Shown one piece after another: positions 1 through 54,409 of a DNA stretch of 54,409 bases. This DNA is from Candidatus Aerophobota bacterium (GTDB lineage: Bacteria > Aerophobota > Aerophobia > Aerophobales > JAGGVN01). The stretch lies in contig JAGGVN010000129.1 of the NCBI GenBank assembly GCA_021158005.1, positions 1 through 54,409 of the forward strand, given 5' to 3'. The notes below the pieces were generated by a model. It did not search any database and had not been told where the DNA came from. It worked only from the letters and a program-made list of their open reading frames with translations. Both the position numbers and the translations under genes were made by a program. The first letter of the stretch is position 1; each line of letters begins with the position of its first letter.

Positions 1-140
1 ATTTTCTTCTCTGGGAGATTGCTTATACGGAATTATGGATTACTCCTGTTTTTTGGCCTGATTTTGGAGAAGAAGACCTCAGGGAAGCTCTTAAAGACTA
101 CGCAAAACGGGAAAGAAGATTTGGAGGTTTAAAAGAATAG
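1..140 (+). CDS. uppS: undecaprenyl diphosphate synthase, C-terminal fragment (5' end outside window)
   Basis: The frame from nt 3 reads [42 protein letters not shown], the conserved cis-prenyltransferase C-terminus. Stop TAG at 138-140. The classic uppS-cdsA-dxr-rseP neighbourhood follows. Confidence 0.85.
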
Positions 141-141
141 A

Positions 142-933
142 TTGTTTTGGAAACGACTAATTATAGCAATTATTTTTATTCCTCTTCTGATTTTATCTAT
201 TTGGAAGGGAACAATAATATTTTTGGGAGTAGTTTGTTTTGTTGTATTAACAGGATTATTTGAGTTTTTCCAGGCCATAGAAAAAGGAGGAAATCCTTTT
301 GTAAGAGAAGCTCTCTTTTTGGGAGGTCTTTATCCTGTGCTTATTTACTTAAAAGGAGAAGAGATTATTCCTCTTTTTCTCCTGATTATCATATTCTTTA
401 TTTTTTTGAGGCAACTCTTAAAATTTGACCCCCGGAATTCTTTTAAAAGTATTTCTTTAAGCTTAGGAGGAATTATTTATATTCCTTTTCTTTTTAGTTT
501 TATAATACTCTTAAGAGAAATCCCTGATTGGGGAACAAAGTTAGTAATTACTCTTTTTTTTGTTACCTGGATGGGTGATAGCGGAGCATATTTTATAGGA
601 ACAAAATGGGGAAAACACAAATCTTTTTCTCGACTTAGCCCCTATAAATCCTTTGAAGGATTTATAGGGGGGGTTTTTACGGCTACAATAGCTATGATCA
701 TTTCCCGAGGATGGCTCCCTTTTTCTCTTATTTCTGCTCTTTTTATGGGAATAATGATGGGTGTAATGGGAGAAATGGGAGATCTTTTTAGCTCTATGAT
801 AAAAAGAGAAGTAGGAATAAAAGATTTTGGAAATATTCTGCCCGGACACGGTGGAATTCTCGATAGATTTGATAGTTTACTTTTTACTACACCTTTATTT
901 TATTATTTTGTTAAATGTTATTTAGTTATTTAA
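142..933 (+). CDS. cdsA: phosphatidate cytidylyltransferase
   Basis: Polytopic membrane protein with GDSGAYFIGTKWGKHK, SPYKSFEG and GHGGILDRFDS signature blocks. TTG start 2 nt after the uppS stop. Confidence 0.93.
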   Translation: MFWKRLIIAIIFIPLLILSIWKGTIIFLGVVCFVVLTGLFEFFQAIEKGGNPFVREALFLGGLYPVLIYLKGEEIIPLFLLIIIFFIFLRQLLKFDPRNSFKSISLSLGGIIYIPFLFSFIILLREIPDWGTKLVITLFFVTWMGDSGAYFIGTKWGKHKSFSRLSPYKSFEGFIGGVFTATIAMIISRGWLPFSLISALFMGIMMGVMGEMGDLFSSMIKREVGIKDFGNILPGHGGILDRFDSLLFTTPLFYYFVKCYLVI

Positions 934-1007
934 ATTAGCACTTACATCCTTTACAGATTGGGTAAATCTTCAAACGCCTATTTGTGGCTTTGATGGATAC
1001 TATTTGA

Positions 1008-2183
1008 TTGAAAGAGGGAAAAGGTGAATTGAAGAAACGAGTGGTAATTTTAGGTTCTACCGGTTCGATGGGAAAACAGGTGCTTGATGTCATTAATAAA
1101 GAGAGGGAGCGTTTTGAAGTGGTAGGGCTTGCTGGAAAAAGTAATCTTGAACTTTTACAAAAACAAGCGGAGGAATTTTCCGTTCCTGTAGTGGCTCTTG
1201 CTGATGAAGAGAAAGCAGAAAAGTTAAGAAAAAGATTGAAAAGGAGAGAAGTTTACGGGGGAAAGAAAGGAATAATAGAGGTTGCTAAATTTACCCCGGC
1301 AGACCTTTTAATTTGCTGTATCGTGGGTAAAGTGGGGCTTATTCCAATAATAGAAGCCATAAAATCGGGTAAAAATGTAGCTTTAGCTAATAAAGAATCT
1401 TTAGTCATTGCTGGAAATATTCTTAAGAATGAGGCCATAAGGAAGAGAGTTAAATTATTCTCCCTTGACAGTGAAGAGATAGCTATTTTTCAGTGTCTTG
1501 AGGGATACAATATTAAAGATGTTGAAAAAATATATCTTACTGCTTCTGGTGGTCCTTTTTGGAAATGGAAAGGGAATTTTGAAGATATTACTCCTGCTCA
1601 GGCTCTTTCCCATCCTCGCTGGAAGATGGGACCTAAAATAAGTCTGGATTCCGCTACATTAATTAATAAAGGATTAGAAGTAATAGAAACTCATTATTTT
1701 TTTGGGATAGAGATAGAGAAAATTAAAATTATCATTCATCCTGATTCTATAGTCCATTCTCTGGTAGAATTTATCGATGGCTCTATCCTTTGCCAGATGG
1801 GTATTACTGATATGCGTCTTCCTATTCATTATATCTTAAATTATCCAGAGAGAAGAAGAGCTCCTCTGCCTTTTTTAAAGCTGGATACGATAAGAAAAAT
1901 TAGTTTTGAACCCCCTGATTTCCAGAAATTTCCTGGACTGCGATTGGCTTACTGGGCCGGAAAGGAAGAGGGGACTTTACCGGCGGTCTTTAGTGCCGCT
2001 GATGAAGTAGCTGTAGAAGCATTTCTAAAAAGAAAGATAAAATTTCCTCAGATTGTTCCCTTAATCGAAGAGGTAATGAAGAGACATAAGATATTATCTA
2101 ATCCTTCTCTGGAGGAGATTTTAAATGCAGATGAATGGGCGAGAAAGGAAGCTTATCAATTGCTTGAGAGGGGGTATTTATGA
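1008..2183 (+). CDS. dxr: 1-deoxy-D-xylulose 5-phosphate reductoisomerase
   Basis: ILGSTGSMGKQVLDV NADPH-binding start; SHPRWKMGPKISLDSATLINKGLEVIE block. The exact start is uncertain (TTG 1008 or a downstream GTG). Confidence 0.93.
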   Translation: MKEGKGELKKRVVILGSTGSMGKQVLDVINKERERFEVVGLAGKSNLELLQKQAEEFSVPVVALADEEKAEKLRKRLKRREVYGGKKGIIEVAKFTPADLLICCIVGKVGLIPIIEAIKSGKNVALANKESLVIAGNILKNEAIRKRVKLFSLDSEEIAIFQCLEGYNIKDVEKIYLTASGGPFWKWKGNFEDITPAQALSHPRWKMGPKISLDSATLINKGLEVIETHYFFGIEIEKIKIIIHPDSIVHSLVEFIDGSILCQMGITDMRLPIHYILNYPERRRAPLPFLKLDTIRKISFEPPDFQKFPGLRLAYWAGKEEGTLPAVFSAADEVAVEAFLKRKIKFPQIVPLIEEVMKRHKILSNPSLEEILNADEWARKEAYQLLERGYL

Positions 2184-3214
2184 TCGTCACTGTAGTTTCT
2201 ATCATTCTTGTTTTTTTTCTTCTTATCTTCCCTCATGAATTGGGACACTTTTTGTTAGCCAAAATCTGGAACATTCGTGTAGATAAATTTTCCTTAGGGA
2301 TGGGCCCTAAACTTTTTAGCTTTAAGAGGGGTGAGACAGAATATCTCATTTCCTGGTTACCTATTGGAGGATATGTGAAAATAGCGGGGATGCAACCAGG
2401 GGAAGAGAATGTAGAGAGAGGTTTCCAGAAGCAATCCTTAGGAAGACGAATCCTAGTACTATTAGCAGGTTCATTTGCCAATTATTTGGTAGCTATTATT
2501 TTATTTACTTTAATCTTTATGGTAGGTTTTTGGACCTTTCAGGTAGATATACCCATTATTGGTGAAGTAAAGGATGGTTCTCCGGCTGCTTTAGCCAATC
2601 TTACTCCTGGGGATAAAATTCTCAAGATAAACGGTAAAAAGATAGGAAAATGGGAAGATATAGCTATGACTATAGAAGAAAATAAAGAAGAGGAAACTTT
2701 GACCTTAGAGATTCAGAGAGAAAAAGAGATTTTTACCGTTACTCTGACACCTGCTTTTGATCCTGATTTAAATAAAAAAGTAATCGGAATTACTCCTCTT
2801 AAAGTTTTTAAAAGATGTAATCCTTTAGTAGCCTTAATTGAAGGAGCAAAAGAATCTTTTATGATAACCGGATTAATTTTTATCTCTATAGGAGGAATGA
2901 TTACCGGTAAAGTTCCCCTAGAATTTGCCGGACCTGTAGGAATTGTTCAATTTGTAAGAGAGAGTGCACATTTAGGTGTAATTTCTCTTTTATCCCTCGC
3001 GGCTTTTTTAAGTATTAATCTTGCATTATTTAACCTTTTTCCTATCCCTGTCTTGGATGGAGGAAGGCTTTTTCTTTTACTATTAGAGAAAATCAGAGGT
3101 AAAGCTCTTGGTCTGGAGAAAGAGGCTATAATAAACTATATAGGTTTTATAATTATAATATTTTTGTTTTTTTTAGTAACTTACCAGGATATATTAAGGA
3201 TAATGGGGGGCTAA
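2180..3214 (+). CDS. rseP: RIP site-2 metalloprotease (M50 family) with PDZ domain
   Basis: HELGHF zinc motif at the N-terminus, a PDZ-like GDKILKINGKKI segment, and a C-terminal NLFPIPVLDGG motif. 4-nt overlap with dxr. Confidence 0.92.
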   Translation: MIVTVVSIILVFFLLIFPHELGHFLLAKIWNIRVDKFSLGMGPKLFSFKRGETEYLISWLPIGGYVKIAGMQPGEENVERGFQKQSLGRRILVLLAGSFANYLVAIILFTLIFMVGFWTFQVDIPIIGEVKDGSPAALANLTPGDKILKINGKKIGKWEDIAMTIEENKEEETLTLEIQREKEIFTVTLTPAFDPDLNKKVIGITPLKVFKRCNPLVALIEGAKESFMITGLIFISIGGMITGKVPLEFAGPVGIVQFVRESAHLGVISLLSLAAFLSINLALFNLFPIPVLDGGRLFLLLLEKIRGKALGLEKEAIINYIGFIIIIFLFFLVTYQDILRIMGG

Positions 3215-3218
3215 GAGA

Positions 3219-4256
3219 ATGTTGATTTCTGGAAATGAGGCTTTAGCTGAAGGAGCTATTCGTGCAGGGTGCCGATATTATTTTGGTTATCCTATTACTC
3301 CCCAATCAGAAATTCCCGCTTATATGTCCTGGAGAATGAGAGAAGTGGGAGGGACTTTTCTCCAGGCAGAGAGTGAAGTGGCCGCTATTAATATGGTCTA
3401 TGGAGCCTCGGCAGCAGGAGTTAGAGTAATGACTTCTTCTTCTAGTCCGGGAATTAGCTTAATGCAAGAGGGCATTTCTTACTTATCAGCAGCGGAACTA
3501 CCGGCTGTAATTATTAATGTAATGAGAGGGGGGCCGGGACTGGGTAATATTGCTCCCTCTCAATCTGACTATTTTCAGGCTACTCGGGGAGGAGGACACG
3601 GAGATTATCATTGTGTAGTTTTGGCACCAGCCTCAGTGCAAGAGATGGCTGATATTCCCTTCTTAGCTTTTGAGATAGCCGATAAGTATCGAAACCCGGT
3701 GATAATCCTTGCTGACGCTATTTTGGGTCAGATGATGGAAGAAGTGAAGTTTAAAGATTTCGAGAGAATAAAAGAGAAAAAAAAATGGGCAGTAAGCGGA
3801 GCTAAAGGAAGAAAACCTAATGTGATAAAATCTCTATATTTACAAGAAGGATATTTAGAGGAGCATAATAAAAGATTGCAACAAAAATACGCGCGGATGG
3901 TTAGAGAGGAAGTAAGATACGAGCTCTTCGGGGAAGAGAGACCCGATATTCTTTTAGTAGCTTATGGAAGTATGGCTCGAATATGTAGAGAAGTAATAAA
4001 TAAATTGGAGAAAAGAAGAAAAATCTGCTTACTTCGGCCAATTACGCTCTGGCCTTTTCCTTATAAAGTGATTAGTAAATTAGTTAAGGAAATAAAATTT
4101 ATTTTTGTAGTAGAAATGAGTGAAGGACAAATGCTCCAGGATGTGAAATTAGCCACTGAAGGGGAAAAGATTCCTGTCCACTTTTATGGAAGACTCGGGG
4201 GAGGAATCCCTACTCCGATAAAAATAATGGAGGAGATTTTAAAATATGGAGATTAA
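3219..4256 (+). CDS. 2-oxoacid:ferredoxin oxidoreductase alpha-type subunit (KorA/VorB-like)
   Basis: N-terminus [29 protein letters not shown] and [29 protein letters not shown] are typical of the OFOR alpha subunit. No beta, gamma or delta partner is adjacent. Confidence 0.8.
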
Positions 4257-4740
4257 AGGTAAAGTAGTGAAATATGGAGATAATATAAATACTGATGAGA
4301 TTATTCCCGCAAGGTTTTTAAATACCTCTAAGGCGAAAGAGTTAGCCAGACATTGTATGGAAGGGATTGATAAAGATTTTTTGAAAAAGATAAAGGAGAA
4401 AAAAATTCTGGTTGCGGGGAGAAATTTTGGTTGTGGGTCCTCAAGAGAACATGCTCCGCTGGCTTTAAAAGAAGCGGGAATCAAGTGTATTGTTGCCTCT
4501 TCTTTTTCTCGCATTTTTTTTCGTAATGCTATCAATATTGCTCTTCCTATTATCGAATTTCGAGAAGCAATAGAGAAAATTTGCGAGGGAGATACCTTAG
4601 AAATAGACATAAATAAAGGTTTAATTAAAAATCTTACCCGGGGGGAGAGTTACTCAGTAACTCCCTTTCCTCCTTTTCTCCAGAAGATTATGGAGAAGGG
4701 AGGATTAGAAGGGTATATAAAGATGAGGATGAATAAATGA
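4246..4740 (+). CDS. leuD: 3-isopropylmalate/citramalate-pathway dehydratase small subunit
   Basis: 164 aa. [15 protein letters not shown] and [18 protein letters not shown] motifs of the short LeuD/aconitase swivel domain. Confidence 0.88.
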
Positions 4741-6296
4741 GAAGAGTGAAGATTTACGATACAACTTTGCGAGATGGCACTCAGGCAGAGGGTGTTTCTT
4801 TTTCTGTTCTGGATAAGATAGAAATAGCTAAGGAGCTGGATAAATTAGGTATTGAATATATTGAAGGAGGATGGCCAGGTTCTAACCCCAAGGATATGGA
4901 ATTTTTTAAGAAGATAAAAAATATTCATCTTAAAGAAGCTAAAATAGCTGCTTTTGGCTCTACCAGAAGAAAAGATAAAAAGGTGGAAGATGACCCCAGT
5001 ATTTTTGCTCTCCTGAAAGCAGAGACACCCGTGGTTACTATTTTTGGTAAGAGTTGGGTTCTTCATGTAGAAAGAGCTTTGAGAACAAATAAAGATGAGA
5101 ACTTGAGGATGATAAAAGATTCAATTAGCTTTTTCAAAAAGAGAGGAAGGGAAGTGATCTTTGATGCTGAACACTTTTTCGATGGATATAAAGACGACCC
5201 TCAATATGCTTTAAAGACTTTAAAAGTGGCTTATGAGGCGGGAGCAGATTGTCTGGTTCTTTGCGATACAAATGGAGGAACTATGCCTTATGAGATAGAG
5301 GAGATTATCCAGAAGGTTCAGCAAAATATTTCTTCTCCTCTGGGGATCCATAGTCATAACGACTCGGGGGTAGCTATTGCTAACTCTATTATTGCCGCAA
5401 AAATGGGAGTAGAACATATCCAGGGAACCATAAATGGATATGGAGAAAGATGTGGAAATGCGGATCTTTGTGTGGTTATTCCTAATCTTCAACTAAAACT
5501 GGGGATTAATTGCCTTCCTGAAGAAAGGTTAACCTCTCTTACGCATCTTTCTCATCTCGTTAATGAATTAGCTAATATTTCTCCTGACATTCATCAGCCT
5601 TATGTGGGAAAATCTGCTTTTGCCCATAAAGGGGGGATACATGTAAGTGCTATTTCCAGAGATGAAAGAACTTACGAACACATAAATCCCTCTTTAATAG
5701 GAAATAAAAGAAGGGTATTAATTAGTGAGTTATCCGGAAAGAGCAATATTCTTTATAAACTTAAAAGAAGGGGAGAGAAATTAGAAGATATTTCTTTAAG
5801 TAAAGAGGTTCTTAGCCGTGTTAAAAAGCTGGAAAGTGAGGGATATGAATTTGAGGGAGCCGAAGGTTCTTTTGATATTTTAGTAAAGAAAGCCAGCGGA
5901 AAATATAAGAAGTTCTTTAAAGTGGAGAGTTTCCGGGTTAGTGTAGAAAGAAGAGAGAATGAAAGAGTAATTTCCGAAGCTACAGTAAAATTAAAAATAG
6001 GAAAAAGGATTATGCATACTGTAGCTGAAGGTAATGGCCCGGTTAATGCCTTAGATAATGCTCTGCGCAAAGCATTAGAAGAGGTATATCCTGAACTTTC
6101 TCAAATACATTTAACTGATTATAAAGTAAGAATTCTGGATTCAAAAGCAGCCACACGAGCCAAAACCAGGGTATTAATTGAGTCTTCTGATGGTAAAGAA
6201 CGATGGGGGACAGTAGGATTGTCTACTAATATTATTGAAGCTAGCTGGGAAGCTCTTCTTGACTCTATTGAATATAAACTTCTTAAGGAACGGTAG
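4737..6296 (+). CDS. cimA: (R)-citramalate synthase
   Basis: [48 protein letters not shown] is the long-form CimA signature. A C-terminal LeuA-dimer-like regulatory domain is present. 4-nt overlap with leuD. Confidence 0.88.
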
Positions 6297-6475
6297 TTCT
6301 AAGGTCTCCAGGGCTATTTTAATGAAGGAATATCTAAATTTGCTTTATAGGAAATTGGTAAGTATCCCTGAGGATATCCGGAATAAACCCTCTATCCAAA
6401 TAATTTGTAGTGTTAAAAATTATTTCCACAAAATAGCCTCAGTGCTTATTTTTTTTCAAAAAGAAGATGCGGAAT

Positions 6476-6503
6476 TTGACAAAGGAAGAAAATATACTAT
6501 ATT
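6476..6503 (+). promoter_or_regulatory. sigma-70-type promoter upstream of the Cas6-family gene
   Basis: TTGACA (6476-6481), a 16-nt spacer, TATATT (6498-6503), about 30 nt upstream of the GTG start at 6533. Confidence 0.55.
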
Positions 6504-6532
6504 AACATAAAATCGAAGAAGGGGCGATAAAT

Positions 6533-7501
6533 GTGGGAAACTCTTCCCAACAAGATTTAAAACATCTTTCTCTGGCAAAATATAAATTTATTATCCAAGC
6601 CAGAGAAAAATTAATTCTTCCTTTTTTTAAAGGATTTACCCTGCGGGGAGGATTCGGTTCTGTTTTTCATAAGATTGTTTGTATAAATAAACAAACAGAT
6701 TGTTCTCATTGTCTTCTAAAAGATAAATGCATTTATCCTTACATTTTTGAGACTTTTCCTCCGAAAAATGTTTACCATTTGAGTAAATATAGAAGTATTC
6801 CCCGTCCTTTCATTATTGAACCCCCTCTTGAAAAGAAACGAGAATACTCTCCCGGGGAAATTTTTTCCTTTAATCTTATCCTTATAGGAAGAGCTATTGA
6901 GTATCTTCCTTATTTTATTTTTACTTTTTCCCGTCTGGGAGATGTTGGGTTAGGCAGGAAAAAAGCCCGTTATAAACTGATCCGTGTAGAATCTTCTAAT
7001 AATTTCCAGAAAAAGGAAATTATCTATGATGGAGAGCATCAGACTTTAAAGAATGTGAATATTCAAATTGACATTTCCAGTATTTTTTCTTCTTTAGTGG
7101 TGAGAAACCAACCTATTTTAATTAAATTTATAACTCCTATGAGAATAAAATATCAAGGGAGTTATACTTCTTACCCTCATTTTCATATCCTCTTACGCTC
7201 TCTTTTGCGACGTCTTTCCTCCCTTCTTTATTTTCATTGTGGGAAAGAATTAAATATTAACTATAAGGAAGTAATCCGCGAGTCCGAAGAAATAAAGGTT
7301 TCAGATGTGAGTGTAGAATGGGTGGACTGGGAGAGGTATTCCAATCGTCAGGAGCAGAGGATGAAATTGGGAGGATTCATCGGGAGTGCTCTCTACGAAG
7401 GAGATATTGGTAAATTCCTTCCTTTTCTTAAGATAGGTGAATATACTCACCTGGGGAAAGCGGCAGTCTTTGGATTGGGTAAATATGAGCTCTATATATG
7501 A
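6533..7501 (+). CDS. stand-alone Cas6-family RAMP protein (DUF2276-type, Cys-rich insert)
   Basis: N-terminal LPFFKGFTLRGGFGSVFHKIVC..CSHCLLKDKCIYPYIFE block; PRPFIIEPP; RYSNRQEQRMKLGGFIG; C-terminal glycine-rich RAMP loop HLGKAAVFGLGKYEL. GTG start preceded by GAAGGGG. Confidence 0.7.
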   Translation: MGNSSQQDLKHLSLAKYKFIIQAREKLILPFFKGFTLRGGFGSVFHKIVCINKQTDCSHCLLKDKCIYPYIFETFPPKNVYHLSKYRSIPRPFIIEPPLEKKREYSPGEIFSFNLILIGRAIEYLPYFIFTFSRLGDVGLGRKKARYKLIRVESSNNFQKKEIIYDGEHQTLKNVNIQIDISSIFSSLVVRNQPILIKFITPMRIKYQGSYTSYPHFHILLRSLLRRLSSLLYFHCGKELNINYKEVIRESEEIKVSDVSVEWVDWERYSNRQEQRMKLGGFIGSALYEGDIGKFLPFLKIGEYTHLGKAAVFGLGKYELYI

Positions 7502-7633
7502 AGGGATGGCCGCGTTTTTCTTCGGAAAACTCACAATGATAAAAAGATATTAGTAGAACTAAACTATCAGGAAAAACTAAACCTTTTTAATTTTGTTATG
7601 GATAAAAATATAATATAGCAGCGGGAGAGTAGA

Positions 7634-8137
7634 ATGGGTAAAAAAATTGGTGAAGGTTTAATATTAATTTTTTTACTGATTTTAGCTTCTGGAGGATTTG
7701 CGGAAGAAAGACCCCAGAATGTAGTAAGTTTTGACTTAATTGAATTAGCTGGTGGAGCTTTTAACTTCGGCTATGAAAGGGTTCTTTCGCCTAAGGTATC
7801 TTTTGATGTTAATCTGGCCCTGGGTAGTAGCGAGGAAACGGTCCCTGTTAGAGGAGCTATTGGTGTAAGACACTACCTATTTGAGTCAAAGGCTCCCGAG
7901 GGATTTTGGGCCGGTATTTGTGCATATTTTGCTGCTCCCCCCGAAGAATCCCTTAAGTATGTTTCCGTAGAGACCGTAGGCGGAGGGCTCAATGTTGGCT
8001 ATAAAGCTTTTTTGCCTGATAACTTCAATCTGGAAGGCTTCTTAGGTTACTACTTGCTCATTGAAAAAGAAGAATTATTACCGGCTGTCTCTATTCGAGG
8101 GATAACTGTATCTTTTAGAATAGGTCGAGCATTCTGA
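7634..8137 (+). CDS. small secreted beta-barrel-type outer-membrane protein (hypothetical)
   Basis: Signal peptide LILIFLLILASGGFA/EE, alternating beta-strand pattern, and a C-terminal ...FRIGRAF ending in Phe as in OMP sorting signals. Confidence 0.5.
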   Translation: MGKKIGEGLILIFLLILASGGFAEERPQNVVSFDLIELAGGAFNFGYERVLSPKVSFDVNLALGSSEETVPVRGAIGVRHYLFESKAPEGFWAGICAYFAAPPEESLKYVSVETVGGGLNVGYKAFLPDNFNLEGFLGYYLLIEKEELLPAVSIRGITVSFRIGRAF

Positions 8138-8165
8138 AGAAAAATTGGAGAAGGAGGTAGATTAA

Positions 8166-10100
8166 ATGTCTATTTATGAGGAAAAGAAGAAAGGGATTGT
8201 TCATACTGACAATAGTCCTTTTGTAAAACTTAAGTCTGTTCCCATAAGTGCGGTTACGATGAATGATGGTTTTTGGAAAAAAAGGATGAAGAAGAATGTT
8301 CAAGCGGGTATTCCTTCAATATACCGTTTATTTAAGGAAAAAGGAATCTTTGATAATTTTATTAGAGTCTATAAAAGTGAGCATTCTCAGAGAAGAGGTC
8401 CCCTTTTTACCGATTCTGATGTGTATAAATGGATGGAAGCTTTATCCTTTGTTTTACAATCAGAGGATAATTCCGGGATAAAAAATATGCTTGATGAGGT
8501 GATTGAGATTATTCTTCCTGCTCAGGGTAAAGATGGGTATCTTAATACCTACTTTGTTGAAGAGAAAAGTAAAGAAAGATTTAAAAGATTAGAGACCGAC
8601 CATGAGCTTTATTGCGCGGGGCATTTCTTTCAGGCAGCTATTGCTCATCACAGGGCAACAGGGGATAGAAGATTGTTAAATGCAGCTATTAAGTTTGCTG
8701 ATTATTTATGCAAGGTATTTGGCCCGGGAAAAAGAGCAGGATGGGCAGGTCATCCCGAGATAGAAATGAGTCTTATTGAGCTTTACAGAGAGACAGGGAA
8801 TAAGGAATATTTAAGGTTAGCAGGATTTTTCTTGAAACAAATGAAGTTTACTTCTTTACGGGAAATTATAGGCCATGCGGTAAGAGCAGTATATTTATGC
8901 TCGGGTGCTGCAGACTATTATGCAGAAACAGGAGAGGAAGAATTCTGGGACTCATTAATTTCTCAGTGGAAGAGTATGGTAAAGACAAAAAGTTATCTTA
9001 CTGGAGGAGTGGGTTCGAGATATCAGGGGGAAGCTTTTGGTGCTCCTTATGAACTTCCTAATGAAGGGGCATATGCAGAAACCTGTGCGGCTATCGGGTC
9101 CATTTTTTGGAACTGGCGTATGCTTTTAATAACCGGTGAAGCAAAGTTTGCTGATGTTATAGAACGGACTCTCTATAACGGATTTTTATCAGGAGTCTCG
9201 TTAAGTGGAGATAAATATTTTTATGTCAATCCTCTTACTTTTTCTCCGGCAAGTCTATTTACTAATACGACTCCTCCTCTCTGGGATAGAAGGGGAAAAG
9301 GCCCGAGAATGCGCTGCGTGGGAAGAAGACAACCCTGGTATGATTGTACTTGTTGCCCCACCAATGTTTTAAGAATGATAGCTTCTCTACCGGGGTATTT
9401 TTTTAGTATTAGTAAAGAAGGAGTATGGATCCATCTTTATGATAATTGCAGTTTAAATTACCATCTTTATAAGGGAACGGAATTTACCCTTCATCAGAAA
9501 AGTAATTATCCCTGGGAAGGGAAAATCGAGATGGAGATTTTTCCTGAAAGAGAAGAAAGATTCTCTCTGTTTTTAAGAGTCCCTTCCTGGTGTGAGAAGA
9601 TAAAAATAATAGTGAACGGAAAGGATATACCTGTAAAACCAGTAAAAGGGTATCAGAGGGTAAATCGTGTATGGAAAAAGAGAGATAAAATATTGCTTGA
9701 CCTGGAGATAAAAACTAAGATTATGGTCTCTCATAGAAAAATTAGAGAAAATATAGGAAAAATTGCTCTTCAAAGAGGACCTTTGGTCTACTGTTTTGAA
9801 GGAATAGATAATCCGGGGATCTCTGTTTTGGAAGCAGCCCTTAAAATAAATAAAGAAGATCAAAATCTTACTTCTCTTGAAGAAAATTATGAGGAGATTT
9901 CTGGGGAGATGGTTAGAAGTTTAAAATGTAAAGGGGTTATTCCTTCTTCTTTAAAGAATGAGACTTATCTTTATGGGGTATTTAAAAGAGAATTTTCTGA
10001 AAGGTATAAAGATATTTCTCTGGTAGCTATTCCTTATTATACCTGGGCAAATCGTAAACTTTCTGAAATGACGGTGTGGATTCCTTACATTTTATCTTGA
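8166..10100 (+). CDS. glycoside hydrolase family 127 (beta-L-arabinofuranosidase-like, DUF1680)
   Basis: HELYCAGHFFQAAIAH, GHPEIEMSLIELYRETG, YAETCAAIGSIFWNWRM and a Cys cluster CVGRRQPWYDCTCCPTN match the GH127 pattern. No signal peptide. Confidence 0.82.
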   Translation: MSIYEEKKKGIVHTDNSPFVKLKSVPISAVTMNDGFWKKRMKKNVQAGIPSIYRLFKEKGIFDNFIRVYKSEHSQRRGPLFTDSDVYKWMEALSFVLQSEDNSGIKNMLDEVIEIILPAQGKDGYLNTYFVEEKSKERFKRLETDHELYCAGHFFQAAIAHHRATGDRRLLNAAIKFADYLCKVFGPGKRAGWAGHPEIEMSLIELYRETGNKEYLRLAGFFLKQMKFTSLREIIGHAVRAVYLCSGAADYYAETGEEEFWDSLISQWKSMVKTKSYLTGGVGSRYQGEAFGAPYELPNEGAYAETCAAIGSIFWNWRMLLITGEAKFADVIERTLYNGFLSGVSLSGDKYFYVNPLTFSPASLFTNTTPPLWDRRGKGPRMRCVGRRQPWYDCTCCPTNVLRMIASLPGYFFSISKEGVWIHLYDNCSLNYHLYKGTEFTLHQKSNYPWEGKIEMEIFPEREERFSLFLRVPSWCEKIKIIVNGKDIPVKPVKGYQRVNRVWKKRDKILLDLEIKTKIMVSHRKIRENIGKIALQRGPLVYCFEGIDNPGISVLEAALKINKEDQNLTSLEENYEEISGEMVRSLKCKGVIPSSLKNETYLYGVFKREFSERYKDISLVAIPYYTWANRKLSEMTVWIPYILS

Positions 10101-10619
10101 AGGAGAGATATTTTCTCTCTTTATTAAGTTAAAAGCTAATTCTACAGCTTCTTTTGCTGAATGGGTTATATAAGGTTTTGGAGTGAAATTTTTTAATAAT
10201 TTTTCTTTGCTGAGAATATCTATCCATCCTCCGCTATTTTTTATGAGAATGGTGGGTTTGCCAATATTCATAGCCAGGGAGATTTCGTTAAGAGTGCCCC
10301 ATCTTCCGGCAATTCCAATTACCGCATCAGCGGCATTTATTAAGATATAATTTCTCATAAACCCCAAATGAGTGGGAATAGAAATATCTATAAATCTGTT
10401 TGCTTCTTCCCTGGAACCAGGTAAGATGCCCACGGTTATTCCTCCCTCTTTTTTTGCTCCCCTTGCTGCCGCTTCCATAACTCCTCCTCTACCTCCACAC
10501 AACAATATTCCTTCTCTTTGGGCAATATGTTTTCCTACTTCTTCGGCAACTTTTAAGATAGAAGGGGTAAGATTTTTATCTCCACTATCACTTCCAGAAA
10601 CAGCAATAAGTTTTTTCAT
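10092..10619 (-). CDS. TIGR00725-type SLOG/LOG-like Rossmann protein
   Basis: 175 aa. IAVSGS..., LLCGGRGGVMEAAARGAKKEGG, VGILPG and GIAGRWGTLNEI blocks. Lies directly downstream of valS. Confidence 0.75.
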   Translation of the reverse strand: MKKLIAVSGSDSGDKNLTPSILKVAEEVGKHIAQREGILLCGGRGGVMEAAARGAKKEGGITVGILPGSREEANRFIDISIPTHLGFMRNYILINAADAVIGIAGRWGTLNEISLAMNIGKPTILIKNSGGWIDILSKEKLLKNFTPKPYITHSAKEAVELAFNLIKRENISPSR

Positions 10620-10623
10620 CTTC

Positions 10624-13257
10624 TTAAATTTCCTTTAACCTTTTCTTTAATTTATCTTTTTCTTTCTTGAAGATTAGTCTTTTCTCCTTCTCTTTTTTTA
10701 TTACTTGCGGAGGAGCTTTTCTTAAGAAATCAGAGTTTAGTAATCTTTTTTCGGTCCGGGATAAATCTTTTTCTATTTTCTTCAGTTTATTCTTCAATCT
10801 CTCTTTTTCTTTCTCCCAGTCAAGGAGACCTTCTAAGGGAATGAAAATATCTACATCTTCGATTGTAGAAGAAGCAGAGTGAGAAGGTTTCTTCAATCTT
10901 TTATCTATCGATAACTTCTCTACTTTTATTAAATTGATTAAATAAGAAGCATTTTCTTTTACGGTATTTAATTTCTCTTTATTATTTTCAATCCTCAGTA
11001 GAAGATTTACTTTTCTTTGAGGAGGGACTTCCATTTCAGCCCGAATAGCTCGTGCTTCCCGGATAATGGAGATGAGAAAGTTCATTTTATTTTCCGCATC
11101 TTTATATCTTCTCTCTTTTTCTGGCCAGGAAGAAATCATAATACTTTCTTCGTCATTTTCTTCCCGAGGAAGACGTTGATATATTTCTTCAGTAATAAAA
11201 GGCATAAAGGGATGGAGCATTTTCAAAGTTCCCTTCAGAATGCGGTAAAGAATCCAGCGAGGGGTATAACTGGATGGAGAACTTTCTTTTTCAAGGAGCC
11301 GAGGTTTAATTAATTCTATATACCAATCACAAAATTCTCCCCAGATAAATTGGTAAAGCAAGTTTGCTGCTTCCGAGAATTTAAGTTCTTCTAAGGAATT
11401 GGTTACCTTTTGAACAGTTTCCGAATAACGAGACAAAATCCACTTATCAGAAAGCTCTAAAGAGACAGTTTTTTCTTCTCGTGGAACAAAATTTTTTAAA
11501 TTATTTACAACAAAGCGAGAAGCATTCCATACTTTGTTGACAAAGTTTCTATAACCTCGCAGGCGATCTTCTGAAAATTGTAGGTAGGGAGATTCTGTTT
11601 CCAGAATAGCCAGGGAAAATCTAAAAGCATCTGTTCCGTATTTTTCCATTAAAGAGAGAGGGTCTATCACATTTCCCTTGGATTTACTCATTTTTTGTCC
11701 TTTTTCATCGCCAATTAAAGGATGAAAGTAGACTTTGTGGAAGGGGATCTTCCCTGTAATTTCCATTCCCATCATTATCATTCGGGCTACCCAGAAGAAG
11801 AGAAGGTCCCAACCGGTGCAAAGAAGGGAAGTGGGATAGAATTTCTTAAATTCCTCCCCCGTTTTTGGCCATCCCATAGTGGAAAAAGGCCAAAGACTCG
11901 AGGAGAACCAGGTGTCCAGAACATTCTCATCTTGTTTTATTTTTGGTGACTGGCAATACGGACATTTATCTGGTGTTTCTATAGAAACGGTCTCTTTTTT
12001 GCAGTTTTCACAATGCCAGAGGGGAAGTCTGTGTCCCCACCATATCTGACGGGAAATGCACCAGTCGTGAATATCTTTCAGCCATTGGAGATATTTTTTC
12101 TTCCAGTGCTCCGGAATAAACTTTATTTTTTCCTCTTCTCCTGCTTTCCTTGCTTTTTTTGCCATTTTTTCTACTTTTACAAACCATTGAGAAGAGAGAT
12201 AAGGTTCAATAATTGTTCCACAACGATAACAATGGCCTATTCTGAAGGTGTAATCTTCTATTTTTTCCATATATCCTTCTTTTTGAAGGTCATCTATTAT
12301 TTTTCTTCGACATTCATATCTATCTAACCCCTGGTAGATTCCTCCATTTTTATTTATAGTTCCATTTTTGTTGAAAATATTAATAAAGGGGAGATTGTGT
12401 TTCCTGCCGATAAGAAAATCAGTAGGGTCATGAGCGGGGGTTATTTTGAGGATACCAGTTCCAAACTCAGGGTCTACAAGATTATCATAAATTAAGGGAA
12501 GTTCCCTTCCTACAAGAGGAAGGATAAGGATTTCTCCCCTAAGATTTCGAGAACGCTTATCTTCTGGATTTATGGCGATGGCTGTATCCCCAAGCATAGT
12601 TTCTGGTCGAGTGGTTGCTATTACTAAATACTCATTTTTTCTTTCCTTAAAAGGATACTTAATGTAATAAAATTTTTCTTTTCTTTCTTTATATTCCACC
12701 TCAATATCCGAAAGAGCCGTTTCACAATGAGGACACCAGTTGATAATATAATTACCTCGATAAATATATCCCTTTTTATATAGATGAAGAAATGCTTTTT
12801 TGACAGCTAAGGAATAATTTTTATCCATGGTGAAAGATTTATTTTTCCAACTACAGGAAATACCTAATTTTTTAAGCTGGGATAAGATTCTCTCTTCATA
12901 TTTTTTCTTCCATTCCCATATATGCTTAACAAATTTTTCTCTTCCTATATTTTTTCTATTTATTCCTTCTTGAGATAGTCTTTTTTCTACTACATTTTGA
13001 GTAGCTATCCCTGCGTGGTCAATCCCTGGAATCCAGAGCACTTCGTATCCTTGCATTCTCTTAAAGCGAGCTACTATATCCTGAAGGGTGTTATCTAACG
13101 CATGTCCCATATGAAGAGCACCGGTAATATTGGGAGGAGGCATTACCATAGAGAAAGTAGACTTTTTCTTTCCGGGGTGAGGAGAAAAATAACCCTTCTT
13201 TTCCCAGAAACTTTCCCATTTTTTTTCTATATCTTTAGGCTCGTATCGCTTTTCCAT
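10624..13257 (-). CDS. valS: valine--tRNA ligase
   Basis: PPPNITGALHMGHAL (HIGH) and KMSKSKGN motifs, with a C-terminal coiled coil. I place the start at the ATG ending at 13257 (MEKRYEPKDIEKKWESFW), not at the 53-codon upstream extension in the ORF track. Confidence 0.95.
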   Translation of the reverse strand: MEKRYEPKDIEKKWESFWEKKGYFSPHPGKKKSTFSMVMPPPNITGALHMGHALDNTLQDIVARFKRMQGYEVLWIPGIDHAGIATQNVVEKRLSQEGINRKNIGREKFVKHIWEWKKKYEERILSQLKKLGISCSWKNKSFTMDKNYSLAVKKAFLHLYKKGYIYRGNYIINWCPHCETALSDIEVEYKERKEKFYYIKYPFKERKNEYLVIATTRPETMLGDTAIAINPEDKRSRNLRGEILILPLVGRELPLIYDNLVDPEFGTGILKITPAHDPTDFLIGRKHNLPFINIFNKNGTINKNGGIYQGLDRYECRRKIIDDLQKEGYMEKIEDYTFRIGHCYRCGTIIEPYLSSQWFVKVEKMAKKARKAGEEEKIKFIPEHWKKKYLQWLKDIHDWCISRQIWWGHRLPLWHCENCKKETVSIETPDKCPYCQSPKIKQDENVLDTWFSSSLWPFSTMGWPKTGEEFKKFYPTSLLCTGWDLLFFWVARMIMMGMEITGKIPFHKVYFHPLIGDEKGQKMSKSKGNVIDPLSLMEKYGTDAFRFSLAILETESPYLQFSEDRLRGYRNFVNKVWNASRFVVNNLKNFVPREEKTVSLELSDKWILSRYSETVQKVTNSLEELKFSEAANLLYQFIWGEFCDWYIELIKPRLLEKESSPSSYTPRWILYRILKGTLKMLHPFMPFITEEIYQRLPREENDEESIMISSWPEKERRYKDAENKMNFLISIIREARAIRAEMEVPPQRKVNLLLRIENNKEKLNTVKENASYLINLIKVEKLSIDKRLKKPSHSASSTIEDVDIFIPLEGLLDWEKEKERLKNKLKKIEKDLSRTEKRLLNSDFLRKAPPQVIKKEKEKRLIFKKEKDKLKKRLKEI

Positions 13258-13396
13258 TTGAAGGTATCTTACTAAAAGAGAGAGGATTGTCAAGGATTTT
13301 AATTTTTGCCCAGGTACCTTAATTGACTTTTCTTTTTTAATAATTAAAATTATAGAGACTAAAGAGTCTTTTAAATATTTACAGGAGAGTAAGAGA

Positions 13397-14029
13397 ATGG
13401 GAAAAGTTCTGGGCAAGGTAGGAAAACTTTCTGTAGAACATTTTAAAACTTCAAAAAGGAAACTTTATTATGTTCCTCTTATATTTTCCCGGGAGAAACT
13501 GGGAAGTAGGCTTTCTGAAGATTATTCCAAGAAATTTACAGCTTATTGGGATGAAGTGAAGAACAGGGTAGATGATCTTGAACAAAAAGTAGGAAAAGTG
13601 AGTAAGATTTTCCATGAGTTGATTACTTCAGAAGGTGAAAAAGGAGTAGAAGCTCTTAAAGAAATAAACGAGAGAAGCTATGAAATTGTTAAGGAGTTGT
13701 CTCAAAAAGGGGCAACTTTTGAATTAATTGAGAATGAGAGTTTACTTATGGAGAGTGAAGATTGGCTTCGGTGTTTAGCTACCCATCCTCGTTCTCCTGA
13801 TGTTTCTTTAAGAATTTCTGAGTTTTATCTACGGAGTCTTCAGAAGAGAAAAGAGTCGATAATTCGCAAGATAGATAAAACTCTACCCCCAAAGCAGATA
13901 GGGATACTTTTTATTCGTGAGGATCTTAACATTGAACTTCCTCAGGATATTGAAGTTTTCAAAATATCCCCCCCTGTTCTTGATGATATTCATTCAATTC
14001 TCCGAGATAATTTAAGAAGTTTACGTTAA
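13397..14029 (+). CDS. hypothetical protein (no family recognised)
   Basis: Clean 210-codon ORF divergent from valS. Acidic and helical in composition. No motif I can name. Confidence 0.5.
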   Translation: MGKVLGKVGKLSVEHFKTSKRKLYYVPLIFSREKLGSRLSEDYSKKFTAYWDEVKNRVDDLEQKVGKVSKIFHELITSEGEKGVEALKEINERSYEIVKELSQKGATFELIENESLLMESEDWLRCLATHPRSPDVSLRISEFYLRSLQKRKESIIRKIDKTLPPKQIGILFIREDLNIELPQDIEVFKISPPVLDDIHSILRDNLRSLR

Positions 14030-14542
14030 AGCTTTTACTATTTCTCTGGCAAAATCTCTGGCTGCCTGGGGACCATTAGCAGTAATGATTTTTCCATCTA
14101 CCTGGACGGGCTTACCGGTATAAATGGCTCCTTTAGTTTCTATTTTTTCCCTTTCTGAGGCCCATACAGTAGCTTTTTTTCCTGAGAGAACATCAGCATT
14201 GGCTAAGGTTACCGGAGCAATGCAAATGGCGCAAAGAATCTTGTCTTTATTGACTGCTTCTTGAGCGATTTTGTGTGCCAGAGAATCATTCCAGTATTGA
14301 CTGGCTCCACTCCCGCCAACAAAGATAATGGTATCATAATCATCTACTTTGACTTTTTCTATTAATATATCCACAGTTACTCTTGCTCCCAGCATTCCGG
14401 TAGCCATCTCCAGGGAAGTAGAAGCTATAATTACTTTTGCTCCTTCTTTTTCCAGTATCTCTTTTGGTTCTAATAATTCCTCATCTCTAAAATTTCTTTC
14501 GGCAATAATCATTAATACCTTTTTGCCTTCTAATTTTTTCAT
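14021..14542 (-). CDS. DJ-1/PfpI family protein
   Basis: KKVLMIIAERNFRDEEL and the nucleophile-elbow AICIAPVTLA motif. The internal ATG at 14542 is preceded by AGGAGGTGAAGAG. The ORF also extends to an upstream ATG at 14653 (see findings). Confidence 0.82.
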   Translation of the reverse strand: MKKLEGKKVLMIIAERNFRDEELLEPKEILEKEGAKVIIASTSLEMATGMLGARVTVDILIEKVKVDDYDTIIFVGGSGASQYWNDSLAHKIAQEAVNKDKILCAICIAPVTLANADVLSGKKATVWASEREKIETKGAIYTGKPVQVDGKIITANGPQAARDFAREIVKALT

Positions 14543-14740
14543 CTCTTCACCTCCTAAACCTATATTATTAAGATTTCCTGTTCCCCATAATAGTAGGATA
14601 AAAAAATTTATAGTAGTAATCATCAGCGCTTTTTTCCCTTTTAATCTTTTCATTGCCTCACCTGTCTAACTTAAATTATGTTAAAGTTTTTGCAACTTTT
14701 AATAGATTCTTTTATATAAGGAATGAGAGGATTTATAGAA

Positions 14741-15547
14741 CTATAAATATTTACTTATAAGGAGCACTCCTCCTAATATCCAGCAATAATAGGAAAATAT
14801 GAAGAGTCTCTTCTTCAGGAGAAATTTTTTGAGAAATATCAAAGATAAATATCCTAAGATAAAACTGATTAAAGCTCCTCCTATCCAGGGAAAAGGATTT
14901 TCAGGAATAGTTTTTTCTATTACGCTTTCTTTAATCTCTAGAATAAGAGCCCCGATGATAGTGGGTATAGCCAGCAGGAAGGAGAATTCAAAGGCAAACT
15001 CTTTATTCATCTTTCTAATAAGTCCAGTAGAAATAGTCATACCTGAACGCGATACTCCGGGAAGAAGAGCTATTCCCTGCATTATTCCTACAAGAAAAGC
15101 ATCTATAGTTTTTAATTCTTTTATTCCTTTATTTGATTTTCCTCTTCTTTCCCCTATCCAGAGGAAACTCCCGGTGAAAAGAAACATCAGAGAAGTAAAA
15201 GTAACATTGGTAAAGAGAGGCTCTATCTTTTTTTTAAAAATCAGTCCTATCAATGCTGTGGGAATAGTTCCTATAATAATGAGGTAGAGGAGTTTCTGCT
15301 TTTGAGTTTGCAATTTGCTTTTCTTTCTCTGGATAAATAGAGGTGAAATTATTTCCCAGAGTTTTTTCCGGAAATAGAGTAATATTGCTCCCAATGTTGC
15401 TCCGTGCAAGATTATGTCAAATAAAAGGAGAGATTTTTTAAATCCGAGATAGTATTGAAAGATCACTAAATGTCCCGAGCTACTTATAGGGAAAAATTCG
15501 GTTAATCCCTGGATCGCTCCCAGAATAAGAGCTTTATATATATTCAT
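14741..15547 (-). CDS. uppP: undecaprenyl-diphosphate phosphatase
   Basis: LGAIQGLTEFFPISSSGHL and PGVSRSGMTISTGL BacA signatures; polytopic membrane protein. Confidence 0.93.
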   Translation of the reverse strand: MNIYKALILGAIQGLTEFFPISSSGHLVIFQYYLGFKKSLLLFDIILHGATLGAILLYFRKKLWEIISPLFIQRKKSKLQTQKQKLLYLIIIGTIPTALIGLIFKKKIEPLFTNVTFTSLMFLFTGSFLWIGERRGKSNKGIKELKTIDAFLVGIMQGIALLPGVSRSGMTISTGLIRKMNKEFAFEFSFLLAIPTIIGALILEIKESVIEKTIPENPFPWIGGALISFILGYLSLIFLKKFLLKKRLFIFSYYCWILGGVLLISKYL

Positions 15548-15581
15548 AATTTCCTTATATTGGTTGTCCGCATCCTTCTAA

Positions 15582-16376
15582 CTACTTAGGTATTATTTTT
15601 TCCTTGGAGATTCCTCTCTCTGAGTTCCGAATGAATTCACAAAGATGTTTAATTTCCGGAATTGGGTTTATTTCTTCTTCTATTTTTTTTAATGCTTCCG
15701 TAGTATTTAAATTTGATTTAAATAGAATCTTATAAGCTTTTTTAAGAAGAGTCCTTGTTTTGGGAGGGAAATTAGCCCGTCGTAAACCTACGCTATTTAA
15801 TCCCCAGAGAGTCGCTGGATGACCGTCTGCTTTCATATAAGGGGGAATATCTTTTACCACTTTAGAGCATCCTCCAATTATAGAATAAGCCCCTATTCTT
15901 ACATATTGATGAACGCCAGTTAATCCTCCGATAATCGCTCTCTTTTCTACGGTGACATATCCGGCGAGACCAACAAAATTGGCAAGTACTATTCCGTCTT
16001 CTAATACACAATTATGAGCAATATGGGAGTAAGCCATTAAGAAATTATCGTTACCTATCTGGGTTGCATTTCCTTCCCCGGTCGCCCGGTGAATAGTAGC
16101 GTATTCTCGAATAAGATTCCTATCTCCTATTTTTATAAAACTCTTGCACTCTTTATAATGTCTATCCTGAGGTAATCCGCCAATACTTACCCCCTGGGAA
16201 ATAATACAATCTCTACCTATGCTTACCCACCCTTCCACTAAGACTTGAGGACCAATCTTAGTTCCTCTTCCAATATGGACATTTTCTCCAATCATAGAAT
16301 AAGGACCTACTTCTACTCCGTCCTCTAACTTTGCTTTTGAATTGACAATGGCTGTAGGATGTATAAAGACCTCCAT
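15582..16376 (-). CDS. lpxA: acyl-ACP--UDP-N-acetylglucosamine O-acyltransferase
   Basis: IHPTAIV start, hexapeptide repeats, HIAHNC and HQYVRIG blocks, and a helical C-terminal domain. About 264 aa. Confidence 0.88.
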   Translation of the reverse strand: MEVFIHPTAIVNSKAKLEDGVEVGPYSMIGENVHIGRGTKIGPQVLVEGWVSIGRDCIISQGVSIGGLPQDRHYKECKSFIKIGDRNLIREYATIHRATGEGNATQIGNDNFLMAYSHIAHNCVLEDGIVLANFVGLAGYVTVEKRAIIGGLTGVHQYVRIGAYSIIGGCSKVVKDIPPYMKADGHPATLWGLNSVGLRRANFPPKTRTLLKKAYKILFKSNLNTTEALKKIEEEINPIPEIKHLCEFIRNSERGISKEKIIPK

Positions 16377-17584
16377 TATTTGTCTCCTCTTTTCACTTTA
16401 GCCATAATTTTTAAAGGAAGTCCCCATATGTAAATGAATCCCGTAGAGGCTTTTTGGTCAAATATATCCTCAGGACCATAGGTAGCTATTCTCCTCTTAT
16501 AAAGAGAATAGGAAGATTTTCTTCCCACTACTTCACAATTTCCTTTATAAATCATTAATTTTATTTCTCCAGTTACTACCTTTTGAGTTTGAGTGATAAA
16601 TTCATCCAGAGCCTCACGCAGAGGGGAGTACCACAAGCCATTATAAATTAATTCTGAGTATTTTTGGGCAATAAGTTCCTTAAAGTGGAAGGTATCTTTA
16701 TCTAAGGTTAATCTTTCCAGTTCCTTGTGAGCTAAGTGAAGAATTACTGCTGCCGGAGCCTCGTAAATTTCTCTCGATTTTATCCCTATTAGTCGATTTT
16801 CTAACAAATCAATTCTTCCTACACCGTTTACTCCTCCTATTAGATTTAATTTTTCGATGAGAGTAACCGGGTCGTATTCTTTGCCGTTTAAGCCCGAAGG
16901 GATTCCCTTTTCAAACTCAATCTTTAAATAAGCAGGCTCATCGGGAGCTTCTTGAGGAGATTTAGTAATCTGATAACTATCAGAAGGAGGTTGCTTCCAG
17001 ATATCCTCTAAACTTCCACATTCTATACTTACTCCCCAGAGATTTCTATCAATGGAGTAAGGAGATTCTTTGCTTATTTCCACGGGAATTTTATGCTCCT
17101 GAGCATACTTTATTTCTTCTTCTCGGGAGCTAAGTTCCCATTCTCTCACCGGGGCAAGGATAGTAATTTCAGGATTCAGAGCCTTAGCAGTTACTTCAAA
17201 CCTCACCTGGTCATTCCCTTTCCCTGTGCACCCGTGAGCAATAGCCTCTGCTCCTTCTTTTTCGGCGATCTTTACCAATCCTCTGGTAATTAAAGGTCGG
17301 GCTAAAGCCGTTGCTAAGGGATATTTTCCTTCGTAAAGAGCTCCTGCTTTTAAGGCAGGAAAAACATAATTTTGACAGAATTCTCTACGAACATCTTCTA
17401 TATAAACTTTGCTGGCTCCAGTTTTCTTTGCTTTCTCCTTTATCGCTTCTAATCTTTCTCCCTGTCCTAAATTAGCAGTATAGGTAATTACCTGCGCTTT
17501 ATACTTTTCTTTTAACCAATGGAGAATTACGGAAGTATCCAGTCCTCCTGAGTAAGCTAAAACAATCTTTTTAATCTTTTTCAT
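16376..17584 (-). CDS. argG: argininosuccinate synthase
   Basis: VLAYSGGLDTS P-loop and AHGCTGKGNDQVRFE. Start placed at the ATG ending at 17584 (MKKIKKIV), preceded by GGGGAGG. The track start at 17617 would overlap argF. Confidence 0.93.
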   Translation of the reverse strand: MKKIKKIVLAYSGGLDTSVILHWLKEKYKAQVITYTANLGQGERLEAIKEKAKKTGASKVYIEDVRREFCQNYVFPALKAGALYEGKYPLATALARPLITRGLVKIAEKEGAEAIAHGCTGKGNDQVRFEVTAKALNPEITILAPVREWELSSREEEIKYAQEHKIPVEISKESPYSIDRNLWGVSIECGSLEDIWKQPPSDSYQITKSPQEAPDEPAYLKIEFEKGIPSGLNGKEYDPVTLIEKLNLIGGVNGVGRIDLLENRLIGIKSREIYEAPAAVILHLAHKELERLTLDKDTFHFKELIAQKYSELIYNGLWYSPLREALDEFITQTQKVVTGEIKLMIYKGNCEVVGRKSSYSLYKRRIATYGPEDIFDQKASTGFIYIWGLPLKIMAKVKRGDK

Positions 17585-17597
17585 AAATCCTCCCCTT

Positions 17598-18521
17598 CTA
17601 AGATATTTTACTACCAAGAAGTTTTACCAGAAGAGCTTTTTGAAGGTGAAGTCGATTTTCAGCCTGCTCAAAAACGATGCTTTTCTTTCCATCTATGACT
17701 TCATCAGTTATTTCCTCCCCTCGATGAGCAGGAAGGCAATGCATTATTATTACATCCTCTTTTGCTTTCTTTACCAGATTAAGATTAACTTGATAATCTT
17801 TAAATATGGACCGGCGGTCTTTCTCCTCTTTTTCTTTCCCCATACTGGTCCACACATCAGTGTAAATAATGTCCGCTTCTTTTACTGCTTCCAGGGGGTC
17901 TTTTACAAAAGTTATTTTTGCCTCCTTTGATTCTCTAGCCTGGGAGATTATTTCCTCATTGGGTTTATATTCGGGAGGGTGAGAAATAAAGAGATTTACT
18001 CCCAGAATAGAGGCTCCTAAAATCAAGGAATTGCAGACATTATTAACATCTCCCACATATACCCATTTTATTTTTTTTAAGTTCTTCTTTTTACGCCAGA
18101 TAGTGTAATAGTCAGATAAAGCCTGGCAGGGATGGAGCAGATCTGTTAATCCGTTTATTACGGGAATAGTAGCTGCTTTAGCAAATCTTATTACTTCTTG
18201 ATGGTCAAAGGTTCTTATCATAATTGCGTCTATATATAGAGAAAGAACTTTGGCGGTATCTTCTATAGTTTCTCCGCGCTTTAGCTGTAATTGTGGAAGA
18301 GAGAGAAATATAGGATGTCCTCCTAATTGATACATTCCTACTTCAAAAGAAAGACGGGTGCGGGTAGAAGGTTTTCGGAAAATCATTCCCAAAGTTTTTC
18401 CTTTAAGAGGATAGAAAGACTTACCCTCCTTTAGTAATTTTCTTAAATAATTGGCTTCTTCAAAGAGATTAAATATTTCATCTCTGGTTAAATCTTTAAT
18501 AGAAAGAAAATCTTTTTTCAT
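17598..18521 (-). CDS. argF: ornithine carbamoyltransferase
   Basis: STRTRLSFEVG carbamoyl-phosphate motif and HCLPAHRGEE motif. Confidence 0.92.
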   Translation of the reverse strand: MKKDFLSIKDLTRDEIFNLFEEANYLRKLLKEGKSFYPLKGKTLGMIFRKPSTRTRLSFEVGMYQLGGHPIFLSLPQLQLKRGETIEDTAKVLSLYIDAIMIRTFDHQEVIRFAKAATIPVINGLTDLLHPCQALSDYYTIWRKKKNLKKIKWVYVGDVNNVCNSLILGASILGVNLFISHPPEYKPNEEIISQARESKEAKITFVKDPLEAVKEADIIYTDVWTSMGKEKEEKDRRSIFKDYQVNLNLVKKAKEDVIIMHCLPAHRGEEITDEVIDGKKSIVFEQAENRLHLQKALLVKLLGSKIS

Positions 18522-19960
18522 AAATTCTCCTCCAGTTCTTCTTTTAAGAGATTATTTACTAAACGAGGATTGGCTTTCCCTTTTGTCTTTTTCATAACTT
18601 CCCCGATTAGGAATCCTACTGCTTTCTTTTTCCCTTTCCTTATACTCTCTATCGCCTCAGGATTTTCTTTTATAACTTCATCTACCAATTTCTTTAATTT
18701 TTTTTCATCGCTGAGTTGTTGTGAGCCATCTTCTTTAATAATTTGCGAGGCTGATTTACCCGTCTTAAACATTTTTGAGAGAATATCCTTTGCTAAATTT
18801 CTACTGATAACTCCCTTTTCTATCTCTTTTAATAATTCTCCCATTTTTTCCGGACTAACTTTTATCTTCTCTATGGAAATATTTTCTTCTTTAAGGAGCC
18901 GGAGAATCTCCCCCATTATCCAGTTACTCACTATCTTGGGATGGTGGTAGTATTTTACGCATTTTTCAAAATAGTCTGCTATTTCTTGAGAGTTGGTAAT
19001 TACCCCGGCATCATATTCCGGGAGACCGTATTCCTGGATGAATCTTCGGTATTTTTGTTGAGGTAATTCTGGGAGAGAAAGTCTCAAGTTATTTTCCCAT
19101 TCTTTACTTATTTCTAAAGGTAAAAGATCGGGTTCAGGAAAGTAGCGATAATCCTGGGCTTCTTCCTTTCCTCTCATAGAGATAGTCTTCTTTTTTTTAG
19201 GGTCCCATAAGCGTGTTTCCTGGATTATTTTTTCTCCTTTATTTAAAAGATGAGATTGTCTCTCTATTTCTGCGGAGAGTCCATCTTTTATTTCTTTAAA
19301 AGAATTCATATTTTTAAGTTCTGTTTTTGTTCCCATTTTTTCCCCGGGGAGAGTGAGGGAAATGTTGGCATCACACCGAAGGGAACCTTCTTCCATATTA
19401 CAATCACTAACTTTTAAATATCGAAGTATCTTCCTGAGTTCTATAAGATAAATATAGGCTTCTTCGGGTGAGGAAATATCCGGACAGCTTACGATTTCCA
19501 TAAGAGGGATTCCGCAACGGTTATAATCTACAAAACTAAATTTAATATCTTCAGGATTTGTCCCGTGCACAAGCTTACCTGCATCTTCTTCTAAATGGAC
19601 ACGCTCAATTCCTATTCTCTTTTTTCTTTTATTGAGAATGATTTCCAGATAACCATTCTTGGCCAAAGGTTCTTCATATTGAGATATTTGATAATTTTTA
19701 GGGAGATCCGGGTAATAATAATTCTTTCGAGAAAAACGGCAAAATTTGCTAATCTGACAATTTAGCGCCAGAGCGGTAATAATGGTGAATTTTACCGCTT
19801 TTTTATTAATTACCGGGAGAACTCCCGGTAGTCCTAAACATACCGGACAAATTTGGGTATTGGGAGGAGCACCAAATTGGGTGCTACACCCACAAAAGAG
19901 TTTGGTCTTTGTGGAAAGTTCTACATGTACCTCTAATCCAATGTTTACCTGATAGTTCAT
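18518..19960 (-). CDS. gatB: Asp/Glu-tRNA amidotransferase subunit B
   Basis: IGLEVHVELSTKTKLFCGC..CPVCLGLPGVLPV N-terminus and a C-terminal GatB/YqeY domain. Confidence 0.93.
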   Translation of the reverse strand: MNYQVNIGLEVHVELSTKTKLFCGCSTQFGAPPNTQICPVCLGLPGVLPVINKKAVKFTIITALALNCQISKFCRFSRKNYYYPDLPKNYQISQYEEPLAKNGYLEIILNKRKKRIGIERVHLEEDAGKLVHGTNPEDIKFSFVDYNRCGIPLMEIVSCPDISSPEEAYIYLIELRKILRYLKVSDCNMEEGSLRCDANISLTLPGEKMGTKTELKNMNSFKEIKDGLSAEIERQSHLLNKGEKIIQETRLWDPKKKKTISMRGKEEAQDYRYFPEPDLLPLEISKEWENNLRLSLPELPQQKYRRFIQEYGLPEYDAGVITNSQEIADYFEKCVKYYHHPKIVSNWIMGEILRLLKEENISIEKIKVSPEKMGELLKEIEKGVISRNLAKDILSKMFKTGKSASQIIKEDGSQQLSDEKKLKKLVDEVIKENPEAIESIRKGKKKAVGFLIGEVMKKTKGKANPRLVNNLLKEELEENL

Positions 19961-20973
19961 CTTTTCATTCCTACTCCATCAATTTTAGTTCCGCAATACC
20001 TACATCTTCCGTCTCTGAGATTAAAGTTCTCTATACGGTATCCATAACGGCGGATTAATAGTTTCTTACAATTGTAGCAATAAGTATTTTCTCCTTCGTC
20101 TCCGGGAACATTACCGGTATAAACATATCTTATTCCCATTTTTAGACCTATTTCCCGTGCTCGATGGAGAGTTTCCAGGGGTGTAGGGGGAAGGTCTTTT
20201 AACTTATATGTAGGATAGAAACGACTAAGGTGCCAGGGAACCTCCTCACCCAAACTTAATATAAATTTAGCTATTTTCTTTAATTCTTCTTCGGAATCAT
20301 TTAAAGTAGGAATAATTAGAGTGGTTACCTCTATCCAGACTCCTCTTTTTTTCATAATCTTTAAGTTGTTTAAGATAGGTTTTAAAGAGGCTCCGCATAT
20401 CTTTTTATAAAATTCTTCGCTGAATGATTTTAAATCGACATTAACAGCATCCATAAAAGGAATTATTTTCCTTAGGGCTTCTTCGCTAATAAATCCATTG
20501 GTAACAAAAATATTTTTAATCTCTTTTTTTCGGGCTAATTGGCAAATTTCGTAGGCATATTCGAAAAAGATAGTAGGTTCAGTATAAGTATAAGCAATAC
20601 CCTGACAATTACTTTTTTCAGTAAGGGAAATAATCTCTTCCGGTGAAAAATTTTCTCCTTCAATTTCATTTTGTTCTCGAGGAAGTTGAGAAATACTATA
20701 GTTTTGACAGTTTAAACATCTAAAATTGCATCCCACTGTAGCTAAGGAAAAGATACTTGCTCCGGGGTAAAAATGATAGAGAGGTTTTTTTTCCACCGGG
20801 TCTATTGCGTAGGAGACTACTTTTCCATAAACTAAGGTATAGAGAATTCCTTCTTTATTTTCTCTTACTCTACAGATTCCCTTTTTAAAGTTAGAGATTA
20901 AGCATTGATGAGGACAAAGGTTACACTTTACTCTTTTATTCTCTAATTTTTCATAAAACATTGCTTCTTTCAT
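19957..20973 (-). CDS. amrS: AmmeMemoRadiSam-system radical SAM enzyme
   Basis: CNLCPHQC N-terminal Cys motif, IDPVEKKPLYHFYPG, the radical-SAM cluster CNFRCLNCQN, and a C-terminal CYNC..CRYC. Confidence 0.85.
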   Translation of the reverse strand: MKEAMFYEKLENKRVKCNLCPHQCLISNFKKGICRVRENKEGILYTLVYGKVVSYAIDPVEKKPLYHFYPGASIFSLATVGCNFRCLNCQNYSISQLPREQNEIEGENFSPEEIISLTEKSNCQGIAYTYTEPTIFFEYAYEICQLARKKEIKNIFVTNGFISEEALRKIIPFMDAVNVDLKSFSEEFYKKICGASLKPILNNLKIMKKRGVWIEVTTLIIPTLNDSEEELKKIAKFILSLGEEVPWHLSRFYPTYKLKDLPPTPLETLHRAREIGLKMGIRYVYTGNVPGDEGENTYCYNCKKLLIRRYGYRIENFNLRDGRCRYCGTKIDGVGMKR

Positions 20974-21353
20974 GAATTTATCCCCTACAACAAGATATTT
21001 GAGGGGGAATGAAGAGCATTTTCTCCCTCAACGCAAAAAGCTCTCCCCTTTTTTTGGAACCATACTTACTAACTTATTCAAAGAAGTTATTGAAATTCCT
21101 ATACCTTAATAATGGGCACAAAAATAAAAAATTTCTTTTCTCTAAAATTATCTTGCAACTCTAAGTTGGAAATACTCTTTATGTTTTATTATATTGATAT
21201 CTTTAATAAAGTCAAAATTGGTTAAGTATTTGGAATTTTGCGGGGAGTTTGGTAAATTCAAAATTTATGATATAGTAGATATCGGTTTAGATAATCAGGA
21301 CTTACAATTGAACTTTTTGAGTTTGTTCTGTTTGAGCTATTAAAGAGATAAAT

Positions 21354-21381
21354 TTGACAAACCTTTTGTAATTACTAAAAT
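21354..21381 (+). promoter_or_regulatory. sigma-70-type promoter for tRNA-Glu
   Basis: TTGACA (21354-21359), a 16-nt spacer, TAAAAT (21376-21381), 21 nt upstream of the tRNA 5' end. Confidence 0.6.
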
Positions 21382-21402
21382 ATTTTTATACGAAGCAGGC
21401 AG

Positions 21403-21475
21403 GGCGCTATCGTCTAGGGGACAAGGATAGGTGGTTCTCAGCCATCAGACCGGGGTTCGAATCCCCGTAGCGCCA
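21403..21475 (+). tRNA. tRNA-Glu (anticodon CUC)
   Basis: Hand-folded cloverleaf. Acceptor GGCGCTA/TAGCGCC; 3-bp D stem GTC/GAT as in tRNA-Glu; anticodon stem GGTGG/CCATC with loop TTCTCAG (CTC at 34-36); T arm CGGGG-TTCGAAT-CCCCG; discriminator A. CCA is not encoded. Confidence 0.9.
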
Positions 21476-21518
21476 TAAGTTAAGGATAAAAAGGAATAAT
21501 TCTGGAGGGAGGAAGATA

Positions 21519-21950
21519 TTGGAGACATATATTCCCAAAAAAGAAGAAATTAAGAGAAAATGGTTCTTAATAAATGCGGAAGGGGAAATTCTCGGAAGAT
21601 TAGCAGTAAAAATTGCTAAGATTTTGTCAGGTAAAGAGAAACCTATTTATACACCCCATTTAGATGTGGGAGATTTTGTAGTGGTAATAAATGCGGAGAA
21701 GATAAAAGTTACCGGGAATAAAAAAGAGAAAAAGGTGTATTATCGTCATTCGGGTTACCCCGGAGGATTGAAAAAGAAGACTTACGAAGAAATTTTAAAG
21801 GAAAATCCCGAGCGGATAATCAAAGAAGCTGTTAAAGGAATGCTTCCTAAAAATAAGTTGGGTAGACGAATGTTTAAGAAGCTCAAGGTTTATAAAGGTT
21901 CAGATTATCCTCATCGAGCACAAAAACCGGTGCCGCTCGATAGCAAGTAA
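21519..21950 (+). CDS. rplM: 50S ribosomal protein L13
   Basis: [35 protein letters not shown] and [10 protein letters not shown] blocks. TTG start after GGAGGGAGG. Confidence 0.92.
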
Positions 21951-22082
21951 TAAGTAGTTCATTGTAGTTTCTATGAGAAAACTAAATAAATGGATTATCC
22001 CAAAAAGGTAGTTATAATCTTTAAGCGCTGTATAAAGAGAAAGTAAAGTTTATGGAGATTATAAAATAATAAGGAAGGGAAA

Positions 22083-24842
22083 ATGGATTTTGGTAAAACT
22101 TTAAATCTTCCTCAAACAAATTTTCCTATGAAGGCAAATCTTCCTCAGAAAGAGCCTGAAATTATTTCTTTCTGGGAAAAAGAGAATATATATGAGAAGA
22201 TAAGAGAGAAAAGAAAAGGTAGTCCTAAGTACGTTCTTCATGATGGTCCTCCTTACCCTAATGGAGATATACATCTGGGGCAGGCTCTTAATAAGATCCT
22301 TAAAGATATGGTTATTAAATATAAGACGATGCAGGGTTTTGATGCTCATTATATTCCCGGCTGGGATTGCCATGGACTTCCTGTAGAACACCAGCTATTT
22401 AAAAAACTGGGAATAGGGAAAGAAGAAATTTCCCGTTTAGATTTTAGAAAGAAAGCACGCCAGTACGCTTATTACTTTGTTAATAAACAGAGGGATGAGT
22501 TTAAAAGATTAGGAGTATTAGGAAGGTGGGAAAAACCTTATTTAACTATGGATTCTTTATATGAAGCAGAGGTTATAAAAGCTTTTGGAAAATTATCGGA
22601 AAAAGGGTATATCTATCGAGGAACCAAGCCTGTTCATTGGTGCTTCAAATGTCAGACAGCCTTAGCAGAAGCGGAGGTAGAATATAAAGAGAGAGTTGAT
22701 CCTTCTATTTATGTAAAATTTTTATTAGAAGATGACCTCACTTTTTTATCTTCGCGGTTACCTGTATATCTTCTGGTTTGGACTACAACTCCCTGGACTC
22801 TTCCCGCAAACTTAGCCGTAGCTCTTCATCCTGAATATACTTATTCTTTTATACAAATGGAAAAAGAAATTCTTCTTACTGCTTCGGATTTGTGGGAGAA
22901 AATAAAGAGAGAAACAGGACAAAAAGAGAAAAAACTCCTTTTTACTTTAAAAGGAAGGAAATTGGAAGGAATAAAATATATCTCTCCTTTTACAAAGAAG
23001 AGAGGACTTATTTTTATGGCTGAGTTTGTAACTTTAGAGGAAGGAACAGGATGTGTGCACATTGCTCCTGGGCACGGCGAAGAGGACTATCTTCTGGGAA
23101 TTAAACATAATTTACCTATCTTTTCTCCGGTGAATGAGAAAGGCGAATTTACTTTTGAAGTTAAGGAATTAGAGGGAGTATCTGTTTTTGAAGCTAATGC
23201 TTTAATTATAAATAAACTTAAAGAAAATGGTTCTCTTTTTTGGTCAGGTTCAACCTTCCATTCCTATCCTCATTGCTGGAGATGTAAATCTCCTCTTATT
23301 TTTCGCTCTACTCCTCAATGGTTTTTAAATGTAGATAAACATAGTTTACGAAAGAAAGCTATAGACTCCGTTATGAAAGAAGTAAAATGGATTCCTCCCA
23401 GAGGAAGGTTGAGAATTAAAAGTATGCTTGAAGAGCGTCCAGATTGGTGTCTTTCTCGGCAGAGGTATTGGGGGGTGGGGATTCCCGCTCTTTACTGCCG
23501 GTCTTGTGGCAGAGCCATATTAAGTAAGAAAGTGATAGAAAGAATATCCTCTTTGGTAGCGAAAGAAAATTCGGATATCTGGTTTAAAGAGAAAGTAGAA
23601 AACATTGTCCCTGCTGATTTTAAATGTCCCCATTGCCAGGGGAAGAAGTTCAGGAAAGAGGAAGATATCTTTGATGTTTGGTTTGAGGCGGGAATATCGC
23701 ATCAAGCAGTAACTTCTAAGGAGAAATCTTTACGAGAACCAGCAGATCTATATTTAGAAGGTTCGGACCAACACCGAGGATGGTTTCAAGTTTCCCTTCT
23801 TACTTCTTTAGCTCTTAAAGAGAGGCCTCCTTATTTAAGTGTTCTTACACATGGATTTACGGTAGATTCTCAGGGAAAGAAGATGTCTAAATCTCTTGGT
23901 AATGTGATTGATCCTCAGGATATTGTAAGGAGTAGAGGTGCAGATATTTTGAGGCTCTGGGTTTCTCTGGTTGATTACACTCAAGATATCGCTATTTCCG
24001 AGAAAATTCTAAATTTCTCTGCAGAGATCTACAGGAGAATAAGAAATACCTCCCGATTTCTTTTAGGTAATATTTTTGACTTTGATCCTTCAAAGGATGC
24101 GATACCTGTTGAAAAAATGCGAGAAATAGATAGATATATTCTTTTGCGTCTTCAAAGAGTGATCAAGGAGGTTACGGAGAATTTTGAGGAATTTAAATTT
24201 TATAAAGCTATTCATCTGATTCAGAATTTTGTAAAAGTTGAACTGAGTTCTTTTTATCTGGATGCTTTAAAAGATAGACTTTATACTTTCTCTCGCAATT
24301 CTCAAGAAAGAAGGTCTGCGCAAACAGTTCTTTATCAAGTTCTGGTAAATTTAACCAAACTTATTTCTCCTATTCTCTCTTTTACTTCGGAAGAGATCTG
24401 GGGTTATATTCAGGGAAGCTCCAGGGAGGAAGAGAGTATTTTTCTTTCTTCCTGGCCTAAAATAAATGAAGATTTAATAGATAAGGAATTAGAAAAAAAG
24501 TGGACAGAGGTCCTGAAAGTAAGAGAAATAGTCCTTAAAGAGTTAGAAGAGGCGAGGGTAAATAAGAAAATTTATTCTTCTCTCGAAGCTCGCATTCTTA
24601 TAAAAGCTCCTTCACATCTCTTTTCTCTTTTGAAGAGTTTAGGTGAAGAGCTTAAAGAAGTGTTTATTGTTTCTCAAGTAGAACTTGAAGAAGCTGATGA
24701 GTTAGAAGTAGAGGTGAAGAAGGCTTACGGAAAAAAGTGTGAGCGTTGTTGGAATTATAGCCCTTATGTGGGGAGAAATAAAAATTATCCTACCATTTGT
24801 GAGAAGTGTTTAAGGGTAATTACCCGGACCCGAATCCCTTAA
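22083..24842 (+). CDS. ileS: isoleucine--tRNA ligase
   Basis: [12 protein letters not shown] (HIGH), KMSKSLGN, and C-terminal zinc-binding CERCWNY...CEKC. Confidence 0.95.
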
Positions 24843-24940
24843 TAATACTTTGAAGATAGAGATTACAGAAGAGGGAGGTAGTTATTGGGGAACTTTCTTC
24901 GAAGCAGTGGTGGGTAGACTAACGAAATTTGGTTCTTAAA

Positions 24941-25921
24941 ATGAGGGAAAATTTACTATGTAAAAAAGGAAAATCCCCGGATATTTTTGATTTTACGGTA
25001 GAAAATAAGAAAGGAGAGAGGCTGGACCTTTTTATAAAGAAGAAATTTCCCCATCTTTCTCGTTCTTTTATTCAGAGATTAATTGTTGAAGGAAAAGTTT
25101 TCGTAGAAGGAAGAGTCTTGAAGCCAGCCTATTCTTTAAAAGGTGGAGAAAGAATCCGGGTAATTTTTCCTCCTCCCCGTGAACTTTCCCTAAGAGGGGA
25201 ATGTATCTGTCTCGATATTCTCTGGGAGGATGATTTCCTTTTAGTAGTAAATAAACCCGCGGGGATGTTAACCCATCCTACCCGTTTTGGACAGAGAGGA
25301 ACATTGGTTAACGCTCTTCTTTTTCACTGTCCTTATCTTTCTCAGGTAGGTGGTCCCCTACGTCAGGGGATTGTTCATCGTCTGGATAAGGATACTTCAG
25401 GGCTTTTGGTAATAGCAAAAGATGACAGCACTCATTTAGCTCTGAGAGAAGAGTTTAAGAGACGGATGGTGAAAAAAGTTTATTTAGCTTTAGTGAGAGG
25501 TAAACCTTCTCAGGAAGAGGGGAGTATAGAAGCGCAGATTGGGAGAAGTCCCCGAAAGGGAATAAGGATGTCTCTAAAAGGGAAAAATCCTCGTCAGGCA
25601 AGAACAGATTATCGACTTTTAAAGGAGTGGGGAAAGTGGAGTTTGCTGGAATTGTCTCCAAAGACAGGAAGAACTCATCAGATTCGTCTTCACCTACATT
25701 GTATTAATTGTTTTTTGATAGGGGATCCCTTCTACGGAGGGAAGGGAGGGAGAGATTTTCCGGGTAAAGTGAAGAGAGGAATGCTTCATGCTCAAAAGTT
25801 GGGTTTTTTCCATCCTCAAAGAAGAGAGTGGATGGAATTTGAAGCTCCTCTTCCTCAAGATATGAGAGAAGCTATTGACTATTTAGACAAAATAGGGAGA
25901 GAGAATGAAGTTAAAGGATAA
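24941..25921 (+). CDS. rluD: RluA-family 23S rRNA pseudouridine synthase (RluD-like)
   Basis: N-terminal S4-like domain, catalytic HRLDKDTSGLLVIAK, and TGRTHQIRLH. The start could instead be TTG 24929. Confidence 0.85.
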   Translation: MRENLLCKKGKSPDIFDFTVENKKGERLDLFIKKKFPHLSRSFIQRLIVEGKVFVEGRVLKPAYSLKGGERIRVIFPPPRELSLRGECICLDILWEDDFLLVVNKPAGMLTHPTRFGQRGTLVNALLFHCPYLSQVGGPLRQGIVHRLDKDTSGLLVIAKDDSTHLALREEFKRRMVKKVYLALVRGKPSQEEGSIEAQIGRSPRKGIRMSLKGKNPRQARTDYRLLKEWGKWSLLELSPKTGRTHQIRLHLHCINCFLIGDPFYGGKGGRDFPGKVKRGMLHAQKLGFFHPQRREWMEFEAPLPQDMREAIDYLDKIGRENEVKG

Positions 25922-26648
25922 AGTAGCCATAGTTACCGGAGGAGCAGGAGGAATTGGAAAAGAAATTTCTCTGAGGTTAGCTGAAGAGGGGGCAAATGTT
26001 GTCATATTTGATATTGAGGAGACTTTAGCTAAAAAGGTAGTAAAGGAGATAGAGAAGAAAGGGAAGAAAGTTTTTGCTTTTAAGGTAAATATTGGTAATT
26101 ATCAGGAGGTATTAAAGGCGGTAAAAGAAGTAATTGACAAATTTGGCCGGATTGATATATTGATTAATAATGCCGGTATTACCCGAGATAACCTGCTCCT
26201 GCGAATGAAAGAGGAAGAATGGGATTTAGTCTTAAAAGTTAATCTGAAGGGAGTCTTTAATTGTCTTAAGGCAGTAGTAAGAATAATGATGAAGCAAAAG
26301 TATGGAAGAATAGTTAATATCTCTTCCGTTGTAGGGTTGAAAGGGAATGCAGGACAGGTAAATTATGCGGCTTCTAAAGCGGGAATTATCGGGGTAACTA
26401 AATCTTTAGCTAAGGAGTTAGCGCCACGAGGAATTACTGTTAATGCTATTGCTCCGGGATTCATTGAAGGCACTCCTATGACTGAAAAGTTAGAAGAGAG
26501 AGAAAAAGAGAAATTTCTCAGGCAAATTCCTTTAGGGAGAGCAGGGAAACCCCGGGAAGTAGCTAACCTTGTTTTCTATCTAGTTGGGGAGGAAGCTTCC
26601 TATATTACTGGAGAAGTAATCAGGATAGATGGAGGGATGGCTATTTAA
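25905..26648 (+). CDS. fabG: 3-oxoacyl-ACP reductase
   Basis: VTGGAGGIGK and YAASKAG SDR motifs. Lies immediately upstream of acpP-fabF. Confidence 0.9.
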   Translation: MKLKDKVAIVTGGAGGIGKEISLRLAEEGANVVIFDIEETLAKKVVKEIEKKGKKVFAFKVNIGNYQEVLKAVKEVIDKFGRIDILINNAGITRDNLLLRMKEEEWDLVLKVNLKGVFNCLKAVVRIMMKQKYGRIVNISSVVGLKGNAGQVNYAASKAGIIGVTKSLAKELAPRGITVNAIAPGFIEGTPMTEKLEEREKEKFLRQIPLGRAGKPREVANLVFYLVGEEASYITGEVIRIDGGMAI

Positions 26649-26668
26649 TTTAAATTGGAGGTTAAATA

Positions 26669-26914
26669 ATGAACAAGGATGAAATCCTGAAAAAGGTAAA
26701 AGAGATTACCAGTGAACAGTTAGGAGTAGATGAGTCCCAGATTACTCCTGAGGCGAAGTTTGTTGATGATCTGGGAGCTGATTCTCTGGACACAGTGGAG
26801 CTAATTATGGCACTTGAGGAAGAATTTAATCTGGAAATTTCTGATGAGGAAGCAGAAAAACTGGTTACGGTAGAAGAAGTAGTAAATTATATTGATACTC
26901 ATTTAAAGGGATAA
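26669..26914 (+). CDS. acpP: acyl carrier protein
   Basis: 81 aa with the [19 protein letters not shown] phosphopantetheine site. Confidence 0.95.
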
Positions 26915-26925
26915 CTTTTCGAAAA

Positions 26926-28170
26926 ATGAAATTGCGGGTAGTAGTTACGGGAATGGGGGTAATTTCTCCTATAGGGATTGGGCTAAGGAATTTTGAAGAG
27001 GCACTTTTTGCCGGAAAGAGCGGAATTACCCGTATAACGCATTTTGATGCCTCTTCTTATCCGTCTCAAATTGCTGGAGAAGTGAAGAACTTTGATTGTC
27101 GAGGTCATCTTTCGCCCAAGGAAATTAGACGAATGGATAGATTTACTCAGTTCGGGATGGTAGCGGCAGAGGAAGCTATAAAAGGAGCGGGAATAGACCT
27201 TGAGAGAGAGGATCGGCGGAAGATAGGAATTTTGGTGGGTTCAGGAGTGGGGGGACTTTCTACTATTGAAAGAGAAGAAACGGTGCTTATAAAGAAAGGA
27301 CCTCAAAGGGTGAGTCCTTTTTTAATTCCCATGCTTATTACGGATATGGTCTCTGCGCAGATTGCTATTCGTTATAAGTTTTCCGGACCGAATTTTTCTA
27401 TTTCCACTGCCTGCGCTACCGGAACTCATTCTATAGGAGAAGCTTTTAAGATTATTCAAAGAGGGGATGCTAAGGTAATGATTGCCGGGGGAGCAGAAGC
27501 GGCGGTTACCCCCTTGGGATTGGCGGGTTTTTGTTCAATGAAGGCTTTATCTACAAGAAATGAGGAGCCAGAGAAGGCTTCTCGTCCTTTTGATAGGGAA
27601 AGAGATGGTTTTGTGATTGGAGAAGGAGCAGGAATAGTAGTTTTAGAGGAGCTGGAGCGGGCTAAAAAGAGAGGAGCTTTTATCTGGGGAGAGATTATAG
27701 GTTTTGGGATGAGTGCAGATGCTTATCATGTAACTCAACCCTTAAAGGAAGGAAGGGGACTCAAAGAAGCTATGGTTATGGCTATGAAAGATGCAGGAAT
27801 ATCCTGTGAAGAAGTAGATTATATAAATGCTCATGGGACTTCCACTCCTTACAATGATAAGGTAGAAACTCAAGCTATTAAATCTCTTTTTAATAGTTAT
27901 GCTATGGAAGTCCCGGTAAGTTCCATTAAGTCTATGACTGGTCATCTTCTGGGAGCATCAGGGGGAGTAGAGATAATTGCTTCTCTTCTTGCTTTAAATA
28001 GAGGGATTATTCCTCCTACTATTAATTATGAGTATCCTGACCCGGAGTGTGATTTGGATTATGTTCCCAATAAGGCAAGAGAGGCTAAGATAAAGGTTGT
28101 GCTTTCAAATTCTATGGGTTTTGGGGGACATAATGCGGTTTTGATACTTAAGAAGTACGAAGGAGGTTAA
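26926..28170 (+). CDS. fabF: 3-oxoacyl-ACP synthase II
   Basis: Active-site ISTACATG Cys, AYHVTQP and NAHGTSTP His residues, and C-terminal [10 protein letters not shown]. Confidence 0.92.
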
Positions 28171-28851
28171 ATGGAAATTAGTTTATTACGTCAAAAAGCT
28201 TTAAAAGAATTGCAAAGGAATCTCAAGATAAATTTTTCAAATTTAGAACTTCTTAATCAAGCTTTAACCCATAGTTCTAAAGAACCAATTTTTCATAATG
28301 AAAGATTGGAGTTTTTAGGAGATGCGGTGTTAGGAGTGGTAGTAGGAGAATATCTTTTCCGAAAGTTTCCCTATTTAGAAGAAGGAGCTCTATCCAAACT
28401 TAAAGGAATGATTGTCTCTGAAGAGAACCTTTCTCGGCATGCCCGAAAGATAGGGATAAAAGATTATATTTTAGTTGGTAAGAACCAGGAAGGAATTCAA
28501 TCTCAAGATTCTCTATTAGCCGATGTTTATGAGGCCATAATAGGAGCTATTTATTTAGACAAGGGATGGAATGTAGTATTCCATTTCGTAGTGGATTCTC
28601 TTATTAAAGAGGAAGAGATTCAACGAATGAGAGATTTTAAATCAGATCTTCAAGAATACACTCAGTCTCTTTATAAAACGATACCTGAGTACGAGTTAGT
28701 AGAAGAAGTAGGTCCTGACCATCTTAAGAGATTCAGAGTAAAGGTGAGGATAGGAAAAAAGATTTGGGGTGAAGGGTGGGGGTCCAGTAAAAAGAGAGCA
28801 GAAAAGAGAGCTGCTCAATCTGCCTGGGAAAAAATTAAAAATGAGTATTAA
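28171..28851 (+). CDS. rnc: ribonuclease III
   Basis: NERLEFLGDAVL signature and a C-terminal dsRBD (KKRAEKRAAQSAWEKI). Confidence 0.93.
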   Translation: MEISLLRQKALKELQRNLKINFSNLELLNQALTHSSKEPIFHNERLEFLGDAVLGVVVGEYLFRKFPYLEEGALSKLKGMIVSEENLSRHARKIGIKDYILVGKNQEGIQSQDSLLADVYEAIIGAIYLDKGWNVVFHFVVDSLIKEEEIQRMRDFKSDLQEYTQSLYKTIPEYELVEEVGPDHLKRFRVKVRIGKKIWGEGWGSSKKRAEKRAAQSAWEKIKNEY

Positions 28852-30232
28852 TTCCGTAGGTGGGCAACGGTTAATGGTTGGTGTCTCCGGAGTAAGGGGA
28901 ATAGTAGGGAATAGTCTTGTTCCTGAGGTAGTAACCAAGTTTTCAGCTGCTTTTGGTAATCTGGTGCATAGAGGTAAAGTGATAGTTGGTGCGGATACCC
29001 GAACTTCCAATGATTTATTTAGATATGCTGTTTTTAGTGGTCTTCTTTCTGTAGGGTGTGAAGTGATTGATATAGGAATTTGCCCTACTCCTTCGGCCCA
29101 ACTTATGGTAGAGAAGTTAAAAGTAGAGGGAGGAATAGTTATTACTGGTAGTCACAATCCTGCTGAATGGAATGCGCTGAAATTTATTCGTCCTGATGGT
29201 CTTTTTCTTTACCCGGAAGAAGGAGAAAGACTTTTTTGTCTTTATAAAAAAGATGAAATAAAATATGTATCCTGGAATGAAATAAAGAGAGTTAATCGAG
29301 AAAAAGGTGCCATAGAGAATCATTTAGAGAAAGTCCTCAGTATAGTGGACAGAGAAAAAATTGCTCAAAAAAGATTTAAGGTAGTCGTTGATGCCTGTAA
29401 TGGAACCGGGGGATTAATTACTCCGGAGCTTCTCCGCAGGCTGGGATGTGAGGTTCTTACTATCAATTCTGAGCCTGATGGTTTTTTTGCTCATCCTCCT
29501 GAACCTGTTCCCTCCAATCTTGAGGCACTTTCCCGGATGGTAAAGTCTCAAGGGGCTGATATCGGTTTTGCTCATGATGCTGATGCCGATAGAGTAGCTA
29601 TAGTGACAGAAAAAGGAAATATTTTACCCGAAGATTACCCTCTTCTTTTAGTCACTAAATTTATTCTGGGCAAAAGGAAAGGATTGGTGGTAACTAATGT
29701 CTCTACTACTCAGGCTTTGGATGATATAGTTAGGGAATTTGGTTCCTTAGTAAAGCGAACAAAAGTTGGAGATATTAATGTTTCCCGATGTATGAAAGAA
29801 GAAAGAGCAGTAGTAGGGGGGGAAGGAAATGGAGGGGTGATTATTCCCGAAATTCATTACGCTCGCGACGGAATAGCTGCAGTGGCTTTAATATTAGAGT
29901 ATATGGCAGACTCTGGAGAACCTATTTCTTATTTAGTATCGAATCTTCCTCGCTATTATATTATTAAGAAGAAAGTGAGATTCACCCAGGGTAATTTTTC
30001 TTTTTTAAAAGACCAGTTAAAGAGGGAATTTTATAAGAGTAGAATGGATTTTCTTGATGGGATTAAAATTATCCTGAATAAAGGTTGGATTCATATAAGA
30101 GCTTCGGGGACCGAGCCAATAGTTCGTATTATTGCCGAATCAAAGAACAGGGAAGAAGCAGAGAAATTATGTAATTTAGGCATAGAGAAGATAATGAAAA
30201 TTTCGAATTCCATAAAAAGGAGGAAGGAATGA
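28841..30232 (+). CDS. phosphohexomutase (phosphoglucosamine/phosphomannomutase family)
   Basis: VSGVRGIVG, the phosphoserine loop GIVITGSHNPAEWNALKF, FAHDADADR metal loop, GGEGNGG sugar loop and RASGTEP. Start placed at ATG 28841, overlapping the rnc stop by 11 nt. Confidence 0.85.
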   Translation: MSINSVGGQRLMVGVSGVRGIVGNSLVPEVVTKFSAAFGNLVHRGKVIVGADTRTSNDLFRYAVFSGLLSVGCEVIDIGICPTPSAQLMVEKLKVEGGIVITGSHNPAEWNALKFIRPDGLFLYPEEGERLFCLYKKDEIKYVSWNEIKRVNREKGAIENHLEKVLSIVDREKIAQKRFKVVVDACNGTGGLITPELLRRLGCEVLTINSEPDGFFAHPPEPVPSNLEALSRMVKSQGADIGFAHDADADRVAIVTEKGNILPEDYPLLLVTKFILGKRKGLVVTNVSTTQALDDIVREFGSLVKRTKVGDINVSRCMKEERAVVGGEGNGGVIIPEIHYARDGIAAVALILEYMADSGEPISYLVSNLPRYYIIKKKVRFTQGNFSFLKDQLKREFYKSRMDFLDGIKIILNKGWIHIRASGTEPIVRIIAESKNREEAEKLCNLGIEKIMKISNSIKRRKE

Positions 30233-31011
30233 GAGTGATTATTTCTAAAAATTACGAGGAGATGAGCAAGAAAGCTGCTGAAATTGTAGCTGAGAGATTA
30301 AGAAAAAAACCTGACCTGGTTCTGGGGTTAGCCACGGGAAGCACTCCCGTAGGAATGTATAAGGAGCTTATCCGTATGCATAAAGAAGGAAATCTGGACT
30401 TCTCCAAGGTAAAGACTTTTAATCTTGACGAATATTGTGGTCTTTCTCCAGATCATCCCCAGAGTTATCATTATTTTATGTGGGAGAATCTTTTTAATCA
30501 TATTAATATTAACCCAGCTAATGTTTATATTCCTTCCGGTGATATAGAAAATGTAGAAGCTTTTTGTAAATGGTATGAGGAAAAGATAAAAGAGGCTGGG
30601 GGTATAGACCTCCAGGTTTTAGGTATAGGAAGAGATGGTCACATCGGATTTAATGAACCAGGCTCATCATTGACTTCAAGAACGAGAATAAAAACTTTGA
30701 CTGAAGAGACAGTAGAGGATAATGCTCGCTTTTTTGAAAAAAAGGAAGATGTTCCTCGTTATGCGGTGAGTATGGGACTGGGAACCATAATGGAAGCTAA
30801 GGAATGTCTTCTTTTAGCTAATGGGGCTAATAAAGCAGAGGCAATTCAGAAGGCTATAGAAGGACCAGTCTCTGCAAGTATTACTGCTTCTCTTCTTCAA
30901 TTTCATCCCCGAGCAATCTTCATTCTTGATGAAGAAGCGAGTAAAAATTTAAAGAGGCGAGAATATTACAGGTATGTAGAAAGAATGGCTCAGAAACTAA
31001 AGGAGAGGTGA
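30229..31011 (+). CDS. nagB: glucosamine-6-phosphate deaminase
   Basis: GLATGSTP, FNLDEY and GIGRDGHIGFNEPGS motifs. Confidence 0.9.
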   Translation: MRVIISKNYEEMSKKAAEIVAERLRKKPDLVLGLATGSTPVGMYKELIRMHKEGNLDFSKVKTFNLDEYCGLSPDHPQSYHYFMWENLFNHININPANVYIPSGDIENVEAFCKWYEEKIKEAGGIDLQVLGIGRDGHIGFNEPGSSLTSRTRIKTLTEETVEDNARFFEKKEDVPRYAVSMGLGTIMEAKECLLLANGANKAEAIQKAIEGPVSASITASLLQFHPRAIFILDEEASKNLKRREYYRYVERMAQKLKER

Positions 31012-31014
31012 AAA

Positions 31015-32280
31015 ATGAGGAGGTCTTTGTGTATCTTTGAGGACAAAAAAACAAAAAATTTTTATCCCCTTACTTTAACTCGACCGGTGTTCGACCTTCG
31101 TTGTGGAATTACCACTTTATATGAAAAACTTATTAAAAGGAATGGGGAGGAGGTTTATCTTGTCTGCCGAGAGTATTTAAGAGAAGTAATCTCTCAGAAG
31201 CTAAGGAGAGCAAGAGTAAATAAGCTGGAAGAATTAAAAATGAGAGACCTTTTCTTTGTTAACGGAAGGGTGCTCTCTTTTGAAGATGAAATTGGTTTAG
31301 AAGGCGATGAGGAAATAGGAATTTCAGGAGAAGATATAATTTATGCCCGACTGAATCAGGGAACTTTAAAGTCTCTTTCTTTTGTTCATCCTGAGGAGAT
31401 TGAAGAAGTTTTAAATCGAGCTAAAGAGAAGGTGAAAGTTAGAGAAGTAAAAGCAAAAATAGCAAGATATCTCTGGGATTTAGTAAACTGGAATGGAGAA
31501 GCTATTGAAGAAGATTTTAAAGAAAAAGGGAAAGTGGGGGTAGAAGGAGAGGTAAAAGAAGGAGTTTATTTAATCTCTCCCGAGAAAATTTATATCGGAA
31601 AAGGAACAAAAATAGAACCAGGGGTAATTCTGAATGCTGCGGGGGGTTGTATTTATATTGAGGAAGAAGTAAGGATTCGTCCTCCTACTATTATTGACGG
31701 TCCCTGTTATATCGGAAAAGGAACAGTAGTAGATGGAGCGAAAATTCGTGAAGGATGTAGCGTGGGACCGGTATGCCGAATCGCTGGAGAGATTGAAGAA
31801 TCTATCTTCTATGCTTATACTAATAAACACCATGATGGTTTTATTGGACACGCCTATATAGGGGAATGGGTAAATTTAGGAGCTTTAACCACTAATAGCG
31901 ATCTTAAGAATACTTATGGGAATGTAAAGGTGTATGTGGGAGGAAAAAACTTAGATACAAAAGAGATGAAGGTTGGTTCCTTTATTGGAGACCATACTAA
32001 AACAGGGATAGGAACTCTATTAAATACAGGATGTGTAATTGGGGTAGCCAGTAATCTCTTTGGAGGAGGTGTTACTCCTAAGTTTGTTCCTTCTTTTAGT
32101 TGGGGAGGAAAGAATTTTTCGGAGAATAAACTAAGTAAAGTCATTGAAGTAGCCAGAGTAGTGATGAGACGCCGAGATGTTGTCCAAACAGAAGCAGATA
32201 GAGCTCTTCTTAGAAAAGTTTACGAACTTACTAAAAAAGAGAGGGAAGAGTTCTTATCTTCGGAATACAAATTGGAGTAA
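31015..32280 (+). CDS. putative sugar nucleotidyltransferase/acetyltransferase with left-handed beta-helix (alternative GlmU-like)
   Basis: N-terminal IFEDKKTKNFYPLTLTRPVFDLRCG block, then hexapeptide repeats (IGKGTKIEPGV..., IGKGTVVDGAKI...). Placed with the mutase and nagB. Confidence 0.65.
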   Translation: MRRSLCIFEDKKTKNFYPLTLTRPVFDLRCGITTLYEKLIKRNGEEVYLVCREYLREVISQKLRRARVNKLEELKMRDLFFVNGRVLSFEDEIGLEGDEEIGISGEDIIYARLNQGTLKSLSFVHPEEIEEVLNRAKEKVKVREVKAKIARYLWDLVNWNGEAIEEDFKEKGKVGVEGEVKEGVYLISPEKIYIGKGTKIEPGVILNAAGGCIYIEEEVRIRPPTIIDGPCYIGKGTVVDGAKIREGCSVGPVCRIAGEIEESIFYAYTNKHHDGFIGHAYIGEWVNLGALTTNSDLKNTYGNVKVYVGGKNLDTKEMKVGSFIGDHTKTGIGTLLNTGCVIGVASNLFGGGVTPKFVPSFSWGGKNFSENKLSKVIEVARVVMRRRDVVQTEADRALLRKVYELTKKEREEFLSSEYKLE

Positions 32281-32321
32281 TCTCTCCACTGAAGGGAGAA
32301 AAATAATTAAATACCGGGGAT

Positions 32322-33563
32322 ATGAAAGAAAGAAGAATAGTAGTTACAGGAATAGGGGTGGTAAGTCCTATCGGGATTGGCAAAGATTCCTTCTGGGAAG
32401 GATTAAAGTCCGGTAGGTCAGGAGTAGATAAGATAACTTATTTTGATACTACTAACCTCCCGGTAAAAATTGCCGCTGAAGTGAAGGATTTTAAACCTGA
32501 GAATTTTATGGATAAGAAAATAATCCGCCGCACAGACCGTTATATTCAATATGGGATAGCTGCCTCTAAGATGGCAGTCGAAGATGCAAATTTACAGTTA
32601 GAAAAGGAGGACCGAGAAAACATAGGAGTATTTATAGGAGCGGTGCAGGCAGGGGGAGAATTTGGAGAGAAACAACATATAATATTCAGGGAAAAAGGAG
32701 CTCATAAGGTTAGTCCTTTTCTAAGTACTATTTTTTATACTGATTCTTGCACCTCTCATATTTGTATAGAATTAGGGTTAAAGGGAAATAGTGCTACCGT
32801 TTCTGGAGGCTGTACCGCCGGAGCAATAGCTATCATTTATGCTTTGAATGAGATAAAAAACGGGAAGACAGATTTAATGTTAGCAGGAGGAGCGGATGCT
32901 ACTGTTATTTCCTTATTTATTGCCGCTATGAGTAAAGTAAATGCTATGTCGCGGAGAAATGATGAGCCCAGGAAAGCTTCTCGCCCTTTTGACAAAAAAA
33001 GGGATGGTTTTGTAGTAGGAGAAGGTGGTTGTGTATTAGTCTTAGAAGAACTTAACCATGCCTTAAAAAGAGAAGCTCATATTTATGGAGAGATTTCTGG
33101 CGTGGGTATTACTTCCAGTGCTTACCATATGACTTTTCCCGAGCCTTCGGGTGAGCAAGCTATCCGGGCAATGAGGTTAGCTCTCCGGGATGCGAAGATA
33201 CCTCCTGAGAAAGTCGATTATATTAACGCTCACGGTTCTTCTACTATTGCAAATGACCCTATAGAGACTAAGGCTATAAAAAGCGTTTTTGGACCCCATG
33301 CATATAATTTAGCTGTTTCTTCTACTAAATCTATGCACGGGCATTTAATGGGGGCGACGGGTGCCATAGAAGTAGCTGCGTCCCTTTTAGCGATAGAAAA
33401 TAACCTTATTCCTCCCACCATAAATTATGAATATCCTGACCCGGAATGTGATTTAGATTATGTCCCCAATCAGGCGAGAGTAAGTCGAGTGAATGTAGCT
33501 TTGTCTAATTCCTTTGGATTTGGAGGAAAAAATGCCGTAATAGTTGTCCAGAGATATCCGTAA
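32322..33563 (+). CDS. 3-oxoacyl-ACP synthase II paralog
   Basis: VSGGCTAG active-site Cys, AYHMTFP and NAHGSSTI His residues, and NSFGFGGKNA. Shares a 21-residue identical block, [21 protein letters not shown], with fabF at 26926. Confidence 0.88.
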   Translation: MKERRIVVTGIGVVSPIGIGKDSFWEGLKSGRSGVDKITYFDTTNLPVKIAAEVKDFKPENFMDKKIIRRTDRYIQYGIAASKMAVEDANLQLEKEDRENIGVFIGAVQAGGEFGEKQHIIFREKGAHKVSPFLSTIFYTDSCTSHICIELGLKGNSATVSGGCTAGAIAIIYALNEIKNGKTDLMLAGGADATVISLFIAAMSKVNAMSRRNDEPRKASRPFDKKRDGFVVGEGGCVLVLEELNHALKREAHIYGEISGVGITSSAYHMTFPEPSGEQAIRAMRLALRDAKIPPEKVDYINAHGSSTIANDPIETKAIKSVFGPHAYNLAVSSTKSMHGHLMGATGAIEVAASLLAIENNLIPPTINYEYPDPECDLDYVPNQARVSRVNVALSNSFGFGGKNAVIVVQRYP

Positions 33564-33641
33564 TTTTTAGATAAAAGGTTGCGGTTTCTGCAACAACCTT
33601 GAGGTTAGGGTGTAATTACTTTACTTTTCTCGGATGGAGGG

Positions 33642-36101
33642 GTGAGGATTGTGGTATATAATCTTGGACTTTTATTTACCTGTCTTACCAGTTTTTTCCT
33701 TATCTTTATCGTCTATTTTAAAGCTCGTGAGCGGAAGTTAAGCAGGATATTTATTCTCATTAATTTAAGTGGGGCTATCTGGTCAGGAGGGCTCTTTATA
33801 TTTCATATTTATTCCTCGCCCAATATATTCTTACTTCGTCTCGCTCATCTTGGAATTATTTTTCTCCCTGTTCTTTATTTACATTTTCTTCTCTCGTTTT
33901 TTAATTTGACCCGGAAGAAAAGAAAATTTCTCTTATCATTTTACGGTTTAACTTTCTTCCTTGTCCCTTTTAGCTTTAGCAAACTTTATGTCTCATCTAT
34001 AATTTTTAACCCTGTATTAGGCTATGTTAACCGGCCAGGACCACTTTATTATATTTTTGAGGGTATATTCTTATTTGCCATTATTTATGGTTGTTTACTT
34101 TTAATAAAGGGTTTAAGAAAAGTTAGAGGTTTTAGACGGAGTCAAATAAGATACTATTTACTTGGTTCTATTTTAGGTCTTGGAGGAGGAGCAACTACCT
34201 TTTTGCCTCTCTTTGGGATAAATATCCCTCCGGTAGGAATATATTTAGTTCCCCTTTATGGAATATGTATTACCTATGCTATAGTTAGATATAGGTTAAT
34301 GGAGATTCGCCTTGTTCTGCGGAAGGGTATAATTTATTTTTTAACTACCAGTTTTGTGACTACTTTTATTATAGTTATTCTTTTCTTATTCACTCGATTC
34401 TACCACCAGATTATAGGATTTAAATCTTTTAGTCTTACGGTAATTTTTGCTTTTCTTTTAGCTTTGATTTTGCAACCTTTAAGGGAAAAAATAGAGTTCT
34501 GGATAGATAAATTATTTTATCAAAGGAGAGTTAATTACTACTCTACTTTAAAGGATGCTACCCGAAAACTTGTTTCTATTCTGGAGATGTCGGAATTATT
34601 AAATTTTATAGTAAATACTCCTATTGAATTAATAGGGATAGAGAGTGGCCAATTATTATTATTAAATGAAGAGGAAAATAATTATGAGGTAAAAGTCAGT
34701 TACTCTTCTTCCGGAAAAAGAGATAAGAAAAAGGTTACAATATCCGGAAAGAAAGGTCTGGTGAAAATATTAAAGGATAAAAAAGATTTTCTTTTAAAGG
34801 AATATCTTTTTTCTGTAAAGTCTGATCCCGAAGTGAAGATGGCTAAAGAGCAATTAAGAAGACTCCATTCATCCTTGGTCTTTCCTTTAGTTTTTCAAAG
34901 CCAGATTTTAGGAATTTTGTCTCTGGGAGAGAAAGTCTCGGGGGAAGCATATTCTAAAGATGATCTTGAACTGCTTTCTCTTTTTGCGGGGGAGGCGGGA
35001 ATAGCTTTGAAGAATGCTCAGCTTTTCTGGAGAATAAAAGAGATGAAGAGTTATAATGAAAGAATCTTAGAGAATATGAGTGGAGGATTGATTGGCCTTG
35101 ATAGTAAGGGAAGAATTTTTGCTTTTAACAAAAAAGCAGAGGATATTACCGGTCATCCCTCCTCTAATATTCTGGGAAAAAGAGTGGAAGTTTTAAAAGA
35201 ACCCTTAGCTACTCTTCTTAAGAATTCTCTAAGGAAAGGAGAGGTTTATTCAGGACTGGAGATTAATTTATCCAGAGGAAATGGGAAGAATATCCCCGTC
35301 TCCATAAGTACATCCAGAATTGGCCTAAAAAGAAAAGAAAAAGAAATCATTGTTATTCTTAATGATCTTTCTGAAAGAAAGGGATTGGAAAGGCAAATAC
35401 GACAGGCAGAGAAGTTAGCCTCTTTAGGAACTCTTGCAGCTAGAATGGCTCATGAGATTAAAAATCCTCTTGTCTCTATCCGAACATTTGCAGAGCTCCT
35501 TCCTTCAAAATTTAAGGATGAAGAATTTAGAGAACAATTTTCTTCCTTAGCCTTAGAAGAAGTAGAACGGATAGATAATCTTATTACAAAGCTTTTAAAT
35601 TTTACCCGTTCCAAAGATTATCATTTTGAGGTTCTTTCTGTAGAGATGTTGATTGAGGAAAGTCTTTCTTCTCTTCAGATTCAGATCTCAAAGCAGAATA
35701 TAAAAGTAAGAAGAGATTATCTTCCAGATATTCCTTCTATATACGGAGATAAGGAAGAATTAAAACAGGTTTTCTTAAATATTCTTACTAATTCTGTGGA
35801 GGTAATGCCTGAGGGTGGAGAGATCTTCATTGCTACTCGTAAGAAGAAAGAAAGAGGGGAGCTTTTTGTGAGTATTCTCTTTTCCGATACCGGAGGAGGG
35901 ATTCCCCAGGAAAATCTGGATAAAATCTTTGACCCTTTTTTCACTACCAAAGTTAAAGGGTCTGGATTAGGTCTATTCATCTCTTATAAGATTATTCATG
36001 AACATCACGGAAATATCCAGGTGAGAAACATAGAGAAAGGTGCAGAATTTTCCATCTCTTTACCTGCTTATAAAATAAAAGAAGAGGGAAAGATTAAATG
36101 A
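33642..36101 (+). CDS. membrane sensor histidine kinase (N-terminal 7TM sensor, GAF, PAS, HisKA, HATPase)
   Basis: About 280 aa of polytopic membrane segments, a GAF-like region, PAS (ILENMSGGLIGLD), H-box MAHEIKNPL, N-box NILTNSVE, and G boxes DTGGGI and GSGLGL. Confidence 0.88.
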   Translation: MRIVVYNLGLLFTCLTSFFLIFIVYFKARERKLSRIFILINLSGAIWSGGLFIFHIYSSPNIFLLRLAHLGIIFLPVLYLHFLLSFFNLTRKKRKFLLSFYGLTFFLVPFSFSKLYVSSIIFNPVLGYVNRPGPLYYIFEGIFLFAIIYGCLLLIKGLRKVRGFRRSQIRYYLLGSILGLGGGATTFLPLFGINIPPVGIYLVPLYGICITYAIVRYRLMEIRLVLRKGIIYFLTTSFVTTFIIVILFLFTRFYHQIIGFKSFSLTVIFAFLLALILQPLREKIEFWIDKLFYQRRVNYYSTLKDATRKLVSILEMSELLNFIVNTPIELIGIESGQLLLLNEEENNYEVKVSYSSSGKRDKKKVTISGKKGLVKILKDKKDFLLKEYLFSVKSDPEVKMAKEQLRRLHSSLVFPLVFQSQILGILSLGEKVSGEAYSKDDLELLSLFAGEAGIALKNAQLFWRIKEMKSYNERILENMSGGLIGLDSKGRIFAFNKKAEDITGHPSSNILGKRVEVLKEPLATLLKNSLRKGEVYSGLEINLSRGNGKNIPVSISTSRIGLKRKEKEIIVILNDLSERKGLERQIRQAEKLASLGTLAARMAHEIKNPLVSIRTFAELLPSKFKDEEFREQFSSLALEEVERIDNLITKLLNFTRSKDYHFEVLSVEMLIEESLSSLQIQISKQNIKVRRDYLPDIPSIYGDKEELKQVFLNILTNSVEVMPEGGEIFIATRKKKERGELFVSILFSDTGGGIPQENLDKIFDPFFTTKVKGSGLGLFISYKIIHEHHGNIQVRNIEKGAEFSISLPAYKIKEEGKIK

Positions 36102-38059
36102 CTACTATTTTGTTGATTACCCGGGAAAAGAGACGGAGAAATTTACTGGAAAAGTTATTGAACAGTGATTATATTATCATAGTTGCTCATAAAGAGGAGA
36201 AAATTTCTCTATTATCGGAAAAAGTAGACATAATTATCCTTGATTTTGTTTCTCTGGGATTTGAGGGTTTAAAAATTATCTCGTGGATAAGAGATATTAG
36301 TAATTCTTTAATTATTATAGGTTGGGGCTCTCGGGAGAAGAAAGAATTTAAGGAAGAAGCAAAACTCTACGGAGTTTATGAATATATTGATGATTCTTTA
36401 AAAGCTGAGGATATTTCTTCCATTCTTCAGCGTGCTCTTACCCAGAGAAGATATCAAGAGAAACTTAAAGGTGAGAAGAATTCAAGTAAAAAGGAAATAG
36501 AGGAGACCCCCCATAGTCATTTCTCTTTAAAGGATATCTATCGATATAAAGATTCTTTGAAGAATTTTTCTCGTCTTTTATCAGTCCGTTTCGACCTGGA
36601 AAGATTTCTAAATTCTTTTCTTCTCCTCCTAAGAGAAATGTTGGGGATTAATCGGTTATATATATTATTGAGAGAAGGAGAAAATTATGTAGTGAAAGCT
36701 TCCCTGGGGGGGATGAAAGAGATTGTAGATAATGTGAAATTTTCTTCTCAATGCGGATTAATTAAGTATCTTGTTAAGGAAGGCACTATTGTGTATAAGA
36801 AGAGAGTGGATAGTCTTCTCTATCCAGGAATAAATAGAGAAATGGAGATTTTTGGGGTAGAAGTGGCTATTCCTTTAATAAAAGGAGGGGAACTAGCGGG
36901 GGTGCTTCTTCTCGGCCGAAAAGTTATTGGAAAAGTATTAACTGAGGAAGATTTAGAGTTTCTTTATTTTTTGGCTGATCAAATGGGTATAGCCATAGAA
37001 AATGTATTTTTATACCAGAGAATTGCCTCTCAGAAGAGGTATACGCAAACTATTCTGGAGAATGCCGATTCAGGAGTAATAACTATTGATGAAAAAGAAA
37101 GGATAGTTACTTTTAATCCCCGGGCGGAAAAAATTCTTGGTCTTAAAGCTTCCGAGATGATTGGAAAGGATATAAGAAGTTTACCTGCTCAAATAGCTGA
37201 CCTCTTATACGAAGCTCTTTCCACAGGAAAATCATATCACCGTCATGAAATAAAGCTACCTCCGGGTAAATGTCATTTGGGAGTGAATACCAGCCAGCTA
37301 CGGAATGGTCAAAATCAAATTGTGGGAAGTATGATGATGTTTACAGACCTTTCTCCAATTAAAAGATTAGAGAGGCAAAAAAAATATGCAGAAAAACTTG
37401 AGTTTCTTAATGAGGTTTCTATGCACCTCTCTCAGGAGCTTAAGAATTGTCTTGTTCCTATCCGAACTTTTACAGAGCTTTTTCCTCATAAATATTTAGA
37501 TGAGGATTATCGGACTAATTTTTATTCCTTAGTCATTAAAGAGGTAGAAAGACTCGAGTCTCTGGTAGAGAGATTACTCTTCTTTACTCAACCTCTTCAT
37601 TTAATTTATGCTCCTGAGAGTGTTTCCCATTTAATAGAAGAGAGTCTCTCTACTTTAAAAGATGTAGATTTTTCTTCTATAGAGATAAAAAGAGAGTATG
37701 AAGAAGATTTGCCCTCTGTTTTTGTCGATAAAGAGTATATAGTTAAGGCGCTTTCTAATGTTTTTCGTAACAGCATAGAAGGGATGAGAGGAAAGGGAAA
37801 GCTTTGTATAAATTGTGGAAAAGAGAAATCTTCTATAAAGATTGAAATTGAAGATAATGGTGAAGGAATAAAGAAAGATTATCTTCTCCGGGTTTTTGAC
37901 CCTTTCTTTTCCACTCGTAGTAAAGGGATGGGGATAGGTTTAACTATTGCCCAGAGAATAATTGAGGAACATAAGGGCAAGATTGATCTGGAGAGTGAGG
38001 AAGGAAAAGGGACGAAAGTTATTATTTGCCTTCCTCGAGGGAGGAGAGGAGAAGAATGA
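36098..38059 (+). CDS. soluble histidine-kinase-like protein (degenerate receiver, GAF, PAS, HisKA-like, HATPase)
   Basis: ATGA overlap with the upstream kinase. N-terminal CheY-like fold lacks the acidic pair and the Lys. PAS (ILENADSGVITID). H-box position reads SQELKNCL. Intact N/G boxes (NVFRNSIE, DNGEGI, GMGIGL). Confidence 0.82.
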   Translation: MTTILLITREKRRRNLLEKLLNSDYIIIVAHKEEKISLLSEKVDIIILDFVSLGFEGLKIISWIRDISNSLIIIGWGSREKKEFKEEAKLYGVYEYIDDSLKAEDISSILQRALTQRRYQEKLKGEKNSSKKEIEETPHSHFSLKDIYRYKDSLKNFSRLLSVRFDLERFLNSFLLLLREMLGINRLYILLREGENYVVKASLGGMKEIVDNVKFSSQCGLIKYLVKEGTIVYKKRVDSLLYPGINREMEIFGVEVAIPLIKGGELAGVLLLGRKVIGKVLTEEDLEFLYFLADQMGIAIENVFLYQRIASQKRYTQTILENADSGVITIDEKERIVTFNPRAEKILGLKASEMIGKDIRSLPAQIADLLYEALSTGKSYHRHEIKLPPGKCHLGVNTSQLRNGQNQIVGSMMMFTDLSPIKRLERQKKYAEKLEFLNEVSMHLSQELKNCLVPIRTFTELFPHKYLDEDYRTNFYSLVIKEVERLESLVERLLFFTQPLHLIYAPESVSHLIEESLSTLKDVDFSSIEIKREYEEDLPSVFVDKEYIVKALSNVFRNSIEGMRGKGKLCINCGKEKSSIKIEIEDNGEGIKKDYLLRVFDPFFSTRSKGMGIGLTIAQRIIEEHKGKIDLESEEGKGTKVIICLPRGRRGEE

Positions 38060-39045
38060 GTTTGTCCAGAGGAACCATTCTTGTAGTTGATGATGAGAGA
38101 GGAATACGAGAATCTTTAAAAATGATTCTTAAGGATAAGTATAAAGTAGTTACTTTTGAGAGTCCTGAAGAAGTTCTCAAGAATTCTTCTATTGATGTTG
38201 ATGTAATTTTTTCTGATATAAAGATGTTAAGTATGAATGGCATCTCTTTCTTAAAAAAGATTAAATCTTTAAAGCCAGAAGTTGAGGTGATTATGATTAC
38301 TGCCTATCCCAGTTTTTCCACTACTCTGGAAGCCTTACGATGCGGAGCGTTTGATTATATCGTTAAACCATTCAACAAAGATGAGATTTTGCGGGTGGCA
38401 GAAAGAGCTATTCAGAAAAAGATCGAGCTAATTGAAAATGAAAGAATGATGAGAGATTTGACCCACTCTCTTCAAGAAAATTATCAAGCTACTATTGATG
38501 CTTTAATTTTAGCCATAGATGCTAAGGACGCTTATACCGCCCGCCATTCTCGAAGAGTCTCTTATCTTTTTGGAAAGGTGCTCAGAAAGATAGGATTTGA
38601 GGAAGATAAAATTGACCTGCTTACTCATATTGCCGGATTGCACGATATAGGCAAAATCGGAATCAGTGAATATATTTTAAGAAAACCTTCTTCTTTAACG
38701 GTGAAGGAGTATGAAGAGATTAAGCGACATCCCCTCATAGGTTACAAAATTCTCAAATCTATGAAATTCCTTAAAAATGGTTTAAGTGTAGTGCTCTATC
38801 ATCATGAAAAATTTAATGGCCAGGGATATCCTGAAGGTCTAAAAGGAGAAGAGATTCCCTACGAAGTAAGGATATTTAGTATTATAGATGTCTATGATGC
38901 TCTGGTTACCGATAGATGCTATCGGAAGAGAATGTCTTCCCGGGAAGCTCTTCGGGAATTAGAATCTCGTGGGGGAAAAGATTTCGATCCTCGTTTAATT
39001 ACTTTAGTTGTCCCTATACTCTCTAAGATCGAAGGGTATAAGTAG
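38056..39045 (+). CDS. response regulator with HD-GYP domain (c-di-GMP phosphodiesterase type)
   Basis: REC (LVVDDERG, FSDIKM, IMITAY, IVKPF) followed by HDIGKIGI and HHEKFNGQGYPEGL. Start ATG 38056 overlaps the upstream stop (ATGA). Confidence 0.88.
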   Translation: MSLSRGTILVVDDERGIRESLKMILKDKYKVVTFESPEEVLKNSSIDVDVIFSDIKMLSMNGISFLKKIKSLKPEVEVIMITAYPSFSTTLEALRCGAFDYIVKPFNKDEILRVAERAIQKKIELIENERMMRDLTHSLQENYQATIDALILAIDAKDAYTARHSRRVSYLFGKVLRKIGFEEDKIDLLTHIAGLHDIGKIGISEYILRKPSSLTVKEYEEIKRHPLIGYKILKSMKFLKNGLSVVLYHHEKFNGQGYPEGLKGEEIPYEVRIFSIIDVYDALVTDRCYRKRMSSREALRELESRGGKDFDPRLITLVVPILSKIEGYK

Positions 39046-39139
39046 AAGAAATATAGAAATTGGAAAATGGAGATATCTGCGAACACAAGGATAAGAATTA
39101 TCTTATGCAAAATAGATGAAAGAGGAATAGTTTCTTAAA

Positions 39140-40597
39140 ATGAGTCTTCGTGTCCTTATTCATCATTTACTCTTTTTTCTTCCGGTAGGAGTGATATTTA
39201 TTCTCTTAATTAAGAAATTTTTTTACCGAAGTAAGGAGTTGAGTAAAAAAGTTTCTCAACTTTCCGCTCTTAATAGAATAGGGAGAGCCTTAAGTTCTTC
39301 TTTAAGTTTAAAGAGTCTTCTTAGTTTAATCATCTCGGCAAGTATTTCTTTAGTAGGCGGAAAAGATGCTTTTCTCTACCTTTTGAATAAAAAGACCGGT
39401 AAGTTAGAGAGAAAAGATAAAGTCTCCCCACCGGATGACCCTTATTACGAGATAGCTCTTTATGTAATGGAGAAAAAAACTCCTCTTCTTTTGAATAAGA
39501 GTAGTGAAAAGAATTTATTTACCTTTATTTTTGATAAAATAAAAGGCCTAAGTTCTCTTATTTGTATTCCTCTGGTTACTAAAGAAAAATTATGGGGAGT
39601 ATTAGGGGTAGAGAATTTCTCTAATTTCTTCAATGAGGCTGATTTAGAGCTTCTCTCTACTTTTGCTAATGAAGCAGCTACTTCCATTGAAAATCGCTCT
39701 TTAATGGATGACCTTCTCCGTTTCCAAAAGTTAAATTCTTTTAACAGAACATCTTCTATTGTAGCTCATGATTTGAGAAACTCTATTTCTCGACTTTCTT
39801 TTCTTATCCAGAATGCAAAAATGAATTATAAAGACCCGGAATTCCAAAAAGATTTAATAGATACCCTCTCTTATACTATTAAAAAAATGGAAAACTTAGT
39901 AGAGAGATTGTCGGGTTCGCCTTCTCTTTTAACACTGAAGATAGGTTCAATAAACGAAATTCTTCGCCAGGCAGTAAAGGATTTAAATTTGCATAAGGAA
40001 AAAATGATAAAACTAAAGGAAAATTACCGAGATGTTCCCCGATTAATAATGGATAGAGAGAATATGAAGAGGGTATTTGTAAATTTTCTTCAAAATGCAC
40101 GCGAAGCTATGCCTGAAGGAGGAGAAATTGGAATATCTACTTATGAGAAAAAAGAATCATCAGAAGTATTTATAGAAATCTCTGACAGTGGATGCGGGAT
40201 GGATGAAGAATTTATGGAGCAGAGTTTATTTAACCCTTTCGTGACTACCAAAGAGAAGGGGCTGGGACTTGGTCTTTTCTCTTCTCAGGAGATTATTTCG
40301 CTCCATGGAGGAAGAATAGAGGTGGAGAGTAAGGTAGGTCAGGGGACGAAATTTACAGTAGTTTTACCTGTTCCTCCGAGAAAGAAGAGAATAGAAGCAA
40401 TCAGTAAGCTTATTGGAGAATATCTTCTGGAAATGGGAGCTATTGGTCCCTCGGAGTTAAAAAAAGCAGTAGAAATTCAAACTAAAGATAGAAGAAAGAT
40501 AGGAGAAATTCTTATAGATCTTGGGTATATTAGAGAAGAGCAGTTATCCGCAGCCCTAAAGAGACAAAAAGAGATGGAGGAAAAATTAAGTGGGTAA
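39140..40597 (+). CDS. sensor histidine kinase (TM, GAF, HisKA, HATPase) with C-terminal MshEN/T2SSE_N-like domain
   Basis: One N-terminal TM segment, a GAF-like region, H-box SIVAHDLRNSISRL followed by NAKMNYKDPEFQKD (PrsK-like flavour), N-box FLQNAREA, DSGCGM and GLGLGL. The last 62 aa carry two 24-residue (L/K)IGxxLLxxGxIxxxxLxxxxxxQ repeats. Confidence 0.85.
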   Translation: MSLRVLIHHLLFFLPVGVIFILLIKKFFYRSKELSKKVSQLSALNRIGRALSSSLSLKSLLSLIISASISLVGGKDAFLYLLNKKTGKLERKDKVSPPDDPYYEIALYVMEKKTPLLLNKSSEKNLFTFIFDKIKGLSSLICIPLVTKEKLWGVLGVENFSNFFNEADLELLSTFANEAATSIENRSLMDDLLRFQKLNSFNRTSSIVAHDLRNSISRLSFLIQNAKMNYKDPEFQKDLIDTLSYTIKKMENLVERLSGSPSLLTLKIGSINEILRQAVKDLNLHKEKMIKLKENYRDVPRLIMDRENMKRVFVNFLQNAREAMPEGGEIGISTYEKKESSEVFIEISDSGCGMDEEFMEQSLFNPFVTTKEKGLGLGLFSSQEIISLHGGRIEVESKVGQGTKFTVVLPVPPRKKRIEAISKLIGEYLLEMGAIGPSELKKAVEIQTKDRRKIGEILIDLGYIREEQLSAALKRQKEMEEKLSG

Positions 40598-41939
40598 GAT
40601 TCTTATTGTTGATGATGATAAATATTTACGAAAGCAGATTTATTGGGCTTTTAAAAAATATTATAGACTTTTGGAGGCAGAGAATGGAGAAGAAGCTCTA
40701 AAAGTTATGAAGAAAAATTTTGTAGATTTAGTGCTTTTAGACCTTCACCTTCCTCCTCAAAAGGATACTCCCTTAGAGGGAATAAAAGTTCTAAAAGAAA
40801 TCAGGAAAAATTATCCCGAGGTTGTAATTATTGTAATTACGGGAGATAATGAGAAGAAAACAGCCTTAGAAGCCATAAACCTGGGAGCGTATGATTATTT
40901 TTCTAAACCTTTTGATTTGAGTGAAATGAAGATAATACTTAAAAGAGCTCTTTATCTTCAAAGTTTGGAGAGAGAAAATAGACGTCTTTCTGAAGAGCTT
41001 CAGGAGAAGTATCAGTTTAGTAATTTAATCATTGGAAAGAGCAAAAAAATACAGGAAGTGTTCACTCTTATAAGGAGAGTAGCCCAAAGTAATTGTAATG
41101 TGCTCATTCGTGGAGAAAGTGGGACTGGTAAGGAACTTGTAGCCCGAGCTATTCACTATAATAGTTCCCGAAAAGATAAGCCTTTTGTTCCTGTAAATTG
41201 CGCCGCTTTGCCCCAGGACCTTTTAGAAAGTGAACTATTTGGTTATGAGAGGGGTGCTTTTACGGGAGCTACCAGCCAGAAGCCGGGTAAGTTTGAAATC
41301 TCTTCAGGGGGAACAATCTTTTTGGATGAAGTTGCGGATATGAGCCTTTCTATGCAGGCTAAGATATTAAGAGTTATTCAGGAGAGAGTTTTTGAAAGAG
41401 TAGGAGGAACAAAGTCTATAAAAGTGGATATTCGTATTATTGCAGCTACCAATAAAGATCTGGAGAAAGCTGTGAAAAATAACTCTTTTAGAGATGATCT
41501 TTACTATCGTTTAAATGTTGTCTCTATTTATATCCCTCCTTTAAGAGAAAGAAGAGAGGATATTCCTCTTTTAGCTAATTTTTTCTTAAAGAAGTATGCT
41601 AAAGAAAACAAGAAGCAAATAAATGGTTTTTCGCCCGAAGCAATGGATTCTTTGATGAGATATGATTGGCCTGGTAATGTGCGAGAGCTGGAGAATATTA
41701 TAGAAGGAGCAGTAGTTTTGGGAAGGAGTAATCTTATTCTTCGTGAAGACCTTTTTTTGACTTCCTCCCAAGAGGTTTCTTCTGATGAAGAGGCTTCTCT
41801 TCCCTTAATGGAACAAGAAAAGAGGCTTATTAAAAGGATTTTAAATAAAACTGGTGGTAATCAAACAAAAGCGGCAAAACTTCTGGGAATTCATAGAAAT
41901 ACCCTCCGTCGCAAAATTAAAAAGTATAATCTTGCCTGA
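40590..41939 (+). CDS. sigma-54-dependent response regulator (NtrC family; PrsR-like receiver)
   Basis: REC (ILIVDDDKY, LLDLHLPPQKDTPLEG, VITGD, FSKPF); AAA+ with GESGTGKE, the GAFTGA sigma-54 contact loop and FLDEV; C-terminal Fis-type HTH GNQTKAAKLLGIHRNTLRRKIKK. GTG start overlaps the upstream stop by 8 nt. Confidence 0.92.
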   Translation: MGKILIVDDDKYLRKQIYWAFKKYYRLLEAENGEEALKVMKKNFVDLVLLDLHLPPQKDTPLEGIKVLKEIRKNYPEVVIIVITGDNEKKTALEAINLGAYDYFSKPFDLSEMKIILKRALYLQSLERENRRLSEELQEKYQFSNLIIGKSKKIQEVFTLIRRVAQSNCNVLIRGESGTGKELVARAIHYNSSRKDKPFVPVNCAALPQDLLESELFGYERGAFTGATSQKPGKFEISSGGTIFLDEVADMSLSMQAKILRVIQERVFERVGGTKSIKVDIRIIAATNKDLEKAVKNNSFRDDLYYRLNVVSIYIPPLRERREDIPLLANFFLKKYAKENKKQINGFSPEAMDSLMRYDWPGNVRELENIIEGAVVLGRSNLILREDLFLTSSQEVSSDEEASLPLMEQEKRLIKRILNKTGGNQTKAAKLLGIHRNTLRRKIKKYNLA

Positions 41940-42053
41940 ATCTCCTTGCCCTTAATCTGAATTTATTAATCTTTTATACTCTATATTTTGTTTGTCTAAC
42001 TATGGGCTTTAGTCTTCATCTATTTTTTGTCCTTCTTTAGAAGGAATGATTAT

Positions 42054-42093
42054 TGCCCTATTTTGGTTTATATTTTTGTACTAAAATAAGTCA
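42054..42093 (+). promoter_or_regulatory. putative enhancer (UAS) A: two 17-bp NtrC-like dyads
   Basis: TGCCCTATTTTGGTTTA (42054-42070) and TGTACTAAAATAAGTCA (42077-42093), 23 bp centre to centre, about 60-100 bp upstream of the -24 element. Homologous to cassettes B and C. Confidence 0.6.
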
Positions 42094-42152
42094 AGAAAGA
42101 ACATTTTAAAGATATTTTTTGTAAAGGCTAATTAAAAGCTTCTTAAGGAAAT

Positions 42153-42168
42153 TGGCTAAAAAATTGCT
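42153..42168 (+). promoter_or_regulatory. sigma-54 (-24/-12) promoter A
   Basis: TGGCTA-AAAAA-TTGCT: GG and GC are 12 nt apart, exactly as in the TGGCAC-N5-TTGCW consensus. About 80 nt upstream of the receiver gene start. Confidence 0.75.
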
Positions 42169-42246
42169 CTTCTATATTTTCAAAAAAAGAAGCCTACTTC
42201 TTGCATCCTTTAGTAATTTCTATCAAAGGAGAAAAGGATAAATTAA

Positions 42247-42627
42247 GTGTTCTCAAGAGAGATTTTTTCCATTTTAATTGTTGATGACGATATCTATTTT
42301 ACAAAACTTTTAGGGAAAATGCTTATCCGGCAAGGATACAAGGTGGAAACAGTCCTAAGTGCAGATGAAGCAATAAAAGAAATTTCTAAAAAGTCTTATG
42401 ATATTCTTCTTTTGGATATTCATATGGAAGGAAAAGATGGTATTGAGGCTATCCCTCTTATAAAAAAAATAAATCCCCGAATTCCTATCATCATTATTAC
42501 TGCCGACCATTCTCCCTTTATTGAGAAGAGAGCTCGCCGGGAAGAAATTTTCTATTATCTGTTAAAACCTTTTGAGTTTAAAGAATTAAAAGAAGCAATT
42601 CAGTCTGCTCTTTTACGAAGAAAATAA
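42247..42627 (+). CDS. single-domain (CheY-like) response regulator
   Basis: ILIVDDDIYF, LLLDIHMEGKDG, IIITAD and LLKPF: a complete receiver with no output domain. GTG start is uncertain. Confidence 0.85.
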   Translation: MFSREIFSILIVDDDIYFTKLLGKMLIRQGYKVETVLSADEAIKEISKKSYDILLLDIHMEGKDGIEAIPLIKKINPRIPIIIITADHSPFIEKRARREEIFYYLLKPFEFKELKEAIQSALLRRK

Positions 42628-42631
42628 TTAT

Positions 42632-42670
42632 TGCACTATTTTAGTTCATTATTTGCACTAAAATAAGTCA
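42632..42670 (+). promoter_or_regulatory. putative enhancer (UAS) B: two 17-bp NtrC-like dyads
   Basis: TGCACTATTTTAGTTCA (42632-42648) and TGCACTAAAATAAGTCA (42654-42670), 22 bp centre to centre. Both have a 7-3-7 dyad layout. Confidence 0.65.
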
Positions 42671-42736
42671 AGAAAATATGTCTTTTTTACTGACTGTTTT
42701 CTTTAATTTGAAGAGTTAAGGAAATATTTTAAAAAT

Positions 42737-42752
42737 TGGCTAAAAAATTGCT
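42737..42752 (+). promoter_or_regulatory. sigma-54 (-24/-12) promoter B
   Basis: Identical 17-mer TTGGCTAAAAAATTGCT as in promoter A, about 40 nt upstream of the TTG start at 42791. Confidence 0.78.
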
Positions 42753-42790
42753 GAATACCTTTATGAAGTTAAAATTTTTGGAGTTTTAAA

Positions 42791-43750
42791 TTGGAGAAAA
42801 AAACATTTATAAAAATAAGCAGATTTGTTCTCATTTTCTTCTCAATTATAGGAATGAGTTCCATTTCTTTTTCTCAGGACTTAAATTTCCAAATAAATCC
42901 AACGTATATTTCTTTTGGCAAGGTTATTCCTGTAGATGAAGAAGGAAATCTTAGGCAGGTAATAAAAAAGATGGAAATAGAAGGAAAGATTAAAAGTAAT
43001 CATAAATGGGTTCTTAAAGCATATCTCTTAGATAATTTTAGAGATGTTCAAAATCCTTCATCTACTCTTCCTTCTCAGCGTATGAGTATCAAAGTAAGTG
43101 ATTATTCTCGCAAAAAGGGATTTATTCCTCTCTCCCTTCAATCTGTAGTAATTGCTCAGGGAGAGCCTACCTCCGAAGAAATTCAGCTTAATATAAATCT
43201 TCAAATAATAATTAGGCCTTATGATCCACCTGGTAGATACACCTCGGATATTATTTATCTTTTAGATAACGGTGTCTCTACTTCTATTGAAAAGAGAATC
43301 TCTGTGGAAGTAGAAGTTCTTCCTTTAATGGATGTTGGTATTACTCCTCAAAAGCTTTTAATTAAAGTGCGCACTTCTCCAGAGGAAGAATATGAAGATT
43401 TTTTAGGAGAACCAATCGTTATTATCCTCTCTACTAATTGTGATTGGGAGTTGAAGGTAAAAGGGTTGGAAGATTTAATAGATGTCTCTGATGAGAATAA
43501 GAAACTTTCTATCGAGTATCTTGAATATCGAGTCATAAATTGTGGTAAGAATTGGATGCCCGTTTCTGATAAATGGAGGTCTTTTAGTAAAAAAGAAGTA
43601 GTAGTTGCTCGTGGAGGCTCTACTTTTGAGGAACCAGACCAAAGAGCAATTATTAAGATACTTTATCGGTTAAAGAGAAGTTGGGAGCAAGCATCAGGAG
43701 AGTATAGTGTAGGTATTGCCTACAGCATATCTACATTAGAAAATAAATAA
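42791..43750 (+). CDS. secreted two-module beta-rich protein (putative fibre minor/tip subunit)
   Basis: Signal peptide FVLIFFSIIGMSSISFSQ/D. Two modules each end in a G-x-Y strand (PPGRYTSDIIYLL; ASGEYSVGIAYSI). GGAG lies 8 nt before the TTG start. Confidence 0.6.
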   Translation: MEKKTFIKISRFVLIFFSIIGMSSISFSQDLNFQINPTYISFGKVIPVDEEGNLRQVIKKMEIEGKIKSNHKWVLKAYLLDNFRDVQNPSSTLPSQRMSIKVSDYSRKKGFIPLSLQSVVIAQGEPTSEEIQLNINLQIIIRPYDPPGRYTSDIIYLLDNGVSTSIEKRISVEVEVLPLMDVGITPQKLLIKVRTSPEEEYEDFLGEPIVIILSTNCDWELKVKGLEDLIDVSDENKKLSIEYLEYRVINCGKNWMPVSDKWRSFSKKEVVVARGGSTFEEPDQRAIIKILYRLKRSWEQASGEYSVGIAYSISTLENK

Positions 43751-43832
43751 AATAAAAGATAAAGGGAGGTGAAAAAAGAAAAAAATGAAAACATTAAGAA
43801 TAAAATTTAAAAAGGAAAAGGAGGCAAGAAAA

Positions 43833-44573
43833 ATGAAAAAAATGTTAGGATTAGTGTTGGCGGTAGTGATGGTACTTTCCATGGGAGGATTTGCTTTTGC
43901 GGACCAACCTGAAGGTGTGCAGGGAGTTGAGGAGGGGTATAAGCAAAGTGTGATGTTTACTGTATACACTGTAGTGAATCTTCCCTGTTACCTAGAGGTA
44001 ACCTTAGAAGGAAATGAAGTGGGAACCCCTGCGCATCCAGCTGTTACTAAAGTATCAAAAGGAGACGAGCAAATAATTTTTGATACTTGGAGCAACTATC
44101 CTGGCTGGTATATGACCTTCTTTGAAGATCAGCAGGAGAATTATAATCCAACTAATGTGGGCTCTCCTGTTTCAGGTCCTGGTGCAAATAAGTGGCTCTA
44201 TGATTGCTCTCAAACACTTCCTCCTATCTGGCATATCACCATTAAGGCGACTGATACCTGGAGGCTTTATCTTCTTGGCGGAGATTTAGCTAATGAGGAG
44301 GGCGAGAAAATCAGGATTCAGCGTAAAGTTAGCGGTGCAAAAACCTTAGGTTATGCCAATATGGCTGGAGGAGGAGAAGCTACTCCCTCTAATGGTTCAT
44401 TTGGACCAGCAGCGAGTGACAGTTTCGCGACTATGATTGCTCAGTGGATTGACACTCAGGGGCCTACAGCAGGAACTTCTTATTACTTTAGATATAGAAT
44501 TCCCCATACCTGGACGACCCCTCAAGGTTTCTTTGAAGGAAAAATGGGTTATTTCGTAGCTTCTTACGAATAG
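43833..44573 (+). CDS. secreted protein (putative major fibre subunit)
   Basis: Start placed at ATG 43833, 8 nt after GGAGG. Signal peptide MKKMLGLVLAVVMVLSMGGFAFA/DQ. C-terminal amphipathic strand GYFVASYE. Visibly higher GC than its neighbours. Followed by a strong hairpin. Confidence 0.6.
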   Translation: MKKMLGLVLAVVMVLSMGGFAFADQPEGVQGVEEGYKQSVMFTVYTVVNLPCYLEVTLEGNEVGTPAHPAVTKVSKGDEQIIFDTWSNYPGWYMTFFEDQQENYNPTNVGSPVSGPGANKWLYDCSQTLPPIWHITIKATDTWRLYLLGGDLANEEGEKIRIQRKVSGAKTLGYANMAGGGEATPSNGSFGPAASDSFATMIAQWIDTQGPTAGTSYYFRYRIPHTWTTPQGFFEGKMGYFVASYE

Positions 44574-44603
44574 TAAGTAAAGATAAGCATAGAATGAAAC
44601 AAA

Positions 44604-44639
44604 AAAAGGGGGATGTATATATAAATGCATTCCCCTTTT
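44604..44639 (+). terminator. intrinsic terminator/attenuator hairpin after the putative major subunit gene
   Basis: GGGGGATGTAT-ATATAA-ATGCATTCCCC (44608-44635): an 11-bp stem with two G-U pairs, flanked by an A-run and followed by TTTT. Confidence 0.65.
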
Positions 44640-44658
44640 AAATAACAGGAGATCGAAA

Positions 44659-45483
44659 TTGAAAAAAAATTTAAAAATGAGAATGTTGGGTGGAATATTA
44701 TTATTATTAGAAGTAATCCTTTTTATCAGTTTTCCCCTATTTGCCAGTACAAAAGGGACTTTAAGGGTGGAACCGGTTCGTTTTGAATTTCCCCTTCCTC
44801 GTGGATATAAACATACTGCTGCTCTCACTGTCAGTAATACTTATGAATATAGTATAAGACTTAAGGCAAAAGTTTATGATTTTGATGTAGATGAAAGAGG
44901 AAATATGATTCCTTTGAAAGCAAGTACTACTCCCCTTTCCTGTTCTTCCTGGATTAAGTTTAATCCTAGAGAATTTGAGGTATCTCCAGGAGAAAGGCAA
45001 GTGGTTCGTTTTACGGTACATGCTCCAAAAGACGCTATAGCTGGAGAACATCGATGTGTTATTATCTTTGAAACTCCTCCTGTAGCTAAAGAGGGCACAG
45101 TGGCAGTAGTGTTAAATATAGGAGTAGTTGTTTATGCTGCTGTTCCCGAGATTAAAAGAAGTTGCAAAATAAACAATATTGAAGTTTATTATGAAAAAGG
45201 TATTCTCGAATTTATGGTGGAGTTGTATAATTCCGGTAATGCCCGCTTTCGAGGTAAAGGTGAATATAAAATTAAAAATAATAAAGGTGATATCATCTTT
45301 GAAGATAAGTTTCCCTACTTTACGGTAATGCCTGATAAGGTTTTACTGATTCCTTTGGAGAAAGAGATAGAACTTACATCTGGAAATTATACTTTTTCTC
45401 TGGAGCTTAAGGAAAGAGCCCGGGGAAATCCTCCTCCTTTTAGCAAAGAAATTAATTTTGAGGTAAAAGAAGGTGGAAAATAA
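44659..45483 (+). CDS. periplasmic PapD-like (Ig-fold) chaperone candidate
   Basis: AGGAG lies 7 nt before the TTG start; signal peptide present. LRVEPVRFEF...TAALTVSNTYEYSIRLKAKVY...IKFNPREFEVSPGERQVVRFTV...GEHRCVIIFE follows the fimbrial chaperone strand pattern. A second Ig-like lobe follows. Confidence 0.5.
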   Translation: MKKNLKMRMLGGILLLLEVILFISFPLFASTKGTLRVEPVRFEFPLPRGYKHTAALTVSNTYEYSIRLKAKVYDFDVDERGNMIPLKASTTPLSCSSWIKFNPREFEVSPGERQVVRFTVHAPKDAIAGEHRCVIIFETPPVAKEGTVAVVLNIGVVVYAAVPEIKRSCKINNIEVYYEKGILEFMVELYNSGNARFRGKGEYKIKNNKGDIIFEDKFPYFTVMPDKVLLIPLEKEIELTSGNYTFSLELKERARGNPPPFSKEINFEVKEGGK

Positions 45484-45485
45484 CT

Positions 45486-48400
45486 ATGCATATTTACAAA
45501 CACTATTTTATACTTTTATTTTTGTCCTTTGGTTTAATTATTTCTAATCTTTTTATCCCTCCTTTATTAGCTGCTAACCCGGAGGAAACCAGTATCGTTC
45601 TAATGCGGCTTAATGGAAAAGTAGATATTATTGACCTGGAGGTGGTGGAATATGAAAAAGATAAAATTGCTCTTCCGCTTATGGTGATGGGTAAGATTTT
45701 AGATGTTCCCATAATTTGGTCAAAAAAAGATAAAATAGCTACTTTTTATCGGCCTTCAGACGGATTAAAGTGTGAGGTTCATGAAGGAGCAAAATATTTA
45801 TTAATTGGTGAGCAACTTTTTCAAGTTGATTTTCCCCCTTTGTGGATAGAGAAGGATTTATTTGTTCCCTTAGAATTTATTGAGAAAGGAATGGAAGTTG
45901 AACTAAAATGGAGTTTTTCAGAGCAAGCAGTTATAGCTACTTGCAGTCGAGACTTGAAACTTTTGAGTCCCTCGCCAAGAGGGAGAGAGAGCGAAGTAGC
46001 CGAAAAGAAGGAAGAATCTCCTCCTCAGAAGAAAACATCTTTTCTTTCCTTGAATTACTTTGATTATAAGTTATCTCATCGTGCTGAATTTTTAAAGGAA
46101 ACAAAATTAGACCCTTTGGTCAATTACTCGGAGGGTATACTTAATATAGGAACGAGAGGGAGACTTTTTGGAGGAAACTTTGATTTCAATACAGAATTAG
46201 CCACTTCTTCCAAAGACTTTCTTGGAGATATTATTTCATCTATTACAGGAAAACTTCGTTATCCTATCTTTGGTGGAGAAGTAGACATAGGGGATAGCTC
46301 CACAACTTTCTCTCAATTAACATTACAAGATATTAGCTTGCGAGGGATACAAGTAGGTATACCTAAGATAGAAGGAAGGATTACTTATGTTTCTCCGAGT
46401 ATAATTAAAGGTAAAGCCCTAGAAGGTTCTACAGTGGAACTTTGGGTAAATGATATATTTACCGCTAAGAAAGTGGTGGGTAAAGATGGCATCTATGAGT
46501 TTTCTAATATTTTTTTGCTTATGGGCGATGTTAATAAGGTAGAAATTTTTATTACAAACCCTCAAGGGGAAAAGAGAAAAATTGTCAAAAAGTATTTGGC
46601 TATTCCTGAAATTCTAAATAGAGGTGAAAGTCGTTTATCTATTTCAGGAGGATTAATTAAAGGCTCTGATGAGAAAGACTATTCTCGTCTTCTCTATGGA
46701 TTTAGATACCTTTATGGAATTAGTAAGGATTTAACATTGGGTTCTATAATAGTAAGTCAGGAAGATAAAAAATATATGGTAGAATCAGGAGTTGCTCCTT
46801 TATCTTCTCTTAATTTAGGATTATTGGGTAGCTGGCGCTTAATGAATAACTTTGTTATTACTGGGGAGATTAATCGCTCTAATTATGATCCTGATTGGAC
46901 AAACAAAGTTTCTTCTGAGGAGGAAAAAGAAGATTTTGCCTGGAGAGTGGAAGGCTTCTATAAGTCGGGAAGATTAACTTTAAGGCCTGCTTACCACAGA
47001 TATGGTAGTAATTACTATTCTACCGATGAATCCAGTGCAGATTCAGAAGGAATTAATGTGAATGGAAGATATATGTTTAGTAAGAGTCTAACTCTTTCAG
47101 CAGTTTATAGAGATTCTCATAATAATGTGGATGGAGAGAAAGAAGAAACGCTTTTTTCTTCTTCGTCTGGTCTTACTCTTAATACTAATTTATCTAAAAG
47201 ATCAAAATTAGGTTTGGGATACGGAATTAACTATCGTTATGATAAATCTCATTTAAAAATTGATTATAAAGTAAAGAATTTCTCAGGGAACTATAGTTAT
47301 CAGTTTCCCAATCTACTTACCTTTACTCTTAAAGGCAGCTCAATGATTACTAAAGATTTTATAGAATCCAATAATGACTTTAAAAAAGATGAATATTTTT
47401 TAAAGTTGAGTCAGAAACAGAAGAATGAAAATTACTGGAGCGTGGAACAATCTTTATCTCTTTATTCTTCACCCTCTGAGGAAAGTGAGAGTTCTTCTAC
47501 TAAGATTAAGTGGTCCGAAGGTGAAAAAGAAAGAAGACCCAGTTTCTATGCTCATCTTGGCTATAAATATAACGAAAATCCAGATGTTCGTTCTTCGGCT
47601 AAAGTATATTCTTTGGCTCTTGGCTTTGTTCGAAAATCAGTTTCTCAAGAGATAGGTTATTCTTGTGAGTTCGGATATAATCAGAATTACACTATTGAAA
47701 ATATTCTTAAGAGTGACCATGCTCACTTTTCTCTGGGTGCTGAATATAAGTGGGGGGACTCGGGATTAGAAATAGGTTTAAAATATACCTATAATTTTTC
47801 TCCTATTACTGGAGAGCGTTCGTTTGGTGGTATACGGGTAGCTCTTAATCAGGGTTTGGCTCTTTCTGGAGCAGAAGAAACACTTTCTGATGATTTACCG
47901 ATTGTTCCCAGTGGTAAAGTTAAAGGAAAAGTTTTTCTTGATTACAATCATAATGGGATTATGGATGAGAATGAACCTGGTGTTCCAGGGATCAAAGTAG
48001 GTTTGTTTCATCGCTATCTTCAGAATTCTGATAAAGAGGGAAATTTTTATTTCCCCAGGATTCCTGTTGGTGTGTATAAAGCGAATATTGACCTATATTC
48101 CTTGCCTGCTTCTTATTCTGTGACTACTCCTCCAGTAGAAATAGAAGTAAAATTAAATGAAACAGTGATAGTTAACTTAGGAATAATTCCTGTGGTTAGT
48201 ATCACCGGGAGAGTATTTTTAGATGAAAACAAAAATGGAATATATGATAAGGGAGAAAAAGTAGGGGGAGGTATTCGGCTGGTTTTAGATGATGGTAAGA
48301 GAGATACTTATACTGACCCTGACGGGAGCTATTATTTTGGGGAGGTATTCCCTGGGGAGCATATTATTACTGTAGATTTAGGAACTTTCTCTAAAAAAGT

Positions 48401-54409: not shown

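What the first reader, a model, noticed from the sequence alone, without database searches (positions are those of the whole stretch)
40409..40567. Histidine kinase carrying a C-terminal MshEN-type c-di-GMP-binding motif pair
Seen in sequence: the last 62 residues of the kinase at 39140-40597 read LIGEYLLEMGAIGPSELKKAVEIQ - TKDRR - KIGEILIDLGYIREEQLSAALKRQ.
Established knowledge: the MshEN (T2SSE_N) c-di-GMP receptor is defined by two 24-residue motifs, RLGxx(L/V/I)(L/V/I)xxG(L/V/I)(L/V/I)xxxxLxxxLxxQ, separated by a 5-residue spacer. It is normally found on secretion or pilus ATPases. Here both 24-mers and the 5-residue spacer fit position for position, except that the leading Arg is Leu in repeat 1 and Lys in repeat 2 (Arg residues sit in the spacer).
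Inference: kinase output to the sigma-54 activator may be gated directly by c-di-GMP. I do not recognise this domain fusion as a described architecture. The Arg substitutions leave binding uncertain.
Basis: partly seen in the sequence, partly recalled or inferred. Interest (0 to 1): 0.68.

Follow-up and report, generated by a model that had tools for sequence, protein, structure and literature searches.

The report
Sensor kinase with c-di-GMP-binding tail

Summary
Residues 424-476 of the 485-aa kinase (window 40409-40567) are two 24-residue MshEN-type motifs joined by a 5-residue spacer. NCBIfam's 53-position model of the MshE-related c-di-GMP-binding domain matches end to end (81 bits, cutoff 38, E 4e-23). 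V. cholerae MshE aligns in register. An AlphaFold model superposes on c-di-GMP-bound MshE at 0.8 A.

Pfam T2SSE_N does not hit. That is expected, because the tail has only the MshEN_N subdomain.

Thermus PilF GSPII-B has Lys and Leu at these two positions and binds c-di-GMP at 6 nM, and its K167L variant binds at 2 nM.

The fusion is conserved in about 25 uncultivated-bacterium kinases (one named Candidatus Aerophobetes). It always sits next to a PrsR-like sigma-54 response regulator. In this clade it also sits next to a REC-HD-GYP c-di-GMP phosphodiesterase and upstream of sigma-54-type promoters for secreted-protein genes.

Binding of c-di-GMP and its effect on the kinase are inferred, not shown. 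I found no paper describing a classical HisKA/HATPase_c kinase with a C-terminal MshEN_N. The verdict is a new variant of a known kind, of moderate interest.

The parts
39140..40597 (+). Sensor histidine kinase gene, 485 aa: one N-terminal TM helix, GAF, HisKA/DHp, HATPase_c, MshEN_N tail
   Evidence: ORF listed. Pfam finds GAF_2, HisKA and HATPase_c. H210 H-box, N319 N-box, D349xGxG and G374xGxG are present. The core resembles PrsK TIGR02916 (222 bits, below the cutoff of 300).
39308..39709 (+). Cytoplasmic GAF domain (about residues 57-190)
   Evidence: Pfam GAF_2 at 55-184, E=4.9e-10. AF2 secondary structure agrees.
39731..40375 (+). DHp (residues 198-259, with phospho-acceptor H210) and catalytic ATP-binding domain (residues 267-412)
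   Evidence: Pfam HisKA at 206-257 and HATPase_c at 305-412. Catalytic motifs are present. AF2 elements agree.
40376..40408 (+). Short basic linker (residues 413-423, PRKKRIEAISK). K423 is invariant in the family.
   Evidence: Low pLDDT at 418-422 in the full-length model. K10 of alignment A2 is invariant.
40409..40480 (+). MshEN motif I, residues L424-Q447
40481..40495 (+). Five-residue spacer TKDRR (residues 448-452)
   Evidence: The spacer length matches the published 5-residue spacer.
40496..40567 (+). MshEN motif II, residues K453-Q476
40568..40594 (+). C-terminal continuation of the last helix (KEMEEKLSG)
   Evidence: AF2 predicts helix 53-71 of the tail model.
40590..41939 (+). REC - sigma-54 AAA+ - Fis-HTH response regulator (PrsR-like). 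Its start overlaps the kinase stop by 8 nt.
   Evidence: TIGR02915 scores 530 bits against a cutoff of 502.6. Pfam domains. 82 % identical in close relatives and 63-64 % in distant ones.
38026..39045 (+). REC - HD-GYP response regulator, a probable c-di-GMP phosphodiesterase, immediately upstream
   Evidence: Pfam Response_reg + HD_5. NCBIfam 'response regulator c-di-GMP phosphodiesterase' partial hit. The HDIGK and HHEKFNGQGYP motifs are readable in the translation. The gene is conserved next to the kinase in L005-L007.
33642..38059 (+). Two further sensor kinases of the same gene string (7TM-GAF-PAS-HK, and REC-GAF-PAS-HK)
   Evidence: Pfam. Conserved in L006 and L007.
42052..42168 (+). Upstream element (42052-42098) plus -24/-12 sigma-54-type promoter TTGGCTAAAAAATTGCT (42152-42168), ahead of the REC gene at 42247
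42630..42752 (+). Second copy of the upstream element (42630-42675) plus the identical -24/-12 element (42736-42752), ahead of the secreted-protein operon at 42791-48488
   Evidence: The same layout is present in L005 and L007.
51052..51161 (+). Third copy (element at 51052-51090; TTGGTAAAAAAATTGCT at 51145-51161), ahead of the 850-aa beta-barrel/S-layer-like gene at 51221
   Evidence: Pfam Porin_4/SlpA_C weak hits. C-terminal ...LLYKF.
42791..48488 (+). Probable regulon: four genes for signal-peptide proteins (319, 262, 274 and 1000 aa) with no family assignment except SdrD_B/CarboxypepD_reg in the last
   Evidence: Homologues of the 274-aa protein and of the C-terminus of the 1000-aa protein lie downstream of the kinase/regulator pair in relatives.

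Best explanation
The kinase is a membrane-anchored, cytoplasm-sensing (GAF) class I histidine kinase. Its catalytic domain is followed, after an 11-residue basic linker, by a functional MshEN_N four-helix module that binds one c-di-GMP molecule. Each guanine would stack between the first residue of a motif (L424 or K453) and a hydrophobic triangle (I425/I454, L440/V444, L469/L473). The backbone amides of G426-E427 and G455-E456 would read the Hoogsteen edge, as in MshE and PilF GSPII-B. Because the module is tethered directly to the ATP-binding domain, ligand binding is proposed to change how the catalytic domain engages the DHp helix. That would shift the kinase/phosphatase balance toward the PrsR-like sigma-54 activator encoded 8 nt into the kinase's end. 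The activator would then drive the three sigma-54-type promoters downstream (a single REC gene, a four-gene secreted-protein operon and a beta-barrel protein gene). My best guess for the sign is that high c-di-GMP raises net phosphorylation and so switches on surface-protein genes. This follows the usual c-di-GMP logic and the ShkA and NfrB precedents, and I put it at about 60:40. The REC-HD-GYP protein encoded just upstream would lower local c-di-GMP and may be under phosphorylation control, which would give feedback. Shown here: the domain identity, its conservation, the catalytic motifs, the gene order and the promoter-like elements. Inferred: c-di-GMP binding, the effect on the kinase and its sign, the regulon, and the feedback.
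For: The dedicated profile NF053729.1 scores 81 bits against a cutoff of 38, E=3.8e-23, full length. The alignment to MshE (5htl, E=1.1e-5) and PilF (E=1.1e-9) is in register. The AF2 tail model has pLDDT 82 and four helices. Its best PDB matches are c-di-GMP-bound MshE (rmsd 0.8 A over 56 columns, TMq 0.75) and then c-di-GMP-bound PilF GSPII-B structures. All four glycines (G426, G433, G455, G462), both glutamines (Q447, Q476) and the hydrophobic positions are present. G426, L429, L430, I435, L440, Q447, G455, L458 and Q476 are invariant across 20 family members down to 38 % identity. Leu and Lys at motif position 1 are inside the experimentally extended consensus and are associated with nM affinity. 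Isolated MshEN_N binds c-di-GMP. The tail is present in all ~25 full-length relatives. The kinase has intact H, N, G1 and G2 boxes. The adjacent PrsR-like regulator is conserved at 63-82 % identity. An intact HD-GYP gene is adjacent in this clade, and an HD-GYP domain gene lies near the distant L008 locus. Sigma-54 -24/-12 elements with a shared upstream element occur three times downstream and are conserved in relatives. Precedents exist for C-terminal MshEN activating an N-terminal enzyme (NfrB) and for c-di-GMP-controlled histidine kinases (ShkA, RavS, CckA, MtrB).
Against: There is no binding or activity measurement. Pfam T2SSE_N does not hit. Foldseek E-values are weak (0.011) because the domain is only ~56 residues. 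Position 2 is Ile rather than Leu in both motifs, and position 21 of motif I is Val. These residues form the guanine-stacking clusters, and single hydrophobic substitutions cost more than 10-fold affinity in MshE. In the more distant clade, the turn glycine of motif I (position 10) is often Glu or Lys, so binding may not be universal in the family. The full-length monomer model has pTM 0.40 and says nothing reliable about how the tail packs on the kinase. No diguanylate cyclase is encoded in the window. The sign of regulation is a guess.
Confidence: 0.6

Rival explanations
1. The tail is a ligand-independent or degenerate MshEN_N fold. It would serve as a protein-protein docking or dimerisation module, for example to recruit the HD-GYP regulator or another partner, as in XpsE/GspE N-domains that lost c-di-GMP binding or Xanthomonas PilB, whose N-domain binds PilZ.
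For: Non-binding MshEN homologues exist (XpsE). The X. citri PilB N-domain/PilZ complexes appear among the fold matches (ranks 13-15). The distant clade has lost the motif I turn glycine. There are Ile-for-Leu substitutions at position 2.
Against: XpsE lost binding through many non-conservative changes (G11V, I19R, L29R, R38G, G40L, L54H, L58C, Q61V). None of the equivalent positions is disrupted here. The ligand-contact positions are the most conserved columns of the tail. The dedicated c-di-GMP-motif profile scores twice its cutoff.
Confidence: 0.15
2. The tail binds c-di-GMP but does not regulate catalysis. Instead it might localise the kinase, buffer the messenger, or pass the signal to a partner such as the REC-HD-GYP protein or the single REC protein.
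For: The module is small and joined by a flexible linker. Stand-alone 58-83-aa MshEN_N proteins very similar to this tail are common, and in one relative the tail is a separate 72-aa ORF (P0121 next to P0026). The module may therefore work in trans.
Against: The fusion directly after the CA domain is kept in all other relatives, with a short linker of conserved length. Known fused MshEN domains act in cis on their enzyme (MshE, PilF, NfrB).
Confidence: 0.15
3. The module's physiological ligand is another cyclic dinucleotide, such as 3'3'-cGAMP, rather than c-di-GMP.
For: VcMshEN binds cGAMP weakly (Fig. 1h legend).
Against: The Gly-X backbone amide readout that selects guanine on both sides is conserved in both motifs. 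An HD-GYP c-di-GMP phosphodiesterase gene is adjacent.
Confidence: 0.05
4. The motif pair is a chance resemblance in a helical, Leu/Glu/Lys-rich C-terminal extension.
For: The genome has low GC (36 %) and a Lys/Ile/Leu-rich proteome. Pfam T2SSE_N is silent.
Against: The profile E-value is 4e-23. No pair occurred in 200 shuffles. The alignment to two solved receptors is in register. The fold matches. The family is conserved.
Confidence: 0.01

Closest known systems
MshEN_N c-di-GMP receptor subdomain (V. cholerae MshE, PDB 5HTL; T. thermophilus PilF GSPII-B, PDB 8PDK)
   Same: It has two 24-residue motifs with a 5-residue spacer, all four Gly and both Gln, and a four-helix fold. Position-1 residues are Leu/Lys, as in PilF GSPII-B (Lys/Leu). 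The isolated subdomain is known to suffice for binding.
   Different: It sits at the C-terminus of a histidine kinase instead of the N-terminus of a secretion or pilus ATPase. It has no MshEN_C (T2SSE_N1) subdomain. Position 2 is Ile in both motifs. Binding is untested.
CheA with inserted MshEN_N (Aeromonas veronii CheA, EKB11881; Wang et al. 2016, Suppl. Table 4)
   Same: An MshEN_N module is fused to a histidine-kinase catalytic core, which implies c-di-GMP input into phosphotransfer.
   Different: CheA is a class II kinase (HPt-P2-dimerisation-HATPase_c-CheW) with the module inserted before the dimerisation domain. Here the kinase is class I HisKA/HATPase_c with the module after the CA domain, and it feeds a sigma-54 transcription factor rather than chemotaxis.
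c-di-GMP-controlled histidine kinases CckA, ShkA, RavS and MtrB
   Same: The concept is the same: the second messenger binds the kinase itself and changes kinase/phosphatase or phosphotransfer behaviour.
   Different: Those proteins bind c-di-GMP at the CA domain, a pseudo-receiver domain or other sites. None uses an MshEN module.
NfrB (E. coli glycosyltransferase with C-terminal MshEN)
   Same: A C-terminal MshEN allosterically controls an N-terminal enzyme domain in cis. A dedicated c-di-GMP enzyme works locally.
   Different: The output is a glycosyltransferase rather than a kinase. NfrB carries the full MshEN domain (Wang et al. 2016, Suppl. Table 4).
PrsK/PrsR two-component system of PEP-CTERM/exosortase loci, and EpsG (MshEN_N-AAA_31) of the same kind of loci
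   Same: The regulator passes the PrsR equivalog cutoff. The kinase's GAF-DHp-CA core is most similar to PrsK. EpsG shows that MshEN_N input occurs in such exopolysaccharide systems, and the tail also hits the EpsG N-terminus at E=1e-6.
   Different: The kinase lacks PrsK's large multi-TM N-terminal region and scores below cutoff. No exosortase or PEP-CTERM protein is present in the 54-kb contig, and the downstream secreted proteins have no PEP-CTERM tail.

Membership tests
MshEN_N c-di-GMP-binding module | Two 24-residue motifs separated by a 5-residue spacer (53 residues) | tested here: met
   424-447, 448-452 and 453-476.
MshEN_N c-di-GMP-binding module | Gly at motif positions 3 and 10 in both motifs (MshE G11, G18, G40, G47) | tested here: met
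   G426, G433, G455 and G462. Alignment to MshE is in register.
MshEN_N c-di-GMP-binding module | Hydrophobic cluster residues at positions 2, 17 and 21 (Leu in MshE) | tested here: met
   I425/L440/V444 and I454/L469/L473. These are conservative replacements, allowed by the relaxed motif of Wang et al.. The effect on affinity is unknown.
MshEN_N c-di-GMP-binding module | Gln at position 24 of both motifs | tested here: met
   Q447 and Q476, invariant in the family.
MshEN_N c-di-GMP-binding module | Stacking residue R/K/L at position 1 (extended consensus, PMC11731258) | tested here: met
   L424 and K453. The consensus extension and nM affinities are reported.
MshEN_N c-di-GMP-binding module | Significant hit to a family profile | tested here: met
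   NCBIfam NF053729.1 scores 81 bits against a cutoff of 38. Pfam PF05157 T2SSE_N gives no hit, as expected for MshEN_N-only proteins.
MshEN_N c-di-GMP-binding module | Four-helix bundle fold superposable on ligand-bound MshEN_N | tested here: met
   AF2 pLDDT is 82. Foldseek top hits are 5htl and 8pdk-type structures at rmsd 0.7-1.0 A, although the E-value is only 0.01.
MshEN_N c-di-GMP-binding module | Specific c-di-GMP binding | not testable with these tools
   This needs ITC or DRaCALA. No ligand co-folding tool was available.
Class I sensor histidine kinase (HisKA/HATPase_c) | H-box His plus N, G1 and G2 boxes | tested here: met
   H210, N319, D349xGxG and G374xGxG. Pfam hits.
PrsK (TIGR02916, XrtA/PEP-CTERM system histidine kinase) | Full-length equivalog score of at least 300 bits, including the N-terminal multi-TM region | tested here: not met
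   The score is 222 bits, and only profile positions 413-679 are matched. There is a single TM helix.
PrsK (TIGR02916, XrtA/PEP-CTERM system histidine kinase) | Genomic association with exosortase and PEP-CTERM proteins | tested here: inconclusive
   None is present in the 54-kb contig or in related loci. The rest of the genome is unseen.
PrsR (TIGR02915, PEP-CTERM-box sigma-54 response regulator) | Equivalog score above the cutoff, with REC + sigma-54 AAA+ + Fis HTH | tested here: met
   530.3 bits against a cutoff of 502.6. Domains.

The most novel reading that the evidence does not exclude
This would be a previously undescribed route by which c-di-GMP enters two-component signalling. A high-affinity, Arg-free MshEN_N module fused behind the catalytic domain of a classical histidine kinase would convert messenger level directly into phosphorylation of a sigma-54 activator. 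A phospho-regulated HD-GYP phosphodiesterase in the same gene string would close a local feedback loop. The output would be an uncharacterised cell-surface assembly operon in an uncultivated phylum (Aerophobetes-like).
Probability: 0.4. Interest if true: 0.6.

Novelty: new variant of a known kind. Interest (0 to 1): 0.5.

Why it matters
MshEN is one of only a few c-di-GMP receptor modules that are widespread across bacterial phyla. Its known partners are mostly ATPases and glycosyltransferases. Histidine kinases known to respond to c-di-GMP (CckA, ShkA, RavS, MtrB) each use a different binding site that cannot easily be predicted from sequence. A portable 53-residue module bolted onto a classical kinase would give a sequence-recognisable marker for c-di-GMP-controlled two-component systems in genomes. 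It would also extend the repertoire of MshEN outputs to transcription through sigma-54. Finally, it offers a compact system for studying how a C-terminal ligand-binding module controls the DHp/CA cycle. Pfam-based annotation misses it, so such proteins are currently labelled only as 'HAMP/GAF domain-containing' kinases.

Tried and rejected
- Pfam scans of the whole kinase and of the isolated tail gave no T2SSE_N hit, only weak DUF4388, FumaraseC_C and CREPT noise. I treated this as a model-coverage issue, not as evidence against the domain.
- The genome-contig scan with the kinase found only unrelated kinases (23-34 % identity, no tail). The source organism is therefore not among the GTDB representatives reachable by this tool.
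- The word-indexed search with the tail profile returned almost only short proteins (47-137 aa) and missed the kinases themselves. It could not be used to census architectures.
- The exhaustive representative search with the tail profile gave 10,616 hits. The top 150 are dominated by multi-repeat MshEN_N proteins, and only five are kinases, all from this one family. Other kinase fusions with lower tail scores cannot be excluded.
- The full-length AF2 monomer has pTM 0.40 and a low-confidence linker, so it says nothing about how the tail docks.
- I looked for PEP-CTERM tails, exosortase and GGDEF genes in the window and found none.
- A PDB sequence search with the conserved 274-aa downstream protein gave no hit.
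- A search for a CRISPR array near the Cas6-like gene found none.
- Literature searches for MshEN or T2SSE_N together with histidine kinase, PEP-CTERM or PrsK found no description of this fusion.
Full report
**Observation.** The ORF at 39140..40597 (+) encodes a 485-aa protein. In the six-frame translation of the whole window this is the only place where two relaxed MshEN motifs lie five residues apart. In 200 residue shuffles, single motifs turned up 0.57 times per shuffle and pairs never did.

One small correction is needed. Besides the two missing Arg residues, position 2 is Ile rather than Leu in both motifs. Position 11 is Ala in motif I and Tyr in motif II. Position 21 of motif I is Val. 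All are conservative and fall inside the relaxed pattern that Wang et al. used for their census.

**Is it an MshEN domain?** Pfam finds GAF, HisKA and HATPase_c in the protein but no T2SSE_N, even for the isolated tail at E<=1. The tail contains only the four-helix MshEN_N subdomain, and Wang et al. already list 'MshEN_N only, no T2SSE_N1 domain' proteins as a separate class.

- NCBIfam's dedicated 53-position model NF053729.1 ('cyclic di-GMP-binding domain, MshE-related') matches positions 2-53 at 81 bits against a cutoff of 38, E=3.8e-23.
- The tail also hits the MshEN-bearing parts of NfrB, EpsG and PilB more weakly.
- Against PDB sequences, the tail finds Thermus PilF (E=1.1e-9) and V. cholerae MshE 5HTL (E=1.1e-5). 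The alignment is gapless and in register, placing MshE R9 on L424 and R38 on K453.
- An AlphaFold2 model of the tail, built on a 14-sequence family alignment, has mean pLDDT 82 and the expected four helices.
- The best PDB matches of that model are c-di-GMP-bound MshE (rmsd 0.8 A over 56 columns, TMq 0.75) followed by a run of c-di-GMP-bound PilF GSPII-B structures. The Foldseek E-values are modest (0.01-0.1) because the domain is so short.

**The Arg question.** PMC11731258 answers this. PilF GSPII-B carries Lys (K167) and Leu (L196) at exactly these two positions and binds c-di-GMP with Kd 6 nM, 83-fold tighter than MshE. Restoring Arg weakens binding 4- to 25-fold. The K167L variant, which has Leu at motif I position 1 as this kinase does, binds at 2 nM. 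The authors extend the consensus to (R/K/L)LGxx... and propose that a hydrophobic first residue predicts very high affinity.

Wang et al. also showed that the isolated MshEN_N of V. cholerae MshE (residues 1-62) binds c-di-GMP at 0.35 uM, so the absence of the MshEN_C subdomain is not an obstacle. The basic run PRKKR...K423 just before motif I parallels the Lys5/Arg7/Lys8 patch of MshE.

**Conservation.** A database search with the kinase found about 25 full-length relatives at 41-99 % identity. Some have an extra sCache/HAMP sensor, and one is named Candidatus Aerophobetes. All of them end in the same module. In the closest relatives, motif II starts with the canonical RLGEIL. Across 20 aligned family members, G426, L429, L430, I435, L440, Q447, G455, L458, Q476 and the preceding K423 are invariant.

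There is one caveat. In the more distant clade the turn glycine of motif I is often Glu or Lys, so binding may not hold for every member.

An exhaustive profile search found 10,616 proteins with this module. Among the 150 best, only five are kinases, all from this family. In one relative the tail is a separate 72-aa ORF on what appears to be the same contig as a tail-less kinase (P0026/P0121).

**The kinase and its surroundings.** The kinase has one N-terminal TM helix and no periplasmic domain. It has a cytoplasmic GAF domain and intact H (H210), N, G1 and G2 boxes. Its core is most like PrsK but scores below that family's cutoff and lacks PrsK's multi-TM region.

The next gene overlaps the kinase's end by 8 nt. 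It is a REC/sigma-54-AAA+/Fis regulator that passes the PrsR equivalog cutoff (530 against 502.6 bits). Immediately upstream is a REC-HD-GYP protein with intact HD and HHExxxGxGYP motifs, a probable c-di-GMP phosphodiesterase. Before that are two more sensor kinases.

This gene string is kept in relatives at 77 % identity. Relatives at 43-45 % identity keep the kinase plus the sigma-54 regulator, and one of them has rpoN and an HD-GYP domain gene nearby.

Downstream, three intergenic regions share a two-part layout: an upstream element (TTGCACTATTTTAGTTCA..TTTGCACTAA) and, about 85-100 bp later, a -24/-12 element (TTGGCTAAAAAATTGCT) with correct GG-N10-GC spacing. They lie ahead of a single-REC gene, a four-gene secreted-protein operon and an 850-aa beta-barrel-like gene. 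The same layout is present in the 77 % relatives, and a canonical -24/-12 element precedes the downstream operon in a 45 % relative. A homologue of the 274-aa secreted protein recurs in those operons.

No diguanylate cyclase, exosortase or PEP-CTERM protein is present in the contig. The window is a whole 54,409-bp MAG contig with 36 % GC.

**Mechanism.** I commit to the following model, with overall confidence of about 0.6.

1. The tail binds one c-di-GMP in the MshE/PilF manner.
2. Because it is tethered by only about 11 residues to the ATP-binding domain, binding alters the engagement of that domain with the DHp helix and shifts the kinase/phosphatase balance toward the PrsR-like activator.
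3. The activator controls the sigma-54 promoters downstream.
4. The HD-GYP regulator trims local c-di-GMP.

The sign of the effect is a guess, with c-di-GMP stimulating output at about 60:40. [quoted passage not shown] The full-length monomer model is too uncertain (pTM 0.40) to test docking.

The rivals are:
- a ligand-independent docking module (0.15);
- binding without catalytic control (0.15);
- another cyclic dinucleotide as the ligand (0.05);
- chance (0.01).

**Comparison and novelty.** The module is a clear member of the MshEN_N family by every sequence and fold criterion that can be tested here. Binding itself cannot be tested with these tools. c-di-GMP control of histidine kinases is known (CckA, ShkA, RavS, MtrB), but through other binding sites.

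Wang et al.'s catalogue of MshEN architectures lists REC, HD-GYP, CheX, Ser/Thr kinase, cyclase, glycosyltransferase, EpsG and a CheA with an inserted MshEN_N. It does not list a classical HisKA/HATPase_c kinase with a C-terminal MshEN_N. Full-text searches found no later description.

It is therefore a new variant of a known kind. It is a plausible and testable addition rather than a surprise, because MshEN is known to be a promiscuous regulatory module. I score interest at 0.5.

Noticed in passing
window 42052-42168, 42630-42752, 51052-51161: Three intergenic regions share a candidate enhancer element (TTGCACTATTTTAGTTCA..TTTGCACTAA) followed about 85-100 bp later by a near-identical sigma-54 -24/-12 element (TTGGCTAAAAAATTGCT). 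The layout is conserved in related contigs L005 and L007, and a -24/-12 element is present in L009.
   Followed up: partly
window 42791-48488: A four-gene operon encodes signal-peptide proteins (319, 262, 274 and 1000 aa) with no Pfam or NCBIfam family, apart from SdrD_B/CarboxypepD_reg/Cu_amine_oxidN1 pieces in the last. Homologues of the 274-aa protein follow the kinase/regulator pair in distant relatives. This may be an undescribed surface-assembly system. The 274-aa protein has no PDB sequence match.
   Followed up: partly
P0026 and P0121 (both on an ENA contig of 5724 bp): In one relative the kinase (646 aa) stops right after the catalytic domain, and a 72-aa stand-alone MshEN_N ORF, the best hit of the tail profile, lies on a contig of the same length. 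This is either a frameshift or a natural split of the fusion.
   Followed up: no
proteins P0122-P0135: Many 58-83-aa stand-alone proteins consist of nothing but an MshEN_N module and are 40-50 % identical to this tail. They are not annotated by Pfam.
   Followed up: no
P0005-P0025 tails: In the distant clade of the family, the conserved turn glycine of motif I (position 10) is replaced by Glu or Lys, while motif II stays canonical. c-di-GMP binding may be weakened or altered there.
   Followed up: no
window 6533-7501: A Cas6-like endoribonuclease gene (Pfam CRISPR_Cas6, E=1e-22) has no CRISPR array or other cas genes in the contig.
   Followed up: partly
window 28769-32280: Archaeal-type GlmM (TIGR03990) and the alternative bacterial GlmU (TIGR03991) flank nagB. 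Two fabF paralogues lie nearby, at 26926-28170 and 32322-33563.
   Followed up: no
window 48556-50607 (-): An S8 subtilase has a fervidolysin-like prodomain and a C-terminal CHU_C/T9SS-type sorting domain. It lies between the two parts of the putative regulon.
   Followed up: no
L008 1-2967 and 2964-4133: In a distant relative's locus, a 988-aa protein with a C-terminal HD-GYP domain and an rpoN (Sigma54_DBD) gene lie just upstream of a second sigma-54 regulator and the kinase-MshEN gene.
   Followed up: no
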